64,000 bases of DNA, from the sequence record NC_048170.1; one strand, given 5' to 3'. The translations under genes and the position numbers were made by a program. Origin of the DNA: Escherichia phage vB_EcoM_Goslar. The first letter of the stretch is position 1; the number at the start of each line of letters is the position of its first letter. Below, one piece after another: positions 1 to 64,000 of the stretch. The notes beneath the pieces are model-generated. The model saw nothing but the letters and a program-made list of their open reading frames with translations. It was not told where the DNA came from and did not search any database.

Positions 1-4
1 TGCG

Positions 5-940
5 TTGCTGCTCGCACAGCTCCCTATGAGATACGACATCTCAGTACAAACTTACTACGACATGATTCTCGATCTTACCCCAGAATTGGGTAATCGTGTC
101 AAGTTGACAACATCAAGATACGCGGGTAAGTTATTCGACGGTGCTTTCTATCCGGGACTGCACGAAGCTATTATCGCAACCGGTGAAAGTCGTCTTATTT
201 CACGTGATGTTCTTGACAACTGGCGTAATTGGTCACCAGTTAGAATCGTGACGCACCCATACGCAAATCTTCGTTACATTCCTCTTCACCAAAAGCAGGT
301 TGAAGAAGGACGAGGTTTTGCGGTCATTATGGTTGATGTGCCTTTGTTAGCGCTACAGTATCGAATGTGGTCTTTGGTCATGGGTCATAACGTCGACGGT
401 AAATGGGTGGTTAAAGAACCGGTTACAAGCTTCCTTGCGAGTTTTCCGTTGGTTAACGCATTATACTCACACAACGATGTTGTTATACGCAATCGTTGTT
501 TGTGGGTATCACCGGCTAAGAATCCACTCAAATCACCAATTTACGTTAACGACCTTGATAACGTATTCAGCCAAGTCGTTCTGTCCGTACAGCATCATTT
601 ATTACGAAGAAGACGAAGCTACACCGATATGCTTAAACAGATACCGAGTTTATACGGGGATCAGTACCAAGCAACCCGAATGGGTTACACCGTCGATCTT
701 CGACAAACACGATGGGCAAGGGATCTGGGTTGTCTGTCATTATGGCAACAACTCGTCACATTGCAAAACGTATCTGAAAGCGTCGGGTTCAGCAGTCAAA
801 TCGATAACGACCTGTACCGTGCTGCTGACCGTAGTCTAAAAGAAGGTAACTGGGAGTCCTCTCCGTTACCTGGCGATTTAAGACGTGAAGTTATCGCACA
901 GGTTGCCGACCTCTTAAAAATTCTTCCCGCCGGTGCATAA
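5..940 (+). CDS. hypothetical protein; 5' end probably outside window
   Basis: ORF open to window start (first codon TTG); no recognisable motif. Confidence 0.4.
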   Translation: MLLAQLPMRYDISVQTYYDMILDLTPELGNRVKLTTSRYAGKLFDGAFYPGLHEAIIATGESRLISRDVLDNWRNWSPVRIVTHPYANLRYIPLHQKQVEEGRGFAVIMVDVPLLALQYRMWSLVMGHNVDGKWVVKEPVTSFLASFPLVNALYSHNDVVIRNRCLWVSPAKNPLKSPIYVNDLDNVFSQVVLSVQHHLLRRRRSYTDMLKQIPSLYGDQYQATRMGYTVDLRQTRWARDLGCLSLWQQLVTLQNVSESVGFSSQIDNDLYRAADRSLKEGNWESSPLPGDLRREVIAQVADLLKILPAGA

Positions 941-960
941 TCACCCCCCTCTTCCCTTGC

Positions 961-990
961 ATCCTCCCAACCCGTAAGGGAAGGGAGGAT
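961..990. terminator. GC-rich stem-loop between convergent genes
   Basis: atcctccc-aa-ccc GTAA ggg-aa-gggaggat inverted repeat between ORF ends at 940 and 1007. Confidence 0.5.
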
Positions 991-1006
991 GGGGTGGTGG
1001 GTTATG

Positions 1007-3160
1007 TTATTCTGCGGTTTCTTGCTTCGGTAAATAACTTGCTGCAATGTCTTGGGCTAACAATGTATTGTTTTTATTCGAGATGAAAATACCGTAACTT
1101 TCCATTAACGCGTAATACGAACGAACGAGCGTAGAGATCAATCGACGAATATCCATACCTTGAATAAAGATATCAGGAAGCCCGGAGGCTTCGATCACCG
1201 GTAATGGTATCGTTAAGTTGCTTATCGTTTTCTTATCGTTACGTACAATCCAATCACGGAAACGTTGTTGTAACCCTTTATCCTCCCAGGAATCAATCCA
1301 ATCGTTAAGAAGCGTTTTGTTCTTCGTCGCCAACGGCACACGAACCCCAACATAGGGCGGTTCCTGGCAATGGCCGTACGATTGAGCAAACACCTCTTCC
1401 CACATATCGTAAGACTGTTTCGTTACCGCAACATGTGGCTTCACTTTAACACGTGTTAAGAAATCGGGATCACCTCGTTTCATGGACTCAACGATTTCGT
1501 TTTCTAACGAGATAATATCATCAAGAACCAATCGAATGCTGATCTTCTCGTTACGTAACAGCTTATCCATGATACCACACATCATGCGTTCAACACGTTT
1601 GACGATCATTTTTGGTGCTGACGCGTCACGCATAACCGGACCTTTCAATTCCAGCTTCGGTGGGTTGATAGGAACCCCCTCACGCATGGTCATGTAACCG
1701 TAATAGTTTTTACCCATCGAGGTTAACGACAGAATCAAGAACATATATTCGTTCTTCATTTCCATCACGTACATATGCTCTTTCGCTACACCGATATTAC
1801 CAGAACACATCGCCATCAGATGAACCGTAATCTGCGTAACCAGATAGATAAGCGTATTTGCTAAGCGCGTCGAAACTGGATTGATCTCCATATTTCCAAA
1901 TCGCCACTGCACCCACTCCTGGCAGGTAAACACCGTCGAGTCGGTATCAGACAACACACCCACTTCACGGATTGCTGATGGGAAAGCATAAACGCCAGCC
2001 GGTTGGTTCTCGGTACGCCAGAATGCCATAATCAAATCTGCGTAGCTTTGAATACGCTGTAGCATTAATTTTGTCGTCGCCGCAGTAAGACGATAACCAA
2101 GTTCATTTCCTTTTTCTAGCGCTACGTAAATCGCTTCCCCGTTCAAGAACTCCGTGCATTGTGCTGTAATCCAAGCGACCGTGTTGTTATCCATGGAAGC
2201 AATAATGGCTTTAGCCTCTTCCATCGTTTCAACAGGTTCGGATGCCAGCTCACATAACGAGTCAAGAAAATCTCGAACAAATTCAGGATTAAGCTCACGT
2301 AACGAGTACAGGTTATTGCTGTACATGTAGCAGGCACGTTCCAACGGTGTTAAACCGGTAATTAACTCCCGGATAGTCAGTTCTTTCTCTGGGTCGAAAG
2401 TATATCGATGCAAGCATTTCGATACGTTAGCCCAAACCTCTTCCGGCGTAGGGTAATGTAGTTTGTATTTTACCATTACCTGCTCAATGGCTTTGCGATC
2501 GCTGTTACGAACAATACTTACGATGTTTTCAATTGCGATATCACAATCGTAATAATGGAAATTGCCCGCAAGGAAGCGTTCGTTGTTCGCATTGGCTGAA
2601 CCTGAAGCACAGCGACATGTTGTCGTTAAACTTGGATGCGCGATCGGATTATAAAAAGGGTTAAACTTGGACGCCTGGGTTCCTGACAAACTGTTGTTGT
2701 CTAACTTGGTGTTGGTTTGTCGTTTATCGTGTAACTCAGCTTCGTCTTTACGTCCGTGTGCTTGCGCTATCGACATTTGTTTCTTTTGTTTCTTACGCAA
2801 CTTACCGTTTTCAACCGCGAAGTCGCTTAGCACACTGGAACGTGTTTCACGTGGATAACAGTTAGCCCATACCGGCGTGATAATTAAATTATTTTCTTTA
2901 ATATCATTGAAGTATTGGCTGAACTTGATGACTTCTTTTTCACGATTTCCTTCGGTACGCTGTGTTAATACAAGACAGTCGGGATCAACCATCCCGTATT
3001 TTCCACCGGGACGAACCGTATCAAGGACAAACTGCAACGCTTCCTGCTGTGATATCCCACGCATGCGCATTAAGAACAGGGTATAATCCTGTACCGCTTC
3101 TTTGGTCATATCCAACGTACGACCATATCCGTTTTCATCGTAAAAGAACGGATTTTCCAT
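1007..3160 (-). CDS. large hypothetical protein with DTDS motif (possibly polymerase-related)
   Basis: 717-aa ORF; segment GVLSDTDSTVF resembles family-B polymerase motif C, but other motifs not found in expected order. Confidence 0.45.
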   Translation of the reverse strand: MENPFFYDENGYGRTLDMTKEAVQDYTLFLMRMRGISQQEALQFVLDTVRPGGKYGMVDPDCLVLTQRTEGNREKEVIKFSQYFNDIKENNLIITPVWANCYPRETRSSVLSDFAVENGKLRKKQKKQMSIAQAHGRKDEAELHDKRQTNTKLDNNSLSGTQASKFNPFYNPIAHPSLTTTCRCASGSANANNERFLAGNFHYYDCDIAIENIVSIVRNSDRKAIEQVMVKYKLHYPTPEEVWANVSKCLHRYTFDPEKELTIRELITGLTPLERACYMYSNNLYSLRELNPEFVRDFLDSLCELASEPVETMEEAKAIIASMDNNTVAWITAQCTEFLNGEAIYVALEKGNELGYRLTAATTKLMLQRIQSYADLIMAFWRTENQPAGVYAFPSAIREVGVLSDTDSTVFTCQEWVQWRFGNMEINPVSTRLANTLIYLVTQITVHLMAMCSGNIGVAKEHMYVMEMKNEYMFLILSLTSMGKNYYGYMTMREGVPINPPKLELKGPVMRDASAPKMIVKRVERMMCGIMDKLLRNEKISIRLVLDDIISLENEIVESMKRGDPDFLTRVKVKPHVAVTKQSYDMWEEVFAQSYGHCQEPPYVGVRVPLATKNKTLLNDWIDSWEDKGLQQRFRDWIVRNDKKTISNLTIPLPVIEASGLPDIFIQGMDIRRLISTLVRSYYALMESYGIFISNKNNTLLAQDIAASYLPKQETAE

Positions 3161-3221
3161 AAATCCTCCAAAAGTTATTTAGTCTGTCTACATCATCTCG
3201 TATATCTGTTAAAAAAGAAGG

Positions 3222-3234
3222 ACGGCATAAAAAA
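3222..3234 (-). promoter_or_regulatory. TTTTTTATGCCGT box following a UUCG-loop hairpin
   Basis: minus-strand hairpin ccgatctggc-TTCG-gctggatcgg then TTTTTTATGCCGTCC, about 70 nt upstream of ATG at 3160. Confidence 0.4.
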
Positions 3235-3458
3235 GAACCGATCCAGCCGAAGCCAGATCGGTTAAAAAGGATAATAACTGACAGAAAGATATCGATGATG
3301 TTCGTGAAACAAGATCTTCTCTCGTGTACAATGATGCTAGATCAGAGGGAGGTTGTAACACGAGAGGTGGTTCGCCAAAGAAGGAATAAAAACACGAACC
3401 TATCTTATTTCACTGATGGCACTAACCACTCAAAATATATAGTACTGTATGTAAAAGT

Positions 3459-3872
3459 TTACTGATTAATCAAGTCGTTAGCAACAATCTTGGTGTAACC
3501 TGCCTGATTAAGAATCTGATTAATTTTCGTTACGTCGGTCGCATCCTCAATAACGATGCTGGGTTTATAGATCAGCGTCTTGGTAACGACGATTGTACTC
3601 TCCTTAATCCAAGGAATCCCTAGAATCACATACTCGCCATCGGCTGTAATGACCTCGACGTAATTGTATTTCGTCGGATCGTTCGGTACACTAGACGGGA
3701 GCCGGGAATAAATCTGTTGGTGAATGGCGTCTACATCACGGCCGTTGCGCACAGCCGTACGATAGTTGTACACGGCGCTAATTTCTACTCCGTTGAAGTT
3801 AACCCCAAGTTCTGGGGCGTATACATCAAAACTCACAACAGAGCCAATCTTTTCTAAATCAGAAGCTGGCAT
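3459..3872 (-). CDS. hypothetical protein
   Basis: 137-aa ORF. Confidence 0.5.
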   Translation of the reverse strand: MPASDLEKIGSVVSFDVYAPELGVNFNGVEISAVYNYRTAVRNGRDVDAIHQQIYSRLPSSVPNDPTKYNYVEVITADGEYVILGIPWIKESTIVVTKTLIYKPSIVIEDATDVTKINQILNQAGYTKIVANDLINQ

Positions 3873-3883
3873 AATAGCATCCT

Positions 3884-4405
3884 TTATTTAAAAATGTATT
3901 CGTATCCGAAGGTCGTCGCCGACCAGACCCGGATAGATGATAGTGTTCCGCCACGATAAAACGTTTTTGTGAATTCCATATCCTGGGCAACACGATAATA
4001 AACACGTCCGATAATACGCACGATAAGGTTTCGTGATAACGATCTCTCCTCGCAGTATTCATCGATAAAGTCATCGTCGATATCCGATAAGACAACATCC
4101 GCAATTTCTTGCAGTAGGTTCCTCATCAGCATCTGCCTTCCTTCGGTACCCCACCCAGACAAACAGTAATCGTCTTCTGCCTGACTATAGATGTCGTTAA
4201 CCGCCTGTTCGAGCAGTTGCTCAAGATAGTAGTCATCGCGTTTTATAACGTGGCGACGGCGCTCAGTGGCGTATTTTTCCATCCTGTGTTTCTCTTGTTC
4301 GGCGTATGTATTAACGACGCCACAGTCTTTTCTGGATCGTCCCACAATGCACGACGAAAACTGGATACTACCATAACGGTAGGATAGATTTGTACAACCT
4401 CCCAT
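3884..4405 (-). CDS. hypothetical protein (start uncertain, likely internal ATG near 4282)
   Basis: ORF overlaps upstream ORF; acidic protein. Confidence 0.35.
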   Translation of the reverse strand: MGGCTNLSYRYGSIQFSSCIVGRSRKDCGVVNTYAEQEKHRMEKYATERRRHVIKRDDYYLEQLLEQAVNDIYSQAEDDYCLSGWGTEGRQMLMRNLLQEIADVVLSDIDDDFIDEYCEERSLSRNLIVRIIGRVYYRVAQDMEFTKTFYRGGTLSSIRVWSATTFGYEYIFK

Positions 4406-4731
4406 CCGTAACGATGTGCGTTAGTCGTACGTCCGACATTGAACAGACATAGCTGATTTAAGAAACAGAGCTGCATCTTCGTAAACAACACCATGTCTTC
4501 ACGTTTAACGTATCCGAGGATATACGCATTCTCGAACGCCTCGCGTGACAAGACGGGACGATTAAGATACCGCAACGACAGTACCAACAACGTTGTTATG
4601 CGCAACGGATCTTCTGGGTCATTCATGGTGCTCAGCTCTGCTTGTAACCAGTCAGGGATAGTAACCGTCAGACGATAGGTATCTGTTCCACGATCAACCA
4701 CATTCAATGTTGAAAAAGGCAACATATCCAT
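4243..4731 (-). CDS. hypothetical protein
   Basis: 162-aa ORF in chain of overlapping minus-strand ORFs. Confidence 0.35.
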   Translation of the reverse strand: MDMLPFSTLNVVDRGTDTYRLTVTIPDWLQAELSTMNDPEDPLRITTLLVLSLRYLNRPVLSREAFENAYILGYVKREDMVLFTKMQLCFLNQLCLFNVGRTTNAHRYGWEVVQIYPTVMVVSSFRRALWDDPEKTVASLIHTPNKRNTGWKNTPLSAVATL

Positions 4732-5269
4732 GAATTCCTTCTAGCTCGAGGTTGTTCTCGCCGGTCTTCGGTAATAACCCACTGGCCGTTAACATCTGCG
4801 TCATCGAGTAGTCAAAGCACGGAAATATCAGGTTAACGGTTTCCTGGATCGCGTCAACATAACTATAAATGGCTTCATAATACTCACCGTCATGATCTAC
4901 GCTAACCAGTTCCTGACACAGTTCTTCGCTTATCATTTCATATACCGGTGGATACCACGATTGAAATGGTCGCTGCATACGTAACGACCAATACTCGTAC
5001 GTCGTATACTGAAGCACGTCATAAGCCGATACGTTAATGCGGTCGAAGAAAGCATACTTGTCCATATGCTGATACAACATCGCCAGCACGGTTTCCAAGC
5101 ACACCGATATCCGCACGCCGTCATCTTTCCCGTTAAGAAAATTAGGTTTCTGCCGATAACGCACAAATGCCGACGGCTTTGATTGCATTATTCCACCACC
5201 AACCATAACGTCATACTCGTATCTAACGTAAAATTGAAATGCCACCAATCTTCTACACGTGGAATCCAC
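4694..5269 (-). CDS. hypothetical protein
   Basis: 191-aa ORF. Confidence 0.35.
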   Translation of the reverse strand: MDSTCRRLVAFQFYVRYEYDVMVGGGIMQSKPSAFVRYRQKPNFLNGKDDGVRISVCLETVLAMLYQHMDKYAFFDRINVSAYDVLQYTTYEYWSLRMQRPFQSWYPPVYEMISEELCQELVSVDHDGEYYEAIYSYVDAIQETVNLIFPCFDYSMTQMLTASGLLPKTGENNLELEGIHGYVAFFNIECG

Positions 5270-5739
5270 GTACGAAGGATTTGGTTAACTTCGCTTCGCA
5301 TCACCGATAAACGACAACGAAAATCGAACTTCTCATCATGACCGTAGTCTTCATGCATGAAAACTTCATCCAAAACGAACTCAAGTTGCATGTCGACATC
5401 ACGGCCAGAGATATTCCGTTTGTACAAATACAACTCAATCGTGTCGTAAAGCAACGTATGAATATCATAATTTCCGTTCGGTGAGAAATAAGGTAATCGC
5501 TCATCGAGCATCGAAAACAGATATTCACTGTAGTTTAATAACGGGATGATGTACCGACGCCCTGTCTGTGGTGTGCGAATATGTATCGAAACCTGACTTG
5601 GGCGCGGAATAACCGACGGCTTAGAATCGTCTCTCTGAAATTGCTCTAAAGATCGCAACAAAGGTGGCCGCATTGTAACTCTCCAACGCCCAATTGTAAG
5701 GCCCTTCCAACATGTGTTCCCATACGTGAATAAACTCAC
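5188..5739 (-). CDS. hypothetical protein (start uncertain)
   Basis: 183-aa ORF overlapping neighbours. Confidence 0.3.
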   Translation of the reverse strand: MSLFTYGNTCWKGLTIGRWRVTMRPPLLRSLEQFQRDDSKPSVIPRPSQVSIHIRTPQTGRRYIIPLLNYSEYLFSMLDERLPYFSPNGNYDIHTLLYDTIELYLYKRNISGRDVDMQLEFVLDEVFMHEDYGHDEKFDFRCRLSVMRSEVNQILRTWIPRVEDWWHFNFTLDTSMTLWLVVE

Positions 5740-6250
5740 TACCGAAGACAGGCTCTAGTGCCATAGTGAGATTCGTAAGTTCTGACGCGGCCGCATGGTA
5801 AGCATCAACATGTCTTTCCATTGACGGATCGTCTTCATTGAAAATACGTTCTGTATCGCCAGCGCGCTCAATAAGTTCGGTAATGAGATCTGTCCATGTC
5901 TCGTGACACGTCATCATTTCCTGTTCTCGACTTAGTATGCCGATGTCTGCGTGGACGCTGGACTCGAACCGGTCTAAAAGGACCCGAAGAACGTGCACCT
6001 TGTCGATGTATTTCACCGTTATCCAGGAAAGCGGTTGCCACCGACTCAGCATCCATCCGGTACTCGGGAACCCCAAACTCATATAGTACGGGTTGCACCG
6101 GACCGAAGACGGAGCGACGTTGTTTAAATCGCTCCTTAAGGGCAAGGCCTTGTTTAATATAAACGGGTTCATTGGCGAGCTGTTCCGCTTTTCGTTTTGC
6201 GTGAGCCAATCGAAGTTCTTCCAATTGCCCAAGCCATTCAAATTGTTCAT
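5621..6250 (-). CDS. hypothetical protein (start uncertain)
   Basis: 209-aa ORF; overlaps 5868..6845 by about 380 nt in another frame. Confidence 0.3.
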   Translation of the reverse strand: MNNLNGLGNWKNFDWLTQNEKRNSSPMNPFILNKALPLRSDLNNVAPSSVRCNPYYMSLGFPSTGWMLSRWQPLSWITVKYIDKVHVLRVLLDRFESSVHADIGILSREQEMMTCHETWTDLITELIERAGDTERIFNEDDPSMERHVDAYHAAASELTNLTMALEPVFGSEFIHVWEHMLEGPYNWALESYNAATFVAIFRAISERRF

Positions 6251-6845
6251 CTGTTAGCTCCTGGGGACGTTCAACAATCGCGCCAGATGGGCAGACATTG
6301 ATCGTGATGTTAATTGACGGCATCGCCATCACTCGAGGATTACTATTACGTACGCGGACAACGTGTTCGGTTGCTGATTTACGATCGACGCAATACTCTG
6401 TTTCTTGGAACTCAAATGCTTTTAACGGTGTTGGTTTTGTTTGACGTTTAGGAACGCGGCCAAGATCGACAATATAGGCATAATCGCACACACGTTCTAT
6501 TCCGTAAATACGGTTATCCGACCAGTTCTTACCAAACAGCTTGTTGTGATGATAAGACAAATATTCGGTTACCATACCCTGGACAACATCGAAGTCTTCT
6601 CGAAATTCAGGTTGGTACCAAATCGGGCCGAGAATATCTGCGAACGATTCATGACGATATCGAGGATCATGTCGAGTCCAGGTCATTCTCTGATTAAGAT
6701 CGAAATCCACCAACAACTCGGTTAATTGCAATTTTTCCTTCGGAGAAAGCTGGCGTTGATGATGCAAACTCAGGCAATCGATAAGCGGTAATGAAACCCA
6801 CGATGCTAATGTGTACAAATCGATCCTGGCTAATCTCTTGGTCAT
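5868..6845 (-). CDS. hypothetical protein
   Basis: 325-aa ORF; Arg-rich C-terminal part may be out-of-frame read-through. Confidence 0.4.
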   Translation of the reverse strand: MTKRLARIDLYTLASWVSLPLIDCLSLHHQRQLSPKEKLQLTELLVDFDLNQRMTWTRHDPRYRHESFADILGPIWYQPEFREDFDVVQGMVTEYLSYHHNKLFGKNWSDNRIYGIERVCDYAYIVDLGRVPKRQTKPTPLKAFEFQETEYCVDRKSATEHVVRVRNSNPRVMAMPSINITINVCPSGAIVERPQELTDEQFEWLGQLEELRLAHAKRKAEQLANEPVYIKQGLALKERFKQRRSVFGPVQPVLYEFGVPEYRMDAESVATAFLDNGEIHRQGARSSGPFRPVRVQRPRRHRHTKSRTGNDDVSRDMDRSHYRTY

Positions 6846-6936
6846 ACTCTTTTCCTAAGTCCCCATTGTTTATACACACGATATCTGGGAATAGTTAAAA
6901 TATACGGCGTAAAACGAAGCAGGAGAGTTTCTGACG

Positions 6937-7257
6937 TCATTTTCTCCCTCTTCGAATACCACCGATACCTCTTTCGTCTAAGACGTCCCAAGCACGCTTT
7001 ATTTCATCCTCCGTTGCTCTGGTATCTGGAGGGACAACCATAACACAGTCGTGGAATGGCCAATGTGTAGGTCTGGGGTTAGCGAACAAATCATCCCATT
7101 CAAATGTCCATTCTTTCTTTGAGCGATTGTAGTAGAGCGTAAGGTACGTGTTGGTATACGCCGGATAACCACGCATAACTTCAATATCCTTACGATCTTG
7201 CCGTTCCTGATTCCAATCGTTAAACCGCTTTCTTATTTTCTCCCACCACTTTCCCAT
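6937..7257 (-). CDS. hypothetical protein
   Basis: 106-aa ORF with RBS AGGAG. Confidence 0.5.
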   Translation of the reverse strand: MGKWWEKIRKRFNDWNQERQDRKDIEVMRGYPAYTNTYLTLYYNRSKKEWTFEWDDLFANPRPTHWPFHDCVMVVPPDTRATEDEIKRAWDVLDERGIGGIRRGRK

Positions 7258-7269
7258 GCTTTCTCCTAC

Positions 7270-7280
7270 ACGGCATAAAA
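7270..7280 (-). promoter_or_regulatory. TTTTATGCCGT box following a UUCG-loop hairpin
   Basis: minus strand: agcctgtcc-TTCG-gggcaggct then TTTTATGCCGTG, 12 nt before ATG at 7257. Confidence 0.45.
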
Positions 7281-7310
7281 GCCTGCCCCGAAGGACAGGC
7301 TCGATAGAAC

Positions 7311-7511
7311 TTAATAACCATCCAATTTCAATGAAGGATGGTTGACGATATGTGCGTGTTTTGCTGGGTCATATAGCTGATATGGAAAATAGCCATGCCA
7401 TTGACGGCCTTGGCATTTCGTACACAGGAACTGACCAACACCTTGTCGATTCTCGTAAGCGAGTTCGGTACTATCAACATGTCCGCAACGTTCGCAGATA
7501 AACAGCGACAT
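7311..7511 (-). CDS. small zinc-ribbon protein
   Basis: 66 aa with CxxC...CxxC (CERCGH...CTKCQG). Confidence 0.45.
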   Translation of the reverse strand: MSLFICERCGHVDSTELAYENRQGVGQFLCTKCQGRQWHGYFPYQLYDPAKHAHIVNHPSLKLDGY

Positions 7512-7548
7512 AGCGCATCCCCATTCACTTGAACCTTTTGGTTCGGCA

Positions 7549-8529
7549 TTAGAAAAGCAAGAAACCGCTATTCTTCGCTTCCGCTACAGTTTCGTCACCA
7601 ACTTTCGGTGCTTGTTGACGTGCGTTACGATGTTCGATGTAACGTTTCGCTTCGTCAGCGATTTGTTTGATAATACCCCCTAAACGATCGGTACTTAAAA
7701 CAAACGACGTCGCTTCACGAATCGGGCTGCTTTCAGGCACAAAACCATCACAGCTATAAATAGCGCTAACACCCATGACTTTTGTCGCGTCTTTCGGATA
7801 AAGCGTACAGAAAGCAATCGGGCTATCGTTCTCTTTCGTCCATTCGTATCCCATGAACGTATTCAGTTCGGTGATCGTCGGTTCCAAACCGGTAACACGT
7901 GGATGGTTTAAGAAGTTTTCCAGGTCGGCGCTGTCAAGACGACGGTTCTCGCCAGAAAACAGAACACAAAGCTGGCTAATAACAACCTGCACGTCCAGGT
8001 TGACATCCTGCTCCGATTTCCCATTTTCGCCATTCATGTGATAGCTAACAATCACTGGACGTTTCAACCCTTCTGCAGCCGCCATCAGTCCTTTGAAGGT
8101 GCGATCGGCGTTGATCGTCTGGCGCTCATCATCGAACGAGGCAACGATACAACACACCACACGTTCACCGCGTTCCAGCAGGTTAGCAACCAACGCAGGA
8201 CCGGCAACAGAACCTGAACCACCGCTCAAACTAAAGACCACGATATTAAATTTACCTGGCGTATGCTTATTGAGAATACCTGGGATTTGTGAACAGATCA
8301 GTTCAGCGTTCTCATCACGCTTCTTACCAGAACCGTCTAACTCACGACCAGCTGCATCTTTAAAGATGTAAATATGATCGTCGCCCAGTGTGCTATCGCG
8401 TAGGTTAGCGCGGCTGGTATCAACATACGTCATGCTGTGTAATCCTTTCGCGACTTCGCCTTCAAATGCTGAGCCGATTTCGCCACCACAACCACCGACA
8501 GCCCAAATATGTACTTGGTTCTCTTGCAT
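7549..8529 (-). CDS. phuZ: tubulin/FtsZ-like GTPase (PhuZ-like)
   Basis: N-terminal WAVGGCGGEIG and SLSGGSGSVAGP (tubulin signature GGGTGSG-like); RBS AGGAG before ATG at 8529. Confidence 0.7.
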   Translation of the reverse strand: MQENQVHIWAVGGCGGEIGSAFEGEVAKGLHSMTYVDTSRANLRDSTLGDDHIYIFKDAAGRELDGSGKKRDENAELICSQIPGILNKHTPGKFNIVVFSLSGGSGSVAGPALVANLLERGERVVCCIVASFDDERQTINADRTFKGLMAAAEGLKRPVIVSYHMNGENGKSEQDVNLDVQVVISQLCVLFSGENRRLDSADLENFLNHPRVTGLEPTITELNTFMGYEWTKENDSPIAFCTLYPKDATKVMGVSAIYSCDGFVPESSPIREATSFVLSTDRLGGIIKQIADEAKRYIEHRNARQQAPKVGDETVAEAKNSGFLLF

Positions 8530-8593
8530 GTGAACTCCTAATTTAATATGTATTTAACGCACAATGAATCTTTCTTTGCTAAAGGGGTGACCC

Positions 8594-9436
8594 ATGGGTG
8601 CTATTGACTACAGTGTAGATCGTATCTGTCGTACAATACCGGCAGACATCCTACAGTATTGCTATATCGATCGCTACGACTGGCGTAATCGCTATCCTCG
8701 TTCCGTAGAAGACATCATTACCGATTGGGTAATCCGTAAACGGGTTATCGGCGACATCGATATCTACGGGGGACTACAAACCGTTATTCCCCTTGATGAT
8801 GCCGGTGTCACTATCGAAGAAGTCACCATCAACTGTTATGTTTTCCACATTCCGTTGGAAGCCACGCAGGGACGTTATATCACGTCTGCATTATCCATTA
8901 TCTCAGGGAGCGTGAACAACTACGGAATAAACTATAACGGGCAATGGGGCGCTTTCAACCAAACCCAATTTCAACGTCAGCTTTGTGGGTGGAACCCCGC
9001 AAGCAACACGTTACAGCAAGGGATGAACGCGTTCGGTCCCATGAACGTTCTTAGTACAGCCAACGTTGATATCATCGCACCTAACACCATCATGGTGAAC
9101 AACGTCACGCCGGTACAATTTCCCCTGAGCCTACGCTGTTTCCTTGCCCACGATCCGGAACTTACCAACCTCAGCATGGAGGTTTGGAACGACTTCTACA
9201 AACTCTGTTTATACGCCACACAAAGTGACATCTACAACAGAACCGTTATCCGTCTCGATAGAGGTGTTACAGCACAAGGACAAGAAGTCGGTGCATTCAA
9301 GGAATACATCGATCGCTTTGCCGATGCTGAAAACACATATCAGGAATTCCTGAACGAAACGTGGGCTGGCGTTGCTGCCTGGAACGATCCACAAACTAAA
9401 CGTCGCGCCATTCGACTACAAACCGGTTACTTCTGA
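8594..9436 (+). CDS. hypothetical protein
   Basis: 280-aa ORF. Confidence 0.55.
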   Translation: MGAIDYSVDRICRTIPADILQYCYIDRYDWRNRYPRSVEDIITDWVIRKRVIGDIDIYGGLQTVIPLDDAGVTIEEVTINCYVFHIPLEATQGRYITSALSIISGSVNNYGINYNGQWGAFNQTQFQRQLCGWNPASNTLQQGMNAFGPMNVLSTANVDIIAPNTIMVNNVTPVQFPLSLRCFLAHDPELTNLSMEVWNDFYKLCLYATQSDIYNRTVIRLDRGVTAQGQEVGAFKEYIDRFADAENTYQEFLNETWAGVAAWNDPQTKRRAIRLQTGYF

Positions 9437-9963
9437 TTAACGACAGCTTCCTCCCTCGGCGTTTTCGAGGGAGGTATTTGCCGTTTGAACACTTTCAGCA
9501 TGTTCGCAAAATCAGCAGCAATAATACAGGCCGAGCTTGATAGCTTATTGCTGAAAATGAGATCGTCCGGTAAACAATCGAACTGAATACCGTATTGCGT
9601 CTTTGTCTCATCAACGATCAATGATGGTGTCGATCTTGTCTTCGCGATGTCGGTGATATACAAACGTAAAAATAATTCACCGTCTTCGCTATCCATAAAA
9701 CGATAAGCGTTACCAGAAAACGCAGCATGCGGCGTAACGATAAATTGAACACGATCGTCGGTCGGATGGATATTTAACCAACGTTCGATATCATTACTAC
9801 TCACATTTCGCATATTTACTACGGTAAAAGCAAATAGCGTATCGTGATGTTTGGAATAATGCAGCACATACGCCGCATCTTTCTTTCCGTGAATCCCTTC
9901 AATGTATTCTATTGTCGTATAGCCGGATTTATATAGCTTTACTTGCGGTTTATCACTCATCAT
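9427..9963 (-). CDS. hypothetical protein (start at ATGATG overlapping upstream stop)
   Basis: ATGA-type overlap with stop of 9960..10259. Confidence 0.45.
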   Translation of the reverse strand: MMSDKPQVKLYKSGYTTIEYIEGIHGKKDAAYVLHYSKHHDTLFAFTVVNMRNVSSNDIERWLNIHPTDDRVQFIVTPHAAFSGNAYRFMDSEDGELFLRLYITDIAKTRSTPSLIVDETKTQYGIQFDCLPDDLIFSNKLSSSACIIAADFANMLKVFKRQIPPSKTPREEAVVNQK

Positions 9964-10259
9964 AACAACCCTTCCCGTTTCATCGCGGCACGCATACTTG
10001 CGTAAAGCGCATTCTTCATTGCACCCGGACGCAACGGATAACAAATCTCATATCGACGTCCTTGTTTTACAGCAATTTTCCTTCCGTTCAGAAACAACGT
10101 GCCGTTATCCAGCAACAACTCACCTTGTAGTACCATGAGTCCTGCTTTAACATGACGTCCTTCTTCTTTAGTTAAGACCTTATAGCCGTGTTTATCCAAT
10201 AACCACAATTCGTAGATACCGTGCGCAGCCTTCGGCATTACTTTCTTCTTCGTCGTCAT
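9960..10259 (-). CDS. hypothetical protein
   Basis: 99-aa ORF. Confidence 0.45.
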   Translation of the reverse strand: MTTKKKVMPKAAHGIYELWLLDKHGYKVLTKEEGRHVKAGLMVLQGELLLDNGTLFLNGRKIAVKQGRRYEICYPLRPGAMKNALYASMRAAMKREGLL

Positions 10260-10271
10260 GGAAGATCCTCC

Positions 10272-10646
10272 TTAAACTCCTTGTCGGATCATCACCAACC
10301 GGAGCATGTTGTATTCCAATGTAGCGCTTTCTAATTCGAATTCATATCGATACCAGAAATTCGGCTCTAATTGACCTACAACACATTTACGAACATCTGT
10401 CTGCACCTTCCTCGACAACACCTGTAACAGTTGTGTTATCTCCGGCTTGAAGTAATACGCCAAACCTAACTGATCAGAATAAAACAGGCCACAATCAAAG
10501 ATGGCCTGTAAAATAACATATTCAACCATCAGGTGACGCGCATCGGGGTCAGGGAATGGCGAACGTAAAGCGAGGTCTAACACATCGACAATTGGGCCGA
10601 CATAAATGGCGGCACGGTACTCACGAATAACACTGATGTTATCCAT
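10272..10646 (-). CDS. hypothetical protein
   Basis: 124-aa ORF. Confidence 0.45.
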   Translation of the reverse strand: MDNISVIREYRAAIYVGPIVDVLDLALRSPFPDPDARHLMVEYVILQAIFDCGLFYSDQLGLAYYFKPEITQLLQVLSRKVQTDVRKCVVGQLEPNFWYRYEFELESATLEYNMLRLVMIRQGV

Positions 10647-10659
10647 GATAACCTATTCG

Positions 10660-11484
10660 TTAACTGTCGCTTTCTGATGTATCGACGTAGTTGAAAATAC
10701 GATCCCGTAAACACTCGTAACGAGGCAACGCACTAAGAATGATCATCTTCAGCTGCATCGCGATCGATACACGTTCTTCATCCGACGCATCGTCTCCCCA
10801 TTTACCCGGCTTAACCTGAATGGGTTCGTGCGGATCCTGCGGGAATATAAAACTTAACAACAGATAATCCGTACGGAACTCCCATACTTCTCGACCGTCG
10901 TTATCGGTTTCTTTACGCAACGTGAAGAGTTGGCGTTCGGTGGTTGGATCCAGCATCAGCGGTCGGCCACGAACAATCTCCAGTTTACGTGGGCTGACGA
11001 ACGTCGTACGTTCAGGAAGGTATTTTTCAACATCATCCGTATCCAACAAGAACAAAATGATATCGTCGAAATACTTCGGTGCGTACGTGTGTATCGGTTC
11101 GCCGTCGCTATACGAAGAGATCTCTTGAAGTATTGGTGTCTTACACGAAAAGTTCTGGCACGAACCACGGGTTATCGGTAAGGTGGTCCATTGATGTTCT
11201 GTAGACAATTCAACAGGCACCAACGGATAATCATCGATGAAGACCACGCACGTTGTACTAATGGGTATTCTTCCATCATTACCTGGTTCAAAAACCAAAC
11301 GTATCTTACCGGTAATCAGCGCCATCTCATCTGGCATTAAATGGCTTGCTGAACGAGCAAGTCTGAAACCGCTCGCCTGTTTATAAGGTTCGGGTTTATA
11401 GCCACGGACAATAAGAGAGACATCCGCAAGTTCAACGCTCACGAATACATCTTTGGTGTCTTCATTGTTCGTCGTTAACGTCAT
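10660..11484 (-). CDS. hypothetical protein
   Basis: 274-aa ORF. Confidence 0.45.
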   Translation of the reverse strand: MTLTTNNEDTKDVFVSVELADVSLIVRGYKPEPYKQASGFRLARSASHLMPDEMALITGKIRLVFEPGNDGRIPISTTCVVFIDDYPLVPVELSTEHQWTTLPITRGSCQNFSCKTPILQEISSYSDGEPIHTYAPKYFDDIILFLLDTDDVEKYLPERTTFVSPRKLEIVRGRPLMLDPTTERQLFTLRKETDNDGREVWEFRTDYLLLSFIFPQDPHEPIQVKPGKWGDDASDEERVSIAMQLKMIILSALPRYECLRDRIFNYVDTSESDS

Positions 11485-12499
11485 TGTTCATTTTCTCCAT
11501 TGCAACAAATCGTTCAAGCTCGCGTAATAAACGCTCTTTTAACGCAGTATCAACTTCCGGAGCATGTTTATCACGATACCACTCTGTCCCGTTGTATTGC
11601 AGGCTAACGTGCCATGTTCCTAACGGGCTTTCCTCTGCAGCAGCAATGAAATTCTTAACGCCGGTTTTGGTAGGATACTCCATGATAGGAACAGCCTGCT
11701 TCAGATCCATTACGGTAAGATCCTGGAAGTTATAATCCAGAAGCGTTAATGCACGTTTGTCGCGTAACAGTAACCCGCAATCTAAGATAGTGAAATCGAT
11801 ACCCCAAAATTGTAGCTTACCACCCGTACTGATAGGAATATGACCGCGATAGACCGCGAGATAGATCTCCCCTTTATCGGTTTCTTTATTGTATCCTGCG
11901 ATGAATGCTGCGGTAATTAACGGCTGATCGCCTTTCGCAAAGAAAACAGGATGCGTACGATAAAGCCAATCATTACGAATTAAATCTGATACTTGACCTA
12001 AACGTGCCGTAGGCACCATTGTCGATCCTAAGTCACCATTACTAACTTCGAATTGGTAATATTCAAACAGAACACCGTCGACTTCTTCTTTGGCGTATGG
12101 CTCACGAGCCGGGTTAGCGAGTAGGTAACGCAACTTGCTATCGATTTCGGTTACGCGTTCCTCATGGGTATCCATACGACTAGCGACGACGAAAGCGGCC
12201 AGATTACGTACGCTAAGGAACACGTCGTCTTTCTCTTGGTCAGTTAGCCCTTCTTCATCTGCTATCGTTGTCCAATGCAGTGGTCCCTCCACCATCTTTA
12301 ACCATTTGTCTTCACGTTCTGGGTAAACAAAGGGTTTATGTACAGGAACATTGGTATGCTGAACGCGCAATAGTAACGAACAAGGGGATTGCATTATCGA
12401 CTCCCATGGCACTATACCACTCGTGACAGCGATGACGTGACGATTAAGAACAAGAGAAGCTGAATAGGTGATGTTATCTAATCCTGGTAATTGATCCAT
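11462..12499 (-). CDS. hypothetical protein
   Basis: 345-aa ORF. Confidence 0.5.
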   Translation of the reverse strand: MDQLPGLDNITYSASLVLNRHVIAVTSGIVPWESIMQSPCSLLLRVQHTNVPVHKPFVYPEREDKWLKMVEGPLHWTTIADEEGLTDQEKDDVFLSVRNLAAFVVASRMDTHEERVTEIDSKLRYLLANPAREPYAKEEVDGVLFEYYQFEVSNGDLGSTMVPTARLGQVSDLIRNDWLYRTHPVFFAKGDQPLITAAFIAGYNKETDKGEIYLAVYRGHIPISTGGKLQFWGIDFTILDCGLLLRDKRALTLLDYNFQDLTVMDLKQAVPIMEYPTKTGVKNFIAAAEESPLGTWHVSLQYNGTEWYRDKHAPEVDTALKERLLRELERFVAMEKMNNDVNDEQ

Positions 12500-12754
12500 G
12501 ATAGGAATCCTTAGTATGTTTGATATGTTGTTTAATTGACATATTAAGTTTAAAAGAGGTTATGTTTTACGTAATGTTAATAACGTATTCTTATCTCTAT
12601 TAAGTTATGTTCTATCTAAAGATAGTAAACAGATATAATGCTCCCCACCTCCCCATTCTCCCAAGTAATACTGGCCTACCGGCCCTCTCCTTTTTAAGGG
12701 AGAGAGTAAGCATTCAGTATTGCTCAAATGAATAAGCAAAACAGTATAAACTTA

Positions 12755-12778
12755 CCGTCTCGAGACAACTCGAGACGG
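12755..12778. terminator. perfect 10-bp hairpin ccgtctcgag-acaa-ctcgagacgg
   Basis: inverted repeat in 300-nt intergenic region, followed on minus strand by T-rich tract. Confidence 0.4.
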
Positions 12779-12807
12779 CGTAGTAGTATCTGTTTATCTC
12801 TTTTATG

Positions 12808-13161
12808 CTAACAGCCTATTTCTGCATGAACCTTTAACGATTCGAATACATCTTCCTTCTTTGTCATCGTCTTGTATAAACGCGATTGAGCGATGATCTT
12901 TATCCATTGTTGGGGATCGTGTAAATTCACATTTTCAAAACGGGGTGGGGTATTATCTCCGTCGAGTCGGATATACCCTAAGAGCAATCCTTCATGGTCT
13001 CCTCGACGGATTTCGATATGTGGTTTGAGGAAGACACGATTGTCTGGTGGATACCAGCTTACGGTGTAGTAATGGTTTCCTGAAACAACGAATTCGTGAA
13101 CGATTTTTGTCTCATCGTCAATGACCGCATTTACGCTGGGAATCATTAATTTTTGAAGCAT
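12808..13161 (-). CDS. hypothetical protein
   Basis: 117-aa ORF. Confidence 0.45.
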   Translation of the reverse strand: MLQKLMIPSVNAVIDDETKIVHEFVVSGNHYYTVSWYPPDNRVFLKPHIEIRRGDHEGLLLGYIRLDGDNTPPRFENVNLHDPQQWIKIIAQSRLYKTMTKKEDVFESLKVHAEIGC

Positions 13162-13745
13162 GGGACATAAACCTCCATCAACATCGCATAAAGCGCACCA
13201 AGCCCATGCAGGACTTGGTTAGGTGCAAAGGTCGGAGTGTAACATACTTGTTCGGTTGGTGCTTGTTGACGTAAGTCTAACGGATCTCCGTTGATAAGCA
13301 TCTGCAGGAGATCAGCATCATCTTGCAATGTGTCTTCATCGATATACGCATCAACACAAAGCAGTCGGTGTAACTGTTCGGGTTTAATTGAAATACCTAC
13401 AACCATGCAGTTGTTGTAGGTGGCGTTGTCCAGAAAGAAGTGGATGACGCCTGCTTGAGGATCGCCACCGTAGTGAAGCCAACGCGTAAAACCAGCCGAC
13501 ATCATCCATAGCGGGTTGTGTTGTAACGCACTGACGACACGGGTCTCGAAATCCAAACCAAACTTCTGGAAGATTGCACCCATCTGGAAACGATCTTCAT
13601 CGAGACGGTAGCGGAATATACAGGCATCCGATCCCGTTGAGTTATCGTACACCGAAAGATACCCACGATGGATTTCCACGGTAACATTGTTATCGTCAAG
13701 CGTAGCGCTCGCAACGCCGTTAGAAAAGGTTGGAACAAAGCTCAT
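13146..13745 (-). CDS. hypothetical protein
   Basis: 199-aa ORF. Confidence 0.45.
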   Translation of the reverse strand: MSFVPTFSNGVASATLDDNNVTVEIHRGYLSVYDNSTGSDACIFRYRLDEDRFQMGAIFQKFGLDFETRVVSALQHNPLWMMSAGFTRWLHYGGDPQAGVIHFFLDNATYNNCMVVGISIKPEQLHRLLCVDAYIDEDTLQDDADLLQMLINGDPLDLRQQAPTEQVCYTPTFAPNQVLHGLGALYAMLMEVYVPCFKN

Positions 13746-14293
13746 CTTGTAATCCTTAATTTACCTGAATGAATTATCGTTGATGGGTCCACGACGCGAC
13801 CATATTTCGCGTTACGTAATACACGATGCCCAAAGAAGTCAGCGGTTTCCAAAACAACCGTATAACAACCCAGCTGATGTTGATGTCCCCAAAACCGTTC
13901 AATGGGAATCCAGCAGGGCGACATGCCTTTGTGTCGCCAATCCGTAACACAGCCGAATTCAGCAAACTGTTCAGTAAACCACTCGTCAATGTCGGTATCC
14001 GTAAAGAGAAACACGTGGTTTTTAACCAGATAAGCGAACCCAGGATAAAAAAGCTGAGGGTCATCTGGGTCACGGAGATAAACACGAAGTTTGTCTAGCG
14101 TACCCTCGACAACGATCGTATCGGGTAATCCCGGCGGCGTGAACCGAAGTTGGAAGTTATCCTCGTTTGCCGAGGCGTTAACCAAATACCCCAATTGAAG
14201 GGGCCGATGCAATTCGAAAAGGTTAAACGTTAATGCATATTCGATATACTCTAATCCTATATTCATGTCTGACCTATGTGGTATGGACGGCAT
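13742..14293 (-). CDS. hypothetical protein
   Basis: 183-aa ORF; 4-nt overlap with downstream gene. Confidence 0.45.
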   Translation of the reverse strand: MPSIPHRSDMNIGLEYIEYALTFNLFELHRPLQLGYLVNASANEDNFQLRFTPPGLPDTIVVEGTLDKLRVYLRDPDDPQLFYPGFAYLVKNHVFLFTDTDIDEWFTEQFAEFGCVTDWRHKGMSPCWIPIERFWGHQHQLGCYTVVLETADFFGHRVLRNAKYGRVVDPSTIIHSGKLRITR

Positions 14294-14398
14294 TGCATTG
14301 CCTTCCGCGAGTGTAATCAGGAAGGTAATGTAGGTTTATTTTAATCTCCATTTCGCGATGATATGACAGTCTTTATTACGTTTACCATCTGAGGGAGC

Positions 14399-15643
14399 AT
14401 GCTCATGTCTTCTATTTTACAGGTGTTTAATGCGCATGCGGAAGGCATTGACATCGACGAGTATTTTGTTAATCAGGTTATCCGTTACGCGACACGCTTC
14501 CGTACGCAAGACCAAGAACACATGCGTTTTTTCGGTGGGGTTCTGTTAGGTGTACAGAAAATCCGATTCACAACAAGACATAACGATACATGGTTTTCAG
14601 ACGTCTTGATGATGGATGAAGAAAGCTTACGACGCGATTTGAGTAAACTACCCTTCTACAATACGCAGACCAACCGTGTTGCCTCAAACGCCTTTAACCT
14701 AAGTTGCTGTTGGTTGCTTTATGCGATCTTCCACAGCAAACAAATCAAAAAAGAAAAGGTTCGTGAAGCCGGGATGCTTGCAGCAATGCAAGTCCTCCAT
14801 TATAAATTCATTTGCGGTCTGGTAGCACGACGTTATCCTTATAACGCTGATCCGGCTATCGCTATTAAAGCGTACGATGAGTTAACCCTCAAATCAGGCA
14901 TCAAGCGCATGAATAGCTGGAATGAGTACATCGACGAACGCTGTAATGCCATCATTGCGCGTAATAGTACACATTTCAGTCGTTGGTCAACCCTGGAACC
15001 TGATAGCGTCGCCGAACGTTTTGTGCGTGATGTGAATACCGGAATCCGTAAGGTTATCAACCGTATCACCGATACGTACTACGCGATGTACGAAGAAGGT
15101 AAGAAGATAGGCACGTCTTCTCAAACTGTAGAGTTAGACGATGGTCTCGCTGTCCGCGATATTAAACGCAACGAAACCACTTATCGTCAATATCTGTTCG
15201 AAATCGCTTATGACCGAACGAGTTTCGTTAAACGCGAACTCATGGTCGTCATCCTTGACGTACACCATACTACCAATCTTTTATCCCTTGAGCGAGCGTT
15301 AAGCTATATCAGCGCTAACGTAGAACGACCGACAAGAGACGGAAAACAGGTCTCTCAGATGTTGCGGCTTGTAATGGAGCATGCTATCGAGTATATCATC
15401 TTGAATAAGGTCGATATGCGCGATCTTACGTTCTTATTCTACATGCGTAACGTGTACACGTCTAACCGCACTAGCAACCCGAAACTGTTAGAACTGCGTA
15501 AAATTGGCTCTGAAGTCATTAAGAAAGCAACCAATGCGAGAAATGACGCTGAGGCTGCGGCGACACGCACCGGTGTCTTTCTGTATATCCTGCTTCGTGT
15601 GTTTAGCCGTAACTATTACGTTCGACGTGCGATGTCACGTTAA
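14399..15643 (+). CDS. hypothetical protein
   Basis: 414-aa ORF. Confidence 0.55.
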   Translation: MLMSSILQVFNAHAEGIDIDEYFVNQVIRYATRFRTQDQEHMRFFGGVLLGVQKIRFTTRHNDTWFSDVLMMDEESLRRDLSKLPFYNTQTNRVASNAFNLSCCWLLYAIFHSKQIKKEKVREAGMLAAMQVLHYKFICGLVARRYPYNADPAIAIKAYDELTLKSGIKRMNSWNEYIDERCNAIIARNSTHFSRWSTLEPDSVAERFVRDVNTGIRKVINRITDTYYAMYEEGKKIGTSSQTVELDDGLAVRDIKRNETTYRQYLFEIAYDRTSFVKRELMVVILDVHHTTNLLSLERALSYISANVERPTRDGKQVSQMLRLVMEHAIEYIILNKVDMRDLTFLFYMRNVYTSNRTSNPKLLELRKIGSEVIKKATNARNDAEAAATRTGVFLYILLRVFSRNYYVRRAMSR

Positions 15644-15796
15644 CAATGTAACGGTAAAACTTTACTGACGTTGGTTATTATTTGAAGCATAGGGCTTCAC
15701 CCAGGAGTACCATCCCTTTAAGTCGTTTGTCCTCTCCTGGTTAACTGTCGTTCTCTCACAGTGCTCGACAGACCAAAAATGCTCAGGCCTCATAGC

Positions 15797-15825
15797 CTCC
15801 TCTGGGAATGGAACCCAGAGGAGGA
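15797..15825. terminator. bidirectional terminator hairpin
   Basis: cctcctctggg-aatggaa-cccagaggagg between convergent genes. Confidence 0.5.
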
Positions 15826-15836
15826 CTATGTTTGCC

Positions 15837-16157
15837 TTAAAATTCAATGCGACCTTTTGTCGTAAACAATACACCTCTTTGCCAACAGAAAAGATCCTCC
15901 GATTGAGCGCAAACACGAATACCCGCATCGAATAGATGTTTTGTTCTAGCGCTTAAACAATCAGGATCTTCTACATACAACAGAAGACGTTGGCATTTAT
16001 TTTGAATGCGTTCGACAAGGATGTTCTTATCGCTTAAAATAAAATGCGCGTTATCTGTTAAGTTATCGTCGGTTTCCAGCTGCTTGACAAGTTTGATTAA
16101 AATACGTAATTGCTCAAGTGTGTCATGATCAAGTGAATCACCCATGGCGTACCTCAA
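15837..16157 (-). CDS. hypothetical protein (probable start MGDSLDHD a few codons inside the ORF)
   Basis: 106-aa ORF; RBS GAGGT before internal ATG. Confidence 0.45.
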   Translation of the reverse strand: MRYAMGDSLDHDTLEQLRILIKLVKQLETDDNLTDNAHFILSDKNILVERIQNKCQRLLLYVEDPDCLSARTKHLFDAGIRVCAQSEDLFCWQRGVLFTTKGRIEF

Positions 16158-16230
16158 CGTTATACGTCGTTTGTATTATAATACGCTATCGTCTCCCCGC
16201 CTGTATTAACGGGGAGTCTGCAAACTACTC

Positions 16231-18462
16231 TTAGAAAAAACCGCCCGGACGGTATTGACCCATCGTCATCCACGCATTACGAGAAATATTCCGTTCATTC
16301 GAAGAGCGGCTTATTTGACGATAAGTATTCGCTCGTTCCTCCCTTGCTTTCGTGATCATCGCATCAATAGAAACAGCCGCTGAATCTTCCCCACGTATTT
16401 TTCCTTTATACGTAAGAAGCTCTGCCTCCAATCGATCCAAGATAAGGCCGTTGGTTTCGGTCTTAAGCAACTCATAGATTTCAGCAACGCGTTGACGAAG
16501 CTTCGCCTGCTGTTGGTTAAGATAAGCTTCATACGGATCGATTTCACCCGTCACAGATGCCGGTAAACGACTCATGACTTTAAGCGGATCGATACCATAA
16601 TGAATCTGTTTCTTAGCGCGCTTGATGAACCACATCGCTAACATCCAGGCGAACGTCATGTCGTCGTGCATTCCATCCTGGTGATCGACACGCCCATCTT
16701 TGATAACCAATCCAAGGATCTCGGAACACAACATCTTATCACGTAATTGCCCGCGGGTTTCTACAATACCTTCCATCAAGATGTCGGAATACAACTCCAT
16801 ACGTTTGCGTGCATCCGTTGTGAAGCCCAAATGCCGTTTACGTTGAGCATACCAACTTTCATCACGCATGCTCAATGGTAATTTCAGGTCTTCGAACATC
16901 GCTGGGTTATCAGCATGTCTGTCCACAATTGTGTTGTATACGCGTTTGAATACGTCGATGCCCGCTTGTCTCAGGAACTCTTCAATTGCGTCTAACAACA
17001 TGATTGCGCTGCTTTTACGTTCAGGAATCAACGTAACGTTCTTAAAACGCATCATGAAGTTGGCCATCCAACGAGCAAAAGAAAGCAAGCTCAGTTTATT
17101 AAAACGTCCTGTCGCAACAACTTCTGCTGTTTCTACATCCACCATCACCAAACCGATAGCGTCACGACCTATTGCATCGCTGGTGTCTAAACCAGCAACC
17201 ACCTTATTGTTCTGCATGTATGTCTCGATTTGACCTCGAGGTATATACCAGTTAATGCAGTAGCCTTCAGGTGAGATCTCGATGTGGTCGATTTCACGTT
17301 GTCCTGCCATGATCATCTCAACCATCTCAGCGGTTAACGGGCTTTCTGCTGAACCGTTGGTCCAGATGTTCATGTAGTCGCGGTCTTTCTGAAGTTTATC
17401 ACCTTCCGTTTCGTTCATGGTTTTTGCTAACCATTCATCACTGAATCCCAACTGAGCATGGTTCCATTGTGCCCCGATCCTGACGGTCGCTTTGCTGAGC
17501 TCGCACGGTACGTTGTTCAATACCGTCTGATGCAGATGCTTTTCGTTACGGCAGTCAAAGAAACTTTCAGAGAACGGCGCGGAACGCATGAAAACTTCAT
17601 AAGCCCATTTGCCTTCGCGTTTATCCAATTCACCTGCTGTTGTCGTATAGATGATACTTGTCAGGTCGCCGTTGCTTAATGCTTCATCGCGTGCCGCACC
17701 CATCGCACCGATACCAGCAGGAACAATAATTTCGATGTATTTCGTAAACGCGGTTTCGTCGCTATGGAATAGCGGGGTTGTTAGACCACGGCCGATGTTT
17801 GTTGCTTGTTTCTTATCCGAACGTGGAATCTTTACCGATAACTTGTTCTTGAAACGTGTGTAGGTTACGTTCTCTTTGTTCGATGAATCCCGACTATCCA
17901 GCGTCCAGAGATACGCAGGTAACAGATCGCGTATACTACGCACGTCTTCTACCGTTTTCGTACGGGCGTCACCGTCTTTTGTTAATTGAATAACCTCGGT
18001 GTTTCGACTACGAACATAGGTTAGATAACAGAACAGTCCTAACATGGTCATGGATTTACCGGTCTGACGTATCTGTATCTGATACCAGTTCGTTCGGGTA
18101 AATATCCCCCAGAGCATCGGAATGTTACCGCGGTTAGCACGGAATGAAATTTTGTTATCACCCGCTTTAGCCGGAACACGCATCACTTCACGGAAGAAGT
18201 ACCATGGATTAAGATAGCATTCCGCACTGATCATCTGAATCTGTTCTGACGTCAAATTCGGTGCGTGGGGATCAACACCAATCAATCTTGGGTTTAATAA
18301 CGCCATGAAAAACGCAGAGTTCCGGACACCGAATTCACGACGATACAAGATCGCTAAATCACGCCAACTTGTGTTTGTTGTTTCCCAGTGTGGAACAGCC
18401 TGAGGAAAATAATCCCAATCTTCCTCAAACAGGATGATTTTCTTCGGATCGACAATCGACAT
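16231..18462 (-). CDS. terL: terminase large subunit
   Basis: Walker A IRQTGKSMT, Walker B/catalytic FHSDETAF, coupling motif IIYTTTAGE; RBS GGAGG. Confidence 0.8.
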   Translation of the reverse strand: MSIVDPKKIILFEEDWDYFPQAVPHWETTNTSWRDLAILYRREFGVRNSAFFMALLNPRLIGVDPHAPNLTSEQIQMISAECYLNPWYFFREVMRVPAKAGDNKISFRANRGNIPMLWGIFTRTNWYQIQIRQTGKSMTMLGLFCYLTYVRSRNTEVIQLTKDGDARTKTVEDVRSIRDLLPAYLWTLDSRDSSNKENVTYTRFKNKLSVKIPRSDKKQATNIGRGLTTPLFHSDETAFTKYIEIIVPAGIGAMGAARDEALSNGDLTSIIYTTTAGELDKREGKWAYEVFMRSAPFSESFFDCRNEKHLHQTVLNNVPCELSKATVRIGAQWNHAQLGFSDEWLAKTMNETEGDKLQKDRDYMNIWTNGSAESPLTAEMVEMIMAGQREIDHIEISPEGYCINWYIPRGQIETYMQNNKVVAGLDTSDAIGRDAIGLVMVDVETAEVVATGRFNKLSLLSFARWMANFMMRFKNVTLIPERKSSAIMLLDAIEEFLRQAGIDVFKRVYNTIVDRHADNPAMFEDLKLPLSMRDESWYAQRKRHLGFTTDARKRMELYSDILMEGIVETRGQLRDKMLCSEILGLVIKDGRVDHQDGMHDDMTFAWMLAMWFIKRAKKQIHYGIDPLKVMSRLPASVTGEIDPYEAYLNQQQAKLRQRVAEIYELLKTETNGLILDRLEAELLTYKGKIRGEDSAAVSIDAMITKAREERANTYRQISRSSNERNISRNAWMTMGQYRPGGFF

Positions 18463-18474
18463 ATAAACTCCTCC

Positions 18475-18501
18475 GATGGAGGGTGCCGGGCACCCTCCAT
18501 C
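18475..18501 (-). promoter_or_regulatory. hairpin abutting terminase RBS
   Basis: gatggagggtgcc/ggcaccctccatc inverted repeat ends 1 nt before GGAGG RBS of terL; also 3' of upstream gene. Confidence 0.45.
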
Positions 18502-18512
18502 GTTGTATTACC

Positions 18513-20252
18513 TTATGCGACTTTACTAATAACGACTGCAGTGATACCAAGATGTAGGTCGACGCCATTCTGTACTTTAATCCAGCGGATATACAGGTTA
18601 GCGTTATCCTGTCCCGTACCACCTGGGACGTTATTGTTCCTATTCCATTGCGAGATTTCGAAACGTTTCTGCACGTTAGGACCAACCATGATTTCAAAGT
18701 GAGTCGGTTCTGGTGCTTTCGATTCCGTCTTCTCAAGATAGAGTGGATGTGTCGGGTAGTAAAGTTGGTTCAACCATTCACCCAGATCTGAGTGTTTGTT
18801 CGTCAAGTCAACATACGCGTTACCAGCAACATCGTAAGTAAACAACGCTTTCGTGTTACGACCGTACACATCCGTTGTCGTCGGTGTTGTTTGCGAGCTG
18901 AACGTTACTGTCCAGTAATCACCGGATGTCGCCGAACCTGCTTGCAGTAACGTCATTCGAATAGTCTGCGTATGACGTACGCGTTTGTAAACAGTAGGAT
19001 CGACTTCATCTAACCAGATGTTGTACGCAAATTCCTGAGGTTGTCCGTATTTCTTCGGATTAAACTCAGGGCTGTTCAGCGCCAATTGTACTTTATCGGT
19101 TACGTTGTAGTATCGTTCACGGTCAACGTTGTACAACCAGAACACCAGCTCGTATCCCACCGCATCAGATACCCATTGTGGATAGCAGAACAGTTTAACA
19201 CTGTATGCCCCTTTCGCTTCTTTAGAAACGACGGTATAAGGTACGCTGATGTGTTTCACTGCGCCAGGTAACGCGTAGGATGTGTCCTCATCATCGTCCA
19301 GGTAGTAGTGTAACGCCAGCGGGTGTTTGCTGTTGATAACCTGGGACGTGAAGACGTTAAGGCCATCCAACACAACCTTGTTGCCAGTAACCGGCCAATG
19401 TTTAATGGATCCGTCGCTGTAGGTGACTTCAGCTTGAAGGTCAACGGAATCCAGGTTGACGTTGATCGGCAACTCAAGCAGTTTGGTATCGCTGCTGTTC
19501 AGCCACGTTGATTTCAGTCGTACCCCGTCTTCCAGAATATATTTAATACCCTGGTCTGGTGTGCGTACATAGTCGGTGATACGAACGATCATACGTTTCA
19601 TGGATAGCGGCTGTGGACCATCGCCATAACCTACCACCATCACCTGCTCAAAATCTTCGACGGGCTTAATGCAGTAACCTTCGCGGGGTGCCCAGATAGC
19701 TTTATTCGTTCCGTCTTTGTAAGCGATAAGCTGACACGGAATAAAGTCACTGATCTTATTCCCACTGTTGTCATACATCGCACTGATGATTTCGCCTTTG
19801 GCGCTGATATCAGAACCACGGAACACGGCGATACGTCGAATATCCGAACCATGCAGATGGAAACGGCGATCGATATTCATCGTAGCAGGGATCGTGTTCG
19901 TATTAATCAATACGCGCCATGTATCGTACGACCATGTCGGATCAATACCCTCAAAGGTTGTCGTCCCATCGTCCTGACCATCGAACGGAGCAGAAAGCTG
20001 ACCGATAAGTTTAAGGGTACTTAGTTTAGTGCGATCGTCTACGGCGATAACACGATATACTGCGTTGGTATCCCAGTCTTCAACTTTATCGTCCACGTTG
20101 GGAACGTAAAGTTTCCAGTCTTCTTCAACGCCATTATAGATCTCTTTATACGCATAGGTGGTATAGCGTCTGTCGAGATCCTGAATAGCGAGTTTATCCG
20201 GATGCTGTTGTGCATAAAGCACCGGATTGGTAATCTCTCTTCCCATTATCAC
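18513..20252 (-). CDS. putative virion structural protein
   Basis: 579-aa ORF, 4-nt overlap with upstream 864-aa ORF; between terminase and tail genes. Confidence 0.45.
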   Translation of the reverse strand: MIMGREITNPVLYAQQHPDKLAIQDLDRRYTTYAYKEIYNGVEEDWKLYVPNVDDKVEDWDTNAVYRVIAVDDRTKLSTLKLIGQLSAPFDGQDDGTTTFEGIDPTWSYDTWRVLINTNTIPATMNIDRRFHLHGSDIRRIAVFRGSDISAKGEIISAMYDNSGNKISDFIPCQLIAYKDGTNKAIWAPREGYCIKPVEDFEQVMVVGYGDGPQPLSMKRMIVRITDYVRTPDQGIKYILEDGVRLKSTWLNSSDTKLLELPINVNLDSVDLQAEVTYSDGSIKHWPVTGNKVVLDGLNVFTSQVINSKHPLALHYYLDDDEDTSYALPGAVKHISVPYTVVSKEAKGAYSVKLFCYPQWVSDAVGYELVFWLYNVDRERYYNVTDKVQLALNSPEFNPKKYGQPQEFAYNIWLDEVDPTVYKRVRHTQTIRMTLLQAGSATSGDYWTVTFSSQTTPTTTDVYGRNTKALFTYDVAGNAYVDLTNKHSDLGEWLNQLYYPTHPLYLEKTESKAPEPTHFEIMVGPNVQKRFEISQWNRNNNVPGGTGQDNANLYIRWIKVQNGVDLHLGITAVVISKVA

Positions 20253-22843
20253 TCACCTTTGATTGTGTAAAACTTCGTGAAGTCCACGCGATCTTTCAAG
20301 AACTCACGACTGACACGTTCTAAGAACCGCAGTTGTTTAACCGTAACTTCGAGCGGCGTCCAACTGTCATGTGGATGAATAGAAACCATACGCCAATCGT
20401 AATTACATAACGCAGGATCGTAGTCATAGAACCATTTATACGGCTCCATGAAATCCATCAGTTTAACGTCCTGCATATCAGGATCGGGATCGATAACACC
20501 ATTGATAAGATCGTACGTTACGGCCATCAGCGTTGGACTGATAAGCTGGTATTTGTTTTCAATCGTTACCGGCGTATCGTACTTCACACGAGGGAAATAC
20601 AAGGACATATAGTCTTCAACGCGTTTATCGGTTTCAAGACTTTTGTCGCGTAGATAATACGTGTCTGTGTTCACGAGACCACGGATAGGGGCAATAACGT
20701 GGTAGATCGCATAAGGCACCCCATCGTTGACTTTGATGTCGGCAGGGTATTGCGTGTCCTCAGCTGTAACCACTTCGCTACGATCGTAAATACGTCCACC
20801 AACCACAATACGAACAACATGATCGTCACGAACATTAAACACATCGTCGTAAGAAAGCTGGTTATGCATCGTCCAACCGGTATCGTAAACGGTTTCACCG
20901 GTTAAGTCCGTACGTGGAAAACCAGTACATCTCACGGTAACCGTGTGCGTGTTCCCTTCACCGAAATACCGTTTCGCGTTGATCACGATCGTTGGCCATT
21001 TTACGATATAATCGATATCGCGTACCAAGCTGTAGCTTTTGGTTGCTTGCTCGTCACCTAACCATACTTCGATTTGACCGGGTTCGAAAGGCAGCGGATA
21101 TTCAACATCAATACCCGTCGTAACATCCAACCATACAGTGTGATTACGATGTTGTATCGTGGTCTTATACGCTAAGAAGTAGGTGTCGAACAATACTAAA
21201 CCGGTTTGCTTTCTTCCATCCAGCGACCATTTTATTACCCCGTTCTCTTCCGTTACCACAGAAGCATCGTCGGTAACATCCTTCCAGGTGTTCGCAACAG
21301 GTTGTCCGTTACGAAGGTTTACGCTATAACAGCGGTAACTCGCCCATTCACGGATTGGGACGTCGGCAACACCCATTACGTAATCAAGCGTTCTCCCACC
21401 AACACCCGATCGACCCTCAACATAGGACGTGGTTTCATATTGCGGATAAAAATGTCGGCCCGCCGGATGTTGCGTGATACCCAATAATAGACCGTCACTG
21501 TCGTACTCAAAGAACGTCGCATTTGCACGCAATCCCCATGGTACTTCAGCAGTAGGTGTACCCATATCGTCAGTAACGCGTTGTGGGCTATCTGCAACCA
21601 GTTTTGCCATCGCGTTATACCCGTAAGCGGAGGTCACCATGTCGATCGTGATATTGCTTTCCTTATTACGCATGATGCGCGTATAATCACTGGCTTCAAG
21701 GGTACGTGCAAAGAACTCAGGTATATTAGCGTTCTGTTCTAACATTGCACCGACGATGACGTCGTCTGGAAGTTTATACAATTCGTGGATGCGGTTATGT
21801 TCGAAGGTTAACTGCGTTTTCAGCCCACTATCGCGGACAACCACTTCCAGGGTTAAATCACGAAGCGATTCTGCTCCATCAACCCGTTCAACGAAGTAGC
21901 TGACATAATCAACAGGAATCCCGTAATCACGATGCGTGAGCATGCGGATACTATTTTCCTGGTTGGTGTGGTAATAACGCCCTTTTCCGTTAGGCCCTTT
22001 CACGTAGATATCAACGTCATCACGATACCGGATTTTAGTATCCGCTTCATCTTTCGGCGGATGAATAAGATACTTCACTTTTTTGTCCAGATCGCTGTTG
22101 TATGTTTTAAGATCTTCTACACGGAAACTATAACGATGAACAACTGTGCCATCATAGATGACCTGAATGCTATCGCCGATCTTAAAACTTGACGGTGGGA
22201 TGTCTTCAACCGCTTCACCATTGATGCTACAGTGCGTCCAACCGATCCCGGTTTCTTGGATCTTTTTACGCCAAGCGTATAGCTGACGCTGCCACTGTAG
22301 AACCTGCGTTGAACTGGTTACAATCCCGCCAAGGACATGCACCTCGCGTCCCGTCGGTTTCGTGTATGACGGATAGCCTTCCGCGAAGTCAGCATTGAGA
22401 TAGGTGCGCCAGTAATAATTGCCAACGCCAAGGTCAGCGATATTCGGTTGGTCGAGCACACAGACCAGCATCGTTTCGTTTTCCAGATTACCCGTCCACG
22501 TTAATGTCAACGGGAATTCTTTACCGTCCTCGGTATAGATATTGTAATACGATCCCTTCACTTCACAGAACTTGCTGAGTTCTCGCCACCATAACCGCCC
22601 AGCCCCGACATTAAAATCCTCCCCCATATGTCGTCCAATAACAAACACATGGAACGTATTCGTATCGTCAGGAAGATTGAATGTACGATGCCAAGCCGTA
22701 AAGTTTTTTACTGCGCCGGTCTTTCCGGTAATACGACGCATCTTGATACGATGCTGGTTGTCCATTAATGGACGGCAGTTCACATTCAGCGCAGCATGAT
22801 TTATCAAGTATTGCGCTGTAGGATTAGAAGCGTTCAACACCAC
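20249..22843 (-). CDS. large putative virion structural protein
   Basis: 864-aa ORF in structural region. Confidence 0.45.
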   Translation of the reverse strand: MVLNASNPTAQYLINHAALNVNCRPLMDNQHRIKMRRITGKTGAVKNFTAWHRTFNLPDDTNTFHVFVIGRHMGEDFNVGAGRLWWRELSKFCEVKGSYYNIYTEDGKEFPLTLTWTGNLENETMLVCVLDQPNIADLGVGNYYWRTYLNADFAEGYPSYTKPTGREVHVLGGIVTSSTQVLQWQRQLYAWRKKIQETGIGWTHCSINGEAVEDIPPSSFKIGDSIQVIYDGTVVHRYSFRVEDLKTYNSDLDKKVKYLIHPPKDEADTKIRYRDDVDIYVKGPNGKGRYYHTNQENSIRMLTHRDYGIPVDYVSYFVERVDGAESLRDLTLEVVVRDSGLKTQLTFEHNRIHELYKLPDDVIVGAMLEQNANIPEFFARTLEASDYTRIMRNKESNITIDMVTSAYGYNAMAKLVADSPQRVTDDMGTPTAEVPWGLRANATFFEYDSDGLLLGITQHPAGRHFYPQYETTSYVEGRSGVGGRTLDYVMGVADVPIREWASYRCYSVNLRNGQPVANTWKDVTDDASVVTEENGVIKWSLDGRKQTGLVLFDTYFLAYKTTIQHRNHTVWLDVTTGIDVEYPLPFEPGQIEVWLGDEQATKSYSLVRDIDYIVKWPTIVINAKRYFGEGNTHTVTVRCTGFPRTDLTGETVYDTGWTMHNQLSYDDVFNVRDDHVVRIVVGGRIYDRSEVVTAEDTQYPADIKVNDGVPYAIYHVIAPIRGLVNTDTYYLRDKSLETDKRVEDYMSLYFPRVKYDTPVTIENKYQLISPTLMAVTYDLINGVIDPDPDMQDVKLMDFMEPYKWFYDYDPALCNYDWRMVSIHPHDSWTPLEVTVKQLRFLERVSREFLKDRVDFTKFYTIKGE

Positions 22844-23771
22844 GGCATGCCTCCAGGAGGTATTTCATGTTGGCTTGGAAATCATTGACATCACGCGCCA
22901 TACGACGCTGATCTGCCATGAGACGAGCCAACACGGTATCACGGTAACCACGATCGTGGTCAGCAGCAGAGCATAAAAGAATAAATGTTGGTGGGTGCTC
23001 TAAAGCAATCCCGGCAACTTCTTTACTATAACCCCCAACCCAACTGTAAGCGGTGATTTCAAACAACAACGCCTGGGTTAACGTGTTCAAACGGGGACTG
23101 ATATTACTTTCTTTTAACGCTGTTACAAAAGCTGCCATGTTAGGGATGTAACCCAGGTTTTCGGTTGCGATACCGATGCTCGCAAAATCGTAACGAAGCG
23201 TTGTCTGGATGGTGCGCACCATAGTTAGTCTTTCATTATTTGTAAGGCTATCTTTAAACAAGCAAAGATAATACCATGCTGTTATGATGGCAACATCACG
23301 ACGTTGTTGAAGGTCCAACCCTAAACGCTGTGTGATTTGTCCGCTAATCCAATCACAAAAGACACGCATCGGGATAGGGCCAAGACGTTCAAAAGGGCGT
23401 GTGCCCAAGGATTCCCATCCTACCTGAAGATACGCACGTGATTGAAGAAAGTTATATTCACGTTCGTTAACAACGGTAGTACGCGATCCTGGGCGTGAAG
23501 TGTCTGTTGGGGTGCGTGCGTAAGCGCGTTGGTCGATAACAACGCGCTGTCCGTCCATCACTGTTTTAATGACCAGCGGATGGCCGAAAGAAGGGATATC
23601 GTCCAACGTATTTTTGTTGCCGATGACTTCGAGAACGGGAGTGTTTACGCCACTTTCTTCACCGGGTGCACTTAACAATCCGCCGACGTAAGCAACTTCG
23701 ATAGCGGTTCGGATACGGTCAATGCCTTTTAGTTTTGTTCCAACAGTTGTGTCGTAAGGAGAGATGAACAT
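22824..23771 (-). CDS. hypothetical protein
   Basis: 315-aa ORF; RBS AAGGA. Confidence 0.5.
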   Translation of the reverse strand: MFISPYDTTVGTKLKGIDRIRTAIEVAYVGGLLSAPGEESGVNTPVLEVIGNKNTLDDIPSFGHPLVIKTVMDGQRVVIDQRAYARTPTDTSRPGSRTTVVNEREYNFLQSRAYLQVGWESLGTRPFERLGPIPMRVFCDWISGQITQRLGLDLQQRRDVAIITAWYYLCLFKDSLTNNERLTMVRTIQTTLRYDFASIGIATENLGYIPNMAAFVTALKESNISPRLNTLTQALLFEITAYSWVGGYSKEVAGIALEHPPTFILLCSAADHDRGYRDTVLARLMADQRRMARDVNDFQANMKYLLEACRGVERF

Positions 23772-23787
23772 ATGTAATTCCTTTATT

Positions 23788-23799
23788 ACGGCATATAAG
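23788..23799 (-). promoter_or_regulatory. TATATGCCGTAAT box (variant of TTTATGCCGT)
   Basis: 17 nt upstream of ATG at 23771. Confidence 0.35.
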
Positions 23800-23914
23800 A
23801 AAACGGGTTAAGCACACAGATTTACGCATAATTGTAATATTTTACGTTATGCCTATGACATTGTGTCACGTGTGCAATTATGTCATACAATTTCCTTAAA
23901 TTAAGGAGAGTTCC

Positions 23915-25987
23915 ATGAGGCTTAAGAATAGCACGCCTCGCGCGATTTTTACGGGCTTTAAAGAGGGTCTTACCACGGATCCGGTTACAGCCCCAGAGAT
24001 CACGCCCATTCACCTCCCGTATGTTTTCATTCAGGGTGGTCGTGGTAAAGAGGACACCTTGCTGTTAACAGGGGACGCCCTGTCTACAGTCTACGGTGAA
24101 GATATGCTGAACTACCGCAGTAAGTACGCTTCTCCAGCAACACTGATTGCTCGTCAGGCTGCTTCTACAGGTAGCGCGATCTTCACAAAACGTTTGGTTG
24201 CGCCGGATGCAACGGCAGCACGCATCCGTATCGGTGTTGAAGTGGTCGCCGATAAACTGGTCGTTTACCAGCGTAACGCTGACGGGTCCTTTGTGAAGGA
24301 CACGCTCGGCAACAAAATCCCTGACGGCGATAAAACCGTTGACGGGTTGAAAATGCGTTGGGTTGTTAACCACGACAAAGATGCCGAAACACCTAATGCT
24401 TTCGGTAAAGATGAAGTGGTTCTCGGACAACTGACTGCAACTGGTGGTGCCCAGAGCAACTACTATCCTATTCTGGATGGATTGGTGAGCTGGCGTGGTG
24501 CTGAAGGGGACAACATCGGCATACGTCTGGAAGCACCGACCGCGCTGAGCAGTAACCCTACCCGTACCGATATTATCGAACGTATCGGTGCTTTCCTGTA
24601 CCGCATTCAGTTCGTGGAACGCAAGTCTTCACGTACTGCGCCGACGGTCATTCGTACGATCAGCGGTATGGAACAAGAAACCTTCGCGTTGCAGGAAGGT
24701 GTTATCCAGCCTGATGACGAAACCGATCTGTCCTTCGGTAAAGTGGTCGTTGACGCCTACGAGTATAATGAGACGGGTAATACCCCGATCTTTGCTCCGA
24801 TGGATCAGATGCATCTTTATCAGAAGAACATCGATGACGTCGTCAAGATGCTGTACGAATCTGAACGCAAAGTTAACAACGATCTGTTAACCGACGTTGA
24901 ATTCGTCGAAGGCCAGATGAACATCTTCACCGGTGTTGATTACAACGGCATCCCGTATCAAACCATCGAAGTTCTCGATGCGGATCAGGGCGGTGCTATC
25001 TTCGACGGTACCAGCACCTTCTACGCGATCGATGGTAGTGACGGTGACGTAAACTGGGATACCTTCGATGCGTTAGCGAAGCAGCAGTTCGAATCGTTCG
25101 GCAACATGGGCGAAGATCTGGAAGACATGGCTTTCTATCCGTTCTCCATCGTGTATGACATTGGTTACAAAGTCGACACGAAGAAAGCGATGGCAAACGT
25201 CTTGTCTCTGCGTCCGGATGTCATGATCATTGCGTCAACCCATACCTGGAAGGGTGTGGAACTGAATGTCGATGAAGAAAGCTCCATGGGCGCAATGCTG
25301 CGTAACTACTACCGTCTGCATCCAGAAAGCGTGCTTTACAATACCCCAGCTTGCCGTGCTGCTGTATTCATGCAATACGGTGAAAGCATCGAAGCGCCAA
25401 GCCTGGGTAAAGTTCCGTTGACGCTGGAAGTTGCTAATAAACTCGCAACTTACATGGGTGCTTCGGATGGTGTTATCCGCGGTACTCGCATCGATAACAA
25501 CCCTGGTAACGTTGTCACAACGATGCGTAAAATCAACAAGACGTATCGTAACGCAACGGTCCGCGATCGTGATTGGGAAAACGGCTTGAACTATGTTCAG
25601 ACCTACAACCGTAATTCCAACTTCTTCCCGGCTTGGGGCACGATCTACAATAACGACCGTTCGGTATGGCGTTCGTTGATCAACGTGATCATCGGTTGCG
25701 ATCTGACGCGTGTCTGCTATCGTCTCTGGGCAGAAACCACCGGTACTACAGGAATGGATGAAACGCTGTTCCTGAAACTGATGGGTGAACGCTTCCTGGA
25801 ATACACCACGGGTCGTTACAACGACCACGTGACTGTTAAGGGACGTTTCTACCTGGATAAAGAAGACGGCTATAACGGCTTCAGCTATCACGGCGATATC
25901 AGCCTGATCGGCGATCCAGGCATGACCGTGGGTACGTTTACCATCACCGGGCTGCGTCGTAACACCGAAGCAGCAGAAGCGGCGTAA
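23915..25987 (+). CDS. major virion structural protein, probably tail sheath
   Basis: 690 aa, strong RBS AAGGAGAG, highly biased codon usage, immediately followed by a 296-aa gene; size/synteny argument only. Confidence 0.5.
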   Translation: MRLKNSTPRAIFTGFKEGLTTDPVTAPEITPIHLPYVFIQGGRGKEDTLLLTGDALSTVYGEDMLNYRSKYASPATLIARQAASTGSAIFTKRLVAPDATAARIRIGVEVVADKLVVYQRNADGSFVKDTLGNKIPDGDKTVDGLKMRWVVNHDKDAETPNAFGKDEVVLGQLTATGGAQSNYYPILDGLVSWRGAEGDNIGIRLEAPTALSSNPTRTDIIERIGAFLYRIQFVERKSSRTAPTVIRTISGMEQETFALQEGVIQPDDETDLSFGKVVVDAYEYNETGNTPIFAPMDQMHLYQKNIDDVVKMLYESERKVNNDLLTDVEFVEGQMNIFTGVDYNGIPYQTIEVLDADQGGAIFDGTSTFYAIDGSDGDVNWDTFDALAKQQFESFGNMGEDLEDMAFYPFSIVYDIGYKVDTKKAMANVLSLRPDVMIIASTHTWKGVELNVDEESSMGAMLRNYYRLHPESVLYNTPACRAAVFMQYGESIEAPSLGKVPLTLEVANKLATYMGASDGVIRGTRIDNNPGNVVTTMRKINKTYRNATVRDRDWENGLNYVQTYNRNSNFFPAWGTIYNNDRSVWRSLINVIIGCDLTRVCYRLWAETTGTTGMDETLFLKLMGERFLEYTTGRYNDHVTVKGRFYLDKEDGYNGFSYHGDISLIGDPGMTVGTFTITGLRRNTEAAEAA

Positions 25988-26002
25988 TGAGAGGAGTCCA
26001 TA

Positions 26003-26893
26003 ATGCGTCCTGATAATACCCTACTCGGTGAACAGGGTGTTGGTGCTCTTAGCAACGCGGCTATGGTCGATATTCGTGCAGGTGCCCAAAACGGGTACAT
26101 CAGCAATATCGGTACGTACGTTGCTAACGCCAACTACATTCCGAACCAAATGTTCTGTCTCCTGCTGGAGGCACCACGTGGTTTCAACTATCTACCTAAC
26201 CCGGATGTACAGATTGGTTATCTGAAGGCGCTGGTAGAAGAGGTTGCGCATTCGATTACCGGTCTGCAACGCGGATTGGAAGTTGAATTCGTTAGCGTCC
26301 CGGTTTCTGGTTCCGGTGAAATCCAGGAAGAAGTTTCTGACGTTAAACGTCCTCGCTCTAACCCGACTTTCGGGATCTATGAGAAAGAAGGTCGTTCCGT
26401 TAGTTACTTCCTGGAACAATGGATCACGTATCTGTTGATGGATCCGGATGCCAAATATCCGATGTTGTCGTCTATCGTATCCACCGGTGGTCCAACCGAC
26501 CTGCTGGCGGATTATCGTAGCGCAACAATGCTGTTCGTTGAACCAGACCGTCAACACAAGAAAGTGGTTAACGCCTGGCTGTGCACGAACATGATGCCTC
26601 ACGGTACCGGTGACTGGACATCACGTCGTAACAAGAACGATGCGCCAAACGTGGTAGAATTGAGCATTCAGTTCACAGCGTTAACACAGACCAACTACGG
26701 TGTGCGTGCTTTTGCACAACGTCTGCTGGATAAGATGAACCTGCTCAAAGTGAACCCGGATTTCCGTCCGGCTTATCTGAGCGACATCGATCCTGCTGTG
26801 GCAGCGCAGAAGGTTGGCTATACCTTCGACTTTGATAACAACGATACCTTTGAGGTACCGAATACTTATCAAAACGTAACACCTCGCGTGTAA
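26003..26893 (+). CDS. probable tail tube protein
   Basis: 296 aa, 15 nt after the sheath-like gene, RBS GAGAGGAG. Confidence 0.4.
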   Translation: MRPDNTLLGEQGVGALSNAAMVDIRAGAQNGYISNIGTYVANANYIPNQMFCLLLEAPRGFNYLPNPDVQIGYLKALVEEVAHSITGLQRGLEVEFVSVPVSGSGEIQEEVSDVKRPRSNPTFGIYEKEGRSVSYFLEQWITYLLMDPDAKYPMLSSIVSTGGPTDLLADYRSATMLFVEPDRQHKKVVNAWLCTNMMPHGTGDWTSRRNKNDAPNVVELSIQFTALTQTNYGVRAFAQRLLDKMNLLKVNPDFRPAYLSDIDPAVAAQKVGYTFDFDNNDTFEVPNTYQNVTPRV

Positions 26894-26918
26894 CGTAAAA
26901 AAAAAAAAGCATATTAAC

Positions 26919-26958
26919 CTCCCTTCCTTCCCTAGCCGTCAAGGCCGGGGAAGGAAGG
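26919..26958. terminator. bidirectional terminator hairpin
   Basis: ccttccttccc...gggaaggaagg; T-rich on plus side, T12 run on minus side (26897-26908). Confidence 0.55.
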
Positions 26959-26970
26959 TTTATGGTTTAT

Positions 26971-27510
26971 TTACTGTTTGTTCGTGGCTTCACGAATGAA
27001 AATGACATCAGGATATTCTTGAGATTCAATGAATTCAGGATTACGATAACGACGAATATGACGCATCGTTGTACAAGCAAGTTTGTAAAGATGTTCCTCC
27101 TCACGTTGTGTTAATAACATCAGTTGCGCGTCTGGAATCACGAATGGGAGTCTTTCATTCACATATTCTCGAAGGTCATCGAGATCATCGTGATGAATGC
27201 CCTCTGAGAGCTTATATAACGCTTCCAGCAATTCTAATCCGCCGAACTGGTAACTTCCTATTGTCGTCGTAAACAATGCGCCAGAACGCGTGGTGGATGC
27301 TCTATCGGCGACATCGTATTGTTCTAACATATATCCGTAGACCATGCTACGTCGATCCAGTGTATCCGTAACGAGATTACGCCACCGTTCCAGTCTTTCG
27401 AGCGCTTTGTCGATAGAGTAAACGATCATGCCATGTTCATCCAACTCTTCCGCAATACCCAATAGTTCGTTGTTGTTAGGTTTTGCTGCACCGATAAGAA
27501 AAACACTCAT
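26971..27510 (-). CDS. hypothetical protein
   Basis: 179-aa ORF. Confidence 0.45.
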   Translation of the reverse strand: MSVFLIGAAKPNNNELLGIAEELDEHGMIVYSIDKALERLERWRNLVTDTLDRRSMVYGYMLEQYDVADRASTTRSGALFTTTIGSYQFGGLELLEALYKLSEGIHHDDLDDLREYVNERLPFVIPDAQLMLLTQREEEHLYKLACTTMRHIRRYRNPEFIESQEYPDVIFIREATNKQ

Positions 27511-27923
27511 TACTCAAACTCCTTATTCCAAAACTCGATTAATGAATCGAGCTGTTCCTTACTGGTTATCTCACCTCCCCTAACAAAATGAAATCGTTCT
27601 TGAATGGCGATCTTTTCAAGGATATCGGTAAGCAAATGACGGTGACAGAAATTTCCTGCAGGACAATAACACCCTAACACCACAACCGGATGGGAGAATA
27701 AAGCCAACCATTCCGGTGTATGATCAACAAAGCTTTTACGCATAAGCGTGTAGTAGCCTGCGGTATATTCATCCTCGGTTAACGTTTTTGATTTGATTCC
27801 TGTAACAAGTTCCCATGAAGGTGCGAAGAGCGGGTTACCTGTTTTCACCGTCGTGTCCAGTAGGAACGCTCGTGTGTCTGAAAGCCAACGATATTTGGCT
27901 AATTGAAGGGTGTATAAAAACAC
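27510..27923 (-). CDS. hypothetical protein with CxC...CHR motif (DUF488-like?)
   Basis: LGCYCPAGNFCHRHLL; GTG start. Confidence 0.35.
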   Translation of the reverse strand: MFLYTLQLAKYRWLSDTRAFLLDTTVKTGNPLFAPSWELVTGIKSKTLTEDEYTAGYYTLMRKSFVDHTPEWLALFSHPVVVLGCYCPAGNFCHRHLLTDILEKIAIQERFHFVRGGEITSKEQLDSLIEFWNKEFE

Positions 27924-28026
27924 AGCGCTAACCCCAAAGGATAAAAATAAAACCTTGACATAACCACCACCGTAGCCCTGTATGGGGCTACGGTGGGGTC
28001 ATACAGAGAGACGTGTTAAGTTACAA

Positions 28027-28506
28027 TCAGTCTTTCAGCAGCTCAGCCGCATACGCGCTGATGTTGTCGCGAATATGCTTAACCTGAGTTGTCGGGAAAG
28101 ATTTCTTATACGCGGTAGTCAGGCGTCCGTAAACCTGTTTCTTCTCGTTAGAGCCGAAACCAACTTCAGCGCTGCGTTGAACCGTTGCAGACACAACGTC
28201 TTTGCCCAGCGGCAGGGTTACAGAAACAACGTCAACCTGTTTGTTATCCGCCATGAACTGCGCGCCAACGCGACCTACCGCCAGACCATGAGCCAGACCG
28301 ATATCGGTGGTCAGTTTCTGTGCTTTTTCCAGGATTTCTTTTTCTTCCGGCGTTACCAGAGTACCCAGGAAATCACTACCTAACTTCTGGCTACCAGATT
28401 CGTCCAGTTTAATACCAGCGGCGATTTTATCAGAAAGAGCCTGAACTTCCGGACGTACGTTAGAAGTGGTTTCAGTCGCTACGGTGGTTTCTACAGCTTC
28501 AGACAT
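28027..28506 (-). CDS. hypothetical protein, probably abundant
   Basis: 159 aa, strongly biased codon usage. Confidence 0.5.
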   Translation of the reverse strand: MSEAVETTVATETTSNVRPEVQALSDKIAAGIKLDESGSQKLGSDFLGTLVTPEEKEILEKAQKLTTDIGLAHGLAVGRVGAQFMADNKQVDVVSVTLPLGKDVVSATVQRSAEVGFGSNEKKQVYGRLTTAYKKSFPTTQVKHIRDNISAYAAELLKD

Positions 28507-28641
28507 GTTAATACTCCAATTAGTTTTTTCGATCGATCAAAAGGATAAAATCAGAAGATTCTTTCTTCATAGGGAAAACACAAGTCGGTTAAGGTTTACT
28601 TCTTAAACTCCTTGCGTTCTATCAGTTAGGTAATATAGACC

Positions 28642-29442
28642 TCAACTTTTTTCCAATAATGCCGCAACGTTCCGTGCGAAACGAATTACCTTGTAATTGC
28701 GGGTCTGTTTGATATCTTCTTCCCCATCACTGTCACCTTCAGACGGATCTTCCCACATGAAGTCTTGTTCGTCCGCTTTCTGTAAATAGCGGTATAACTG
28801 CACCATGCTGCGTGCGGTCGGAGAGATAGCGCGAAGCTCATCCAATTCTTCATCAGTCAACAGAACATGCGGTGAACGCAGTGGTTCCATTGTTGTATTA
28901 CACAACAGACGAATCAGCAGATCGACGCACGGAATAACCGAACCTGGTGAGGCGATTTCTGGGTGTAACGTATAACCCCAATATACGGTGTTAAAATACG
29001 TCAAAACAGCAGGTAGTGACGGATGTTCCATCGCACGGCCAATTTGTTGTCTTACGATAGATGCACGATCGTTCAATACATCGAAAGTAATCTGTTGCGG
29101 TTCCATAACCGCAAGTGAAATACCGTACGCGTCAGCCACACCCAGGATTTCATGAAGGGTCGAACGTTCTTCTTCGGTGGATATTGTCCCGATCGCCTTA
29201 CGCCCCGCAAGGTCAATCAGCATCGGTGAAACAGCTTCTTTAACCGCATTAAAAGAAGCCTGGTAAGCGTGTTTATGAATATACAGTGTCCACGCTAATG
29301 CGCGCTCAGCCGCATGAAGCAGATCGACATAAGACAGTTCTTGATGGCATGGGCCATACACACTCACAGCAAGCTTGGTGGCTTTCTCAGAGGCTTGCAT
29401 AATAACATCTGGTGATTTAGGCATATCGCGTTCTTCTTGCAT
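28642..29442 (-). CDS. hypothetical protein
   Basis: 266-aa ORF. Confidence 0.5.
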   Translation of the reverse strand: MQEERDMPKSPDVIMQASEKATKLAVSVYGPCHQELSYVDLLHAAERALAWTLYIHKHAYQASFNAVKEAVSPMLIDLAGRKAIGTISTEEERSTLHEILGVADAYGISLAVMEPQQITFDVLNDRASIVRQQIGRAMEHPSLPAVLTYFNTVYWGYTLHPEIASPGSVIPCVDLLIRLLCNTTMEPLRSPHVLLTDEELDELRAISPTARSMVQLYRYLQKADEQDFMWEDPSEGDSDGEEDIKQTRNYKVIRFARNVAALLEKS

Positions 29443-29531
29443 CTTTTTAAATTCCTACTTAACAATAAAGTTCATATACGGCGTATGTATCCGTAGAATA
29501 ATGGGTTCTGGTAAGATCTTACATCAAAATG

Positions 29532-29543
29532 ACGGCATAAAAA
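29532..29543 (-). promoter_or_regulatory. TTTTTATGCCGT box following hairpin
   Basis: minus strand: acctccttaccc-acat-gggtaaggaggt then ACTTTTTATGCCGTCA, about 90 nt upstream of ATG at 29442. Confidence 0.4.
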
Positions 29544-29725
29544 GTACCTCCTTACCCATGTGGGTAAGGAGGTTCGTCCATCACGACGAAAGGACGTTAT
29601 GTGACGCGGTGTCCATAACGGCCCTGGTAGCAGGCATTAAAGATAACAAAAAGGATGTAAGTTGAGCTAAACCACCTAAATACGGTAACGATTACTTCCG
29701 TACACAATATAACGCAACATCTTTT

Positions 29726-30535
29726 TTACCAATGATTAAAGCTGCCCGCTTTAACGACGTCACAGCGCAGATGGTTACGTAACTGATCCAGGAAGACAAC
29801 CGGACTGTCACCAGACAACATAGCCAGCGCGTGTTGGCCACCGGAACGAACAACAAGCTCATCAACCATTGGTGCTGTAATCGGGAGATCATACGCATCC
29901 ATGATTGCCTTGGCTTCCTGTTCTACGTCTTTCTGGAACCCTTCCATCGTCGGAGAGTCATATTTGGTTGCAAACTCGATCCCAGGTAAGTTAACGTAAT
30001 CGTAAGTCATGACACGGGTCATAACACGACGGCGCTCACGTTGCCAGATCTGAGGATCGGTTAACGCGCGAACCGAAAAACATACGTTCACTAGCGGTGT
30101 TTCAAAATCTTTACGTAATGGATCACCGTACGGTCCGCAAGGAATAACATCCCCCATCACCATCACGACAGGACGACCACGACGATCACGTCCAGCTTCC
30201 TCTAACCAAATCTTAGAAAAGCAATGGCTTACCTTCGTTTCTTCGATTCGTAATGCCCGCTGCAAAAAGCTGGTTGCATCCTGACCGATCTCTGGTTTAG
30301 GGTGACCGTATTCACCTTTCAACGAACGATTGCGTGCGTTTGTTTGCAATAAACTGTTTTCCAGGAACAGCGGTTTCGAACGCTCAAGTTCGTAATATTC
30401 TTCGGTATTGTTAAAACAGTTAAACCCGCCTATAACACAGGTGTAGGCACCGTCAGCATTAGGACGGATAATACCTTTCTTATTCACACCAAGATAACTG
30501 GTGCAAACAAGATTACTAATTGGTGGTTGCATCAT
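29726..30535 (-). CDS. hypothetical protein
   Basis: 269-aa ORF. Confidence 0.5.
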   Translation of the reverse strand: MMQPPISNLVCTSYLGVNKKGIIRPNADGAYTCVIGGFNCFNNTEEYYELERSKPLFLENSLLQTNARNRSLKGEYGHPKPEIGQDATSFLQRALRIEETKVSHCFSKIWLEEAGRDRRGRPVVMVMGDVIPCGPYGDPLRKDFETPLVNVCFSVRALTDPQIWQRERRRVMTRVMTYDYVNLPGIEFATKYDSPTMEGFQKDVEQEAKAIMDAYDLPITAPMVDELVVRSGGQHALAMLSGDSPVVFLDQLRNHLRCDVVKAGSFNHW

Positions 30536-30583
30536 AACCCCTTTATAAGCAACTGAATGAAAAAAGCGTTACATTCCCGCTTT

Positions 30584-30597
30584 TACGTCAAGAAGGT
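30584..30597 (-). promoter_or_regulatory. ACCTTCTTGACGTA box (copy 2)
   Basis: identical 14-mer to 33856-33869, about 49 nt upstream of ATG at 30535. Confidence 0.4.
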
Positions 30598-30614
30598 GAC
30601 GCGTAAGCGTTATA

Positions 30615-31346
30615 TCACCATTCATACGATCCGGCGCACTGATGCCCCAACAGTACCAACGCGTCGTCTTTGGCAGCTAGGTATTTCTCTAACGTTATCC
30701 GTGAAACAGACACATTAGAGAAATCCATCACACCTAAGCGATGATCGTAATGGTTAATTTGCATCCGGTAGTAACCTTTCTTTACCACCAGAAACTCGCC
30801 TTGACGCAACCATAGCGGAACGTTGTCAACCTCCGCATGGATATAAAACACTGGACATTCTGTCGTAACGGAGTTTTCCTTCCCATCGCTATCTGTAATC
30901 TTCCCTTTGGGAACAGCCGCGATAAAACATTCTCCGATACGCTCGGTTTGATACCCGTTTGGATAGCGCGGATCGTGAAATAACCAGTGCTCATCGCTAA
31001 TATCAACATCGGATAATAACGTACGATGTGGACGTAAGGCGATATCAAACGGAACACGATAAATAACGTACCCGCCTAACCAATGGGCTAAGTGACCGCC
31101 AGAAAAATACTGCTTGATTGCGGTACTGTAACCGTATATACAACCCATCAAACTGCTGGATACACAGATCCTTGGAAACGACCCGTCTTCCATACGCAAA
31201 GTACGTTGAGGGATACGTGGCATCATCGTTTTCAGTTCGGTATCGGTGCTGATGTGCAATAAACCGAAAGGAAGCGTTTTACTCGGCACCCACGCACAAC
31301 GTTCCATAATCGCTCTTGGGACAATAGTCTCGATAGACGATAACAT
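30615..31346 (-). CDS. hypothetical protein
   Basis: 243-aa ORF. Confidence 0.5.
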   Translation of the reverse strand: MLSSIETIVPRAIMERCAWVPSKTLPFGLLHISTDTELKTMMPRIPQRTLRMEDGSFPRICVSSSLMGCIYGYSTAIKQYFSGGHLAHWLGGYVIYRVPFDIALRPHRTLLSDVDISDEHWLFHDPRYPNGYQTERIGECFIAAVPKGKITDSDGKENSVTTECPVFYIHAEVDNVPLWLRQGEFLVVKKGYYRMQINHYDHRLGVMDFSNVSVSRITLEKYLAAKDDALVLLGHQCAGSYEW

Positions 31347-31347
31347 A

Positions 31348-32058
31348 TCACCCCCTCAGAATCGCTTCTGTTTCGCTGATCGTATCCGCAGGATAAACCA
31401 AACTACTATCGATTGCGTTATTCACGTAACCACCCATTAAGTTGGTGATGGTGTTTGTGCCGCTATCGATAATGTTTCGTAATCCGATGTCGATGGCTTT
31501 TAAGGTGCTGCGTTCCTCATCCGAAAGCAAACGCCATGCTCGACGACGATCGTTGGGGTCACGTGTGGTGATAGAAGCCAGAACAGAATAGATGCTGCTA
31601 TCCGCATTCAGTTTAACGCCTGCCAATTTCGCTGACGTGTAGAGCAGCTGATATTTTTCTTTCTCAGTGTACCACCATGGCACCTTACCGAGCGTATAGA
31701 TCTCGTTATACATCAGCCATGGGAAAGAGTTTCGCATCACGACATCGGTCGACACCAACACCGTGTCGCCGGGAAGAAACACAAATTCATAAAACGGCTG
31801 GCCATCCATGGTAATTTCACGGATGTCAGAAGGGTCGATATGGAGCTGGGTCAATGCGTGGCTGACACCATACTGACCATCAGGAAGAATAATCGGGCAG
31901 CACGCACAAACCCGGTTCTCACTCCCGATGATAGATAAACCCAATCCCTCGTAACGGACGGGTGTCAGAATCGAACACCCGCCACGAGTAACAACAGATT
32001 TATCTTCTTGTATGTCCCAGTCCGCAAGCACCGCAGCACCGTTGCGGACAAGCGCCAT
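31348..32058 (-). CDS. hypothetical protein
   Basis: 236-aa ORF. Confidence 0.5.
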   Translation of the reverse strand: MALVRNGAAVLADWDIQEDKSVVTRGGCSILTPVRYEGLGLSIIGSENRVCACCPIILPDGQYGVSHALTQLHIDPSDIREITMDGQPFYEFVFLPGDTVLVSTDVVMRNSFPWLMYNEIYTLGKVPWWYTEKEKYQLLYTSAKLAGVKLNADSSIYSVLASITTRDPNDRRRAWRLLSDEERSTLKAIDIGLRNIIDSGTNTITNLMGGYVNNAIDSSLVYPADTISETEAILRG

Positions 32059-33582
32059 TTACACCTCGCTAATCTGGATAACGTAAAGCTGCTGGACCAC
32101 GTAATCGGTGGTCAGATGCATCGTTGCGATGGTTGCTGCTTCGAACACCGTGAGTTCAGGACGTTCACGCATAATCAAATCGATCTCATCGATAAGACGG
32201 TTAACGCCTTGAGCGTCTTCATGATGCATCGTTTTCACGTACAGCGTACGGAAATACTGCTGGAAATTAGCTACGTCGGTATCGGTAAGGGTAGCAACTT
32301 CACCACGCACAATTTCCATGACCTTCTTACGGGTATCTTCATCGAGGTCCACAGTAATCAGATCAGCAAATACACCCTGCAATGCCAGCGCATATGCACG
32401 TAAGCGGTTTGCGGCTTGCTGGCTGGCTTTCATGTTGATGTAGTTACGGTAATGCTGCATGAAGCCTGCGCCGTTAGCCAGCAGCTCATCTTTACTGATG
32501 AGTTCGCGCTCTAACAGGACAGCTGCGGTTAGTGCTTCCGGTGAACCGCCTTCTTGCAGATAACCCATGTAGACATCCGCGTTAACGAAAATCGTCATCG
32601 TTGACGCATCTTCAGCACGTTGAATCTGAGAAGCTGACGGTGCAGAAAGAATCAGTTCACCACGCTCCATACGCAGAATACGATCACGACCGACGCGTGC
32701 CATCCCGTTGATCGCCGCAGCACGAGCTTGTTGCATTTTAGCGCGGTAGTTTTCAAGCATCATGTCGTTGCCGTCCTGGATGTCTTCCAGCAGGTTAACG
32801 GCCCACATATAGCAGAGGAATGCAGGAGTTGCCGCAGCGCGGGAACCGTGGAATGCAACGTTATCGCTATCCGGATATGTAATCAGATAAGCGGTGTTGT
32901 TCGAAGAAGGAGCGGAACCACGGAAGAAATAGTTGTAGATGTCTTCCAGTGCCTGATCGCTCATCCCTTCCGTCGCTTGCTGTACAAAACGATCCAGGTT
33001 TTCATTACCGGTATACAGCAACGTACGCAGCTTGTCACCAGTGATAAACGCAAGCTTTTCGGTTGGGGTGAAATCGTTATTAATCGAAATCAAGCCATTG
33101 AGATCGTAATCGCTAACTAAGGCCTGGTACTCTTCGGAGTTATAAAACTCAGGATAGTAACTCAGACTTACCGTCGGGATCAGTTTCGGTGCCAGGATGA
33201 TCGAATCGATACGTTTTTCCAGTTCCGGGTACAGCGCACGGCATTTCGGCAGGATGGTATTACGCGCCAACTCTTTGGCATACACCACTTTTTCCACCAC
33301 GTCTTGAACTGCGGTCTGTAAAACTTCATCGTGGATATAAACCTCGCGTTCGCTGGCAGGTGCTACAACGCCATCTTCGGTTTCATCGAGTGTTTCAGCA
33401 ACAACCATACGTTCAGCACTAAGTTGCACCAACGCATCCGCGTCTTCCGGTGGCTGGTTCCAATGCATGGTTTCACAAACCGCGGCTAACGGGGTACCTG
33501 GAATCGCAGCGACGATTTGGTTACGTTTGATAAACCCTTCGACAATAGGCTCAACAGCATAAACGGTTTTATTGGTGATCAT
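32059..33582 (-). CDS. hypothetical protein (possible virion protein)
   Basis: 507-aa ORF. Confidence 0.5.
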   Translation of the reverse strand: MITNKTVYAVEPIVEGFIKRNQIVAAIPGTPLAAVCETMHWNQPPEDADALVQLSAERMVVAETLDETEDGVVAPASEREVYIHDEVLQTAVQDVVEKVVYAKELARNTILPKCRALYPELEKRIDSIILAPKLIPTVSLSYYPEFYNSEEYQALVSDYDLNGLISINNDFTPTEKLAFITGDKLRTLLYTGNENLDRFVQQATEGMSDQALEDIYNYFFRGSAPSSNNTAYLITYPDSDNVAFHGSRAAATPAFLCYMWAVNLLEDIQDGNDMMLENYRAKMQQARAAAINGMARVGRDRILRMERGELILSAPSASQIQRAEDASTMTIFVNADVYMGYLQEGGSPEALTAAVLLERELISKDELLANGAGFMQHYRNYINMKASQQAANRLRAYALALQGVFADLITVDLDEDTRKKVMEIVRGEVATLTDTDVANFQQYFRTLYVKTMHHEDAQGVNRLIDEIDLIMRERPELTVFEAATIATMHLTTDYVVQQLYVIQISEV

Positions 33583-33815
33583 TACTGCGCTCCCTCCAAC
33601 GCATTACTACCTACGGGTTCTTTGGTTTCCAGACGGCTGTTTAGGCGCGCAGCAACCGCATCTTCCAATCCCAACGGCATAACCTTTTTGTTCACGTCAG
33701 GATCGGCGGCATCATTACCAACGGTTTGACGTACGACCTCAGCAACCAACGTTACCGCGTTCGTCAGCGCAACAAAGCTCGCTGCCCGAGCCGTGTTAAG
33801 TTGTTCTTGGTTCAT
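33582..33815 (-). CDS. small hypothetical protein
   Basis: 77-aa ORF. Confidence 0.4.
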   Translation of the reverse strand: MNQEQLNTARAASFVALTNAVTLVAEVVRQTVGNDAADPDVNKKVMPLGLEDAVAARLNSRLETKEPVGSNALEGAQ

Positions 33816-33846
33816 TCACTTTTCCTTTTAATGTCAGAGCATCGCA

Positions 33847-33869
33847 TTCTTGACATACGTCAAGAAGGT
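33847..33869 (-). promoter_or_regulatory. ACCTTCTTGACGTA box (copy 1) within palindrome TTCTTGAC-GTAT-GTCAAGAA
   Basis: about 41 nt upstream of ATG at 33815, directly after beta-gene terminator. Confidence 0.45.
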
Positions 33870-33890
33870 ACTGCGTTCAGCGAAATAAAC

Positions 33891-33916
33891 GAGCAGGGGC
33901 ATGAAGCCCCCTGCTC
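33891..33916. terminator. terminator hairpin after RNAP beta-like gene
   Basis: gagcaggggg-c-atgaa-g-ccccctgctc immediately after stop; T-rich on both sides. Confidence 0.55.
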
Positions 33917-36900
33917 TTATTTGGCGTCGTTAAAATAAATATCAACAGCTCGTTCCGTTGCGTAGAGGAGACCAAGATTCACAGTCCCAACCACTTCCGG
34001 TGAACCGATGATACGGTTAGCGATACTGGTGCCACTGAAGATAGCATCAAGGGTGTGCCCGTCTTCGGTTTTGTTCACACCATGACCCACGGAAGAGACA
34101 ACGGATTTCGCTTGTGCTGCGAAGGTACCTTTATCACCCATCCCCGCACCAAGGTCGTAACGCATGAAAATACGGATGGCGATCTGGTTCTCGCCTAACG
34201 GATTACCGTCTATTCTTACGTTACTGTTGTTGATACGCCCCGTTGTTGCTTCGTTGAGTTTCAGTTCCTTAACGCGTTTAGCTCGTGCTTTATCCGCATC
34301 GCCGACGAGCGCTGCCATGGTTTCACTCATATCCTCAATCTGAGCGCGGTACAATACATCGATCTGTACAACTTCACCATGAACGTCAGCACGTGGGTTA
34401 TACTGACTCATACGCCGTAATGCTTCAACGGCTTCCTGACTCTCATCACTCAGATCGGTCGCAATCGGTTCTTCCAGTGTTGCAAGGATCGTTCGTGGTT
34501 CAACATGATCGCCGATTTTCACGAGACCACGAATGTTGAGATGGGCGTCAACGATGAGTGTACGACTCTTAATCGATGGTGTTACGAGACGATCGGCAAG
34601 ATTGTCGAAGATATACGAACTGTCCTCGTGCGTCTCTGGAATATCCAGAATACCGACAAGAGACAGAACACCTGCGCGCCAAACAACCTGACCTGGGTTC
34701 CACCAATCGCGTTTAAAATAAAGACGATGGAAAACCACCACATCCTGATCCTTAACGCGATCCCCGACTTTATAATCGGTAATGAGATCGTGAGGATAAT
34801 ACTTACCTGGTCCTTTCCCGATTATCGTGCCGAGTTGGAAAACCTCTTCTCCTAACTCTGGATCGTCGTATTGTATCGTAAGCGCAGTTTTGGTGACCTT
34901 CTTAACAACACCATCGCCTTGGGCAGCTGCTGCGAAGAGTTTACCAACACGATGCGCGATGACTGTCTCGCCACCCGTACGCCATGGTTGTACATCGTAA
35001 CCTTCAGCAGCAATCATGCGGTTGTGTTGGATTCCGACAAAAACCAGACGTTTTCCATCGTCACGGTCTACAGCCGGAACAGCTAACGCCGACGTACTCA
35101 TTACCGATGAGATACCATCTGTCTTTTCATCGAATGGTCGTGTTTCACCATACACCGACACGATATTAGCATTAGGTGCAAGGTAAGCAGAGATACCCAC
35201 ATCCCCACTATCTTTCGTACCCTCTGACACAATACCAACATCAGACTTGTCGTATTCACGATCGCGTGCGCGTCGAAGCGATGTCTTTGAACGACCTCCG
35301 ATACCGGTCATCGTTGCTTCTTCACCTTGCTTGATATCCAGCATTGGGTTGGTTTCATCAATGACGATAGAAGCACTGTCGTCAAGGATTTGGTTCCAAA
35401 CGCTCACCGGACTGATTGAGATCTTCTGTCGGTTGCCTTGGCTGCTGTTCTCATTCTGACGAATAGCGCCAACCAGGTCCTTATACACCAATTCAGCGAA
35501 CTTATCGTACGTTTTAAAACGTTGGTAGTTCACATCGTTCGTGTTAGGTGCCCAATCATCCAGAAGCAGTTCAACAGCACGCAGTAGCAACATGGCGAAA
35601 TCAGTAGGTTCTCCCATGTTCTGTAATAGCGTACGGCTTACCGGATCAACGAAAAGACGCTCCATGAGTTCAAGTTCGCGTAAATGGCGAACCTTAAGTC
35701 CAGCACCATCGACAACGTTAAAATAGATATCACGATTGTCAAAAGCGCCGCGAGCGTAACCGATGTAGTTACGGTACTCGTTAAACCCACCCAGCAACAA
35801 CGTCGTCATGCGATCGTCTTTACTGAAAATCAAACTTTCATCGTCAAAGCTCACCGCGAATTCATCTGCTGCTAACCCCATACGAGAACCACGAGGTACC
35901 GTACGATAGTTTGCTTTAAGATGTTCTAATAACGGGGTAAGTCCGCCCAGATAACTTAGAACAACGCCAACCGGAATACGTACACCCATGAATTCAAGAT
36001 CGGCGGCTTCGATCGGCATCTTAGCCGCATTGATACCGAAGAAATCAGGGAACGTCCCTACAGGTGTTGGTGTTTGTCCTGACTGACAGATATAGAGCTG
36101 ATTGCGTTCATCGATCGCTAGGAACTCACCCGATGTGTTACGTGCGAACGTCAGGAGTCCTTCGGCTAACTGTTCGTTGAACCGATCTTCCCCAATGAAC
36201 TCCGGCAATGTTTTTATATCGAGACGTATATCCCAATCAGCAAATTGGATTTGGGTATAGTTGCGTGCAAGCACAGCGAAGTAATACGGGACTTTGACAG
36301 CCGGATCAAAGACGTTACCACGTTTTAACGTTGTTAAGGGTGAGGACTTATCGTAATACATCGCCGTAAGTTGACGTGTTAGCCAACGACCGGCGTTATT
36401 AACGACGCGCTCTGAACGTTTAACAAACACCTTACCGTAGGCGGTACTTAATGCAACTTCGGATGATGATACCTTTCTAATAGGTTTATCAACACGTTGT
36501 TTACGCATCCGGTACTTGATGCCGTTAACAACATAAATGCCATCCTTACGAACCTTCGGCAACATCACCGGGAACGTGGTTGGGACACCGCCTACAGGGG
36601 CCAGTTTAATCGTGATGACTTGATAATCCCCCATCACGTCAACAACATCTTCGACTTTATATCCCGTAACAGGGTAACCTGCTTGCTGTACCGCAACAAC
36701 GGCAGCTGCGATGTCCTTTTGCATTACATGCTCAACGTAATGTTTATCCCACACCGCAAGCGTCGATTTACATAGGCTCTTATCGACGATAACATCCGCT
36801 TCCGGCATAACCTTTGCGGGAGCTAATTTTGCGGCTTTTGGTTTAACTTCAACATACTCGGCAAGCGTGAGTCCAGAACCGTCGGGCGCTTCGATTTCAT

Positions 36901-38263
36901 GAATAGCGTCGGCATTACGCATCGCTGCTTTATATTGGACGCCGCTTAACTGACCCGCATCCGCCAGATCGCTCGCGCGCACCAACACCGCATCCGATAA
37001 CGACTGAATATATTCACCGTGCGTTTTTGGTAACGTTGCCGCGTCAAAGACATCAACCTTTTCTTCTTCGGTATCGTCGGTAACGACTTCGAAGAGATCG
37101 TCGGTAATGTCCTGATCTTCATCGGGTTGGAAATCTGGTTGTACTTCTACCCCGGGTACTTCACGGACATCTTCGAACGCGCGTTCTACAATGGCGTTCC
37201 ACGCATCAGCGTCATCGTCTTCATCCGACCCACCGACCAACTCCGCTTCTAACTCGTCGGGGTCAAGAACAGTGGCCAGATCCTCCCCGTTAGGAAGCAT
37301 GACGTCACGATCATCGTACTCCGCATCCGGGCTGTCCGCAAGAATATCTCGCTCTTGACGAAGAACCTGTTCCTCTTCTTGTTTCTGTTCTTCTTCATTC
37401 GCACTCTGCGACCACAGACGTGTTACCGCCATCATCCAACGACGCTGGAAGGTTTCAAGTGTCGTTTTATCGAGTTCTTCCCCTTCCTTTACAAGTCCGG
37501 TACGCCATTCTTCCAGTAGACCAAGATTCAGCGTAAAGAAGTACACACCGTCTGTAAATACAACGTTAAGCTTATCCAGCGTGGCTCTGTCTAACGAAGC
37601 CATCGTGCTGTTCTCACGATCGACGCCCAGCCAGCGGAAGAAGTCAAAGAACGACAGCTCCTCCGGCGTGGCGAAATTCATGAGGTTGTTACGGGTCGGT
37701 GCCTGTTGCGTGGTACGCATCAACGAAATCTTCGGCAATGTTGACGGTATACGGAACAACAAAAAGTGTTGACGATCGCTTTGCTGTGCGATTTCGTTGG
37801 CTTTCGACCAAATTGTTTTACGCACGTTGAACCATTCATCATACCAACGGGTGAGCGTTGGACGATAGATGTACATGTGGTTAAGATGTGCGTAGTTAGC
37901 AACGATCTGAGCGTTGATGTTTTTCTCCACCGTACTTAGATCGGTAACCAAACGAAAACGACGATGCGATGCACGATAATCCAATTTCGCTCGTGGAAGT
38001 TGGAATCGTTGATCGCGTCGAGGTGCACCCTGTTTGGTTGCGAGATCATCAGCAAACGAAATCCATAGTTGAGCACTTTCTTTACTCAGCATGTATTCGT
38101 TTTCTGGAGGACCTATCAATGAAGGATCCGTTGCGGTGTAATGATAGACAGCATAACGCGGCAGCTGCAATAGCTGCACTAAACGTAATCTCGGTGACAA
38201 TAGCTCTTGGTAGCGTCTGACACCAAACTGTCGGTAGTAATCAAGGTATTTAAGTTTTGCCAT
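33917..38263 (-). CDS. multisubunit RNA polymerase beta-like subunit
   Basis: NPMLDIKQGEEATMTGIGGRSKTSLRRARD...SEGTKDSGDVGISAYLAPNANI resembles beta NPLSEITHKRR..GPGGLTRERAG..ETPEGPNIGLI; GDKGTF...GHGVNKTEDGHTLDAIFSGTSI resembles GDKMAGRHGNKGV block; RBS GGAG. Confidence 0.55.
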   Translation of the reverse strand: MAKLKYLDYYRQFGVRRYQELLSPRLRLVQLLQLPRYAVYHYTATDPSLIGPPENEYMLSKESAQLWISFADDLATKQGAPRRDQRFQLPRAKLDYRASHRRFRLVTDLSTVEKNINAQIVANYAHLNHMYIYRPTLTRWYDEWFNVRKTIWSKANEIAQQSDRQHFLLFRIPSTLPKISLMRTTQQAPTRNNLMNFATPEELSFFDFFRWLGVDRENSTMASLDRATLDKLNVVFTDGVYFFTLNLGLLEEWRTGLVKEGEELDKTTLETFQRRWMMAVTRLWSQSANEEEQKQEEEQVLRQERDILADSPDAEYDDRDVMLPNGEDLATVLDPDELEAELVGGSDEDDDADAWNAIVERAFEDVREVPGVEVQPDFQPDEDQDITDDLFEVVTDDTEEEKVDVFDAATLPKTHGEYIQSLSDAVLVRASDLADAGQLSGVQYKAAMRNADAIHEIEAPDGSGLTLAEYVEVKPKAAKLAPAKVMPEADVIVDKSLCKSTLAVWDKHYVEHVMQKDIAAAVVAVQQAGYPVTGYKVEDVVDVMGDYQVITIKLAPVGGVPTTFPVMLPKVRKDGIYVVNGIKYRMRKQRVDKPIRKVSSSEVALSTAYGKVFVKRSERVVNNAGRWLTRQLTAMYYDKSSPLTTLKRGNVFDPAVKVPYYFAVLARNYTQIQFADWDIRLDIKTLPEFIGEDRFNEQLAEGLLTFARNTSGEFLAIDERNQLYICQSGQTPTPVGTFPDFFGINAAKMPIEAADLEFMGVRIPVGVVLSYLGGLTPLLEHLKANYRTVPRGSRMGLAADEFAVSFDDESLIFSKDDRMTTLLLGGFNEYRNYIGYARGAFDNRDIYFNVVDGAGLKVRHLRELELMERLFVDPVSRTLLQNMGEPTDFAMLLLRAVELLLDDWAPNTNDVNYQRFKTYDKFAELVYKDLVGAIRQNENSSQGNRQKISISPVSVWNQILDDSASIVIDETNPMLDIKQGEEATMTGIGGRSKTSLRRARDREYDKSDVGIVSEGTKDSGDVGISAYLAPNANIVSVYGETRPFDEKTDGISSVMSTSALAVPAVDRDDGKRLVFVGIQHNRMIAAEGYDVQPWRTGGETVIAHRVGKLFAAAAQGDGVVKKVTKTALTIQYDDPELGEEVFQLGTIIGKGPGKYYPHDLITDYKVGDRVKDQDVVVFHRLYFKRDWWNPGQVVWRAGVLSLVGILDIPETHEDSSYIFDNLADRLVTPSIKSRTLIVDAHLNIRGLVKIGDHVEPRTILATLEEPIATDLSDESQEAVEALRRMSQYNPRADVHGEVVQIDVLYRAQIEDMSETMAALVGDADKARAKRVKELKLNEATTGRINNSNVRIDGNPLGENQIAIRIFMRYDLGAGMGDKGTFAAQAKSVVSSVGHGVNKTEDGHTLDAIFSGTSIANRIIGSPEVVGTVNLGLLYATERAVDIYFNDAK

Positions 38264-38266
38264 GGG

Positions 38267-38446
38267 TTAGGCTCCACGAGGTCCCGTTAAGTTGCGTAAT
38301 AGGAACGCAACCGTATCGTAACCAATATCAATGTTGAATTTATTTTTACCACTTACCCAGAAAGCTCGCTTCTTGTGCGAGTTGGTAATTTCGTCAATAG
38401 CTTCCATGGAATAAAGAACGTTAACCGAGACCGTATCACCGTCGAA
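38267..38446 (-). CDS. RNAP beta-prime-like subunit, exon 2
   Basis: frame translates FDGDTVSVNVLYSMEAIDEITN...GYDTVAFLLRNLTGPRGA*, colinear with E. coli beta-prime after DFDGD; below 60-codon ORF-track cutoff. Confidence 0.6.
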   Translation of the reverse strand, partial: FDGDTVSVNVLYSMEAIDEITNSHKKRAFWVSGKNKFNIDIGYDTVAFLLRNLTGPRGA

Positions 38447-38930
38447 CCTTGTCTTCGCCTCAGGTCGCTACGCTGAGACCGCCTGCATGGATACGTACAT
38501 CACAGGCTGCTTGCACTTTCATGCAAGAGGAGACTATATCAAACCGTCAGCTTCACTTTCTCGATCATATCGAGAATGCGGCGCTGAAGTATTCTTCAGC
38601 AGCACCTGTTACGGTAACCTACACTTCGAAGACGCTTGTCCTCTACAGGGTGGTAAATCCCTTAGTCGTTGAACCTGCGTTGTTTCACATTCTTACAACC
38701 AAGAATGCCGTATTGCTACGCAATAACCAGGCTGCTGATTGCCCATTGTCTCGCACCTTAGCACCGCTTACGCGGCTTTTCTTTCAGCCTAAGCCTCTTA
38801 CGGAGGTAGTGCATCTCAACTGTTGTTTCTGCCTTTCGGCACCTCATGGGTCGTTGAGCTTTAGGGGTTCCCAGCAATTCGTAGGTTTTTCAAGCACTCC
38901 CTTTCAGGAATACCGGACCTTATAGAAAAG
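38447..38930 (-). ncRNA. group I intron catalytic core (3' part of intron)
   Basis: minus strand: AATTGCTGGGAA (38879-38868), AATCAGCAGCC (38740-38730), GTTCAACGACTAAG (38674-38661), GATATAGTCTCC (38540-38529) in P-Q-R-S order; no ORF of 60 codons or more on the coding strand. Confidence 0.6.
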
Positions 38931-40403
38931 CTATTTATTCAAGTATCTGAAATCCCACTTATCCTTACGTCTATTATCGCACTTGATGTCAGGATGTCTA
39001 ACACGGTGTTGAATCGTAGTCGCTGGTAATTGACTCACATTCACAGCCGATTTCGCGCCAAGAACAATTGTTTTTGTGTTGTCCGGACGAGTAACTTCTA
39101 CCGCTCGATGATGTTTACGTAACACATCACGCCAATACTCACGCCGTTCCGGTTCCGCGTATTCGAGCATATAACCGTTGGTATCGACCAGACCGTAACT
39201 CTCGTTTAAACGAGAGGTGGCGGCTGGTCTACTAATACCAATCGCTTTAGCCGCGTCAACCACGGTTTTATACGGGGTCTCATTACCGTCTCTATCTACA
39301 ACCACAATAAAATCTGGACGCGAATCGAGCAGCTGCTGTCTTCGTTCAAGGGCTTGTTGATGAAGCACCTTATTAACATGTTCGAACCCGTAACCTTCTG
39401 GACCGTGCCACCCTGGATTGTTATTCGCTCGATAAAGTATCGTCGCAGATTTCACTCCCGTCTGACGTGACGCCTCGTTCGCACTATGGACAACCGTGGT
39501 AGTGCCATCAGGGTGATATATCCGTATCTGGTTCATTATACCAGAACCAACGAAATTACCATCAGCTGATTTAATGTCCGGCCAGGGTTGTGGATCATCT
39601 TTGAATTTAACCACCCAACGGTTGTTAAACAATTTGACTTTCCGAGCATGTTTACCTAATGTCGTGTCTGTAACACCGGCTACAGCAGAGGCTTGCGCGA
39701 TACTAGGATATTCCGTGACCACATCTTCTTCAGTATCCCAAAGGAGAACCGGTTTGTTATCATCACGTAGTCCGGTCTCAACCGCATGTAGAATATTTCT
39801 AAGGCGGGTTGCCCATTCTAGATTGTCTAACGCGTAATTCCACTTATCGCCATCAAGATGGTTAACGTCCATCCTATCGACATCAGCCGGATAATCTTTC
39901 CACGCTAAGAGCAGACAGCGATGAAGCGATCTTCTCTGGGATTTAAATCGGCAATCATGCTGCATACTAACGAAAACATAGCTATCGTCAACACACCAGT
40001 GAGGACACTGACGGCCAGTAATACGGTTGATGATTCTACCTTTCCGGTTGGCCAAATAACGAGTGTGTCCGGGAATGACACGATAACCTGGGTACTTAGC
40101 GATTTCGTAAGCAGGCTCGAACCGATAGGATAAATTATCAACATCCCAGTTAGATTCGTCACCATCAACAAACATCGCTTTGACGTATTTCTGTGTTTCA
40201 ATATCAACCAGGATGTTTTTGTGTGCGATACAAATCAATGCTGGGATATTGAATTCGCGACCGGCTATGATAACCGTGTCGCCATTTCTCGGTACCTCGA
40301 CGTGGGTATCGCGATACCGTAAGTTTCCATAGCCGTCTATTTCAATCCAGCTTAAAAACGGAATGGGTATAAACTCTTTTTCAGATACTCGCCATTTAAA
40401 CAT
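38931..40403 (-). CDS. HNH homing endonuclease (intron-encoded)
   Basis: HNH motif VNHLDGDKWNYALDNLEWATRLRN; C-terminal repeated DNA-binding-like modules (SIAQASAVAGVTDTTLGKHARK, TVVDAAKAIGISRPAATSRL). Confidence 0.8.
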   Translation of the reverse strand: MFKWRVSEKEFIPIPFLSWIEIDGYGNLRYRDTHVEVPRNGDTVIIAGREFNIPALICIAHKNILVDIETQKYVKAMFVDGDESNWDVDNLSYRFEPAYEIAKYPGYRVIPGHTRYLANRKGRIINRITGRQCPHWCVDDSYVFVSMQHDCRFKSQRRSLHRCLLLAWKDYPADVDRMDVNHLDGDKWNYALDNLEWATRLRNILHAVETGLRDDNKPVLLWDTEEDVVTEYPSIAQASAVAGVTDTTLGKHARKVKLFNNRWVVKFKDDPQPWPDIKSADGNFVGSGIMNQIRIYHPDGTTTVVHSANEASRQTGVKSATILYRANNNPGWHGPEGYGFEHVNKVLHQQALERRQQLLDSRPDFIVVVDRDGNETPYKTVVDAAKAIGISRPAATSRLNESYGLVDTNGYMLEYAEPERREYWRDVLRKHHRAVEVTRPDNTKTIVLGAKSAVNVSQLPATTIQHRVRHPDIKCDNRRKDKWDFRYLNK

Positions 40404-40410
40404 TTCAATA

Positions 40411-40440
40411 CCTATTAATTACCACTTTCATATTAATAGG
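40411..40440 (-). promoter_or_regulatory. AT-rich 9-bp hairpin just upstream of HNH start codon
   Basis: minus strand cctattaat-atgaaagtggta-attaatagg ending 8 nt before ATG. Confidence 0.35.
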
Positions 40441-40490
40441 TTTAAAAGTTAAATTTGCCAGAAAACTGGCATTTTGTTAGCCTTTCCTTG

Positions 40491-41957
40491 ATCACCGCCA
40501 AGTCCGGCGAGGTATGGCGCAGGGACAATAGTAGTTTCTACGAACGAGGCATTAGGTAACCAGTCGGGGTATTCCCACGCAATAAATCGCTCATCCGTTA
40601 TTGGTTCCCAGTTACTATCAAGTTCAGTTTTCGGTTTTGCTGCAACGGTCGTACGCGCGTAACAGGTTAACGGAATGACGGATTGCATACCCGATACCGG
40701 ATAACGTGTTACCATTGCAGCCAGGTTATTCCAGTATTTATATCCTGCGATATACACTAATTCGGTATACGTGATAGGGTGAACATCTGCACCAGGTTTG
40801 TTAAGCATCTCCGGAGGTAATTCACTCATACCACGGAATAACCGAAACGAATCATTGTTCACATAGACAAGACAAAGATATCGTCCATTAACCATGATAG
40901 GTTCGTTACGCACACCCGGATCGCTTAAGGTGTTCAGTAAGCGTTCTATTCCGTCCCAGGTTGTAAAGTCATCGATGGTGTCTGGATCAAGCGTGACGCG
41001 TTCACGTTCCATCGTTTCGGTATCAATAAGTTCAACTTCTGTAACATCACGGACAAATATTTCCTGCAAAATCCCCGTACGTAATGCATGTTGCGTTACA
41101 GGGAGAGCAGCTTTACTCATCTGGTATAACCCTAACTGAACCGCGGTACAGGAAGGCTGGTTAGGCGACCCTAGTACCTCCGTTGTGGGGTTAATTGCTG
41201 AAATAACGTTACGGGTTGAGTTCCAAACGCGACGTGAACCAAACTTACCTTGGAAGATCCCTTTCTTACCTTGGAACATATCCAACAACAAAGCGTAGAT
41301 ATCGTTAAATGTTCTCTGTAAGCTCCAGCGCTGGCCGTCGTAAACGGGATCAGAATAATCTTTTAATCCATCGGGGACGGTGTTAGAAATTGCAAGGAAA
41401 CGACGATACAACTCTGTAATCTCTTGCTCGCTTTCATACCCGCCTTCTTTTACTTCTATTTCACGTAAGCCTGCAGGCAATACCAGTAAGTGACGGGTCA
41501 TCGCTTTGAACATGTTCTCTTCGACAACTTTAATTCGTAGCTCTCGTTGAGCTGAGCCCGTTGAAACGAACTTGATATCCGCGACGTGTTGTGCAAAGAA
41601 CCCGTATCCTGTTTGTCCTGTTAACGCATCAGACGCAACGAAGTCGCGTTGTTCAGGATCCCAACGAGCGTACGCCTTCCCCGACATGATATCACCATAG
41701 AGGTGTTTTAGTCGAATGAGGCGGTCGTAAATGACAGGGTGCAGGATTTCAACTTTACATTCAATCACCGCAAATCGACGGTCTCGATCTTCACTACCCG
41801 CACTACCAAAGATGGTGTAAGAATAGAAACCATCATCGTGGAAATTACCGGTGCTTGGGTCACGAATGCTCATGCTCGTGATCTTGGGGAGAAAACGTAA
41901 CTGCTGTTTATCGAGGTGTAAAATGCTAATGTTAAACGGCTCTCTGACTTTAGCCAT
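40491..41957 (-). CDS. RNAP beta-prime-like subunit (N-terminal fragment), exon 1
   Basis: RBS GAGGAG before ATG at 41957; blocks LLVLPAGLREIEV, KKGIFQGKFGSRRVWNSTRNVISAINP, RYPVSGMQSVIP align with [41 protein letters not shown]; ORF-track tail past 40491 is intron read-through. Confidence 0.6.
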
Positions 41958-42202
41958 GGAGACACTCCTCTTTACCACCACCGGCTGCGGCGGTATCATC
42001 TGAACACACGAGAGACGTAATGGGTGATGGCGTCACCCATCGCTTCCTTGCTTGAGGCGAGGAAGTTATTAGGTTACGTACCTGCGTGATAAAATCAAGC
42101 AGGCGATGTGTGAAGTTACGCTTCAACATTATCAATGCCGAAGGTAAACTTCGTGCATCACGTTCCAACGTAACATGGGAACGTATCGAACTGGAGGTAT
42201 AC

Positions 42203-45200
42203 ATGGTAGATAAAACCCGTGTTGAGGGTGATGATAATTGGGATAACTGGGATGAAGACTTCTCCCTGGATCTCGATTTTAACGAACCCAAAGACGATCG
42301 TAAACCGATAACACGCTTTGCGATAGGAGCGGTTAAAGGTGCTGCTGAGGATCTTACTTCCTACGAAAGAATGAAGGAGATCGCCAGAAACGCATTGCCT
42401 AAGGGCTACAGCGACGGTATGGATCTTATCGATTCCGCCGTCGGATCCACGAAGGAACTATACAATGAAGCCGTTCGTGACGTTCTTCCTAAGGTCCAAA
42501 GCTCAAAACGGTTAGCAGCACAACTGACCAAGAAATACCGTGCGAGCATGCCCGATTTCTCGAAGAAAATTCTTGAGCAATGGGAGCGAGAAGCCAAGGA
42601 AGAAGACGAACGTAAACAAGCTGAAGAAGCCCTTCGTCAACGCATGGCGAGCGCGGGGGACGATGAGATCGCCCGCAAGGTTGCCGAGGCATTAGGCGAA
42701 TCAGCAAACCAAAGCGCGGATCAGTTTGCTGAACAGCAAGCGAAAGAAAGTATCCGTGACGATATCGCTGACAAACGGTACGCTGTAACCAACAAACAAA
42801 TGAGTGCGATGCAAGAAGGCGTCGCCAAGATGGTTGGTTTCAACAATGAATTCGCTGCACGCTACATGCGTAAAAGCCTGGAACTGAAATATCGTTCCTT
42901 AGCGATTCAACGTGCAAGTTTCGATCAGCATAAAAAGTTAGCCGAAGTCTATATCGGTCTATTACAAAACATCCAGAAGAATACGGCTTTACCTGATGCA
43001 GCTAAAGCGAAGATGTCGGAAGAATTCCGTCGTAGTGCATACCAACGTTTCTTTGGTAATGCGTTAGATGCGATGGGTTCTTTCGAGAACCGTTTCTTTG
43101 CCGATGTTAAGAAGAACCTCGCCACCAACGCATTAGGTGCTTTAAAAGGCGTCGTGTCTGGCGCAAACGATGCGTTATACGGTTTAAACGAAGCACGTGA
43201 CTCGATGTCCATGATGGACGGGATGGGGTCAGAAGGCGATATTAAGGAAATGCAAGGAAGGATGTTGGGTCAGTTCATTGGCTCAACTGTCGCGCCGTGG
43301 ATGGCTAATAAAGGCAGGATGGCGTTACGCGATTTAGCAAAACGTCACCCCAATGCTAAATTCGCAGGTGCGTTAAAAGCCGTGGATCAAGGTGGTGAGG
43401 CTGCCGCTTACACGACGCGTAATCTCGGTAAACTGCTCCAGGAAGATATTCGTAAGAACGAATTCAATCTTAGCGATCCATTTTACAAGCAATTGTTACG
43501 CGGCGCAGGGCGTTGGGCGTTCAACATGGACAGCGGACGTAACTTCCGTGTGATGAACGACACCGCTGAAACACTGGCAGAGCAAACATCTTTCGACGGT
43601 TTAACCTACCGCAGCATCAACGAGGTTATTCCGGGCTTTCTTGCACGCATTCTGAAAAGCAGTGAGGGTATCCGCACCGGAAACAGCGATCCTGACTACG
43701 AGGTCTATGACGGCATCAGCGGGCAATTCGTGGCTCAGCGCACGCGCGAACAAAGCGTCAACGACACGCTGTTTAACAAACGTTCGTTTGGTTATTACGC
43801 AAGCCGTTTCAATGAGGTTATCTCGGTCATCGATCCCGATAAACAATTATCGGAAAAAGCCAGAAAGGCGCTGGCCAAGCAGTTGGCACGAGATAGCGAC
43901 GCAAACATTGCATTCGACCCAGCTCGTTTTACGGATGAAAGCAACTTCGATCGTAGTATCGACCGTGACGCTATTAAGGAACTTTCCACATACTTTCGAG
44001 ACCGTTACGGTATTCGTGATGATGTCAACGATAAGGGCGAACGTCATCAGGTCATTGGAAACCGCGGGCAATATTACACGGAACGTAACCGAGCTGACCT
44101 TCGCTACGGAAATCTGAAATCGTTACAACCGGATATTCAGCGTAACCTTAACCTACTGAAACGTACTGGTGACGTCCAATATCTGGAACGTATCGGTATC
44201 GTAACGAGAAATAGCGACGGAAGCTACTCAGTTAATCACGATCGGTATTTCTCTGAAATCGATCGATACATCGACCGACCGGAGTACGCTGACCGCGGCG
44301 ATGTTAATACGCGATTAACCGCTCAGGAAACAAGAGCGCTGGCGTTGGGTTATCGTGACGCAAAACCATCAACTGGTGACGTCCAAAATGCGGGTCTGCC
44401 GAACATCGATCGTAAGGCTGCTGGAACAGTAACCGTTGATGAAAACATCGGCTACGATAAATGGTGGAACGACGCTGGCGTTATCACTACATCGCTTGAA
44501 GAACAGAATCGAGCATGGCAAGAACTCTATCTCGAAGCGTTATCTGAAGCATCCGAACAACGTGTCGAAATGCTTGCGTTGCTGAAAGCCATTTCTGAGA
44601 AAGACTGGTCTAATAACGTTTCGCTGGATGGTGAAGACGTACCTGAAGGTGCAGCGCCCATTTCATTTATCGATCGCGCCAAACAAAAACTCGGCGGACG
44701 CAACCTCTTTAAAGGTGGCCGTAATCTCCTCTGGAAAGGAATTAAAAATACCGCACGATTGGGTGTTAAAGGCGCACGTTGGGGTGCAGAACGTACATTA
44801 GGTAGTTTGGTAAATTCCGGCCGACGTATTATCAATTTCAACCGTTTTGTGTTCGGCGCATTATCCAAGGTCGATCAGGTTCCGTTTGACATTTACGTTA
44901 AAGGGGAATCCCAACCACGCATACTGGCTGCCAAACTTCGTCAGGGGTTATACTTCGACGAGGCGACAGGAAAAGCCGTAAAACGGATGAAGGATATCAA
45001 AGGCCCACTCGTTGATGCGGATGGAAACGTCGTAATCAGCAACGAGGATATCGAGAAAGGGCTGGTCACTCGCGCTGGTCGTGCCTTTGAGAATTCAGGA
45101 CTTAAGGCGTGGGCGCATGAAGGTCTTAATGGAATAACGACGGTATTAAGTCTGCCACGGATGTTAAAACGCGGTGCGGTTGAGATCTACAAACAGCTTG

Positions 45201-48200
45201 ACAGAACACCCGACGTTTACGTCAAGGGAGAATCAACGCCTCGTCTATTATCCATGGTGTTAGCAGCGGGTGGGTATTTCCGTCGCTCTGATGGGCAAGT
45301 CATCAAAAATCTTGAAGACATCGATGGTGATGTTGTTGATGCACAAGGTAACGTCGTACTTACGCTTGCCGACATGCAGAAAGGACTTGTCGATAAATAC
45401 GGTAAAGCGATTCGTCGCTTAAAAGAAAAGCTCATCAACTTCGGTGTGAAAGCTTTCACGTTACCGTTAACCTTACTACGCAAGACAAAGGACATCCTTA
45501 AAGCCCTTCCAGGTAAAACCGTTAACGGTCTACGACGGATGGGATTAAATTTCCAATCACCTGACGCATTACTGGTGGGAACAACGTCGAGCATGGTAGA
45601 TCGGCTCGATGCGATTTACCAGCTTCTTGACCAGCGTATGCCGGGTGGTGATAAGGATTACCGCGATTGGGATGGCGATGGTGTTCGAGAAGGATCGTTG
45701 GAAGACCTGAAACGTAAACGTGCAGCCAAGGAAAACGGTGAGGATGACGCAGGCAAAGATTCCAATAAAGGGGAAGAAAAGGAGAAGAAACGAGGATTAC
45801 TCGGAAGCCTTTTCGATATGCTCGGCGATACCGCATTAGGTAAACGCCTCATGGCGAGTCCGCTTGGAAAAATTCTAGGTGGTCTTGGGGCGGTGTTAAG
45901 CGGCGGTGCATCGTTAACCGGGTTGTTGGGCAAAGGTCTCATTAGAGGAACCGGTGCACTGGTCAAGGGAGGACTAAGTGCGGCAGGATGGTTAGGACGT
46001 GGTGCGTTAATGGCGGGCGGGGCCGCATTGAACGCCGTTGGTGGGTTATCGGGATTAGGTGCATTCCTCATCTCACCTGTTGGGCTTGCTATCGCTGGCG
46101 GCGCATTGGCTGCTTATGCTGGATGGAAGATCTATCAGCATTTCGCCGAGAAGCCTGACCCGATGCAGAAGCTCCGTCTTATCGCATACGGTGTAAAAGG
46201 TGACGATAAAGACTTCAATAAGAAGCTGCTTGCGACAGAAACATACCTCACCGACCATGTGGTTATGACCGGGGATACCATCGGATTCGATCCGAAAGCC
46301 GATTCTGAAAAGATTCTCGAAATCTGGGAATTGTCCCTGGAAGATTCCGACCGAATGAACGAATGGAAACGTTGGTATCTACATCGTTTTATTCCTGTTT
46401 TCGCTCGTGCGTACAAACTCTGGAAAGAGCATATGCCGGACGAGAAGAAATACATGGAAATGGATAAATATCCAAACGGTGAGAACAAAGTGAAATGGTC
46501 GGAAGCGTTTATCTGGCCTTCCGATAGTCCTGATGGTCCGTATTACGTCGAAGCTAACCCGTTGGGTTCTTCTGGTGCGACGCGTTATATTGCTGGTCAA
46601 GACGTCAAAACCTTGATGCTGAAACAACTCGAAGCCATCAAGAAAGAGTACCAGAATCAGATTAAGCAATACTCTCATGATGAGGCTATTGCTGATTGGT
46701 CACGGATGTCTGACACACAACGTAAATCCGTTGCGCCTAACGCATTACGCGGTCAGAAAGCGTCGTTACGTTTTAACGATAAACGTTACAACAGTGCTGG
46801 CGCTAAAGGACGACAGAAACTGGATGCAACCGCGGTTATTGAAAGCGTAGACCGCCGCGGCAGGAAATGGGTTGCCGGTGGATACATCGATGAACTCACC
46901 AGTCTCCGTGTTCGCGCGTACGGTATCAAGGTTCCGTTGTTAAGCCAGATAAAAGTGCTGATGGAACTTGAAGACGCTGTAGAACCTGGCGTTGTCGCTG
47001 AAGGTAAAGGTGTTAAATACGGTGGCGATCTTGTCGCGCTCTACAAGAAATTCGCGACGAAGTTCGGAAGAGACGTTAACAGCAAGCATGATCAGGATAT
47101 CTGGTTTGCTTGGATGAATAACCGTTTCCTGCCCGTCTTTTTAACCTATTACCAACAAGTTAGCGAAATGGGCGGTCAAGGACTTCTGTCCGACGTGGTA
47201 CAGAACCTGAAAGACAGCCAGCGTTGGGAAATCGGTGAAGCACTTGTCGCAACGCAATACCGTGATGAGAAAGGTGCATTACAGCCTGTATGGTCGTGGA
47301 ACAGTTGTGGTTTCTCCGGTACTGAAGCTAACACCACCAGCAGTTCAACAAAGAGCCAACTCGATCTGTTAAAAGAATATGCGGATAAAGAGAAGGTTCG
47401 TGAGAAGAACGCGGAAGCATCGCAAGAGGATACCGATAAATTATCGAAGATCCAAGAGCTGATGATGAAGCAGGCTGGGTACGAGAAGAAAGACGGTGTC
47501 TGGCAGAAGAAATCTCGCATTACTGGTGGGATGAGTAACTCCGAAGCGAATTACAACCCCAATGGGAATAAGGTCGGTGCAAGCAGCTTTACTGCTTCGG
47601 CTACTTCCAATGCGGGATTGGGATCAACCGGCGATCTTACTGGATTGCCTAACATGGGCTTACAGAAACCGGCAACGGGACCGGGTCCTGAAGCTGGACG
47701 TCGTGCGCTTGTTAAATCCGCTGTAAAACGCGGTATTACCGATCCAATGGAAATGGCGATGTTCCTTGCGAACATCGAACATGAATCGGGGAACTACACT
47801 CACGTACGTGAGGGGAACTATAAGACACCTGAGCGTCTTAAACAGGTCTTCCCTTACAAATTCCGTGATGTGCAGGATGCCGCACAGACGATCAGCATGG
47901 GGCCGGAAGCGGTATTCGAACGTGTGTATGGTAATCGTAAAGACCTAGGAAACACACAGAAAGGAGACGGGGCGAAGTATTTAGGACGTGGATTCATTCA
48001 GGTTACCGGTAAAGCTAACTACGCTCGTCTGTCTAAGACCTTGAATAAGGATCTTGTCAGCGATCCGACATACCTGGAAACGCCGGAAGGTGCAGCGGAA
48101 GGTAGTGTTGCATGGTGGCTCAACCGAGGTAACGTATTACGCGATCCCGCAAAACGGGGTGACGTGCGCCAAGTTCGTTATCTGGTTAATGGTGGCTATA

Positions 48201-48868
48201 ACGGATTACGTGATGTTGAACAACGTTCTGCATATTGGATTCAGGCGGCTAAGAATGGCACCCTGAAGAAAATGATGGACGAGTTATCAGGGTCAACATC
48301 AGACGATCAAGCTGAAGGACCGACCACTGCCGAACAGGTGAAGAACGAAGCAGCACAAGAGGCAAACGGAACACCAGCTGTAAGCAACGATCCGCAAGCC
48401 CCAGTATCTTCTACTACCCCTGAAGCTAAACCGTCTGCAGCTGCCGGGACGGCCCCAGCACCTGGAGAAGCATCACCAACGCCTGGAAGTTTCGAAACAG
48501 CAAAAGCCGCGGCAGGACAACCGACATCAACTCCAGCACCTAGCGATTTGCCGTCAAACCCGGGCGCAAATCGAGGGATATCGGTTCCGAATACGCCTGC
48601 ACAGGTTGCACAGTCTGCGACACAAACGTCGGCTGCAAGTGAGAACTTCTACGGTAGCGCAGGTGAAATTCTCCGACAGCAGCTGACCACGCAGCAGAAC
48701 ATCGAGAAGAACACCGGTAGAACGAATGAACTTATTTCGGAATTAATCCAAGCCGTTAAGGGTTCTTCTATCGGTAAGGGTTCTGCAGGTCCTTCTCAAC
48801 AACAGACGATGTCGCTACCTAATCGTCCGCAAGGAATCTCTCCAACACGGACAAGGTACGCACAGTAG
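42203..48868 (+). CDS. giant virion-associated protein with GH19-type lysozyme domain
   Basis: start MVDKTRVE with RBS GGAGG; FLANIEHESGNY...YLGRGFIQVTGKANY lysozyme/chitinase-like block; Gly-rich hydrophobic segment GGLGAVLSGGASLTGLLG...AIAGGALAAYAGW. Confidence 0.6.
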   Translation: MVDKTRVEGDDNWDNWDEDFSLDLDFNEPKDDRKPITRFAIGAVKGAAEDLTSYERMKEIARNALPKGYSDGMDLIDSAVGSTKELYNEAVRDVLPKVQSSKRLAAQLTKKYRASMPDFSKKILEQWEREAKEEDERKQAEEALRQRMASAGDDEIARKVAEALGESANQSADQFAEQQAKESIRDDIADKRYAVTNKQMSAMQEGVAKMVGFNNEFAARYMRKSLELKYRSLAIQRASFDQHKKLAEVYIGLLQNIQKNTALPDAAKAKMSEEFRRSAYQRFFGNALDAMGSFENRFFADVKKNLATNALGALKGVVSGANDALYGLNEARDSMSMMDGMGSEGDIKEMQGRMLGQFIGSTVAPWMANKGRMALRDLAKRHPNAKFAGALKAVDQGGEAAAYTTRNLGKLLQEDIRKNEFNLSDPFYKQLLRGAGRWAFNMDSGRNFRVMNDTAETLAEQTSFDGLTYRSINEVIPGFLARILKSSEGIRTGNSDPDYEVYDGISGQFVAQRTREQSVNDTLFNKRSFGYYASRFNEVISVIDPDKQLSEKARKALAKQLARDSDANIAFDPARFTDESNFDRSIDRDAIKELSTYFRDRYGIRDDVNDKGERHQVIGNRGQYYTERNRADLRYGNLKSLQPDIQRNLNLLKRTGDVQYLERIGIVTRNSDGSYSVNHDRYFSEIDRYIDRPEYADRGDVNTRLTAQETRALALGYRDAKPSTGDVQNAGLPNIDRKAAGTVTVDENIGYDKWWNDAGVITTSLEEQNRAWQELYLEALSEASEQRVEMLALLKAISEKDWSNNVSLDGEDVPEGAAPISFIDRAKQKLGGRNLFKGGRNLLWKGIKNTARLGVKGARWGAERTLGSLVNSGRRIINFNRFVFGALSKVDQVPFDIYVKGESQPRILAAKLRQGLYFDEATGKAVKRMKDIKGPLVDADGNVVISNEDIEKGLVTRAGRAFENSGLKAWAHEGLNGITTVLSLPRMLKRGAVEIYKQLDRTPDVYVKGESTPRLLSMVLAAGGYFRRSDGQVIKNLEDIDGDVVDAQGNVVLTLADMQKGLVDKYGKAIRRLKEKLINFGVKAFTLPLTLLRKTKDILKALPGKTVNGLRRMGLNFQSPDALLVGTTSSMVDRLDAIYQLLDQRMPGGDKDYRDWDGDGVREGSLEDLKRKRAAKENGEDDAGKDSNKGEEKEKKRGLLGSLFDMLGDTALGKRLMASPLGKILGGLGAVLSGGASLTGLLGKGLIRGTGALVKGGLSAAGWLGRGALMAGGAALNAVGGLSGLGAFLISPVGLAIAGGALAAYAGWKIYQHFAEKPDPMQKLRLIAYGVKGDDKDFNKKLLATETYLTDHVVMTGDTIGFDPKADSEKILEIWELSLEDSDRMNEWKRWYLHRFIPVFARAYKLWKEHMPDEKKYMEMDKYPNGENKVKWSEAFIWPSDSPDGPYYVEANPLGSSGATRYIAGQDVKTLMLKQLEAIKKEYQNQIKQYSHDEAIADWSRMSDTQRKSVAPNALRGQKASLRFNDKRYNSAGAKGRQKLDATAVIESVDRRGRKWVAGGYIDELTSLRVRAYGIKVPLLSQIKVLMELEDAVEPGVVAEGKGVKYGGDLVALYKKFATKFGRDVNSKHDQDIWFAWMNNRFLPVFLTYYQQVSEMGGQGLLSDVVQNLKDSQRWEIGEALVATQYRDEKGALQPVWSWNSCGFSGTEANTTSSSTKSQLDLLKEYADKEKVREKNAEASQEDTDKLSKIQELMMKQAGYEKKDGVWQKKSRITGGMSNSEANYNPNGNKVGASSFTASATSNAGLGSTGDLTGLPNMGLQKPATGPGPEAGRRALVKSAVKRGITDPMEMAMFLANIEHESGNYTHVREGNYKTPERLKQVFPYKFRDVQDAAQTISMGPEAVFERVYGNRKDLGNTQKGDGAKYLGRGFIQVTGKANYARLSKTLNKDLVSDPTYLETPEGAAEGSVAWWLNRGNVLRDPAKRGDVRQVRYLVNGGYNGLRDVEQRSAYWIQAAKNGTLKKMMDELSGSTSDDQAEGPTTAEQVKNEAAQEANGTPAVSNDPQAPVSSTTPEAKPSAAAGTAPAPGEASPTPGSFETAKAAAGQPTSTPAPSDLPSNPGANRGISVPNTPAQVAQSATQTSAASENFYGSAGEILRQQLTTQQNIEKNTGRTNELISELIQAVKGSSIGKGSAGPSQQQTMSLPNRPQGISPTRTRYAQ

Positions 48869-48878
48869 TCATTAGTTA

Positions 48879-48899
48879 AGGGCGGGAATCTCCCGCCCT
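48879..48899 (+). terminator. hairpin after giant gene
   Basis: agggcggga-atc-tcccgccct then TCTTCTT. Confidence 0.4.
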
Positions 48900-48917
48900 C
48901 TTCTTGAGGAATGTTAC

Positions 48918-51059
48918 ATGGGTATTCTTGTTCAAAACGCCCTAATTACCAAACAAGCGTTTTTATTACCAGGCGATAGCAGCACGCTTAGTGCCGACAT
49001 GATTAAAGCGAGACATACACCGTATTCCTACGATAACGTCGATGATACCACCTTAGGTGGGAACTGGGTGCTTAACCCACCGCCGCAATATACCAAATTT
49101 GCCGACATCAAAGAACGCCGACGTGCGGTTATGCCGGGATCAACGGGCATGGGTCGAGGCTATAGTGAAAGCATTAACAGCTTTAAAGAGGTCGTTACGT
49201 TACGATTCGGTAAACCTCGCTTTACAGGCGCAAGTATCTTCTTTACTGATTTCTACGATGCGGATGTTGCCGTAACGGTTAAAACCGGTCGCGATCCCGG
49301 TATCCTTTATTACGCAGCCAAAGCGTATACCACCGTTCTTTCTTACCTCACACCTCTACCCTACTTGTATATGGTTGGACGTATTGGTCGATATTTCCTG
49401 GGTAAGCCTACCAGTCAATATTACTATCAAGTACCAACCATGCATGTGTATTGGGCGTCTTTCCAGACGCTGGTAAACCAAACAGCGATAAACATGGGTC
49501 TTATCGCCGGTGCCGGTAAAGATAAAGGCTACGTGGAAGAAGGAGGTACCGTACTCCATCAATATTCAATCGGTGGTCAGAACGTTGAAGAATTCATCAA
49601 CTACGCGTCTAAGACGCTACCTGGGATTTATAAGAAAGGTGGTGGGATCGATATCTACCAGATTGCAACACGTCGTCAGCGTATACAGAACGCATGGGTA
49701 CGTCGTATTCAATCCATGATGGAAAACGATTACTCGTCTTACGAAGAATTCTGGAACGATCTTGATAAACGACTTGATAGCGGAGCGTTTCCATCGGATG
49801 TAACCGGCCGTACGCTAACGCAGTATCTCGCCGACACACAGAAGTCTGCTGTTTACAGCGCGACAGCTGGTGATAATAAACAAACGATGGACGACCTTTT
49901 ATTCGGAAGGGCCTCGTACACCAATAAAGATGCTGACGCCAACTTCAATGTCTCAGCGGCTACCTCCGACGGAGGTACGTCAACACAGAGTCAGGGTACA
50001 ACAGCCAATGTCGGTAATTCAACGTCAGGGACAACACAGGCTTCAACAGCAGCATCAACAGCTGGAGGCGCGAACGTACAGAGCAAAGGAATCGGGCAAA
50101 CGAACGCAGCCGAAGAAGCTACGTTTCTTGATCTGATGGATGCTGAATTGGCCGACGGTGCTCAGTTCATCAGTTTTCGAGTCGATTCTGTCACCAGTGT
50201 AACCGAAACGTTTTCAAACAGCGCTTCAGAAAGTTCTATCGCGCAGACGATGAACAGTCGTGCGCAAGCGAACATCGAACGTCGTTTCACCCTCTCCGGT
50301 GGTAATACCGGTTGGGCTGTACTGGACGAAGCCATCAAAGCCGGTTCCGACCTCGTCAATGGTGCTATTTCCGGGATGGGTCTGGATGGTATTTTTGGTG
50401 CCTTCATGGGTTCCGGCTTCGCTGACATTCCGAAATTCTATTCTGGTTCATCGGTAAGTCTTCCGCGTGCAGATCTGACGATGGAATTACGTTCCTGGAG
50501 TGGGGATCGCTGGTCGATCTTTACGAACCTCATGGTACCTCTTTTAGCGATCCTTGCAGGCGGTTTGCCTCAGGCTACCGGTAAATCGTCCTACGGGATG
50601 CCGTTCATGTGTGAGTGTTATATTCCCGGTAAAGTCCAGATTAAAATGGGCCTTATCGACAACATCACTGTGACGCGTCATGTTGGAAACGTGCCGTCAA
50701 CACGTGAGCGGTTACCGTTAGGCATCGATGTCAGCTTCAGTGTTTATGATCTGTCGTCCATCGTCGCAATGCCGATCACAACGACAGCCGCATCGATCGC
50801 AAAATTAGATCCTCGTGGCTTCTTAAGTGATCTTCTTGCTGACGATACTCCACTCAACAACTATCTTGCTGTGTTATCGGCATTGACGCTTACGGAACAA
50901 GTTTACATGATTCCGGATTTAAGTCGTCGCATGCATAAAACCATGGCTGATATCGATAGTTTCTGGAGCAAAGGTAATTTTGCTAGCTGGTTGTCTGACA
51001 CCATGCCTGGCAGGATAGCATCAGGGCTGTTATGGAAACGTACAGAACGACCGTTCTGA
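48918..51059 (+). CDS. putative virion structural protein
   Basis: 713-aa ORF with Ser/Thr/Gly-rich central region. Confidence 0.5.
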   Translation: MGILVQNALITKQAFLLPGDSSTLSADMIKARHTPYSYDNVDDTTLGGNWVLNPPPQYTKFADIKERRRAVMPGSTGMGRGYSESINSFKEVVTLRFGKPRFTGASIFFTDFYDADVAVTVKTGRDPGILYYAAKAYTTVLSYLTPLPYLYMVGRIGRYFLGKPTSQYYYQVPTMHVYWASFQTLVNQTAINMGLIAGAGKDKGYVEEGGTVLHQYSIGGQNVEEFINYASKTLPGIYKKGGGIDIYQIATRRQRIQNAWVRRIQSMMENDYSSYEEFWNDLDKRLDSGAFPSDVTGRTLTQYLADTQKSAVYSATAGDNKQTMDDLLFGRASYTNKDADANFNVSAATSDGGTSTQSQGTTANVGNSTSGTTQASTAASTAGGANVQSKGIGQTNAAEEATFLDLMDAELADGAQFISFRVDSVTSVTETFSNSASESSIAQTMNSRAQANIERRFTLSGGNTGWAVLDEAIKAGSDLVNGAISGMGLDGIFGAFMGSGFADIPKFYSGSSVSLPRADLTMELRSWSGDRWSIFTNLMVPLLAILAGGLPQATGKSSYGMPFMCECYIPGKVQIKMGLIDNITVTRHVGNVPSTRERLPLGIDVSFSVYDLSSIVAMPITTTAASIAKLDPRGFLSDLLADDTPLNNYLAVLSALTLTEQVYMIPDLSRRMHKTMADIDSFWSKGNFASWLSDTMPGRIASGLLWKRTERPF

Positions 51060-51076
51060 TATTCACTGCATAAACC

Positions 51077-51108
51077 CCCTCTCCCAACCCGTGAGGGAAG
51101 GGAGAGGG
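51077..51108. terminator. bidirectional terminator hairpin with GTGA tetraloop
   Basis: ccctctccc-aa-ccc GTGA ggg-aa-gggagaggg between convergent genes. Confidence 0.5.
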
Positions 51109-51114
51109 AATATG

Positions 51115-52182
51115 TTAACCTAACGTTACCGTCGGTAAATCAGGATAAAGTTTCTTCAAGCCTGCCATCGTGGTGGTAGTTGTATAATTCTTACCCATTA
51201 CGGCGAGAGATGCGTATTTCCTACTGCGGGAGAAAAGAGAATAGAACCCACTGGATGTTTCCATCCACATCGTGAGGAGTTCTGCATCGTTACCGTGATA
51301 GTTCGTTTTACCCCATCCAGGTTTAAACGCATCAGCAAAATCAATTAAACGCGAGGCTTCAGCGTCGTATTCTTTAAGGGTAATGTACGATGGAATGCGG
51401 TAGTTACGAAACAGTAACGTAATGAGTTCAGGGACAACGCTACGGGCACGTTCAGCCGTGATAAGTTCGGTGATCACAGCAGCTGTACGGAAATCGCCGT
51501 TAAGACCAACGCTGCTTAACGATTCCGCTAAAGTGGTCGCCATCGCCACTTTATCCTCCGCTGACCCAGAGTCATACAGACTACGCACATCGATGTAGTT
51601 GCCTGCTAATGCGGCTTGACGAATCAACGATGTGACAACTGTCCGGTTCGTCTTATAGTCGTTGTAGCTGAATTCGGTTCGCGTTTTCCCTTGATCGTCG
51701 AGATACCGATCGACAATCGTCGACAGTTTATAATACTCATCGCCCGACATCAGACTATCGAGAAGCTTAACGTTTCCATCTTTATCAATAAGCTTCCCTA
51801 ACGCGCCATTGGATTGCTGGTTAATGGTGCTGTAAATCTGGTCTTTTACTTGCGATAGGATGTTATCGGTTGACGATATATTCAGGCCAGTAACATCTTT
51901 GATCTTATTCATCAACGCATTTTCATTCAGGGAGATTTTGCCTCCGCTGATATCGATGAAAGAATTAAGATCGCTTATGGAAATCAGGTTTCCTGTTAAC
52001 GCCGATAATGTACTATTGATACTGTTCGTAATACTGCTGCGAAAACTGGTTAACGCATCCGCCGCTGAAACAGCGGTACCGCTAACCGCTTTAAGGAGCG
52101 TATCACGCCCTGTCGAAAAGTCACTGGTGATGGTTTTGATCTTGGACGTATCTATACTCGGCAGTTTGTCGTAAAGACTCAT
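51115..52182 (-). CDS. hypothetical protein (start MSLYDKLP)
   Basis: RBS GGAGG before ATG at 52182; ORF-track start is further upstream. Confidence 0.5.
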   Translation of the reverse strand: MSLYDKLPSIDTSKIKTITSDFSTGRDTLLKAVSGTAVSAADALTSFRSSITNSINSTLSALTGNLISISDLNSFIDISGGKISLNENALMNKIKDVTGLNISSTDNILSQVKDQIYSTINQQSNGALGKLIDKDGNVKLLDSLMSGDEYYKLSTIVDRYLDDQGKTRTEFSYNDYKTNRTVVTSLIRQAALAGNYIDVRSLYDSGSAEDKVAMATTLAESLSSVGLNGDFRTAAVITELITAERARSVVPELITLLFRNYRIPSYITLKEYDAEASRLIDFADAFKPGWGKTNYHGNDAELLTMWMETSSGFYSLFSRSRKYASLAVMGKNYTTTTTMAGLKKLYPDLPTVTLG

Positions 52183-52210
52183 CACGTCCTCCTGAAAAAG
52201 AAAAAAGAAA

Positions 52211-52220
52211 TACGGCATAA
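52211..52220 (-). promoter_or_regulatory. TTTATGCCGT box following hairpin
   Basis: minus strand agcctacccac-cattgt-gtgggtaggct then TTTATGCCGTAT, 29 nt upstream of ATG at 52182. Confidence 0.45.
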
Positions 52221-52264
52221 AGCCTACCCACACAATGGTGGGTAGGCTAAGATCAACATCGATG

Positions 52265-52777
52265 TTAAACTTCTTCGTTTTCTGAACCTAACGATTCAGC
52301 ATCTGGATCGTCAACAGGAATTGTTGCATCAAAATACCGTTTCGTATGCGTGGTTGTATATCCTACGCTATCTGTGATGGAAATCGTAAACGTGACTTCC
52401 CTTGCACGGATTAAGCGTAGTTTATTCATGAAGTTACGGAACGGCATCGATCCCCGATTCAACTCCTTAATGACGTTTCCTCGAATACTGGAAATGTCTT
52501 TATTCGTTTTATCAGGATGTCGTTTCTTCACATCACGCATATGTCGGGTAATATACGAATTGAGCTGATTTGCGCCGATCCCTCTCTCCGTATAAATCTG
52601 CAACAGGAACTCCGTAAGGAAATCCTGTCTACCCGTAGGCGTCCAGAAATTGTTACCGTGATGGTAGTTAGTCGCTCGTCCTCGATTGCTTTGAGGATTT
52701 TCATCATCGCTTTCATCACGACGCTTAAGCGGATTAATGCGTGCGCGGAAAGAGACTTCATTATATTTATTTGTCAT
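52265..52777 (-). CDS. hypothetical basic protein (start MTNKYNEV)
   Basis: ATGA overlap with stop of 52774..53289. Confidence 0.45.
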   Translation of the reverse strand: MTNKYNEVSFRARINPLKRRDESDDENPQSNRGRATNYHHGNNFWTPTGRQDFLTEFLLQIYTERGIGANQLNSYITRHMRDVKKRHPDKTNKDISSIRGNVIKELNRGSMPFRNFMNKLRLIRAREVTFTISITDSVGYTTTHTKRYFDATIPVDDPDAESLGSENEEV

Positions 52778-53289
52778 AATACACCAGTGTACTGACTGAG
52801 TGCGAAGGTTAGGAGTTCGCAACAGTCTCTCGCTAGTTTCCTTGTTTTGCGTAATCCATAAGCCGCATCCAAATCGTCCCGTTCCGCCAGCGCGTCTAAC
52901 CACGTCGCAAGTATGCGTCCATACTCGATAACGTCGCGCATGAGAACGTCGAACTGGATAACACGACCATCGGCATCAGCAAGCCAACGATTGAATGTGA
53001 TTTGTGGTGCTAGTATTGCATATGTTCTCTCCTCTAATGCGATTATGTTTATGTTGCCTTCGTTATCGAACGCTTGATGCCAACGGCGAAGGTCAAGCAT
53101 CAACGACTCAGCGTCCATATACCACAACGGTAAATACGTTTTACGTGCAACGCGTATATCGTAGATGTTGTGAACCCAGGACGTTGTTTTGTAAAGCAAC
53201 AAGAGTTCGTTTAACCGTTGCCTATCATCTTGAAACGTCTTCCTTTTATAACGCTGGAACGCACGCCTCAAGAAAAAGCGATGTAACAT
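52774..53289 (-). CDS. hypothetical protein
   Basis: 171-aa ORF. Confidence 0.5.
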   Translation of the reverse strand: MLHRFFLRRAFQRYKRKTFQDDRQRLNELLLLYKTTSWVHNIYDIRVARKTYLPLWYMDAESLMLDLRRWHQAFDNEGNINIIALEERTYAILAPQITFNRWLADADGRVIQFDVLMRDVIEYGRILATWLDALAERDDLDAAYGLRKTRKLARDCCELLTFALSQYTGVL

Positions 53290-53422
53290 GGCATCACCTA
53301 TGTATCATTCTTGCAGGCATCAATGAAGCCATCACAAGAAGGTAACGTTATACGTCGCCTTCATGACAGTCATCATGAAGGTAATATAGTCCTGTTATTT
53401 TTTTCAATACGGAGAATGTAAA

Positions 53423-54052
53423 ATGAGCGAATATGGTGTTGCCCCCGTAGATGATGAACCGCAAGAAGCACCTGATAAATTCGAGGTCCGTCTTGACGAA
53501 ACCCGTAATATCCGCCAACGATTTATTCAACGCCTTGAAATGCTATTAGATAGCGAATTCAAAGATTTCGAGCGTAATCCTGGCGCTGATAACAAAGCCA
53601 TCGTCGACGTCGAAAACGTCGACCGAATAGGTAAGCTGTTGTTGAAATCGTTGGGCGATAACGACAAAGTCGACTTAACGTTGAAACGTATCAGTGCCGA
53701 CCAGGCCATGAACGACAGCGCGTTGAAAACAGCACAAGCCCTAACCGAAACCATGCTGCGCCGCTTAGGTCAGATGGATCAACATCCTCTCGCAGCAGGG
53801 GCTGTTTATGAAGGCGAAGTCGTGAAGCCAGTCACACCTGAAGAACGTGATCGTCGACTTGGTTTTGCGTCATTGGAAGAGTTCGATAGTAAGGAGTTTT
53901 CACCAGGCGTTCTCATCCAGGGACGTGTCGAAGAAACCAGTGATGCTTTCTACGCTAGAATGGCTCAACTGACGGCGTCGGTTCGTGAGGAGGTATCTCA
54001 GAAGATGGCTGCAGACCATCAGTCTTCGGAGGCGTCACACGAGGAGGAATAA
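53423..54052 (+). CDS. hypothetical acidic protein
   Basis: 209-aa ORF. Confidence 0.5.
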   Translation: MSEYGVAPVDDEPQEAPDKFEVRLDETRNIRQRFIQRLEMLLDSEFKDFERNPGADNKAIVDVENVDRIGKLLLKSLGDNDKVDLTLKRISADQAMNDSALKTAQALTETMLRRLGQMDQHPLAAGAVYEGEVVKPVTPEERDRRLGFASLEEFDSKEFSPGVLIQGRVEETSDAFYARMAQLTASVREEVSQKMAADHQSSEASHEEE

Positions 54053-54743
54053 AATAACTGAACCATTTTATTCCAAAGAACCGCATGAACATCACAGGTG
54101 CGTTAGAAAGTTCGATTGCTTCGTAAAGTTTATCATAAGCCAGATCGGAATCAGGGATGGTTTCACTGATTCGTCTGGCTACAACCAATACGTTACAAAT
54201 CGGATTGTCTTCTAACAGCATCTGATTGGGGAGGTGCCAGCGTTTGAAATCGTAAAAGAACATCGCATTATACGTCTTACGGATTTCTGACGGATGCAGT
54301 GTGGCCGGATGACGGTAAATAATCTCAACGCTATCTTGCGCGCCGAGGTATTGCTGGATGCCTTCTTTTAACGCAATTGCAGCATCTCCCACAAATTCAA
54401 ACGGGTACGTATTCACATGAACCGAAAAATCCGGTGCAGCAATCCCTGTCAAGCGGTCTTTCATGTAGTCCGCTACCACGTAACATAATCGCCACATCAA
54501 CTCCGTCGGAATGCATTTATCGAGAATGGTTTCATCGATATTTGCCAACGCACCCTTAAACTCTTCGTAAGTGTAAGTAACACCCGCCTGCTTCTCCGGC
54601 TCCAGGTTATAGGGTCGGTAATGCCATTTCTTCCCCCACTTTCTGATAGCCTCCGGATCCAACGTTGTTGCTACCGCCATTTCGATATCAAGCAGCGCCT
54701 CGAGTTCTACGTACACCGTCACTAACGCCGCACTTCCAATCAT
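53955..54743 (-). CDS. hypothetical protein
   Basis: 262-aa ORF; 3' end overlaps convergent gene by about 100 nt. Confidence 0.45.
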   Translation of the reverse strand: MIGSAALVTVYVELEALLDIEMAVATTLDPEAIRKWGKKWHYRPYNLEPEKQAGVTYTYEEFKGALANIDETILDKCIPTELMWRLCYVVADYMKDRLTGIAAPDFSVHVNTYPFEFVGDAAIALKEGIQQYLGAQDSVEIIYRHPATLHPSEIRKTYNAMFFYDFKRWHLPNQMLLEDNPICNVLVVARRISETIPDSDLAYDKLYEAIELSNAPVMFMRFFGIKWFSYFIPPRVTPPKTDGLQPSSEIPPHEPTPSVEPF

Positions 54744-55447
54744 CGTTGCTCTCCAGCTTCACCGGTTAACATCTGCATATCGGGAGACGTTTTAATTTTC
54801 TTCTCGTACTCTTTTGTTTGTTTGAATACCAACTCACCGATTTCTTCCAATTCTTCAACGGTGACGGTATGCAAATAAAGCAACGGAATAATCCAGGTAT
54901 TCGCACGAAGCATATCCCGAATATCATCAACGGTGGGTAATTCCGTAAAGAACTGTTCGTCTACCGCGAATAAATCCCGGGCGATACCATCCACCAGTTT
55001 ATGATTGCTTTCATGGATCCATGCAAAACTTCCAGCAAGATGATCGATAAGTATATCGATATCATCGACCGTTGAGAACACTGTACGGCGAACATGCGTT
55101 GTGAGGTCCATCGTAAAACCCATTAACGAAGGGGTTTCCTCAGAACGGAGTTCACGCCAAAGACGGATCATGTTTTCAGGGATAAACAAATCATGGATGA
55201 ACGTCACACTGAATTTCGTAACCCAGTCACGAATTGTTGCCCCTTTGGAATATTGTTGCGGCGGGGAATACAAATACACCCAGCGTTTTGTGTACGCGAT
55301 AACTTCCTTTCGCATCGCTGCATCTAAAACAAGCACGTAACGATCGGAAGCAAGCTCTTCTAATAAAAGCTCGAACGCGGTATCACTCTCTGGGGAGAAC
55401 GATCGTTTTATTTCTGCGATACGTCGTGATAACCGACCACGTAACAT
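54740..55447 (-). CDS. hypothetical protein
   Basis: 235-aa ORF. Confidence 0.5.
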   Translation of the reverse strand: MLRGRLSRRIAEIKRSFSPESDTAFELLLEELASDRYVLVLDAAMRKEVIAYTKRWVYLYSPPQQYSKGATIRDWVTKFSVTFIHDLFIPENMIRLWRELRSEETPSLMGFTMDLTTHVRRTVFSTVDDIDILIDHLAGSFAWIHESNHKLVDGIARDLFAVDEQFFTELPTVDDIRDMLRANTWIIPLLYLHTVTVEELEEIGELVFKQTKEYEKKIKTSPDMQMLTGEAGEQR

Positions 55448-55449
55448 AA

Positions 55450-56124
55450 TTAGCCCTCATCAAGGTTATTCTGGAGATGCATCGCGGTGAGGATAACGCC
55501 AACCGCCGAAACCGATTTTGCCTTGCTGTCTTCAGGGAGCTGCTCCAAGCTTACGGTACCTGTTTCTAACAGCATGCGGTTCATCGCGTTGAACTTCTTA
55601 TCGTCACCACCACGAGCCTGCATCAGTTCTCGGTTCACGTTCGGCATCGAGCGTCCTAACGTTGCTTGCATTTCCGGCTGACTCCAAGTGGAACCTTTAC
55701 TATCACCCGTCGGCTGATTGGTGAGCTGGTCCTTGGTGTTGTTGTTTTTCGGAATCGATATTTTAGCACTCAACGTTTCGGCTTGTCGGCGGTTTGGAAT
55801 CAAGTACAATCTGGTTGGACGGTCACGAAGCACCAGTTGTCCTGTTTTCTGGTCGGTGAGGTAAATACGCTGGAAGAAAGGGAAACCGTATTTCTTACCG
55901 ACTTCCAACGCACGTTTTATCGTCACCTCGTTTTTGTTCATGTTGGGTACCCAGATGGGTAGAATCTCTTTCTTATCCCGACATAAACGCATATAGGCAT
56001 CAAACGTCTCATCATCGATTTCAGCAAAACGTTTTTTGTAAATAGCGTAAGTCGGGCTCGATTCACCCACCAGGTCTTTGATATACCCAAGAATGAATTT
56101 TTCTGCTGCAGCGCGGTTGGACAT
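55450..56124 (-). CDS. hypothetical protein
   Basis: 224-aa ORF. Confidence 0.5.
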   Translation of the reverse strand: MSNRAAAEKFILGYIKDLVGESSPTYAIYKKRFAEIDDETFDAYMRLCRDKKEILPIWVPNMNKNEVTIKRALEVGKKYGFPFFQRIYLTDQKTGQLVLRDRPTRLYLIPNRRQAETLSAKISIPKNNNTKDQLTNQPTGDSKGSTWSQPEMQATLGRSMPNVNRELMQARGGDDKKFNAMNRMLLETGTVSLEQLPEDSKAKSVSAVGVILTAMHLQNNLDEG

Positions 56125-56133
56125 AAACGTCTC

Positions 56134-56475
56134 CTATTGTCGTGTCTGTTGCGGAAATACCCGAAACACCTGGACAATGATGTTCTTGTCCTCGCGGTTG
56201 GCGATGTCGATCATGTGTTTTGTTCCAGGACTTTTGAAATCCCAGAACGCAATTAAATGCGTAATGACATCGCCCATCCACTCATTGCGTCTGAATCCAG
56301 CACCTTTACGATAAGGGCCATCCCAATCGGCAGGAAACGTGGTGTATTTAAACCCGTAATCCTTCGCATAGCGGCGCACGTGCAAATCAGCACCTGAACG
56401 CGCACCGCCAGCAATGAGATGAACTTTGTCGTGAGGGAGGTTATGTAACATCTGGTTCATACGCTTTTCGAACAA
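56134..56475 (-). CDS. SLOG-fold / DUF2493-like protein
   Basis: LIAGGARSGADL...FPADWDG...GAGFRRNEWM...IAFWDFKSPGTKHMI. Confidence 0.55.
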   Translation of the reverse strand: MFEKRMNQMLHNLPHDKVHLIAGGARSGADLHVRRYAKDYGFKYTTFPADWDGPYRKGAGFRRNEWMGDVITHLIAFWDFKSPGTKHMIDIANREDKNIIVQVFRVFPQQTRQ

Positions 56476-56528
56476 GGGATAATCATCCCAGTAGCGTGAT
56501 CCTGATACCCCTACACGATAGGGTTCGC

Positions 56529-56849
56529 TTATCTTCCACCGCGCAATGACTTTACGTTGCGTGCGATAAAGGGTGCAACGTAATCACGGAAATTATGGAT
56601 CCATCCTTTAATGGGTTGGTTGTCTAGTAAGCACTCACGTACCGAAAACGTACTTACTTCTAATACGCCGAACTGTAGTCGCCAATAGCGATTGATTTCA
56701 GCTTGGGTATGTTCTAATGTCATGTACTCAGGAACACGAGCCAATAGGTCGTGTTTAAATTGCTCAGCAATCGCTGGTTGATGTGACGCAATTGTCTGCG
56801 TGATAACATCAATCAGTTCATGCGCATGCTTGATAGCAGGTGCGGTCAT
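56529..56849 (-). CDS. hypothetical protein
   Basis: 106-aa ORF. Confidence 0.45.
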   Translation of the reverse strand: MTAPAIKHAHELIDVITQTIASHQPAIAEQFKHDLLARVPEYMTLEHTQAEINRYWRLQFGVLEVSTFSVRECLLDNQPIKGWIHNFRDYVAPFIARNVKSLRGGR

Positions 56850-56861
56850 TTATTTAGCCTT

Positions 56862-58352
56862 TTATTTTTTACTCGGACGATTCAATGCGGGTACCGGGTT
56901 CTTTGGTTGCTTTGTCTTTTCATCCATCCAGTACGGGAAGTACTCACCGGTACGCATACGCAATAAGTCCATTGTGGACAGGAACGGCAGTGGGTTAGGA
57001 TCGTCCAAATACGTCCAGTAACCACGCGTGTTTAACAATACATCCCAATCGAAACCTTTTGCTTTAAGATCGTCGTACAGTTCCTGTGGGGTGCAATACA
57101 GCTGTGGGTTTTCGTAAACCTCTTGACGCCAGAGATTATGCATCTGACACAGCTCCGACGTGATTTCCAGAGCACGCTGTAAATACTCATCCTCTTCGCA
57201 AAGAGAACGAATGGTCGTACGCTGCAACGCAACATCCGGATAAATATCCAAATATACCGTTGAAGCACCATCAGCTGATTTACCACCTGACGCATGCATA
57301 CCCCAACCACGCATCCAATCTTTATCGCGCAGGTAGTGGTATTCCGTTAATGATGGTTTAACCCCTTCGCTCTGACTAACCACAATCGGGAACGGTAAGC
57401 CGGTGGGTCCGTTTTTAGCACGCATGTTGAAGACTTGAATCAACTGCAGATCGGTATCCCCGATAAGGTTGTCACCAGGCCCACGCGGATAAAGGACGCG
57501 TTTATCGGCGTTCTGAAGAATCGTCAGTTTATCGATTTTCCAGAGGTTATTCGTATAAAACGTGAAGCGTTCCGGGACGTTCTTAAACTTCTCATCGCCC
57601 TTAAACCCTTTCAGTTTTCGTACCGGCTGCTGTCCAGGCATACCACCGACGTTTACACCATCACCAAGGTGGGCAGTCATGGTAATGTAGATACCCGCCG
57701 ACGCTGTGAGTACTGGCATCTGTGATAAAATCTGGCTTTTCGCTGCTGCGGAACGCATCGCTTCAGCATTCAGTTTTGCACCACCAGCGGTTTCTTTATC
57801 GAACAATGCATCAACAGCATCGATTGGTAACCCAGAGAAACTGTCGATGAGTACAACGGTCGGCAACCACCAGGTATAGTTCTCACCGTGTTTATTAATA
57901 AACGGAACGGCTTTGCGTTGAGATTTATCTTTGACCTTGTCGTCACGGAATTTCTTAATCGCATCAAACCAAATGTTACCGCTCATCTGAACAGCATCGG
58001 TGATAAACACACGTTCTTCTTCGAAAAGATCGACACCTGCGATATTAGACATGTTCATCGCAAGCGTTAAGATACGTGTTGTCGTTAACGACATTTCTGT
58101 GTCGTAAACGCTACTATTGCTGTTTGCGTAACGATCGATAACGCGTAACAAGCGAAACATTATGAACGTGGTTTTGTTCATGTTGCCGCGAGCGCCTGCG
58201 CCCTCAACAAGCATCATGCCGCCATTACAAATGCTTTCACCGTGTTTACCGACATAGTACCGACCACCAGATGTGGGAATATCCATTAAGCAACCAATGT
58301 TGAGATTAAAACGCATCTCTTCACCAGGAGAAAGGTACTTATTAAGATTCAT
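56862..58352 (-). CDS. RecA-fold ATPase, possibly UvsX/RecA-like recombinase
   Basis: VEGAGARGNMNKTTF (P-loop-like), VVLIDSFSGL (Walker B-like). Confidence 0.4.
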   Translation of the reverse strand: MNLNKYLSPGEEMRFNLNIGCLMDIPTSGGRYYVGKHGESICNGGMMLVEGAGARGNMNKTTFIMFRLLRVIDRYANSNSSVYDTEMSLTTTRILTLAMNMSNIAGVDLFEEERVFITDAVQMSGNIWFDAIKKFRDDKVKDKSQRKAVPFINKHGENYTWWLPTVVLIDSFSGLPIDAVDALFDKETAGGAKLNAEAMRSAAAKSQILSQMPVLTASAGIYITMTAHLGDGVNVGGMPGQQPVRKLKGFKGDEKFKNVPERFTFYTNNLWKIDKLTILQNADKRVLYPRGPGDNLIGDTDLQLIQVFNMRAKNGPTGLPFPIVVSQSEGVKPSLTEYHYLRDKDWMRGWGMHASGGKSADGASTVYLDIYPDVALQRTTIRSLCEEDEYLQRALEITSELCQMHNLWRQEVYENPQLYCTPQELYDDLKAKGFDWDVLLNTRGYWTYLDDPNPLPFLSTMDLLRMRTGEYFPYWMDEKTKQPKNPVPALNRPSKK

Positions 58353-58450
58353 TGGGTAAAGACTCCTTCGATTCTTCGACTAATTCTTAGTGTTCAGAGA
58401 ATAACTATTTTTAGTTAAGACTGACAACCGCTATTTCCACGAGGACAATC

Positions 58451-59293
58451 ATGCATAAATTTACCATTCCTGAAGACCCGATTACACTGCAGACCCTTTG
58501 GGATTCACATCGTGCTTTATCAATGGAAGGCTTTGCGCAAGACTTCGCTTCACTTACCGCAGTAACGAACCTTCGTAGTATGTTTACTAACGGTAAGAAG
58601 TTCGTTACCGATTGGCTTAAGAAACGTGATGTGACGGTTTATCCTAAAGTCTTCGATGACCTCGATACCATCTTTAGCAACAACGCTTACAGCGATCTCA
58701 TTGGGTATCGCGCTTTTATTCCGAATGGTTTAAATGCGCCGATGTCAGATTATGTTGTCGCTTTAACCCAGAGTCTGGATAGCGTAATTGGCACCATCCT
58801 ACCCGATTTGGATAAGTTGACCGTAACGTGCGCTAAAGCCGTCAACGACGTTAACTTCCGTCGTAGTAGTGGTATGGCTCAAACACTACCTAAAAACGAT
58901 CCAGAGAACGTTCTAGAGACGTTACGTGCGATGTTCAAACAAGGGACGGTAACACAGACCACTGTAGGCCGTGCATATAAGAACGAAGATGATATTCGTC
59001 AGATCGGAAAAGATCTGGATGCTTCCCGTATCCGTGCGCTTGACGTTAATCCTAAAGACGTGAAGAAGGCAATCGAACGTTTCATGGAGGTAGCTGACCG
59101 TTTAACCGAAATCCTGGTTCAAGACTACAACGAAGGTGCGGTGAGTAACGCAATGATTCGCGATATTAGCGACGCTATCTACCAAACAGCCAAACAGGCT
59201 GAGCTGTATGCGTTTCTCGTGAACGCTTTGGCTGAGGCGATCATCGCATATAACGACACTTGGGACGCTGTTAAAAAGAACGCGAAAAAATAA
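58451..59293 (+). CDS. hypothetical protein
   Basis: 280-aa ORF. Confidence 0.5.
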   Translation: MHKFTIPEDPITLQTLWDSHRALSMEGFAQDFASLTAVTNLRSMFTNGKKFVTDWLKKRDVTVYPKVFDDLDTIFSNNAYSDLIGYRAFIPNGLNAPMSDYVVALTQSLDSVIGTILPDLDKLTVTCAKAVNDVNFRRSSGMAQTLPKNDPENVLETLRAMFKQGTVTQTTVGRAYKNEDDIRQIGKDLDASRIRALDVNPKDVKKAIERFMEVADRLTEILVQDYNEGAVSNAMIRDISDAIYQTAKQAELYAFLVNALAEAIIAYNDTWDAVKKNAKK

Positions 59294-59301
59294 CATAATA
59301 A

Positions 59302-59337
59302 CCCACCCTACTACCCCGTTAAGGGCGGTAGGGTGGG
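59302..59337. terminator. bidirectional terminator hairpin
   Basis: cccaccctac...gtagggtggg between convergent genes, followed by TTTATTTGCCGTAT. Confidence 0.5.
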
Positions 59338-59344
59338 ATAAGGT

Positions 59345-59776
59345 TTATTTGCCGTATAGTTGTACCACTCGTTGTGTCGTAGGAACGCAGACTCTTACCA
59401 GAAGCTTCTTAATCTCCTGACGAATCGTTGCTTTATCATCATAATAAAGCCATGGCGGAACGCGTTGCATTATGCACTGCACGGCTTCATCGTAGTTCGT
59501 CGTCTCATTAAGTAACGTCTCACTATCCAGATCTTTCCATGCAGTAATACCAAGTCGCGCAGCAAACATCAACGCTGAAACCGACTCAGCTATCTCCAAT
59601 CGCTCATTCATATCCGCAAGACCTTTTAGCATGATGTAATTATCATCATGCTGATGTAAGGTGCCATACAAACTTCCGAAGAGAAGTATACGTTTAGCTT
59701 TTGCGGTTAAGAGGAACGACAGGAGAGCGTGTTTCAACGGTTGTTTCTCACGTTCTACCTGTTCGACCATCACCAT
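59345..59776 (-). CDS. hypothetical protein
   Basis: 143-aa ORF. Confidence 0.5.
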   Translation of the reverse strand: MVMVEQVEREKQPLKHALLSFLLTAKAKRILLFGSLYGTLHQHDDNYIMLKGLADMNERLEIAESVSALMFAARLGITAWKDLDSETLLNETTNYDEAVQCIMQRVPPWLYYDDKATIRQEIKKLLVRVCVPTTQRVVQLYGK

Positions 59777-59779
59777 TGA

Positions 59780-61318
59780 TTACTCCAACACATAACGTGG
59801 GTTACTGTATATGTTAGCCCATATACCAACGTCGTCTCCTGATTCGATAATCACAGCGAAACGAAACGCAACATCAGATTCACGATAAGTTACCGCGTAC
59901 GCTTTCGTTTCTGGCGATGCTAAATAGCTCAAGTTCAGACGTTGAGGTAGGTCTAACCCCAAGGACATGGTACAAGACGTAACGCCCTGCTTATCGGGGG
60001 TCAGTCTGTAATTCACGTCCACCTTCAAGCTTTTCGTAACCTGCGTAATCGCACTATGCACTTTGGTAACCGTTTTGCCTTTCTTATCCTTTTCTGTTTC
60101 GAAAAGAACGTCGGTAATTTCGGTTACAACCAGGCGCGGTGTGGATTCGCGGTTAGCATCCAGCCATTCATCCAGCAACGTCTTTAAGAAGTTCAAGGAA
60201 TCAATCGCGCGCCAAGCAAGGTTAGGTGGATTGCACGCTTCCATTAGAATGGCTGTGTTGGATCCACCTAGCGGAAGATGCACGCTCTTACCGAGGCCCG
60301 TCGGACGCATCGTAAGATCGCACTCGCCCTCAAGAATATCGCGATGATACTGACGATGATGAAGGTTATCCGTGTATGCGATATACACTGACTCCGTTGT
60401 CCCATGCTCTAATACCCGAGATGCATGCGTACGCATAATCTCAACAGCATCATCCGGCTTGCTTAAATAGATAACACTGTACGCACTATCGCTAATCCTT
60501 TTCCCTAACTCAAGACGTCCCTTGTTGTCTTTATCAGTGTTACCACCGAAATAGATGTAGCGGCCATCTTTCGCACGCTCTTGCTGCTGGTTGGTGGTAA
60601 AGTAGCAGCGTGAGAACGTAAAGAACGGGCTTATTTCCGGTTCGGGGCTCCAATACCCCTTAGCCGGAAGTTCGCGGCGTATTTGGGTTCTTACAGCCCA
60701 GTCCTGGTTTTGTGACAGATATGTTCCACGCGTTGCCAGCATATCCGCACGTTCGTTACCAACATTGCCCTCATGTCCAGGAACGTAGCGCAGCGAAATA
60801 TCGATAGCGTCGCGCTTCGCATCCCTTATCGCGCTATCGAGTTTCCGCCACCGTTCCGCATTCATTAACGGTTTATTGTCGGATTTAACCCAGTTGTTCT
60901 CTCGCCAGTTAGCAAGATGGTTGGTGGCACCTACAACAACATATTGGCTGTCCGACAACAGCTGGATCCGTTTTGCCCCCTTTGCTTTTCCAAGTTCAAT
61001 CGCACGTATTGCAGCATCCAACTCAGCCTGATTGTTCGTTACGTTGAAACCCAAAGCCTCTAACTCATCCACGTATTCCTTGGGTTCGACCAGCACAGCG
61101 TCTTTAGGAAAGTCGAGTTTAGGGTCAACATAACCGTATTGCGTTGGTTTGGGCTTCCCACTTTTTGAGGGTTCCAAGGTGCCTTTTATTTCTTTCACCA
61201 TATCGTAGGTGTAGCCGTGCACGCCGTAGCCACCATACCCACTCGATGTTGGACGGGATCCTCCATCACAGTAGAAAACGGCACCGAGCTCAGTATTTCC
61301 TGCCATTGTAAACCTCAT
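59780..61318 (-). CDS. RNase H-domain protein with C-terminal extension
   Basis: N-terminal FYCDGGS...NNQAELDAAIRAIE...LLSDSQYVV...NW...GHEGNVGNERADMLA matches RNase HI catalytic blocks. Confidence 0.7.
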   Translation of the reverse strand: MRFTMAGNTELGAVFYCDGGSRPTSSGYGGYGVHGYTYDMVKEIKGTLEPSKSGKPKPTQYGYVDPKLDFPKDAVLVEPKEYVDELEALGFNVTNNQAELDAAIRAIELGKAKGAKRIQLLSDSQYVVVGATNHLANWRENNWVKSDNKPLMNAERWRKLDSAIRDAKRDAIDISLRYVPGHEGNVGNERADMLATRGTYLSQNQDWAVRTQIRRELPAKGYWSPEPEISPFFTFSRCYFTTNQQQERAKDGRYIYFGGNTDKDNKGRLELGKRISDSAYSVIYLSKPDDAVEIMRTHASRVLEHGTTESVYIAYTDNLHHRQYHRDILEGECDLTMRPTGLGKSVHLPLGGSNTAILMEACNPPNLAWRAIDSLNFLKTLLDEWLDANRESTPRLVVTEITDVLFETEKDKKGKTVTKVHSAITQVTKSLKVDVNYRLTPDKQGVTSCTMSLGLDLPQRLNLSYLASPETKAYAVTYRESDVAFRFAVIIESGDDVGIWANIYSNPRYVLE

Positions 61319-61356
61319 TAATCATTGTCCGTATGATAGCCCAAAGTTGTACGGTA

Positions 61357-61908
61357 TTACCGATTACCGTCGGTTGACGTTGGTTGATCGCGATCGACTT
61401 TCATTGACCGCAGTTTTCCGCCGTTAATTACACATTGATTGCGCTGTTTGGCGGAGGTCAGACTATTACAGACGTAATAGGTATCGATAAAACGTTCAAC
61501 GCGTTCTTGAAACTCCCTCTCGTCAACTTTCTCTTTTTCAAAAGTTCGTAACGCCCGATCAACCTCACCCTGGAGAATCCGGTTCTGTTCAACCATACTG
61601 TCGATTAAACGGCCTCGTACTTCGTTCGATGTGTAAAGTTGACGAATCAGTTCTCGGTTGGTGTCTCGCGCATAACGCAATGTTGCATTTTCCTGACGTA
61701 AACTACTCACGTCAGCCATCAAGGTAATGATTTTTTCGCCAGCGAATAACGTCACGATACCCAATACGATGAAAAAGCCCGTAATCAAGAATATCGAGGA
61801 CTGTCGAGCTCCATCTCGACGATAGCGTGTGGGCGGTCGCTTACTTCGCCGAAACAACTCGCGAAGAAAAGGGAAAAGCCAGGGCAACGCCTTGAGTGTA
61901 GTAAACAT
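61357..61908 (-). CDS. membrane protein with N-terminal TM helix and coiled coil (spanin-like topology)
   Basis: start MFTTLKAL with RBS AAGGA; hydrophobic SSIFLITGFFIVLGIVTLFAG then heptad-like charged region. Confidence 0.35.
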   Translation of the reverse strand: MFTTLKALPWLFPFLRELFRRSKRPPTRYRRDGARQSSIFLITGFFIVLGIVTLFAGEKIITLMADVSSLRQENATLRYARDTNRELIRQLYTSNEVRGRLIDSMVEQNRILQGEVDRALRTFEKEKVDEREFQERVERFIDTYYVCNSLTSAKQRNQCVINGGKLRSMKVDRDQPTSTDGNR

Positions 61909-61962
61909 GCGTGTGTCCTTGATAGTATGAAATTTCCAATACAACTTAACCGAGGACGTCGA

Positions 61963-63303
61963 ATGATTAGTATTTTTGGTTTTTATACGTACAAAGGGTA
62001 CGCTAATAACCACCCAAAAACCACGGCGAAATTCGGTGAGTTCAGTCAGCACAGTGCTACGTTCAGTCGCGAAATCGGCATCTATACCAACACGGCGTAC
62101 GCACGTACGACCTTATTAGTGTTGAATGCCGAAAACGAAGCTGGTGAAGCACAAACGCTGAATGACGACACCGCAGGCCGCATTCTTCAGGTTGGTCAAT
62201 GGTTGCTGGAAAAAGCCGCATCGGGCGAAATCCAGGAAGACCGAGACCAAGTTATCGATTACCTAAAAGACGACTTCACAACGTATCTGGATTCTATCGA
62301 CATCCCAACACCCACCACCGATGGCACAGTCTATCTACCAGCGTGGATCAGTTTCAAGATAACGGCCACCGGCGATGTTGTCAAGATTTGGTTGTCTGAT
62401 AGCGTATTCCAAAGTCAATATCCAAAATACGAATATGAAGTCGTTCCCCCTGTTCCTAAGGATCAGTTAGATACCTTCTTCGAAGATCTGGCAACATTGA
62501 AGAAACTGGTTGACAGTCGAAGCAGCGAGAAACTGACCGAAGAAATCAACGAGGTGCGCGACCAATTCCCAGACACACAATTGTGGACGAAAACCTATAA
62601 AGCGTACGATTACACCGACGATTCGAAATACATTAATACCGATTGGACGGTGATTATCTACGGTGCAGCAGGTAACAACATTGATAATATCAAGGAGTTC
62701 CTGCAAAACTGGATTCTTAGCAATAGCACGCACGGACGTCCAGACTGGGAAATCGTTCTGCCGGATCTTTTTATTCCGACGGAACACATCTTCATCCCGA
62801 TCTGGAACCGCCACAGTGCTCCAGAAATGACCAATCAGGCACGTATTTATAGTCCTATCTTCGATGATTCGTTGATGGATACCTACCTGAAAAACTTTGC
62901 TGATGGTTACGGCGAAACCGCCGAAGTCCGTAAGTCGCTTCAAGCGGTGCCGACGTTGTGGCGCTCGATCGGTTTCTTAAGTGTCGGTAACTCACGTAAC
63001 CGAGACGGTAAACTTAAGTTCTACGATCGTTGGCCACAATACGCGCTCATCAGCACAACCAGCATCGACATTAACCGTATCGACGATGCGACACGTGAAT
63101 TCATCACGTTCACTTACGAAATGCTGAAACTGGCAGAATCGCTCACCGAAGACGACCCGGTACCGTTGGGTTATAGTCGTGTTACGCGTGGTAGCAATAG
63201 CTTCTTAGCGAAAAGCCACAACGATGTTCAGTATCTCTTCTTAACAAAAGAAGCGTTCCTGAAGAAAATGCCGGATGAAGCCGACACGCCTGTTGGAGGT
63301 TGA
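61963..63303 (+). CDS. hypothetical protein
   Basis: start MISIFGFY with RBS GAGGA. Confidence 0.5.
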   Translation: MISIFGFYTYKGYANNHPKTTAKFGEFSQHSATFSREIGIYTNTAYARTTLLVLNAENEAGEAQTLNDDTAGRILQVGQWLLEKAASGEIQEDRDQVIDYLKDDFTTYLDSIDIPTPTTDGTVYLPAWISFKITATGDVVKIWLSDSVFQSQYPKYEYEVVPPVPKDQLDTFFEDLATLKKLVDSRSSEKLTEEINEVRDQFPDTQLWTKTYKAYDYTDDSKYINTDWTVIIYGAAGNNIDNIKEFLQNWILSNSTHGRPDWEIVLPDLFIPTEHIFIPIWNRHSAPEMTNQARIYSPIFDDSLMDTYLKNFADGYGETAEVRKSLQAVPTLWRSIGFLSVGNSRNRDGKLKFYDRWPQYALISTTSIDINRIDDATREFITFTYEMLKLAESLTEDDPVPLGYSRVTRGSNSFLAKSHNDVQYLFLTKEAFLKKMPDEADTPVGG

Positions 63304-63305
63304 TT

Positions 63306-63932
63306 ATGGCTGTAACACGCATGACGCCAAGTCCCGGTGCGGTCGGGGTATTCACAGTATCAGCGCCGTTTTCCGTTGGTACGTCAACGCTATATACCGT
63401 TACAGCGTTACGCCGATTCAGCGAAGTCATCGGTAGTGGAATCGATCTATTTACGGAACTGTACGAACCGTTATCAATAGACAAATCCACTTTCGAAGCG
63501 CATCTCGAAGCGAATGCTTATCTCGTCACGTTGCAACCGGATTATGGTGCGCCCGTACTGGTACCCGATACGTATATCACGTCGTACCCAAAGAACGATT
63601 CCTTGCGGTATCGTCGCATTATTCTGGGTATCGATTTCGGGCCTCTTCCTCCCGGTCTTGACCTTTCGTATTTAACAACGATATTGAAAGGTAAGGCTAG
63701 TGATATTCTTGGTGTCGAACCTGAAGTTAAAACGATGGAAATCACTCTCGATGATACCGTTACTCAGGAACAACATCAGATAAACGAAGCCCGTCGTCAG
63801 GCTGCGATAAAAGAACGAGATACCATTTACGCACGCTGTGAAACGCAAGAGAAGCAGATAACGGCTTTACTTGCAACCCAAAAGCAACTTATCAAATTGC
63901 TTCAAGACGCCGGTATCAATCCGACACCTTAA
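63306..63932 (+). CDS. hypothetical protein
   Basis: start MAVTRMTP with RBS GGAGG, 2 nt after upstream stop. Confidence 0.5.
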   Translation: MAVTRMTPSPGAVGVFTVSAPFSVGTSTLYTVTALRRFSEVIGSGIDLFTELYEPLSIDKSTFEAHLEANAYLVTLQPDYGAPVLVPDTYITSYPKNDSLRYRRIILGIDFGPLPPGLDLSYLTTILKGKASDILGVEPEVKTMEITLDDTVTQEQHQINEARRQAAIKERDTIYARCETQEKQITALLATQKQLIKLLQDAGINPTP

Positions 63933-63938
63933 CATATT

Positions 63939-63980
63939 CCCTCCTCCTTCCCTGATGGGTTGGAGGAGGGTTATGCCGTC
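63939..63980 (+). promoter_or_regulatory. hairpin followed by TTATGCCGTC box
   Basis: ccctcctcc-ttccc-tgat-gggtt-ggaggaggg then TTATGCCGTCAAGC then A16. Confidence 0.4.
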
Positions 63981-64000
63981 AAGCAAAAAAAAAAAAAAAA

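Follow-up and report, generated by a model that had tools for sequence, protein, structure and literature searches.

A predicted mobile group I intron with an HNH endonuclease gene at the catalytic DFDGD motif of a ΦKZ-like vRNAP β' gene

INTRODUCTION

Introns of phage ΦKZ are already known (PMC11512511), and the ΦKZ sequence was re-analysed here. The HNH endonuclease gp210 of ΦPA3 has nicking activity; it cuts ΦKZ, which gives ΦPA3 an advantage in competition (Birkholz et al. 2024, PMC11620839). Residue H82 of gp210 is essential, as the H82R substitution abolishes its activity (PMC11620839).

Here we report a related locus in a 64,000-nucleotide stretch of phage DNA, referred to as the window. 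The element found there is very probably a group I intron of phage type IA that splices itself and is mobile, with an HNH endonuclease of the nicking type encoded in its P1 loop. It interrupts the gene for the β' N-terminal subunit of the virion RNA polymerase (vRNAP) of a ΦKZ-like jumbo phage, which is probably nucleus-forming.

RESULTS

Ribozyme core

An earlier note, made from the sequence of the window, had described positions 38447-38930 as containing the group I core elements P, Q, R and S in canonical order on the minus strand. All four motifs were located there in that order:

38879-38868, minus strand: P-like motif AATTGCTGGGAA
38740-38730, minus strand: Q-like motif AATCAGCAGCC
38674-38661, minus strand: R-like motif GTTCAACGACTAAG
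38540-38529, minus strand: S-like motif GATATAGTCTCC

The proposed pairings of P with Q as P4 (UGCUGG/UCAGCA) and of R with S as P7 (GACUA/UAGUC) are those used both by Rfam RF00028 and by a separately built covariance model, R2. A scan for group I introns with Rfam gave a significant match to RF00028 at 38510-38938 on the minus strand, covering the full model (1-253). Since this match scored 67.7 bits (E 4.9e-15) against a gathering score of 50, and was the sole gathering-level match across the 64-kb window, chance is excluded. P3-P9 were canonically paired, and the non-standard pairs flagged in the RF00028 alignment fell in the P1 region of the model and in distal P8. The cores of the ΦKZ and ΦPA3 introns matched the same Rfam family with 92.2 and 67.8 bits, respectively. 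The helices were assigned as follows:

38510..38912, minus strand: ribozyme core P2-P9 (RF00028 and R2)
38912-38907 with 38901-38895, minus strand: P2
38887-38880 with 38623-38616, minus strand: P3
38876-38871 with 38738-38733, minus strand: P4
38867-38864 with 38745-38742, minus strand: P5, with an extension of ~115 nt
38731-38727 with 38678-38674, minus strand: P6
38667-38663 with 38536-38532, minus strand: P7
38662-38659 with 38650-38647, minus strand: P7.1
38643-38638 with 38633-38628, minus strand: P7.2
38615-38611 with 38547-38543, minus strand: P8
38527-38521 with 38516-38510, minus strand: P9
38447..38509, minus strand: 3' tail, ending in G38447, with a P9.1-like and a P9.2-like peripheral hairpin (MFE fold, -21.6 kcal/mol)

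Model R2 was trained on 135 related viral introns, with the window left out. It matched the 3' domain at 38499-38677 (57 bits, E 5.5e-9), its sole match in the window, and recovered P7 (GACUA/UAGUC), P7.1, P7.2, P8 and P9. A narrower model built first, R1, gave no hit in the window at E <= 0.01. As a seed, alignments made with MAFFT from diverse introns were tried and dropped as structurally inconsistent. In the training alignment of the 3' domain, which was fitted to the model and favours the structure, 31 of 33 pairs had changed on both sides, 96.5 % of cells were paired versus 66.8 % after shuffling (0/500 shuffles reached the observed values), and the covariation score was 0.333 versus 0.02-0.06 with the partners slid. 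An alignment-free test detected cognate pairing of P3 (p = 2e-9), P8 (p = 6e-8) and P9 (p = 7e-5); its fixed-offset design is too crude for P5 and P6. Support for the 5' domain comes from the Rfam alignment and inspection by eye.

P7.1 (AGGG/CCCU, 38662-38647) and P7.2 (GAGGAC/GUCUUC, 38643-38628) aligned to helices 2 and 3 of the model, both of which covary. Judged by these extra helices between P7 and P3', the predicted fold belongs to the phage-type subgroup IA, and the finer subgroup may be IA2.

As the earlier note had observed, the segment lacks an ORF on the intron strand (none of at least 40 aa in 38447-38930 on the minus strand), and the only long ORF lies on the plus strand (158 aa, TTG start, 38449-38925). 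Were this ORF, with its available start codon, a real gene, the likeness to a group I intron would be incidental. However, it had no Pfam match even at E <= 5 and lies on the strand opposite a region that two covariance models match. Further, the whole region is missing, without the loss of any gene, from L127, one of two metagenomic phages (L127 and L128) that are ~95-96 % identical to the window. We consider a plus-strand gene extremely improbable.

Intron boundaries and P1

The boundaries of the intron are given by its precise absence in L127 and by the U/G splice-site rules:

38447..40490, minus strand: complete group I intron, 2,044 nt
40490..40493, minus strand: P1 5' strand GAU-C (the hyphen marks the 5' splice site; MFE fold of an ORF-deleted construct)
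40482..40487, minus strand: P1-extension 5' strand GGAAAG, which closes the ORF loop by pairing with CUUUUC (38930-38925)
38916..38930, minus strand: P1-extension 3' strand CUUUUC (38930-38925) and internal guide sequence GGUC (38919-38916)

U40491 is the last base of the 5' exon, and G38447 is the last base of the intron, directly before the TTCGAC of exon 2. The insertion separates the first Asp codon of the catalytic DFDGD motif from the Phe codon that follows it, and a shift of either boundary by one base alters DFDGD residues. The terminal guanosine (omega-G) is likewise found in ΦKZ, RTH11, L040, L117, L024, L123 and L128.

Both limits of the segment in the earlier note are true boundaries, although only one of them, the terminal G at 38447, is an end of the intron; 38930 directly follows the stop codon of the ORF within it. 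The 5' splice site, between 40491 and 40490, lies 1,560 nt upstream of the segment. The ~480 nt are the 3' quarter of the intron, its catalytic part, downstream of the endonuclease ORF. The full extent of the intron, the HNH endonuclease ORF, the interruption of a vRNAP β' host gene within DFDGD and the ΦKZ precedent had been overlooked.

In P1, GAU-C pairs with GGUC at 38919-38916, with the splice-site wobble formed by U40491·G38918. The exon contributes 3 bp only (GAU/GUC), followed by one intron pair; this pairing, with the extension, was chosen as P1 after seven introns at the site had been compared. The sequence GUCC directly 5' of P2 was kept in 7/7 of these introns, and ORF-less relatives have a closed hairpin at the position of the P1 extension, with compensatory changes. 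Guide and exon sequences covary when three neighbouring insertion sites are compared; at the two sites next to this one, the guide has changed to match the exon (GGUGCU/GGCACC; GGCGAU/GUUGCC). A search at the site under study for an exon-guide pairing of 5-6 bp found none, and a search there for P10 gave no convincing candidate.

Exon-guide pairing of 3 bp (CAU/GUG) is found in the Azoarcus pre-tRNA-Ile group I intron. That intron is of another subgroup, lacks an ORF and resides in a tRNA gene, unlike the one in the window, but resembles it in its very short P1 (CAU/GUG versus GAU/GUC), and a 3-bp P1 is compatible with activity.

Two other pairings were examined. One, of 9 bp, would join exon positions -21 to -13 (GCCGGACUU) to the guide region (AAGGUCCGGU); it could form in competition with P1 and has one compensatory change in RTH11. 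As a conserved or regulatory pairing it was rejected: it is mismatched in L040, reduced to 3 bp in L024 and absent from L128, and is therefore probably fortuitous. The sequence GGUUACC in P3'/P8 was ruled out as a partner for P1; it belongs to P3 and P8.

Host gene and predicted spliced product

The intron separates two exons of a vRNAP gene:

40491..41999, minus strand: exon 1, vRNAP β' N-terminal subunit (ΦKZ gp180 homologue), 503 codons, ending in ...LAGLGGD (phrog_2986)
38267..38446, minus strand: exon 2, FDGDTVSVNVLYSMEAIDE...GPRGA and a stop codon, 59 codons, with the rest of the catalytic DFDGD motif

The unspliced exon-1 ORF matched positions 3-484 of the 539 of the phrog_2986 profile (538.2 bits), and tblastn alignments to 291 phages ended at residue 503. 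Splicing in silico gave a 562-aa product that matched positions 3-538 of the same profile (597.6 bits). Uninterrupted homologues read LGGD-YDGD across the site, and LGGDFDGD of the spliced product aligned with LSGDYDGD of AR9 β' (PDB 7s01_d). The ligated RNA is expected to read ...GGUGAU-UUCGAC... at the junction, where GGCGGUGAU and UUCGACGGU would meet in the cDNA, and the peptide across the predicted junction (GGD-FDGD) is ...LAGLGGDFDGDTVSVNVLYSMEAIDEITNSHK. Conceptual translation of the unspliced RNA yields a 516-aa product without two of the three aspartates. The ORFs at 40449-41999 and 38267-38407 are one gene, and the 490-aa ORF between them is a passenger of the intron. Splitting of this vRNAP β' gene into separate ORFs is an annotation error, which is present in public records too.

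RefSeq has no annotation for exon 2 of ΦKZ gp180, and the gene of RTH11 is recorded as two CDS.

Endonuclease ORF

The P1 loop contains an ORF preceded by a hairpin:

38931..40403, minus strand: ORF for a putative HNH homing endonuclease, 490 aa, in the P1 loop (Pfam HNH_3, phrog_59)
40410..40441, minus strand: 10-bp hairpin ACCUAUUAAU/AUUAAUAGGU in the intron leader (MFE fold)

The 490-aa protein matched Pfam HNH_3 with 33.6 bits (cut-off 24.8) and the HNH endonucleases of phrog_59 with E 1.9e-26. It consists of an N-terminal extension, an HNH domain with His182 and, at residues ~218-470, four NUMOD1-like repeats of ~50 aa that are weakly similar to each other; the NUMOD1 score of 21.2 bits is slightly below the Pfam cut-off of 22.8, and I-HmuI_NUMOD-like scored 14.7 bits. 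The protein was 31 % identical to ΦKZ gp179 over 228 aa (E 2e-29) and 29 % identical to ΦPA3 gp210 (E 4e-15). Its VNH182...DNLEW...N203..H206 aligned with VNH82...DNLEW... of gp210, placing H182 at the position of H82. Searches for close relatives of the endonuclease found none in viral contigs and none by exact look-up.

The 3' arm of the leader hairpin carries a Shine-Dalgarno-like AGGU, 7-10 nt upstream of the endonuclease ATG. In T4 I-TevI, a hairpin lies over the ribosome-binding site of the ORF; by analogy, the leader hairpin may control expression of the endonuclease by sequestering its ribosome-binding site.

Alleles in close relatives

L127, from a phage ~95.5 % identical, has a precise intron-less allele at the β' site. 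Its intact protein differs from the spliced product of the window at 1/562 residues, and the two proteins agree at all 20 residues around the junction. Around the insertion site, 5/15 bases differ between the two, all synonymously, versus ~4.3 % elsewhere (junction GGTGGGGACTTTGATGGT in L127, ligated junction GGCGGTGATTTCGACGGT in the window). L128 has an intron without an ORF at the same site. When the ribozymes of the window and L128 were compared, 0/21 substitutions fell in the 180-nt core and 21 in the 292-nt periphery (Fisher p = 3e-5), a distribution that indicates selection on the ribozyme core.

These alleles bear on whether the intron still splices. A decayed relic would leave the subunit to be made as separate pieces, with the 46-aa ORF at 38267-38407 translated alone. 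RNAP genes of jumbo phages are naturally split, with intron activity proposed as the origin of the splits (PMC7598289), the 46-aa ORF in exon 2 does start with ATG, and GenBank records list the pieces as separate genes. However, the split cuts DFDGD after its first Asp and leaves the FDGDTVSVNVLYS codons without a start codon. The core free of substitutions, the intactness of all consensus helices, the retention of the splice-site U and G, and the near-identity of the L127 protein to the spliced product also argue against decay, and we regard a relic as very improbable. As in other members of its family, the intron in the window would be expected to splice.

The β' site is also occupied in RTH11, L040, L117 and L024. 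Within a single species, the β' intron is present in ΦKZ and missing from KTN4. The 15 nt coding for DFDGD are an insertion hotspot with three distinct insertion points, A-D, D-F and D-T, and with a 12-nt micro-exon in L024. A second site, of the ΦPA3 type, in the neighbouring β gene is empty in the window and occupied in both close relatives, by a different HNH intron in L127 and by an intron without an ORF in L128. Near-identity DNA searches with the intron region and with a 20-kb part of the window gave no match among 50,697 phage records, and a distant DNA search returned short core matches only.

An active ribozyme need not be accompanied by homing. The endonuclease could be inactive and on its way to being lost, as the ORF has been in L128, or could serve mainly as a weapon against co-infecting relatives, as was shown for gp210, which gives ΦPA3 an advantage through cutting ΦKZ (PMC11620839). 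The five synonymous changes at the L127 site could reflect resistance to cleavage, and L127 has its own HNH intron at the β site, where the window has none. Against this, the 490-aa ORF is intact and has kept the HNH motif, with the His that corresponds to H82, essential in gp210, and homing and interference are not mutually exclusive. We consider an endonuclease that no longer promotes homing unlikely, while giving it some weight, and prefer a mobile intron.

DISCUSSION

The reading of 38447-38930 as a group I intron core, proposed in the earlier note, is supported by the covariance match, the pairing in P3-P9, the splice-site rules, the restored subunit and the natural intron-less allele.

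After transcription, the ends of P1 (GAU-C with GGAAAG, and CUUUUC...GGUC) would meet across the 1.55-kb loop that contains the ORF, and the P3-P9 core would then fold. Exogenous guanosine bound at P7 would attack after U40491, held in the U·G wobble, and the freed exon would attack after the terminal G38447. The predicted outcome is an mRNA for the 562-aa subunit with its Mg-binding Asp triad intact. The start of the endonuclease ORF adjoins the hairpin that would sequester the ribosome-binding site. The endonuclease, once made, would nick the same gene in co-infecting relatives that lack the intron, close to the sequence coding for DFDGD, and repair would copy in the intron together with some flanking exon. 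Indirect evidence for such nicking and homing comes from the three allelic states among phages ~95 % identical and from the exon divergence, which is locally raised beside the site.

Within one phage lineage, all three states of the homing cycle are represented: the empty site, the intron with an endonuclease and the intron without one. The occupancy is reciprocal, with an HNH intron at β' and an empty β site in the window, the reverse in L127, and ORF-less introns at both sites in L128, which presumably confer immunity at both. It is possible, and we suggest it tentatively, that closely related nucleus-forming phages, probably co-circulating, are reciprocally armed with HNH introns. If both endonucleases are active on the empty site of the other phage, the introns would be mutual weapons and barriers to recombination; the one-way result of ΦPA3 against ΦKZ would then be widened to an arms race over two loci in a single phage species. 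The locus provides material for asking whether intron endonucleases drive competition or genetic isolation among nucleus-forming phages.

The closest known system is ΦKZ gp180/gp179. The two loci have in common the host gene for the vRNAP β' N-terminal subunit, the adjoining genes for a gp181-like lysin and a gp178-like β subunit, the identical insertion point (...GxD-FDGDT...) and the architecture, in which the 5' splice site is followed by the HNH ORF, the guide GUCC, P2 and the core. The endonucleases are homologous and share the N-terminal extension, and both introns are polymorphic among close relatives. At the DNA level the phages themselves are unrelated: there was no megablast match (50,697 phage records), and the exon proteins are ~36 % identical over the junction region. 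The window endonuclease has 490 aa and four NUMOD-like repeats, whereas gp179 has 357 aa and about two. The window ORF stops just before the 3' strand of the P1 extension, whereas gp179 continues through the guide into the P2 loop. The part after the ORF, with the P5 extension, P6a/b and a branched P8, is 484 nt in the window versus ~315 nt in ΦKZ.

The ΦPA3 gp211/209 intron with gp210 is likewise a group I intron with an ORF ahead of its core, of the HNH/NUMOD type as predicted for that of the window. It too interrupts an essential vRNAP gene at codons for conserved catalytic aspartates, in a phage that forms a nucleus. It differs in lying in the β gene (gp178 homologue), after ...DRDD, and ΦPA3 gp212, the homologue of the host gene in the window, is uninterrupted. 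In ΦPA3, nicking and competitive advantage have been demonstrated; for the window endonuclease, nicking is predicted. The present intron is a well-resolved natural addition to the ΦKZ/ΦPA3 case, and the polymerase gene next to it has a second site that is occupied reciprocally.

The intron also resembles T4 td/I-TevI and SPO1 DNA polymerase/I-HmuI in its P3-P9 core with P7.1/P7.2 and in its place within the most conserved codons of an essential nucleic-acid enzyme, and its putative endonuclease is predicted to be modular, HNH plus NUMOD-like, of the I-HmuI type. Intron ORFs in T4 and SPO1 are located in P6 or P8, whereas that of the window lies in the P1 loop, and its host gene encodes a multisubunit RNA polymerase, unlike those of the T4 td and SPO1 DNA polymerase introns. 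The element is a fresh example of an intron already known from ΦKZ and is not new in kind.

A group I ribozyme on the minus strand

An earlier note had put forward positions 38447-38930 as a group I intron core on the minus strand, with the conserved elements P, Q, R and S in that order. All four motifs were present in the stated order:

38879-38868, minus strand: P motif, AATTGCTGGGAA
38740-38730, minus strand: Q motif, AATCAGCAGCC
38674-38661, minus strand: R motif, GTTCAACGACTAAG
38540-38529, minus strand: S motif, GATATAGTCTCC

The minus strand of the segment held no ORF of at least 40 aa and, as described there, the only long ORF lay on the plus strand (158 aa, TTG start); a Pfam search with the latter returned zero matches even at E <= 5. 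When all 4,227 Rfam models were scanned against the whole window, RF00028 (group I catalytic intron; gathering threshold, 50 bits) matched 38510-38938 on the minus strand across the full model (67.7 bits, E 4.9e-15), and was the sole gathering-level match. A looser scan yielded one extra match elsewhere, a sub-threshold S15 leader (42934-43039, plus strand; 25.6 bits against a gathering threshold of 39.5; E 0.086) within a 2,260-aa lysin-domain ORF, which is most likely due to chance. Given the score, E value and uniqueness of the RF00028 match, the resemblance to group I introns is far beyond chance. The finding is real and the group I interpretation very probably correct; the segment makes up just a quarter of the element.

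The intron interrupts the catalytic motif of the vRNAP β' subunit

The segment was flanked on the minus strand by the following ORFs, in order:

40449-41999, minus strand: 516 aa, RNA polymerase (RNAP) subunit PHROG match
38931-40403, minus strand: 490 aa, HNH endonuclease (Pfam HNH_3 and NUMOD1; phrog_59)
38447-38930, minus strand: ribozyme segment
38267-38407, minus strand: 46 aa
33917-38263, minus strand: 1,448 aa, RNAP subunit PHROG match

The PHROG families matched by the 516-aa and 1,448-aa ORFs are jumbo-phage RNAP subunits, and the 516-aa ORF covered only profile positions 3-484 of 539. Comparison by tblastn with 50,697 phage genomes identified 308 homologues of the 516-aa ORF, with alignments ending at residue 503. 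In Salmonella SA002 and Erwinia RAY gp163 ("vRNAP β' subunit 1") the gene is uninterrupted and reads ...LGLLGGD YDGDTM.... Exon 1 of the window gene ends ...LAGLGGD, its last codon being GAU with U at 40491, and the upstream-extended frame of the 46-aa ORF begins at 38446 and reads FDGDTVSVNVLYSMEAID.... Set against the uninterrupted homologues, these ends define an intron of 2,044 nt at 38447-40490. It is preceded by an exon U and terminates in G, conforming to group I chemistry, and a one-base shift of either boundary alters the DFDGD residues. Splicing in silico produced a 562-aa protein that covered profile positions 3-538 of 539 and raised the score from 538.2 to 597.6 bits. Its LGGDFDGD aligned with LSGDYDGD of the AR9 β' subunit (PDB 7s01), placing the intron inside the Mg-binding Asp triad of β'. 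At the catalytic DFDGD motif of the virion RNAP (vRNAP) β' subunit lies a group I intron, probably mobile, that encodes a putative HNH homing endonuclease; the annotation of this gene is corrected.

The endonuclease ORF is placed in the P1 loop

The segment is the portion of the intron 3' of the endonuclease ORF. The exon 1 frame reads 13 codons into the intron to a TAA stop (40451-40449), and the endonuclease ORF starts at 40403, 45 nt past this stop. The predicted elements, with P1 and its extension taken from a fold of an ORF-deleted construct (↓, splice junction or insertion point), were as follows:

40441-40432 with 40419-40410, minus strand: 10-bp ribosome-binding-site hairpin, its 3' end an AGGU Shine-Dalgarno-like sequence
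40493-40490 with 38919-38916, minus strand: P1, GAU↓C with GGUC
40487-40482 with 38930-38925, minus strand: P1 extension, GGAAAG with CUUUUC, stacked on P1
Core, minus strand, 5' to 3': P2, P3, P4, P5, P6 (P6a/b), P7, P7.1, P7.2, P3', branched P8, P7', P9
3' tail after P9, minus strand: two hairpins, then terminal G38447

In the predicted P1, U40491·G38918 forms the splice-site wobble, and the extension closes a 1.55-kb loop housing the endonuclease ORF; this placement is one of three things that the analysis adds. P5 carries an extension of about 115 nt, and the presence of P7.1 and P7.2 assigns the intron to subgroup IA, the phage type. Exon bases contribute just 3 bp to P1, and a search for P10 in this intron gave no convincing candidate.

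A 9-bp complementarity between exon positions -21 to -13 (GCCGGACUU; 40499-40511, minus strand) and the guide region (AAGGUCCGGU; 38910-38921, minus strand) could compete with P1. In Xanthomonas phage RTH11 the pairing is 8 bp long and shows one compensatory change; it has a mismatch in viral contig L040, is just 3 bp in contig L024 and is absent from contig L128. Because it is absent or decayed in the nearest relatives, it was treated as fortuitous rather than as a real feature.

Related introns support the fold

A core pattern made up of CAATCAGCAGC and, 35-65 bases further on, GTTCAACGACTA occurred in at least 120 IMG/VR stretches, several within homologues of the window β' gene. At the D↓F position used in the window, L040, contig L117 and GenBank phage RTH11 carry introns of about 400 nt that lack an ORF; the RTH11 core scores 68.9 bits. 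In the RTH11 record (OQ790161) the 405-nt ORF-less intron at 2965-3369 is unannotated and the gene is recorded as two CDS. The intron of contig L123 encodes an HNH ORF of about 180 aa and is inserted 3 nt upstream of D↓F (A↓DYDGD); its P1 is a canonical 6-bp helix (GGUGCU/GGCACC), with the guide sequence after the ORF, and a P10 (GACU/AGUC) is present. In L024 (IMGVR_UViG_3300042566_001512, 369-1180), two introns (Rfam, 83.6 and 88.8 bits) surround a micro-exon of 12 nt, TTCGACGGCGAT, whose codons are exactly those for FDGD in the β' catalytic motif. L024 and L123 thereby bring the insertion points within 15 nt to three: A↓D, D↓F and D↓T. GUCC lay just 5' of P2 in 7/7 introns at D↓F, and the guide sequence at the two neighbouring sites was altered to match the respective exon.

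Judged by eye, these introns show covariation in P3, P6, P7 and P8; in intron L024a, for instance, a P7 U-A pair becomes C-G. In an alignment-free test of 60 distinct cores, too crude for P5 and P6, each strand paired better with its cognate partner than with partners taken from other introns (P3, p = 2e-9; P8, 6e-8; P9, 7e-5). A 3'-domain covariance model seeded from three relatives recovered 135 copies from 100 sources; in this alignment, whose fitting to the model biases it in favour of structure, 96.5 % of cells held standard pairs versus 66.8 % when shuffled, 31/33 pairs showed changes on both sides, and the covariation score was 0.333 versus 0.02-0.06 with slid partners. A second model, built from the 135 3'-domain sequences with the window excluded, found the window's 3' domain as its sole match there (38499-38677; 57 bits, E 5.5e-9), with a single non-standard pair flagged.

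In several viral contigs, group I 3'-domain matches formed dense arrays, with as many as about 10 on a single strand and only about 250-340 nt apart: L055 (IMGVR_UViG_3300044846_005229, 1500-5300), L079 (90-4400), L057 (120-2060), L042 and L035. The L055 copies are 66-91 % identical, and no ORF across the array exceeds 216 aa. Such arrays resemble introns placed back to back, or ribozymes repeated in tandem, with almost no exon between copies.

Three allelic states and two sites in the window's lineage

No DNA near-identical to the window was found in the phage genome collection. Two IMG/VR contigs, L127 and L128, were about 95-96 % identical to it across about 9 kb, with exons differing by 4.4-5.1 % in DNA and just 1-2/562 residues. 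The L127 β' gene is uninterrupted and reads through the junction (...GGT GGG GAC TTT GAT GGT GAT...); thus, exactly the 2,044 nt of the intron are missing. L128 carries a 510-nt intron at the window's position (Rfam, 64.9 bits), in which a short closed hairpin, CCUUGAAAAA...UUUUUUCAAGG, replaces the ORF; its 472-nt core aligns gap-free with the window core at 95.6 % identity. The 21 substitutions between these two ribozymes all fell in the 292-nt peripheral extensions, with 0/21 in the 180-nt core of guide sequence, P2-P9 stems and junctions (Fisher p = 3e-5), and several keep pairing via G·U or lengthen a stem. The lack of core substitutions is direct evidence that, in this lineage, the catalytic core is under purifying selection.

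Beside the intron site, the exons were unusually divergent in both contigs: L127 has 5 synonymous differences within the 15 nt that surround the junction, and in L128 the final 30 nt of exon 1 contain 9 differences, one Ala-to-Gln change included. Either co-conversion or selection for cleavage resistance fits this divergence.

The adjacent β gene showed the reverse pattern. It is a continuous 1,448-aa ORF in the window (33917-38263), and in L127 it is interrupted after ...ADRDD, at the ΦPA3-type site, by an intron that contains an HNH/NUMOD1 ORF (8897-9686). The window and L127 therefore each carry an intron at the RNAP site that is empty in the other, a reciprocal occupancy. In L128 the ΦPA3-type β site is filled by an intron that lacks an ORF (9379-9872; Rfam, 54 bits). 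This natural three-state, two-site polymorphism makes the idea of intron endonucleases as weapons testable in a second system.

Phage context and proposed compartments

Synteny in the window is of the ΦKZ type, with a lysin-domain giant protein adjoining the β' and β genes; DNA polymerase, tail sheath and virion proteins of the ΦKZ family are also encoded, as is a PhuZ tubulin homologue (7549-8529, minus strand; phrog_4733, E 1.9e-68). On these grounds the phage is very probably nucleus-forming, of the chimallivirus type. The intron-bearing transcript would then be made within the phage nucleus, apart from ribosomes, so that translation of the P1-loop ORF would be no obstacle to splicing there. 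Synthesis of the endonuclease would take place in the cytoplasm, and import would be needed before it could act, as has been shown for gp210, the intron-encoded HNH endonuclease of ΦPA3 (PMC11620839).

Elsewhere in the window, just the first ~210 residues of a 743-aa ORF (16231-18462, minus strand) match terminase large-subunit PHROGs (phrog_2, phrog_32359), with zero Pfam matches for the ORF. It may just be a divergent jumbo-phage terminase, or may have an unusual C-terminal part.

Comparison with the ΦKZ and ΦPA3 introns

Introns in ΦKZ have been reported for two genes of RNAP subunits, gp55 and gp180, and also in or together with three endonucleases, gp56, gp72 and gp179 (PMC11512511, 2024, citing 2002 and 2014 work). 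Re-analysis of the ΦKZ sequence revealed a layout matching that of the window: the gp180 CDS terminates ...PLGAD, the intron follows, and gp179 (357 aa, HNH and NUMOD1) lies directly 3' of the 5' splice site. The intron core scores 92.2 bits in Rfam, and its 3' end reads ...AACG↓TTCGACGGGGAC, with exon 2 starting FDGDTVSFN.... This exon 2 (NC_004629, 186162-186346) has no annotated RefSeq feature; public records thus misannotate the locus in both RTH11 and ΦKZ. The gp180 intron is polymorphic within the ΦKZ species: in KTN4 and most other ΦKZ-like phages the gene runs uninterrupted for 550 aa, whereas in ΦKZ, Wadjak 2, T2P and PhiPizzaParty the match begins only at the first exon-2 residue.

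The window endonuclease shares 31 % identity with gp179 across 228 aa (E 2e-29), N-terminal extension included, and 29 % with gp210 (E 4e-15). Its His182 aligned with His82 of gp210, mutation of which abolishes nicking (PMC11620839). The well-studied ΦPA3 intron lies in a different gene, β (gp211/209), after two conserved aspartates, and gp212, the ΦPA3 homologue of the window β' gene, is uninterrupted. The window intron is of the same kind as the already known gp180/gp179 intron of ΦKZ and a close cousin of the gp210 intron of ΦPA3.

Follow-up and report, generated by a model that had tools for sequence, protein, structure and literature searches.

How does a reading frame for a 490-residue HNH protein come to lie between two parts of an RNA polymerase gene, and how can that gene still yield a functional subunit? 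The window analysed here, a 64,000-nucleotide stretch of the Escherichia phage vB_EcoM_Goslar genome (NC_048170.1), belongs to a phiKZ-like jumbo phage, and the interrupted gene encodes part of the virion-packaged multisubunit RNA polymerase. We consider it highly probable that the gene is interrupted by a mobile phiKZ gp179-type group I intron, which holds an HNH endonuclease gene in its P1 loop and buries the translation start of that gene in a hairpin.

Splice boundaries and ribozyme architecture

The host gene and its interruption comprise the following features:

40491..41999, minus strand: exon 1, virion RNA polymerase beta-prime N-terminal subunit gene (phiKZ gp180 homolog), 3' end ...GGC GGT GAT
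38447..40490, minus strand: group I intron, 2044 nt, beginning CAAGG... after the exon U and ending ...ACAAGG with a terminal G
40449..40451, minus strand: in-frame stop codon UAA closing the exon 1 read-through into the intron (intron nt 40-42; position varies in relatives)
38931..40403, minus strand: HNH homing endonuclease ORF, 490 aa, ATG start, stop codon UAG at 38933..38931
38267..38446, minus strand: exon 2, FDGDTVSVN...RGA, 59 codons plus stop codon
33917..38263, minus strand: next gene, virion RNA polymerase beta subunit (phiKZ gp178 / PhiPA3 gp211-209 homolog; phrog_3148, E 0), uninterrupted in the window

The 5' splice site follows GGTGAT, with 40491 as the last exon base, and the 3' splice site follows ...ACAAGG, with 38447 as the last intron base and TTCGAC opening exon 2. 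The joined exons read ...LGGD|FDGDTV... (vertical bars mark the splice junction; GGCGGTGAT|TTCGAC in DNA) and restore the host reading frame, the interruption falling within the catalytic DFDGD motif, after the codon for its first D. The beta-prime label given in the initial annotation is thus correct for this gp180 homolog. Intron-less alleles from related phages (L008-L012) encode an uninterrupted 548-aa protein, 99-100% identical (P0012, with 235 members, P0013 and P0014), and are colinear with the two joined exons; because they align without indels across GAY|TTY (a natural intron-less allele reads GGTGGGGAC|TTTGAC), they fix the intron boundaries and bear out the ones first proposed. Sequence comparison further places the start of the 548-aa intron-less homologs at M15, and the true start of exon 1 is probably the ATG at 41957 (MAKVREP...). 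The 516-aa ORF that runs from 41999 into the intron is a truncated artefact, and the polymerase subunit is to be joined across 40490..38447 in annotation. The CAAGG found at both intron ends was discarded as a meaningful feature and taken as chance, since relatives do not keep it, and a megablast search of 38000-41000 against phage genomes returned no match.

The ribozyme elements are arranged as follows:

38510..38938, minus strand: ribozyme core (P3-P9), Rfam RF00028, 67.7 bits, E 3e-16
40490..40493, minus strand: P1 5' strand, exon G-A-U plus intron C(+1), the splice-site U pairing with G38918
38916..38919, minus strand: internal guide sequence GGUC, P1 3' strand, G38918 forming a wobble pair with the splice-site U
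40478..40487, minus strand: P1a 5' strand GGAAAGGCUA, intron nt 4-13
38924..38933, minus strand: P1a 3' strand UAGCUUUUCU, containing the ORF stop codon
38893..38914, minus strand: P2 hairpin GGUAUUCCU-GAAA-GGGAGUGCU, with a compensatory C-G to U-A change in L007 and L006

The core is the only match to Rfam Intron_gpI (RF00028, gathering score 50) in the whole window; it spans the full model (1-253), overlaps the last 8 nt of the endonuclease ORF, is enlarged by a long extension of P5 and by 37 extra nt between P7 and P3', and is 96-99% identical in relatives. This above-threshold core, the U.G wobble in P1 and a terminal G with precise excision are the hallmarks of a group I intron. No guide sequence was found in the 87-nt leader; it lies instead 12 nt downstream of the ORF stop codon, where exon GAU pairs with the GUC of GGUC and an (R)GUCC immediately 5' of P2 is kept in every relative, phiKZ and EL included. 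Furthermore, intron position +1 covaries with its partner, as C-G in the window and L002 and as U-A in L001, L006, phiKZ and EL.

The leader and ORF are enclosed by P1a, a 10-bp pairing whose strands stand about 1550 nt apart (RNAduplex -12.5 kcal/mol, shuffle p 0.002). Its sequence differs among the window, L001, L002, L006, phiKZ, EL and L025, with shuffle p values of 0.000-0.05 in this set and 0.30 in FishSpeaker, and across these variants cognate partners pair better than non-cognate ones; single-sequence energies compared with sliding ORF windows were not significant. The ORF, whose ATG falls exactly 87 nt into the intron as first described, does occupy a 5'-proximal peripheral loop, more precisely the terminal loop of an extended P1 closed by P1a. 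It does not end 1 nt short of a paired element, as had been stated: its UAG is itself part of the P1a 3' strand. In the proposed splicing route, exon GAU and intron nucleotide +1 would pair with the guide sequence, P1a would close the leader and ORF into the P1 loop, and self-splicing would join GGD to FDGD and thereby restore the polymerase subunit.

The exonic P1 pairing comprises only 3 bp and P10 at most 2 bp, and this shortness counts against reading the element as a self-splicing intron.

The hairpin over the translation start

Upstream of the endonuclease start codon lies a further structured element:

40399..40450, minus strand: hairpin burying the translation-initiation region, core arms 40432-40440 and 40411-40419

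The initial annotation had described a 9-bp hairpin ahead of the ATG that could gate translation. The hairpin is present, with arms cctattaat (40411-40419) and attaatagg (40432-40440) in plus-strand coordinates, a 12-nt loop and a gap of 7 nt to the ATG, and a gating role is supported indirectly by a buried Shine-Dalgarno sequence and by a structure that appears to be kept without its sequence. Indeed, both the Shine-Dalgarno AGG (40411-40413) and the AUG fall inside the extended stem, and the paired probability over positions -14 to +3 reaches 0.86, compared with 0.50 +/- 0.12 for 34 genes elsewhere in the window, of which a single one gets as high. Folding of the initiation region against shuffled sequences gives a z-score of -2.75 in the window, within an overall span of -1.8 to -4.1, and the Shine-Dalgarno sequence falls in the 3' arm in every case. 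The structure is retained with changed sequence in most relatives examined (L002, L006, phiKZ and EL).

The hairpin might instead serve to shape or stabilise the large P1 loop, for instance by compacting it or by shielding the RNA from nucleases, and overlap the ribosome-binding site only incidentally. Its location within L1, where compaction would aid folding, fits such a role, as do the AU-rich stem with its moderate stability (-11.7 kcal/mol for the 62-nt region) and the Vibrio phage Yong, in which the hairpin is weak or absent (paired probability 0.41). We nonetheless regard this explanation as rather unlikely, given that the 3' arm coincides with the Shine-Dalgarno sequence in the window clade, phiKZ and EL although their sequences differ, and that the occlusion is an outlier among the 34 genes of the same window.

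ORFs overlapping core sequences have been described as tightly controlled (PMC3984707); the rationale given there and in its reference 35 is that splicing suffers when ribosomes translate across paired elements of the intron. Under the preferred reading of the hairpin as a translational control, the buried Shine-Dalgarno sequence and start codon would most likely keep endonuclease translation low, so that P1a, with the stop codon it holds, would be unwound by fewer ribosomes and only a small dose of nuclease would be made. The locus is a clear case of a predicted, covariation-supported P1-loop ORF with a putatively hidden ribosome-binding site.

In a phage that forms a nucleus, unspliced RNA may never come into contact with ribosomes, and that possibility weakens the protection of splicing as a rationale for the hairpin. 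Termination coupling, whereby ribosomes stopping at the in-frame UAA would open the hairpin, was also considered and rejected because the position of this stop differs among relatives, where its equivalent occupies intron nt 1-3, 7-9, 10-12 or 19-21.

The endonuclease and intron mobility

The assignment of the ORF to the HNH endonucleases is supported by profile, sequence and structure comparisons. It contains the HNH motif DVNHLDGDKWNYALDNLEWATR, matches Pfam HNH_3 (E 3e-8, 33.6 bits against a cut-off of 24.8) and PHROG 59 (E 1.9e-26), and shows sequence similarity to I-HmuI; residues N181, H182, N194 and N203 do not vary among 12 homologs. The protein has an N-terminal domain, then a sheet-like segment that aligns with the N-terminal part of I-HmuI, the HNH motif and four modules, each a beta-hairpin plus a helix-turn-helix-like part; its AlphaFold model (pLDDT 80.8) shows these four as beta-beta-alpha-alpha units. 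The repeated C-terminal modules noticed at the outset are seen in the structure model and also in the internal similarity among three of the four units (z 3.6-7.3). A search for NUMOD or IENR domains had been suggested as well; Pfam NUMOD1 stayed below threshold, and when the C-terminal segments were searched one by one, all NUMOD1 and helix-turn-helix matches were sub-threshold too. A scan of IMG/VR with the HNH protein yielded no relatives.

The best and sole significant Foldseek match is I-HmuI from the SPO1 DNA polymerase intron (1u3e_M, PDB 1U3E; E 9.6e-10, target-normalised TM-score 0.52), a nicking enzyme that shares with the window ORF the HNH motif and a DNA-binding architecture of beta-sheet and helix-turn-helix. 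I-HmuI is 174 aa long with one helix-turn-helix module, whereas the window ORF has 490 aa, an extra N-terminal domain and four modules, and the host genes differ. So does the residue preceding the catalytic histidine, which is the metal-binding D74 in I-HmuI and N181 here; the asparagine is probably tolerated, since it is invariant in the subfamily. The ORF is under purifying selection (dN/dS 0.13-0.17). Two putative DNA-binding modules show a mosaic pattern: in the sheet-like segment (aa 113-170) and in the final helix-turn-helix-like module, identity drops to 43-64% between ORFs whose remaining sequence is 93-99% identical.

In the homing step that we envisage, the I-HmuI-like endonuclease would most likely nick the intron-less alleles of co-infecting relatives near GGnGAY|TTYGAY, and repair would insert a copy of the intron plus a few bases flanking it. 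Intron-less phages carry GGG GAC|TTT and intron-bearing ones GGT GAT|TTC; the two groups are thus told apart by synonymous changes at -4, -1 and +3, which are three of only six fixed differences between them over 2.9 kb. Intron presence is polymorphic among phages 94-97% identical, with flanking polymorphisms shuffled between the groups, a distribution consistent with gain or loss that is still going on. Of the 120 homologs listed, about a quarter (some 30) are interrupted at this site, ending in G(A/G)D; the IMG/VR locus set was left out of this estimate because its search pattern biased it towards intron-less genes.

A parallel is offered by PhiPA3 gp210, which nicks the intron-less virion polymerase gene and takes part in competition between phages (Birkholz et al. 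2024, PMC11620839). It, too, is an HNH endonuclease of a group I intron lodged at aspartate codons of the catalytic region in a chimallivirus virion RNA polymerase gene; its intron lies in the neighbouring beta gene (gp211/209, the phiKZ gp178 homolog), which is intact in the window. Relatives of the window phage (L009, L025 and Kodama) do have an intron in the beta gene.

This precedent bears on whether the enzyme still serves homing, as it might be decaying or be kept only as an anti-competitor weapon or for some other role. Beyond gp210's part in competition, the asparagine in place of the metal-binding aspartate would accord with a lost homing function, and so would the differences at -4, -1 and +3, by which intron-less alleles may escape cutting. 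We consider such a loss unlikely: the dN/dS values rule out decay, the presence/absence pattern with shuffled flanks fits continuing gain or loss, and a weapon role and homing are not mutually exclusive.

Related introns and the biology of the element

The T4 td intron with I-TevI resembles the window in hiding the ribosome-binding site of its endonuclease in a hairpin, as computed for the window. I-TevI itself belongs to the GIY-YIG enzymes, and its place is the P6 region. Gibb and Edgell reportedly described in 2010 how late-promoter transcripts relieve the translational block in td, whereas no internal promoter is evident in the window. Control of the same kind, in which a promoter in the leader or hairpin would give rise to late transcripts without the 5' arm and these alone would be translated, could draw on the td precedent and on a TATG in the window's hairpin loop. 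We find it very doubtful and rejected the loop TATG as a phiKZ-type late promoter, the motif not being conserved there in L002 or L006; in phiKZ, moreover, gp72 and gp179 have been treated as parts of polycistronic units without internal transcription start sites (PMC12676376).

The closest counterpart of the window element is the phiKZ gp180/gp179 intron (Rfam 92.2 bits). It occupies the same site, GAT|TTCGAC (D|FDGD), of the same host gene, in the same synteny (a divergent tail-lysin gene upstream, the beta gene downstream) and with the same layout of a short leader with a Shine-Dalgarno-burying hairpin, an HNH ORF, the guide (A)AGUCC, P2 and the core; PHIKZ180 ends ...GAD plus a stop codon, followed by the intron and then by TTCGACGGGGAC. 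P1a closes the ORF loop in both phages, and the shared host gene, insertion site and homologous P1-loop ORF assign the window intron to the gp179 type. The host proteins are about 38% identical. The phiKZ gp179 ORF has 357 aa compared with 490 aa in the window, is 31% identical to it over window residues 51-274 (tblastn) with C-terminal halves that cannot be aligned, and extends through the guide sequence into P2, whereas the window ORF stops in P1a. Gp179 has already been termed intron-encoded (PMC12676376, PMC10914365), and ONT-cappable-seq gave no spliced reads for its intron (PMC10914365), a result that counts against the splicing reading.

Gene callers annotate phiKZ, EL and FishSpeaker as though two natural genes encoded the subunit and a free-standing HNH gene stood in the middle. 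We dismiss this reading as exceedingly improbable: it would part D from FDGD within the catalytic motif, a full group I core lies exactly between ORF and exon 2, and the intron-less alleles are colinear with the two exons. The window intron adds to a known element type, and current understanding is unchanged because phiKZ and many other jumbo phages carry the same element at the same site.

A further, tentative reading, which we hold to be possible but not probable, would cast the locus as an arms race. The synonymous target changes (GGG GAC|TTT) would then make intron-less phages resistant to nicking, and with C at -1 an inserted intron could not splice; the endonuclease would keep pace by swapping its putative DNA-recognition modules and would serve chiefly to attack the catalytic-site codons in the virion polymerase gene of a rival phage, a weapon of the kind shown for PhiPA3 gp210. 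The locus comes with a natural set of near-identical phages that have or lack the intron, in which homing, resistance of the target site and interference competition at the active site of an RNA polymerase can be tested directly.

Host gene and intron boundaries

Translation of the flanking sequences places the last base of exon 1 at 40491 and the first of exon 2 at 38446, so the intervening intron measures 2044 nt; it is preceded by U and its last base is G. The features discussed here are:

40491, minus: end of exon 1 (...LGGD), from translation of the flanks
38446, minus: start of exon 2 (FDGDTV...), from translation of the flanks
38938..38510, minus: group I core, from Rfam (67.7 bits against a gathering score of 50), the only group I intron match in the whole window
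40403..38931, minus: HNH ORF, 490 aa, motif DVNHLDGDKWNYALDNLEWATR
38919..38916, minus: GGUC, pairing with exon GAU and intron nucleotide +1 (P1), from sequence pairing
40432-40440 with 40411-40419, minus: 9-bp hairpin, from sequence

The spliced product (562 aa) matches, at approximately 38-42% identity, one protein in 308 jumbo-phage records, including Erwinia, Salmonella, Klebsiella and Pseudomonas phages, with PhiPA3 and 201phi2-1 among them. The host ORF as listed has 516 aa and starts at 41999; because intron-less homologs are called from an ATG 14 codons downstream (MAKVREP...), the true start is probably 41957 and the host protein, counted from this second ATG, probably has 548 aa. Gene order is that of phiKZ, with a divergent upstream gene for a 2260-aa tail-lysin followed by the host gene (homologous to PHIKZ180) and then by the PHIKZ178 homolog, which encodes a 1448-aa RNA polymerase beta subunit. 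Synteny and exon translation therefore identify the interrupted sequence as the catalytic DFDGD motif of the virion-packaged polymerase beta-prime N-terminal subunit. The window also encodes a DNA polymerase, terminase, tail sheath and virion proteins, which fits a phiKZ-like jumbo phage.

Two further features overlap the intron. CAAGG occurs at both ends (40486-40490 and 38447-38451) and is probably a chance repeat, since it is not conserved in relatives. A 158-aa plus-strand ORF (38449-38925) antisense to the ribozyme core, with a similar 136-aa gene call in the intron-bearing relative L007, is almost certainly spurious.

Position of the ORF and the hairpin before it

The initial annotation had placed the ORF in a 5'-proximal peripheral loop about 87 nt past the 5' splice site; its ATG indeed lies 87 nt into the intron, and the loop can now be specified. 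A guide sequence was sought in the 87-nt leader and was not found there. Directly 3' of the ORF, every relative carries (R)GUCC and then the P2 hairpin GGUAUUCYC-GAAA-GRGAGUGCU, where the relatives L007 and L006 have U-A in place of C-G, a compensatory change, and intron position +1 covaries with its P1 partner as C-G or U-A. Adjoining P1, a second helix (P1a) pairs intron nucleotides within the first 4-25 with the stretch immediately 5' of the guide, and its sequence is distinct in each lineage, phiKZ having its own version too.

P1a strands (5' strand; 3' strand)
Window: GGAAAGGCUA; UAGCUUUUCU, stop codon included
L002 (relative with intron): CCCUUUUAG; CUAAAGGG
L006 (relative with intron): AUUUUCUGA; UCAGAAAAU
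L025 (further relative): AUGAAUUAAUUG; CAAUUAAUUCAU
Phage EL: GUGAUG; CAUCAC

Cognate strands average -10.7 kcal/mol versus -5.6 for non-cognate combinations, and shuffle p values are 0.000-0.05 for all but one of the eight lineages (FishSpeaker, 0.30). On the strength of this cognate pairing and the shuffle statistics, leader and ORF are predicted to form the terminal loop of an extended P1.

The AT-rich hairpin before the ORF has the 9 bp originally described, and ends 7 nt upstream of the ATG. The window fold comprises some 21 bp in all and covers both the Shine-Dalgarno AGG (-10..-8) and the AUG (z -2.75). Hairpin arms are of other sequence in L002 (AUAAACCUCU/AGGGGUUUAU), phiKZ (UUAUCCUAU/AUAGGAUAA), EL (ACAACUCCU/AGGAGUUGU) and L006, and in each the Shine-Dalgarno sequence is again the 3' arm. 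The paired probability of -14..+3 is 0.86 for the ORF versus 0.50 +/- 0.12 for 34 other window genes, and 0.61-0.91 in relatives, with the exception of Vibrio phage Yong (0.41). The ORF 3' end overlaps P1a in the window, and the guide sequence and P2 in phiKZ; ribosomes translating it would disrupt the pairing that specifies the 5' splice site, and ORFs that extend into paired parts of an intron are described as being expressed under tight control (PMC3984707). From this overlap and precedent, and from the conserved burial of the Shine-Dalgarno sequence and AUG, we infer that limiting ORF translation, as first suggested, is the best-supported role of the hairpin. Nothing favors an internal promoter for the ORF, and phiKZ gp179 is treated as part of a unit without an internal start site (PMC12676376); termination coupling at the hairpin is not conserved and was rejected.

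A smaller leader hairpin (GCCAG-UUUU-CUGGC, 40457-40470) is terminator-like when read on the plus strand, matches the FtrA sRNA weakly and by chance (28.9 bits; threshold 134) and is not conserved in the intron-bearing relatives L001 or L002.

A putative homing endonuclease with mosaic modules

The HNH motif first noted in the ORF was borne out by a match to Pfam HNH_3 (E 3e-8, 33.6 bits against a curated cut-off of 24.8), and a dN/dS of 0.13-0.17 among relatives argues that the ORF is functional. I-HmuI is the only significant PDB match (E 9.6e-10); invariant H182, N194 and N203 align to its H75, N87 and N96, and the position of its D74 is N181 in all 12 aligned homologs. As for the proposed repeats of short DNA-binding-like modules, the C-terminal half of the AlphaFold model (pLDDT 80.8) consists of four beta-hairpin plus two-helix modules, three of them significantly similar to one another, while NUMOD1 and the I-HmuI NUMOD-like domain fall just under their Pfam cut-offs in the 490-aa ORF.

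Residues 113-170 (39894-40067, minus), which align with residues 12-70 near the N terminus of I-HmuI, are only 43-57% identical among variants, versus 93-99% for the remaining ORF, and the last, helix-turn-helix-like module (431-486; 38946-39113, minus) shows 59-64% identity in pairs that include L002 and 82-84% in pairs that include L007. Because synonymous divergence in both segments is also saturated or strongly elevated, the pattern suggests a mosaic endonuclease with modules replaced by recombination. Overall, the ORF is the fastest-evolving of the three parts (86-88% nucleotide identity, versus 94-95% in the exons and 96-99% in the ribozyme core). Between these otherwise similar cores, entire hairpins have been inserted or deleted: the window alone has a 28-nt hairpin in P8 (38555-38582, minus), a 33-nt P6a hairpin (38690-38722, minus) is missing in L001, and L002 alone has one of 33 nt in the P5 extension (within 7483-7964).

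Intron-plus and intron-minus alleles and known introns

Endonuclease relatives in metagenome assemblies (97, 89, 85 and 50% identity) all lie in the same gene at the same site. Intron-minus alleles encode uninterrupted 548-aa proteins 99-100% identical to the host protein (P0012 represents 235 member sequences; P0014 derives from a 238-kb contig deposited under Salmonella Enteritidis). The proposed comparison fixes the boundaries, since the five intron-less loci L008-L012 are colinear with joined exons 1 and 2, and it shows presence/absence polymorphism among phages with flanks 94-97% identical. Of 306 sites that vary across 2.9 kb of flanks, just 6 are fixed differences between four intron-plus and five intron-minus alleles, and three of these, all synonymous, fall at -4, -1 and +3 (GGT GAT|TTC versus GGG GAC|TTT). 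The P1 wobble pair needs U at -1; pairing does not explain -4 and +3, where co-conversion and resistant target variants both fit. In a set of 22 intron-less homologs at greater distance, GAC encodes the first D in 18 and GAT in 4, versus 24 to 20 for the other two D codons pooled, which lends weak backing to linked target-site differences.

The arrangement is the same in phiKZ, where PHIKZ180 (491 aa) ends in GAD and a stop codon, followed by a ~55-nt leader with a hairpin, PHIKZ179 (HNH, 357 aa), a group I core (92.2 bits) and the 3' junction ...AACG|TTCGACGGGGAC. Its product gp179 has appeared as a predicted intron endonuclease in listings since the phiKZ genome paper (as cited in PMC10914365) and is termed intron-encoded (PMC12676376); intron disruption of jumbo-phage RNA polymerase genes is described as frequent (bioRxiv 10.1101/2020.12.14.422802). 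Among the matches listed, about 30 of 120 homologs end exactly at G(A/G)D, and in EL, FishSpeaker, Yong and L025 exon 1 is followed by an ORF and then a group I core. L025 is interrupted at the window's site; the HNH-bearing introns of Yong, EL and FishSpeaker are inserted 2-4 codons from it in the same motif (following NADFD, DSDHD and DNDGD), which makes the catalytic motif a hot spot with several insertion points.

PhiPA3 gp210, which nicks the intron-less gene and aids phage competition (PMC11620839), is located, unlike the window intron, in the neighboring beta gene. A second group I intron, at this type of site near residue 1070, is present in several relatives: L009 (10856-11222, without an ORF), L025 (7885-8306), L013 (near 10858) and Serratia phage Kodama (4950-6714), where we infer it solely from the split gene and an HNH ORF, no Rfam match there reaching the threshold. 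The window beta gene (33917-38263) is uninterrupted.

A phiKZ transcriptome study saw no spliced reads of this intron type (PMC10914365), and its splicing is predicted. The initial annotation was correct as an observation and its interpretation is supported. As read from sequence, the mechanism appears reasonably clear: an ORF in the P1 loop, splicing that would join the exons and restore the polymerase active site, an I-HmuI-like nicking enzyme that would drive homing, and a ribosome-binding site concealed in a hairpin. The element is a further case of the intron kind already known from phiKZ rather than a new kind; for follow-up it offers the synonymous differences linked to intron presence at the target site and the mosaic endonuclease modules.

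Follow-up and report, generated by a model that had tools for sequence, protein, structure and literature searches.

A group I intron carrying a putative HNH homing endonuclease gene interrupts the catalytic motif of an RNA polymerase beta' gene in Escherichia phage vB_EcoM_Goslar

The window analysed here is a stretch of 64,000 nucleotides from Escherichia phage vB_EcoM_Goslar (hereafter Goslar; sequence record NC_048170.1), and all the features discussed below lie on its minus strand unless stated otherwise. The program-made list of open reading frames contains an ORF of 516 amino acids at 40449..41999, the C-terminus of which reads ...LAGLGGD-QGKANKMPVFWQI (final letters ...TTIVPAPYLAGLGGDQGKANKMPVFWQI, as described in the first-pass annotation) and the stop codon of which lies at 40451..40449. 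The likely start of the gene is the ATG at 41957 (MAKVREPF...), which has an AGGAG in front of it (AAAGAGGAGTGTCTCCATG upstream of 41957) and yields 502 residues; the 516-residue version begins at an in-frame ATG further upstream, at 41999. Exon 1 is accordingly placed at 40491..41957 and, on the basis of the ORF, the match to PHROG 2986 and the homologues, is assigned to the N-terminal subunit of the virion RNA polymerase beta' (orthologue of phiKZ gp180). Its last codon, GAT (40493..40491), specifies the first catalytic Asp, D489 of a 548-residue product, and is the only Asp of the D-x-D-G-D triad within the 516-residue ORF. The codons that follow, at 40449..40490, are 13 intron codons encoding QGKANKMPVFWQI and a TAA stop, i.e. 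the first 42 nt of the intron in the frame of exon 1, the 13 codons themselves being the first 39 nt of the 2044-nt intron. The span 40449..40520 singled out in the first-pass annotation consists of the final 10 exon codons (40520..40491) followed by the read-through part, 13 codons and a stop (40490..40449).

Exon 2 lies at 38267..38446, encodes FDGDTVSVNVLYSMEAIDEITNSHKKRAFWVSGKNKFNIDIGYDTVAFLLRNLTGPRGA followed by a stop, and begins with FDGDTVSV. It opens with TTC GAC GGT GAT ACG GTC (FDGDTV; 38446..38429) and continues in frame through ...SVNVLYSMEAIDEITNSHKK... to the stop codon at 38269..38267. No ATG, GTG or TTG precedes FDGD when the frame is scanned from the upstream in-frame stop at 38470..38468; the first Met of the exon is at 38407, past the motif, and gene callers give only a 46-residue piece from that Met. 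The exons joined at the DNA junction GGCGGTGAT|TTCGACGGT encode a protein of 548 residues reading ...GLGGD|FDGD..., and the full triad (...GLGGDFDGDTVS...) is present only in the joined form, the unspliced ORF having a single Asp. The earlier proposals that the 516-residue ORF holds one of the three Mg-binding aspartates, and that a downstream exon supplies FDGD, are thus borne out by the ORF listing and by the joined sequence GLGGD|FDGDTVSVNVLYSMEAIDEITNSHK, which aligns to the NADFDGD catalytic loop of the solved beta' subunits.

The spliced product matches PHROG 2986 with an E-value of 3e-179 over residues 17-557. Matches to it were found in 308 phage records, and in 284 of these a single place accounts for 80% or more of the protein; none of D489, D491, G492 and D493 varies among 39 homologues. 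A search of the PDB sequences returned the AR9 beta' subunit (E 4e-4), and the catalytic stretch LGGDFDGD aligns with SGDYDGD of AR9 beta' and NADFDGD of plastid beta'. The Pfam search of the protein gave no match, because the beta' family is very divergent. An AF2 model has a mean pLDDT of 81.8, and its top Foldseek matches in the PDB are all RNA polymerase beta' chains (7s01_d, E 1.4e-14; cyanobacterial, plastid and bacterial beta', 1e-12 to 1e-10), with TM-scores of only about 0.35 because the protein is multi-domain. By homology and predicted beta'-like fold, the spliced product is the N-terminal piece of a chimallivirus virion RNA polymerase beta', the double-psi beta-barrel catalytic subunit of multisubunit RNA polymerases. 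It is probably packaged in the virion, judging by its orthology to phiKZ gp180, annotated as a 'structural head protein', and by the RAY protein named 'vRNAP beta' subunit 1'. The neighbouring gene at 33917..38263 encodes the virion RNA polymerase beta subunit (1448 residues, PHROG 3148, orthologue of phiKZ gp178); this gene is uninterrupted in Goslar and intron-bearing in relatives, and the only exact database match to its product is one short contig.

The intervening sequence is a group I intron of 2044 nt at 38447..40490. The 5' splice site follows U40491, and the last intron base, G38447, is the terminal (omega) G directly before TTCGAC. The Rfam model RF00028 (Intron_gpI) matches with 67.7 bits against a gathering threshold of 50 (E 2.3e-16), over positions 1-253 of the 253 in the model, at 38938..38510; it is the sole Rfam match in the window, and a whole-window scan gives the same result. 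A plus-strand hit to the FtrA sRNA, at 28.9 versus 134 bits, was dismissed as noise. Seven intron-less alleles of the same gene, which encode a 100% identical protein, are collinear in DNA with the window apart from a gap of exactly 2044 nt. Since the Rfam score is above gathering and such alleles exist, the insert is not a product of chance, and the earlier claim that the aberrant tail is translated intron is upheld by an insert (40490..38447) that the seven alleles bound exactly and that holds a group I core.

The catalytic core at 38510..38938 was delineated from the Rfam model alignment and a consensus fold of seven family members. The predicted elements are P2 (38911..38896), P3 (38887..38880 with 38623..38616), P4/P5 with a large P5 extension, P6 and P8 (all within 38510..38938), P7 (approximately 38667..38663 with 38536..38532), P7.1 (38662..38647) and P7.2 (38643..38628), the last two from the consensus fold, and P9 (38527..38510). 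The 3' peripheral region (38447..38509) is folded in the consensus into the hairpins P9.1 (38507..38481) and P9.2 (38479..38457), after which comes GAAGACAAGG, ending in the terminal G38447; CAAG at 38451..38448 is predicted to pair with CUUG at 38894..38891. RNAalifold found compensatory changes in 0 of 127 pairs among the seven family members, because their sequences are too alike, and the structure therefore rests on the Rfam model and the thermodynamic folds. Extra P7.1/P7.2 hairpins between P7 and the 3' strand of P3 are typical of subgroup IA, and the predicted fold suggests that the Goslar intron belongs to this subgroup.

A short P1 is predicted at the 5' splice site. The proposed guide is GGUC (38919..38916), in which G38919 would pair with intron C+1, G38918 with U-1 as a wobble, U38917 with A-2 and C38916 with G-3. 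An extension helix of 10 bp would be formed by intron positions +4..+13 (40478..40487, GGAAAGGCUA) and UAGCUUUUCU (38933..38924, opening with the stop codon of the endonuclease gene), so that the 3' strand and the guide together occupy 38916..38933. Helices of this length were reached in 23-45 of 5000 shuffles (<1%), and in the ORF-less relatives the corresponding position is occupied by a helix of 11 bp. In Goslar, exon and guide would pair over only 4 bp, with a mismatch at -4, whereas phiKZ and two relatives pair at that position. The guide was chosen by comparison with phiKZ, in which GUCC also lies 3' of the endonuclease gene, and with the ORF-less relatives, in which it lies 5' of P2. 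A search of the entire intron for stretches complementary to the end of exon 1 had returned several 6-8-bp matches within the endonuclease ORF and P6/P8, in about the number expected by chance; the best of these, GUUACCGU at 38618, fails to complement the exon in the relatives L011 and L012, and these matches were rejected. Rfam's own 'P2' pairing at 38934..38913 contains mismatches and was reinterpreted as the 3' strand of P1. The bases at -1/+3 are U/C in all seven of the intron-containing alleles and C/T in all seven of the intron-less ones. Group I introns need a U.G wobble at the 5' splice site, and the U at -1 in the intron-containing alleles fits this requirement.

The terminal loop of this predicted P1 contains an ORF of 490 residues (Goslar_00230; 38931..40403) that Pfam, PHROG and homologues identify as an HNH homing endonuclease gene. 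The HNH_3 domain scores 33.6 bits (cut-off 24.8), NUMOD1 stays under its cut-off (21.2 against 22.8 bits), and PHROG 59 is matched with an E-value of 2e-26. The protein is 31% identical to phiKZ gp179 (E 2e-29), and about 50 members of its database cluster have an intact ORF of 490-493 residues. I-HmuI (1u3e) is matched at E 0.01, through the HNH motif and, weakly, through the helix-turn-helix region at the C-terminus. Directly 5' of the endonuclease start is a hairpin (40404..40446; -9.7 kcal/mol, z -2.55), the 3' arm of which contains the AGG of the likely ribosome-binding site; the equivalent hairpin of phiKZ gp179 has a z of -3.37. Such a hairpin possibly controls the translation of the endonuclease.

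The seven intron-less alleles (L001-L006 and L009) have the junction GGTGGGGAC|TTTGACGGT, and a candidate target would be of the type GGTGGGGAC|TTTGAC. The intron-less P0001 and P0003, whose DNA is that of L001-L006 and L009, encode a 548-residue protein 100% and 99% identical to the spliced product. Six alleles (L010-L014 and L016) carry at the same boundary an ORF-less intron of 467-543 nt with a near-identical core, and L015 is a second endonuclease-bearing copy. The exon sequence GGCGGTGAT is shared with an ORF-less intron in three further contigs. The flanks of the insertion site are about 96% identical between alleles, and L011 and L012 have a divergent exon patch of about 20 nt adjoining the intron, consistent with co-conversion. 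The differences at -1 and +3 between intron-less and intron-containing alleles are always present and are synonymous. Five near-identical Goslar-like genomes from a single metagenome have introns at D|FDGD that come in four lengths, with the endonuclease gene or ORF-less, and about a quarter of the homologous protein clusters (31 of 120) end right after the first catalytic Asp. Megablast searches with the region gave no match, either in complete E. coli genomes or in a phage collection that does not include Goslar. The likely action of the I-HmuI-like endonuclease is to nick or cut alleles that lack the intron, close to the insertion site, leading to homing via recombination repair, which would explain the occurrence of endonuclease-bearing, ORF-less and intron-less alleles in near-identical phages.

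Several known systems resemble the Goslar locus. A group I intron between phiKZ gp180 and the downstream exon is known according to PMC11512511, which cites Mesyanzhinov 2002 and Ceyssens 2014. The phiKZ gp180 ends in ...PLGAD*, FDGDTVSF lies 1443 nt downstream, and a 92-bit RF00028 core and the HNH gene gp179 lie in between. The orthologous gene for the virion polymerase beta' N-terminal subunit is interrupted in both phages at the identical point (G-x-D|FDGD), within the same gene order (gp181/gp180/gp179/gp178); in both, the HNH ORF follows the 5' splice site and precedes the proposed guide, with the Rfam core downstream of the ORF, the putative guide GUCC at its 3' end and a hairpin before its start. 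The phiKZ system differs in host and genus, its exon proteins being only about 38% identical to those of Goslar, in its shorter intron (1443 versus 2044 nt) and endonuclease (357 versus 490 residues, with an extra C-terminal region in Goslar), in a stop right after the Asp that leaves no tail, and in a -4 base that is paired in P1 and unpaired in Goslar. The class of intron, the HNH endonuclease inside it and this same-site precedent lie beyond what the first-pass annotation had described. Given the phiKZ intron and gp179, the Goslar intron belongs to an already known type and is not surprising.

The gp210 intron of PhiPA3 lies in the virion RNA polymerase beta gene gp211/209, and gp210 provides a model of the biological function, namely the nicking of an intron-less competitor (Birkholz et al. 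2024, PMC11620839). Here, too, the virion polymerase gene of a nucleus-forming phage holds a group I intron with an HNH homing endonuclease, beside conserved catalytic Asp codons. However, it occupies the neighbouring beta gene, after ...DD, at a site where Goslar is uninterrupted (between 35057 and 35056), and the beta' N gene of PhiPA3 itself is uninterrupted (one-piece match). Vibrio phage vB_pir03 (MT811961) has a beta' intron that likewise falls exactly at D|FDGD (GAU|...G|UUCGACGGGGAC; RF00028 54.7 bits), with a 52-nt core stretch 85% identical to Goslar; it is an unrelated jumbo phage, the gene is another, shorter beta'-like gene, and its intron has small fragmentary ORFs only. The DNA-polymerase intron of SPO1 is similarly a phage group I intron, with an HNH endonuclease, I-HmuI, that has a C-terminal helix-turn-helix DNA-binding region. 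The likeness in sequence extends over the HNH part and a short C-terminal stretch, but the match is weak, the host gene is a different one and I-HmuI has 174 residues against 490 in the Goslar protein. The td intron of T4 is likewise a group I intron of a phage, and its endonuclease, I-TevI, is a GIY-YIG enzyme encoded in the P6 loop, in contrast to the HNH gene in the P1 loop of Goslar. Goslar shares with td the insertion into an essential enzyme gene, predicted P7.1/P7.2 hairpins as in subgroup IA, and a hairpin over the ribosome-binding site of the endonuclease, which suggests delayed translation.

The reading that we hold with high confidence is that a group I intron with an HNH endonuclease gene interrupts the beta' gene and that splicing restores the Mg-binding triad. 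The insert separates the codon for the first Asp of the catalytic D-F-D-G-D loop from the one for Phe, and the primary transcript would fold into the group I core, the exon GAU and the intron C pairing with GGUC (38919..38916) as P1, the 10-bp extension stabilising this helix and its terminal loop housing the entire endonuclease cassette. An external guanosine would attack after U40491, and the freed 3'-OH of exon 1 would then attack behind the terminal G38447 to give a ligated mRNA for the 548-residue protein. The transcript is expected to be spliced in vivo, and the 13-residue tail QGKANKMPVFWQI would be the conceptual translation of unspliced RNA and nothing more.

The public record takes the read-through ORF of 516/502 residues for the real product, and jumbo-phage RNA polymerase subunits are naturally split into several polypeptides (PMC7598289), so that a truncated, inactive or regulatory one-Asp beta' could be imagined, with the FDGD stretch as a separate small subunit or a relic. 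We regard this as very improbable: exon 2 is without a start codon before FDGD and its callable 46-residue ORF begins past the motif, the intron-less alleles encode one continuous protein, the intervening RNA has a full group I core, the three aspartates are invariant across the family, and the tail lacks conservation even between near-identical phages. After GGD, these phages have at least four other tails (KSLKNKDFF..., LQVSSKTCYFYHF, SI and RPF), in agreement with the earlier view of the tail as translated intron. Across the alleles, it varies freely in sequence and in length (0 to about 31 residues), and phiKZ stops directly after the Asp, which argues that no selection acts on it. The same variability speaks against some unspliced RNA being translated, alongside splicing, into a one-Asp protein with a role of its own, for instance in assembly or as a dominant-negative form. 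The sequence itself presents no obstacle to such translation, the stop being only 13 codons into the intron, and we give this only a small chance. In nucleus-forming phages, transcription and translation take place in separate compartments (PMC12908238), which should favour splicing ahead of translation.

A similarly small chance is given to the intron being a decayed, non-splicing relic, with the beta' gene a pseudogene or helper-dependent. The P1 with only four exon-guide pairs and a mismatch at -4, and the family alignment without covariation support, would agree with decay, but the core matches the Rfam model along its entire length at a score well over the threshold, U-1, the terminal G and both strands of P7 show no damage, the GGCGGTGAT exon also adjoins an ORF-less intron in the three further contigs, and the endonuclease-bearing form is found in about 50 database members with the ORF intact. 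Moreover, Goslar is a phage propagated in the laboratory (PMC9891218), and by analogy with phiKZ the virion polymerase starts infection (PMC9891218; PMC11620839). Removal at the protein or ribosome level, as an intein or by translational bypassing, would suit the interruption of an active-site motif, where inteins often insert; it is rejected because of the in-frame stop after 13 codons, the further stops and the match of the insert to an RNA family rather than an intein, and the endonuclease ORF has its own start codon with a hairpin-embedded AGG before it, leaving this the least probable of the alternatives and effectively refuted. To our knowledge, 2044 nt is also far beyond the known translational bypass gaps. 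The spliced and unspliced products can be told apart by the junction peptide AGLGGDFDGDTVSV as against the read-through peptide GGDQGKANKMPVFWQI, and by the tail peptide GKANKMPVFWQI; a tryptic peptide across the junction would have about 57 residues.

The Goslar insert is thus an ordinary mobile intron, of textbook mechanism and known at the same site from phiKZ, that the public annotation has missed; literature searches found no mention of it. As the first-pass annotation had anticipated for automated gene calling, the GenBank/RefSeq entry QBO64022.1/YP_009820914.1 is exactly the truncated 502-residue read-through ORF, tail included. In the public records of Goslar, a model phage in wide use, this catalytic subunit of the virion polymerase therefore has a false 13-residue tail and no active site, and the C-terminal 59 residues are either absent or represented only by the orphan 46-residue ORF. 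Structural, proteomic and phylogenetic work built on the entry will be wrong, and the 31 clusters that end at the same Asp imply that core-gene and polymerase studies of nucleus-forming phages should splice the genes first.

Near-identical E. coli/Salmonella phages differ in having an endonuclease-bearing, an ORF-less or an empty allele, and they lend themselves naturally to the study of how introns home, lose their endonuclease and mediate competition; Goslar is possibly an E. coli model of such competition. It is conceivable, though we would not favour it, that the D|FDGD boundary is a family-wide battleground for gp179-type HNH introns, in which the Goslar endonuclease, if active and imported into the phage nucleus, is the weapon. 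If so, the endonuclease would interfere with co-infecting intron-less Goslar-like phages as PhiPA3 gp210 does with phiKZ, the -1/+3 variants could be resistance alleles rather than a simple requirement of splicing, and Goslar would allow intron-mediated competition between viruses, and the full homing cycle, to be studied in a tractable E. coli system. Four of the related contigs (L002, L011, L012 and L015) carry an ORF-less intron in the beta gene at the PhiPA3-type site.

The beta' N-terminal ORF of 516 aa (40449..41999, minus strand) ends in ...TTIVPAPYLAGLGGDQGKANKMPVFWQI and carries one Asp of the D-x-D-G-D triad (codon GAT, 40493..40491), its coordinates and terminal sequence in the first-pass annotation being correct on reading of the ORF and strand. 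The following coding piece, exon 2, begins with TTC GAC GGT GAT ACG GTC... (FDGDTVSVNVLYSMEAIDEITNSHKK...) at 38446 and extends to the stop codon at 38269..38267 on the minus strand, with the next gene starting at 38263, and a 490-aa ORF (40403..38931, minus) is located between the two pieces. Joining of 40491 to 38446 keeps the frame and gives a product of 562 aa if the first ATG is used, or of 548 aa with the ATG at 41957, which is preceded by AGGAG. Protein searches identified P0001 (548 aa, of a 235-member cluster) as 100 % identical and P0003, from a Salmonella Enteritidis assembly, as 99 % identical to this spliced product. The DNA encoding P0001 and P0003 (L001-L006) and the IMG/VR contig L009, all intron-less, align collinearly to the window at ~90-96 % identity, and the gap in their alignment is exactly 40490..38447, i.e. 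2044 nt. The intron boundary is unambiguous, since the end bases differ (first base C in the intron and T in exon 2, last base G in the intron and T in exon 1) and no other junction restores D-F. Group I chemistry demands a U before the intron and a G at its end; U40491 is present just before the intron and G38447 is its final base. The Rfam group I intron model (RF00028; gathering score 50 bits) was matched full length at 38938..38510 minus (67.7 bits, E 2.3e-16), and no other family was found in an Rfam scan of the whole 64 kb. Splicing of the beta' gene is thus predicted from sequence, and the earlier proposal that the aberrant tail is intron read-through is borne out by the intron-less alleles and the RF00028 match, the triad being restored once the 2044-nt group I intron is removed.

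The spliced protein belongs to PHROG 2986 'RNA polymerase beta subunit' (E 3e-179) and matches ~300 phiKZ-type jumbo phages at ~40 % identity, one homologue, in Erwinia phage RAY, being annotated 'vRNAP beta' subunit 1'. Its ...YLAGLGGDFDGDTVSV aligns to LLSALSGDYDGDVLNI in beta' of the AR9 polymerase (7s00) and to CKGFNADFDGDQMAVHV in plastid beta' (8qma), and an alignment of 39 homologues shows no variation at D489, D491, G492 or D493. The AlphaFold model (mean pLDDT 81.8) retrieved only RNA polymerase beta' chains from the PDB, with AR9 beta' as the best match (E 1.4e-14). The motif alignment, invariant residues and structural matches together put the intron in the Mg-binding loop, where it separates the first Asp from the Phe.

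The expectation of a truncated subunit in automated annotation holds literally: exact look-up identifies the read-through ORF of 502 aa (from M15) as QBO64022.1 / YP_009820914.1, Goslar_00231 of Escherichia phage vB_EcoM_Goslar, under the name 'hypothetical protein' or 'RNA polymerase beta subunit'. In metagenome contigs, exon 2 is called only as a 46-aa ORF from the Met after FDGD. Tails were compared among members of the 90 % cluster that includes Goslar_00231. The sequence after GGD is QGKANKMPVFWQI in the endonuclease-bearing intron of Goslar, and KSLKNKDFFQGKLSGIPERECLKNLRIAGNP where translation runs into the core of an ORF-less intron; P0127, P0131/P0134 and P0005 account for three more tails (LQVSSKTCYFYHF, SI and RPF). 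Such variation within one cluster indicates that the tail is no protein feature; the last three tails point to different intron 5' ends at this site among Goslar-like phages, perhaps with other endonuclease cassettes behind them. Of 120 cluster representatives from the wider family, 84 are full length and 31 end 0-21 residues past the first catalytic Asp, so the truncated-ORF artefact is common in public protein sets. Contig ends could be responsible for some of these truncations, but their common position argues for introns. P0079 and P0113 stop only once DFDGD is complete, suggestive of another insertion site 12 nt further downstream. The value of these observations is corrective, as the catalytic subunit of a model phage is mis-annotated and roughly one in four related database entries shows the same artefact.

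The phiKZ introns involving gp179 and gp180 are cited as known in PMC11512511. phiKZ gp180 ends ...APLGAD* with the stop right after the Asp, whereas Goslar carries a tail; as in Goslar, FDGDTVSF is encoded downstream (1443 nt from the gp180 end, after a terminal G) and an RF00028 core (92.2 bits in phiKZ) lies between the coding pieces. The phiKZ HNH protein gp179, 31 % identical to that of Goslar (E 2e-29), fills the 5' part of the intron, with GUCC at the 3' end of the gp179 ORF. Beside the Goslar beta' gene, a divergently transcribed 2260-aa ORF (42086..48868, plus) stands where phiKZ has gp181, annotated as a tail-associated endolysin, so that the order gp181/gp180/gp179/gp178 is conserved in both phages. 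By sequence and position, the Goslar intron is the positional orthologue of the gp180/gp179 intron and a further case of an intron already known at this site; no mention of it was found in the literature searched, whose coverage excludes most subscription journals. Group I introns also occur in the beta'-like gene of Vibrio phage vB_pir03 at the same D|FDGD boundary (RF00028, 54.7 bits) and near this boundary in Proteus phage 7 (51.9 bits), in the latter probably one codon upstream with exon 2 beginning DFDGD. Both records (MT811961 78895-86946 and MT679221 17056-24124, respectively) have a similar annotated order of a truncated RNA polymerase beta'-like ORF, small or HNH-like ORFs and a short 'hypothetical' exon.

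The 490-aa ORF (Goslar_00230, exact look-up) scores 33.6 bits for the Pfam domain HNH_3, above the cut-off of 24.8, matches NUMOD1 below threshold, belongs to PHROG 59 'HNH endonuclease' and aligns weakly to the intron endonuclease I-HmuI (PDB 1u3e, E 0.01). The Goslar intron is read as a mobile group I intron, with endonuclease activity predicted from homology. A stable hairpin just before the endonuclease AUG (40404..40446, minus, z -2.55) carries in its 3' arm the AGG that is likely to bind the ribosome, and may sequester the ribosome-binding site; phiKZ gp179 likewise has a hairpin just before its start codon (L017:2285-2313, z -3.37) with AGG/AGGA in the 3' arm. Translational control has been described for I-TevI, and by analogy the Goslar hairpin suggests a similar control. 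Further upstream in the intron leader, the hairpin GCCAGUUUUCUGGC (40457..40470) reads on the plus strand as the intrinsic-terminator-like GCCAGAAAACTGGCATTTTGT, where no plus-strand gene ends; the weak FtrA match that it gave on that strand was dismissed as meaningless.

The ORF-less introns are 510 (L010 and L011), 543 (L012), 488 (L013), 515 (L014) and 467 nt (L016) long, with a core nearly identical to that of the window and differences in whole peripheral hairpins of the P5 and P8 extensions. On folding, exon GGAU or UGAU and intron AA pair with UUGUCC, directly followed by an 11-bp helix. The Goslar guide homologue is GGUC (38919..38916; predicted C+1-G, U-1.G, A-2-U, G-3-C), and a 10-bp helix is predicted between intron +4..+13 (40487..40478) and 38933..38924, the latter strand opening with the endonuclease stop codon; helices of this length arose in 0.5-0.9 % of shuffles. 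As these pairings flank the cassette, the whole endonuclease cassette and its 5' leader are predicted to make up the loop that closes an extended P1. Pairing between exon and guide in Goslar, short and mismatched at -4, is the weakest part of the modelled intron. The consensus fold recovered P2, P3, P4-P5 with a large extension, P6, P9, P9.1 and P9.2, and two hairpins between P7 and P3', as typical of subgroup IA; the seven family sequences are too alike to show compensatory changes. The endonuclease-bearing intron has the same five bases, CAAGG, at both ends (40486..40490 and 38447..38451, minus). RNAalifold predicts that the 3' CAAG pairs with CUUG immediately 5' of P3 (38891..38894), where relatives show a single change from G-C to G-U; the pairing could be P9.0/P10-like or chance.

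Intron-containing alleles carry U at -1 and C at +3 (7/7) and intron-less alleles C and T (7/7), with G at -4 in every intron-less allele. A divergent ~20-nt exon patch beside the intron in L011 and L012, giving YLQGLGGD and resembling a more distant phage (P0130), fits co-conversion during homing. Five Goslar-like contigs of 183-241 kb (L011-L015) from one metagenome (JGI sample 3300045988) include four ORF-less lengths and one endonuclease-bearing form of the beta' intron, with a beta intron present or absent in varied combinations, and resemble a population that circulates together and actively turns over its introns. Among E. coli/Salmonella phages, alleles with an endonuclease, with an ORF-less intron or with no intron form a natural series of modest biological value. 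In PhiPA3, an HNH intron (gp210) in the adjacent beta gene nicks phiKZ and provides PhiPA3 a competitive advantage (PMC11620839); by analogy, the Goslar intron and endonuclease might have a competitive role. The 'two conserved Asp' site of the gp210 intron is the one used in L002, L011, L012 and L015, where the 1448-aa beta gene is broken into 1069 + 366 aa by a group I intron lacking an ORF (RF00028, 54 bits; L002:10856-11222) right after ...AVPAADRDD. This site is empty in Goslar, the beta gene (33917..38263) being unbroken at 35056..35057 minus (codon 1069/1070).

Follow-up and report, generated by a model that had tools for sequence, protein, structure and literature searches.

An orthologue of phiKZ gp181 with a predicted GH19 muramidase domain in Escherichia phage vB_EcoM_Goslar

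Beside its virion RNA polymerase genes, Escherichia phage vB_EcoM_Goslar encodes a protein of more than two thousand residues, which raises the question of what so large a protein with an apparent cell wall-degrading domain does during infection. We addressed this question in a window of 64,000 nucleotides (sequence record NC_048170.1; all positions below are those of this stretch), starting from an original prediction, made from the letters alone, of a giant virion protein with an internal GH19-type lysozyme domain and a glycine-zipper hydrophobic segment.

The gene, its neighbours and its family

The open reading frame runs on the plus strand from 42086 (GTG) or 42203 (ATG) to 48868, and we infer that an open frame of ~2200 codons in DNA of 48% GC cannot have arisen by chance. 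With the ATG as start the product has 2221 aa, in line with the ~2200 aa first proposed. The preference for ATG 42203, with its GGAGG, over 42086 was borne out by homologue comparison: the relatives at 88% and 47% identity both start at the equivalent Met, and in the more distant of the two (L005) an in-frame stop lies 9 codons ahead of the ATG, which has its own GGAGG, and the intergenic space is just 107 nt.

42203..48868 (stop codon included), plus strand: coding sequence of the phiKZ gp181 orthologue, 2221 aa (phrog_3201, E 6e-295; BLASTP collinear with phiKZ gp181)
42193..42197, plus strand: ribosome-binding site GGAGG, read directly, 5 nt ahead of ATG 42203
38267..41999, minus strand: virion RNA polymerase beta-prime-like subunit gene (phiKZ gp180-like), upstream and divergent
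41999-40491, minus strand: exon 1 of the beta-prime-like gene
40490-38447, minus strand: group I intron containing an HNH ORF (40403-38931)
38446-38267, minus strand: exon 2 of the beta-prime-like gene
48918..51059, plus strand: downstream gene, phiKZ gp182 orthologue (BLASTP E 3e-59 to gp182; phrog_3181, E 6e-172)

The gene does adjoin RNA polymerase subunit genes, as had been supposed, for its divergent upstream neighbours match the RNA polymerase families phrog_2986 (E 3e-161) and phrog_3148 (E 0). As a separate observation, the HNH-bearing group I intron interrupts the DFDGD motif of the adjoining polymerase gene. On the other side, 49 nt separate the stop codon from the gp182-like gene. 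This order, from divergent virion RNA polymerase genes through gp181 to the gp182 spacer, is common to phiKZ, Erwinia phage RAY and the relatives L003 and L005. In phiKZ, gp182 is a hexamer that makes up the ring-shaped spacer separating the tube initiator from the hub (PMC13250141).

A parallel with the tail-associated lysin of phiKZ-type phages had been drawn from gene position, and the relationship goes further, to true orthology together with conserved gene order. BLASTP aligns residues 35-693 with 46-704 of phiKZ gp181 and 887-1730 with 931-1765 (E 3e-45 and 4e-36), so that ~1500 residues are collinear. As judged by these alignments, the Goslar protein is the orthologue of gp181 in a phiKZ-like (Chimalliviridae-type) jumbo phage. 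The 2237-aa phiKZ protein was reportedly described by Briers and colleagues in 2008 as a 'structural peptidoglycan hydrolase'. At 50% identity the family falls into at least 1600 clusters, and residues 1-700 of the Goslar protein are matched by 1610 cluster representatives. Its nearest whole-protein relatives (98%, 89%, 88% and 47% identity) all come from uncultured metagenome contigs, and a DNA-level search gave no match among the deposited phages covered. By analogy with its homologues, one of which, RAY gp162 of the GH19 type, was detected by mass spectrometry (PMC6690015), the Goslar protein is probably virion-associated.

PHROG 3201 and RefSeq label members of this family as tail fibre or receptor-binding proteins, and such database labels are what speaks for that role. 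We regard it as scarcely credible: neither fibre-like repeats nor receptor-binding folds were seen, the phiKZ fibres are the gp131-135 paralogues, the scaffold is kept across phages of very different hosts, and peptidoglycan, the target of the enzyme, lies beneath the outer membrane.

A GH19 domain near the C-terminus

47663..48295, plus strand: predicted GH19 endolysin-type muramidase domain, residues 1821-2031 (PDB sequence matches, AF2, Foldseek)
47783..47812, plus strand: catalytic glutamates E1861 (47783-47785) and E1870 (47810-47812), from alignment to PaGH19Lys, codons checked
48005..48007, plus strand: T1935 of GRGFIQVT, aligned with T129 of PaGH19Lys, codon checked

The lysozyme domain originally placed at ~1800-1990 was recovered by several routes. 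The domain matches the PHROG endolysin family phrog_181 (E 4e-53) and, in a PDB sequence search, the solved GH19 endolysins 9eoi (8e-24), 7r6s (1.5e-22) and 4ok7 (6e-19). AF2 models residues 1821-2031 with pLDDT >90, and the 45 best Foldseek matches listed (E up to 0.5) are all GH19 proteins, both endolysin-type lysozymes and chitinases. The Pfam search that had been suggested as a check was less clear: PF00182, a chitinase-based profile by its description ('Chitinase class I'), scored 18.3 bits over 39 matched residues, below its gathering cutoff of 25.5, and the closest homologues (P0001-P0005) have no precomputed Pfam match. The other evidence is nevertheless strong. The description of the domain as internal also held only in part, as it lies at 82-91% of the length, near the C-terminus and not in mid-protein.

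The active site is intact. In ATG numbering, the motifs EHESG and GRGFIQVTG begin at residues 1859 and 1928. E1861 and E1870 are spaced by 9 residues, as are E51 and E60 of PaGH19Lys, a characterised GH19 muramidase, and are invariant in 10 GH19-type family members. On the published active-site list of PaGH19Lys (PMC12329726), residues H1860, E1861, E1870, Y1909, Q1933, T1935, V1995, N1996 and R2008 correspond to H50, E51, E60, Y103, Q127, T129, I187, N188 and R197. Eight of these nine are identical and the ninth is changed from I to V; all nine positions are invariant or nearly so among the same 10 family members. Alignment and structural model thus support the assignment of residues 1821-2031 to the endolysin branch of GH19, and muramidase function is predicted.

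These results also bear on whether the protein could be a phage endolysin or chitinase, working from inside the cell at lysis or else on chitin. Homologue records are named 'putative endolysin' or 'chitinase', and GH19 does include chitinases. However, sequence matches place the domain in the endolysin branch (E 1e-24 to 1e-19), those to chitinases being weak (E >1e-3), and the characterised GH19 relatives are muramidases that do not cut chitin (PMC12329726). Moreover, phiKZ has a separate endolysin, gp144, and 2221 aa with a conserved non-enzymatic scaffold of ~1800 residues is unlike any endolysin, which makes such a role highly improbable.

Within the gp181 family the lysin behaves as a swappable cassette at ~87% of the length, of the SLT type in 64% of members and of the GH19 type in 13%. 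The midpoint of the Goslar domain is at 0.87 of the length, and the family medians are 0.87 for SLT, 0.86 for GH19 and 0.87 for M23; the family trait of a peptidoglycan-degrading domain at ~85-90% of a protein of ~2000-2500 aa is therefore present in Goslar.

The scaffold around the lysin

42305..44152, plus strand: N-terminal block that defines the family, residues 35-650, charged and mainly of long helices (homologue alignment, AF2)
43700..44302, plus strand: compact alpha/beta domain, ~residues 500-700 (AF2 pLDDT 80-93)
44867..45526, plus strand: duplication A, a tandem pair of small beta-rich modules at residues 889-996 and 997-1108 (copies 39% identical, E 2e-23)
45788..46132, plus strand: hydrophobic Gly/Ala/Leu-rich segment, residues 1196-1310, candidate membrane-inserting part (hydropathy and composition)
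46160..47167, plus strand: duplication B region, residues 1320-1410 and 1565-1655 (copies 28% identical, E 1e-5)
48296..48640, plus strand: low-complexity Pro/Thr/Ser/Ala-rich linker, residues 2032-2146 (composition, AF2)
48641..48865, plus strand: C-terminal end, an amphipathic helix (L..QL..QQ) and then a short basic peptide (homologue C-termini)

The extended, charged and helix-prone N-terminal half described at the outset is evident in both composition and model: K/R/D/E make up 31% of it, and AlphaFold predicts that 77% of residues 1-500 and 63% of 1-1200 are helical, the longest helices reaching 85 residues. The AF2 model of residues 1-1200 is of low confidence overall (mean pLDDT 55.7) and contains compact domains, the alpha/beta domain at ~500-700 being the sole confidently folded portion; a search for a structural match to this domain in the PDB found none. 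Coverage by distant homologues is ~80-88 of 90 to about residue 550 and falls to 48 by residue 650. Duplication A is modelled at pLDDT 76-82, and both of its copies are also found in phiKZ gp181.

Upstream of the lysin, the long Gly/Ala/Leu-rich hydrophobic stretch that had been noticed is present and conserved, 84 of 97 family members having a comparable one at relative position 0.59. Within residues 1201-1300 there are 28 G, 15 A and 21 L, and hydropathy maxima of 1.6 to 1.9 (Kyte-Doolittle, 19-residue windows) lie at 1224-1243 and 1272-1308. The label of 'glycine zipper' must, however, be dropped: within the segment GxxxGxxxG does not occur, the relaxed pattern [GAS]xxxGxxx[GAS] occurs 4 times versus 5.6 in shuffles, and GxxxG occurs 3 times versus 6.7 +/- 2.0 in composition-matched shuffles, which is no excess. 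Alone, the segment matches four tape-measure PHROG families weakly (E 1e-3 to 4e-3) and the solved 'tmp' chain PDB 8kea at E 0.085, matches that may be compositional.

Duplication B follows this segment and carries the family motif R..YG...W..W...RF.PV, whose R, Y, G, E, W, R and F columns are near-invariant in two alignments. The half of the protein containing the hydrophobic segment and these two modules could be taken to mean that the family is a membrane-remodelling effector and not a simple tape measure, the swappable lysin merely clearing the way. We consider this improbable.

Behind the lysin, P/T/S/A account for 59% of residues 2032-2154, and pLDDT is <50 over residues 2032-2066, the only portion of the linker in the AF2 model. 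A helix L..QL.VQ followed by a terminal P[VI].[MF].[RK] is common to phiKZ gp181 and most of the ~60 homologues listed, and we regard this C-terminal end as a candidate anchor to the baseplate hub.

A proposed tape measure-like, ejected lysin

The Goslar protein probably resides in the tail lumen, acts there much as a tape measure does, and is expelled during infection so as to cleave peptidoglycan and insert into the membrane; we infer its position in the lumen, orientation, ejection, membrane insertion and enzyme activity. The N-terminal ~1200 residues, long, charged and helical, would lie in the tail-tube lumen and serve both as a tape measure and as a scaffold for assembly. The C-terminal ~45%, comprising the hydrophobic segment, the two conserved modules, the GH19 muramidase, the flexible linker and the terminal helix and peptide, would occupy the end nearest the baseplate, immediately over the ring formed by the gp182-like spacer. 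On sheath contraction and shedding of the separate spike complex, the protein would be expelled with its C-terminus leading, the GH19 domain would locally cleave the MurNAc-GlcNAc bond of peptidoglycan, and the hydrophobic segment might enter the inner membrane and help to form a conduit for DNA and co-injected proteins.

The dimensions of the phiKZ tail are suggestive here. With 43 rings at a rise of 37.7 A and a lumen of 68 A (PMC13250141), its tube is ~162 nm long, equivalent to ~1100 helical residues at 1.5 A each and close to the ~1195 that precede the hydrophobic segment; this fit is suggestive and no stronger, because the AF2 model of residues 1-1200 contains compact domains. A TnSeq preprint on phiKZ names orf181 as the likely tape measure and reports that it is essential (PMC12676376). 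In the published structures, neither gp181 nor any homologue has been seen or placed in the tube lumen. No chaperone gene pair with a frameshift lies upstream of the Goslar gene. Many tape-measure genes have such a pair. The hydrophobic segment of phiKZ gp181, with a maximum hydropathy of 1.25 versus 1.91 in Goslar, is much less hydrophobic, which also counts against the proposal.

The adjoining virion RNA polymerase genes, whose products are packaged in the head and injected, also point towards an internal head protein, stored in the capsid with that polymerase, expelled through the tail and forming a channel across the envelope, much like T7 gp16, another protein with a lytic domain. The combination of a lysin with a hydrophobic segment would suit such ejectosome proteins, and the models built for the ordered tail and baseplate of phiKZ do not include the protein. 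Against this, the phiKZ record annotates gp181 as tail-associated, the gene 49 nt downstream encodes a baseplate spacer ring, the hydrophobic segment matches, if weakly, tape-measure profiles only, and the tube length would suit a protein of this size and helix content. None of these points is decisive, but together they leave us thinking a head protein rather unlikely.

An earlier view of phiKZ gp181, from 2007-2008, made it a needle-like cell-puncturing device below the baseplate; reviews still list it as such (PMC5380687, PMC5468394), and T4 gp5, a spike with lysozyme, provides a precedent. That view is now largely refuted and very unlikely to hold for Goslar. In the phiKZ atlas the puncturing device consists of gp164/gp163.1/gp101/gp182, and gp181 is absent from the 40 modelled proteins (PMC13250141). 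Cryo-EM of phiKZ and of Goslar identifies other proteins as the spike, tip, hub and spacer and leaves no density of the hub or spike unaccounted for, and we rejected a spike identity on these grounds. Furthermore, most of the protein is predicted to form helices, and Pfam together with Foldseek of residues 1-1200 returned no OB-fold, beta-helix, VgrG, gp27-like hub or fibre fold.

A tape measure-like, ejected lysin can be compared with several known systems. Goslar and phiKZ gp181 are of near-equal size and share the collinear regions with both A repeats, the gene order, a Gly/Ala-rich segment at ~55-60% of the length, a lysin at ~87% and the C-terminal helix with its basic terminal peptide; they differ in that identity is ~24-25% and in that phiKZ has an SLT lytic transglycosylase, close kin of its endolysin gp144, where Goslar has a GH19 hydrolase. 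The homologues of Erwinia RAY (gp162) and Ea35-70, Ralstonia RSL2, Proteus phage 10 and Salmonella SA002 share both the architecture and the GH19 cassette. Their GH19 domains are the nearest to that of Goslar (41-46% identity), nearer than free endolysins, although overall identity is ~25-28%. The Goslar protein is a well supported gp181 counterpart with GH19 in place of the phiKZ lysin, yet an ordinary member of a large known family. PaGH19Lys (PDB 9eoi) and SPN1S (PDB 4ok7) resemble the domain in fold (TM-score 0.69-0.73 normalised to target, ~30% identity) and share its active-site residues H, E, E, Y, Q, T, N and R, but they are free ~210-aa proteins acting from within at lysis, whereas the Goslar domain sits inside a 2221-aa structural protein. 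A functional analogue is the T5 tape measure pb2. Its N-terminal region, long and helical, does the measuring, its hydrophobic segments have been proposed to insert into the membrane, its C-terminus carries a muralytic domain, and it is expelled at infection. A similar layout is proposed for Goslar, but pb2 has no detectable sequence homology, belongs to a non-contractile tail and carries a peptidase, not a glycosidase, as its lytic domain.

Identity and setting of the giant protein

Judged by its sequence, the giant protein encoded at 42203-48868 (+) is an orthologue of phiKZ gp181, the 2237-aa giant tail protein, and thus more than the parallel to the tail-associated lysin of phiKZ-type phages that was originally predicted. 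PHROG family 3201, the gp181 family, covers its residues 11-1174 (E 6e-295), and BLASTP aligns the two proteins collinearly over 35-693 and 887-1730. The window comes from a phiKZ-like jumbo phage: besides the giant gene it encodes a tail sheath protein, the large terminase, a head protease, several RNA polymerase subunits and other virion proteins. The order of genes around the giant gene is the same as in phiKZ from gp175 through gp182, and the same arrangement surrounds gp162 of Erwinia phage RAY. The flanking genes are:

Upstream, minus strand: two virion RNA polymerase genes
Downstream: a 713-aa gene with 25% identity to phiKZ gp182, the baseplate spacer (E 3e-59)

A scan for promoters and terminators returned signals no better than those in shuffled sequences.

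The open frame of the giant gene spans 42086-48868 (+) in the translated window, and the proposed start holds: ATG 42203, which has GGAGG upstream of it at 42193-42197, is a strong start and gives a product of 2221 residues. An upstream GTG (42110) corresponds to the start that gene callers assigned to the two closest metagenomic homologues; the methionine equivalent to 42203 is the start of an 88% homologue and of two 47% homologues. In addition, a 47% relative has an in-frame stop nine codons upstream of its start, its own GGAGG and divergent genes 107 nt apart, which together with the homologue starts supports initiation at ATG 42203.

At the protein level, the nearest relatives share 98%, 89%, 88% and 47% identity, all from metagenome assemblies, and the rest about 25%. 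Megablast against 50,697 phage records found no DNA-level match to the gene; the phage is not close kin of any deposited genome. The cluster of the 98%-identical protein contains 615 member sequences assembled from public read sets, which shows that this uncultured phage, or phages closely akin to it, are often sampled. A search with residues 1-700 finds 1610 sequences, each representing a 50%-identity cluster (383 of them with E < 1e-30); the match always begins at the representative's N-terminus, and most representatives are 2000-2500 aa long. The giant protein is a divergent new member of a known, widespread family. Labels within the family are inconsistent, including 'tail fiber protein' (PHROG 3201, RefSeq), 'chitinase', 'endolysin' and 'soluble lytic murein transglycosylase'. 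The earlier reading of the protein is essentially correct and the finding is real; current understanding is not overturned, and the results provide a confident identity, with the start codon fixed, for a giant gene mislabelled in databases as 'tail fiber', 'chitinase' or 'endolysin'.

The GH19 domain and the lysin slot

The Pfam GH19 model scored below threshold on the giant protein, and the predicted GH19-type lysozyme domain would have stayed unproven had Pfam alone been used; other comparisons confirm it. PHROG endolysin family 181 matches the domain at E 4e-53 and solved GH19 endolysins match it at E 8e-24 (9eoi) to 6e-19 (4ok7), chitinases being marginal. In an AlphaFold model of the lysin region built from ten family members, residues 1821-2031 have pLDDT > 90, and the best PDB matches are GH19 endolysins (target-normalised TM 0.69-0.74), followed by GH19 chitinases. 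The active site of the muramidase PaGH19Lys, formed by H50, E51, E60, Y103, Q127, T129, I187, N188 and R197 (PMC12329726), has its equivalents in H1860, E1861, E1870, Y1909, Q1933, T1935, V1995, N1996 and R2008, positions that vary little or not at all across GH19-type family members. Because PaGH19Lys cleaves MurNAc-GlcNAc and not chitin (PMC12329726), it is misleading to label homologues 'chitinase'.

The closest GH19 domains, at 41-46% identity, are not those of free endolysins; they lie in the counterparts of this giant protein from jumbo phages of Erwinia, Ralstonia/Burkholderia, Proteus and Salmonella, so the module is old within the lineage. The GH19 variant of the family is already known in cultured phages. 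Even members of the RSL2/FLC type, in which the domain shows 41% identity to the GH19 domain described here, have been given the SLT label. The rest of the window encodes no GH19 paralogue, a free endolysin for example. For enzybiotic work, the GH19 fragment (residues 1821-2031) is a candidate that could be taken up directly.

A census of 228 full-length family members revealed which enzymes occupy this position.

Lysin types in full-length members of the gp181 family
SLT: 146 of 228
GH19: 30 of 228
M23: 9 of 228
CHAP and/or phage tail lysozyme: 9 of 228, one of the 9 also with SLT
VgrG3-like C-terminal domain: 5 of 228
No lysin detected: 29 of 228

SLT, GH19 and M23 domains have matching median positions, at 0.86-0.87 of protein length. 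The slot, about 87% of the way along the protein, is a cassette that at least five types of enzyme occupy in different members. In phiKZ gp181 it holds an SLT domain very close to phiKZ's own endolysin gp144 (E 4e-57). Searched against the PDB, the family profile matched lysin domains only.

A group I intron in the neighbouring RNA polymerase gene

Beside the giant gene, the one for the gp180-like virion RNA polymerase is split by a group I intron exactly within its catalytic GGD|FDGD (DFDGD) motif:

41999-40491, minus strand: exon 1, ending ...LAGLGGD at 40491, last base T
38447-40490, minus strand: whole intron, 2044 nt
40403-38931, minus strand: HNH homing-endonuclease ORF inside the intron
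38938-38510, minus strand: intron core (Rfam RF00028, 67.7 bits), just after the HNH ORF
38446-38267, minus strand: exon 2, 59 codons, beginning FDGDTVS...

The boundaries fit the U...G rule, as exon 1 ends in T and the intron in G at 38447. They explain why a 516-aa ORF was called, namely exon 1 plus 13 read-through codons; exon 2, which lacks a start codon, is missing from the ORF list. A 158-aa TTG ORF at 38449-38925 (+), antisense to the intron core and with no PHROG match, is almost certainly a spurious ORF.

Relatives differ in this intron. In the 89% relative the site is likewise occupied by a group I intron (7906-8370), with no HNH ORF (gap of about 630 nt), and the 47% relative has no intron, its contiguous 547-aa gene (7250-8893) running through GGDFDGD (reading ...LKGLGGDFDGDTVS...). 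In phiKZ (NC_004629), the same intron follows gp179 on the minus strand (8397-8718, 92 bits), and the short exon 2 (FDGDTVSFNAVYSEE...) recurs there too, at about 8160-8400 on the minus strand; the RefSeq gp180 lacks the DFDGD motif because its CDS stops at ...LAPLGAD. An intron at gp179 was predicted in 2002, and splicing was not seen by long-read RNA sequencing (PMC10914365). The conserved phiKZ exon 2 sits oddly with this reported absence of splicing.

Architecture, probable location and proposed mode of action

Outside the enzyme, residues 1-1200 have a predicted helix content of 63% (77% in 1-500), and the longest helices reach 85 residues. The stretch also holds one compact domain predicted with confidence, at about 500-700, and a pair of small beta-rich modules. 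The overall confidence of this model, computed on a 33-sequence alignment, is low (mean pLDDT 55.7), and Foldseek found no meaningful match to it in the PDB. For the roughly 1800 non-lysin residues, or for phiKZ gp181, no solved relative was found. Pairwise comparison of segments detected two internal repeats that whole-protein self-BLAST at E 1e-3 had missed, one on either side of a hydrophobic segment:

Residues 889-996 and 997-1108: tandem duplication of the beta-rich modules (39% identity, E 2e-23), common to phiKZ
Residues about 1196-1310: Gly/Ala/Leu-rich hydrophobic segment, by composition
Residues 1320-1410 and 1565-1655: second duplication (E 1e-5)

Of 97 family members, 84 have an equivalent of this hydrophobic segment, with 0.59 as its relative position. 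Its proposed glycine zipper was rejected, as GxxxGxxxG is absent and GxxxG is rarer than in shuffled sequences. Directly after the segment, in the second duplication, stand two copies of R..YG...W..W...RF.PV, the family's most conserved non-enzymatic motif (window 46160-47167, residues 1320-1655); the motif has no Pfam, PHROG-function or PDB match. The GH19 domain is followed by a linker that is 59% P/T/S/A, an amphipathic helix and a short basic terminal peptide, all recurring across the family, phiKZ included. The hydrophobic segment, both duplications and the C-terminal helix with its peptide are family-wide features.

In an older view, gp181 forms the needle under the baseplate (PMC5380687, PMC5468394). 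The 2026 phiKZ atlas, which models 40 proteins and nowhere mentions gp181, builds the puncturing device from gp164, gp163.1, gp101 and gp182 (PMC13250141), and the Goslar structure paper, which does not mention the gp181 homologue either, accounts for the hub and spike density entirely with other proteins. A phiKZ transposon study found orf181 essential and called it the likely tape measure (PMC12676376). The phiKZ tube has 43 rings with a rise of 37.7 A and a lumen of 68 A (PMC13250141); its length of about 162 nm equals roughly 1100 helical residues, close to the approximately 1195 that precede the hydrophobic segment, an agreement that is only suggestive. Taken alone, this segment gives weak matches to four PHROG families of tape measures (E about 1e-3) and to a solved 'tmp' chain (E 0.085).

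The spike assignments, the orf181 study and the tube-length arithmetic favour a tape-measure-like protein that would lie in the tail lumen with its C-terminal end towards the hub. The main rival, an ejection protein packaged in the head as in the T7 gp16 type, appears to us improbable. As a tape-measure-like protein, it would be expelled on sheath contraction, whereupon the hydrophobic segment may enter the inner membrane and the GH19 domain would cut peptidoglycan. The lysin cassette and the family-wide features should help to interpret where gp181 lies in the phiKZ and Goslar structures. A comparable mode of action is that of T5 pb2, a tape measure expelled at infection.
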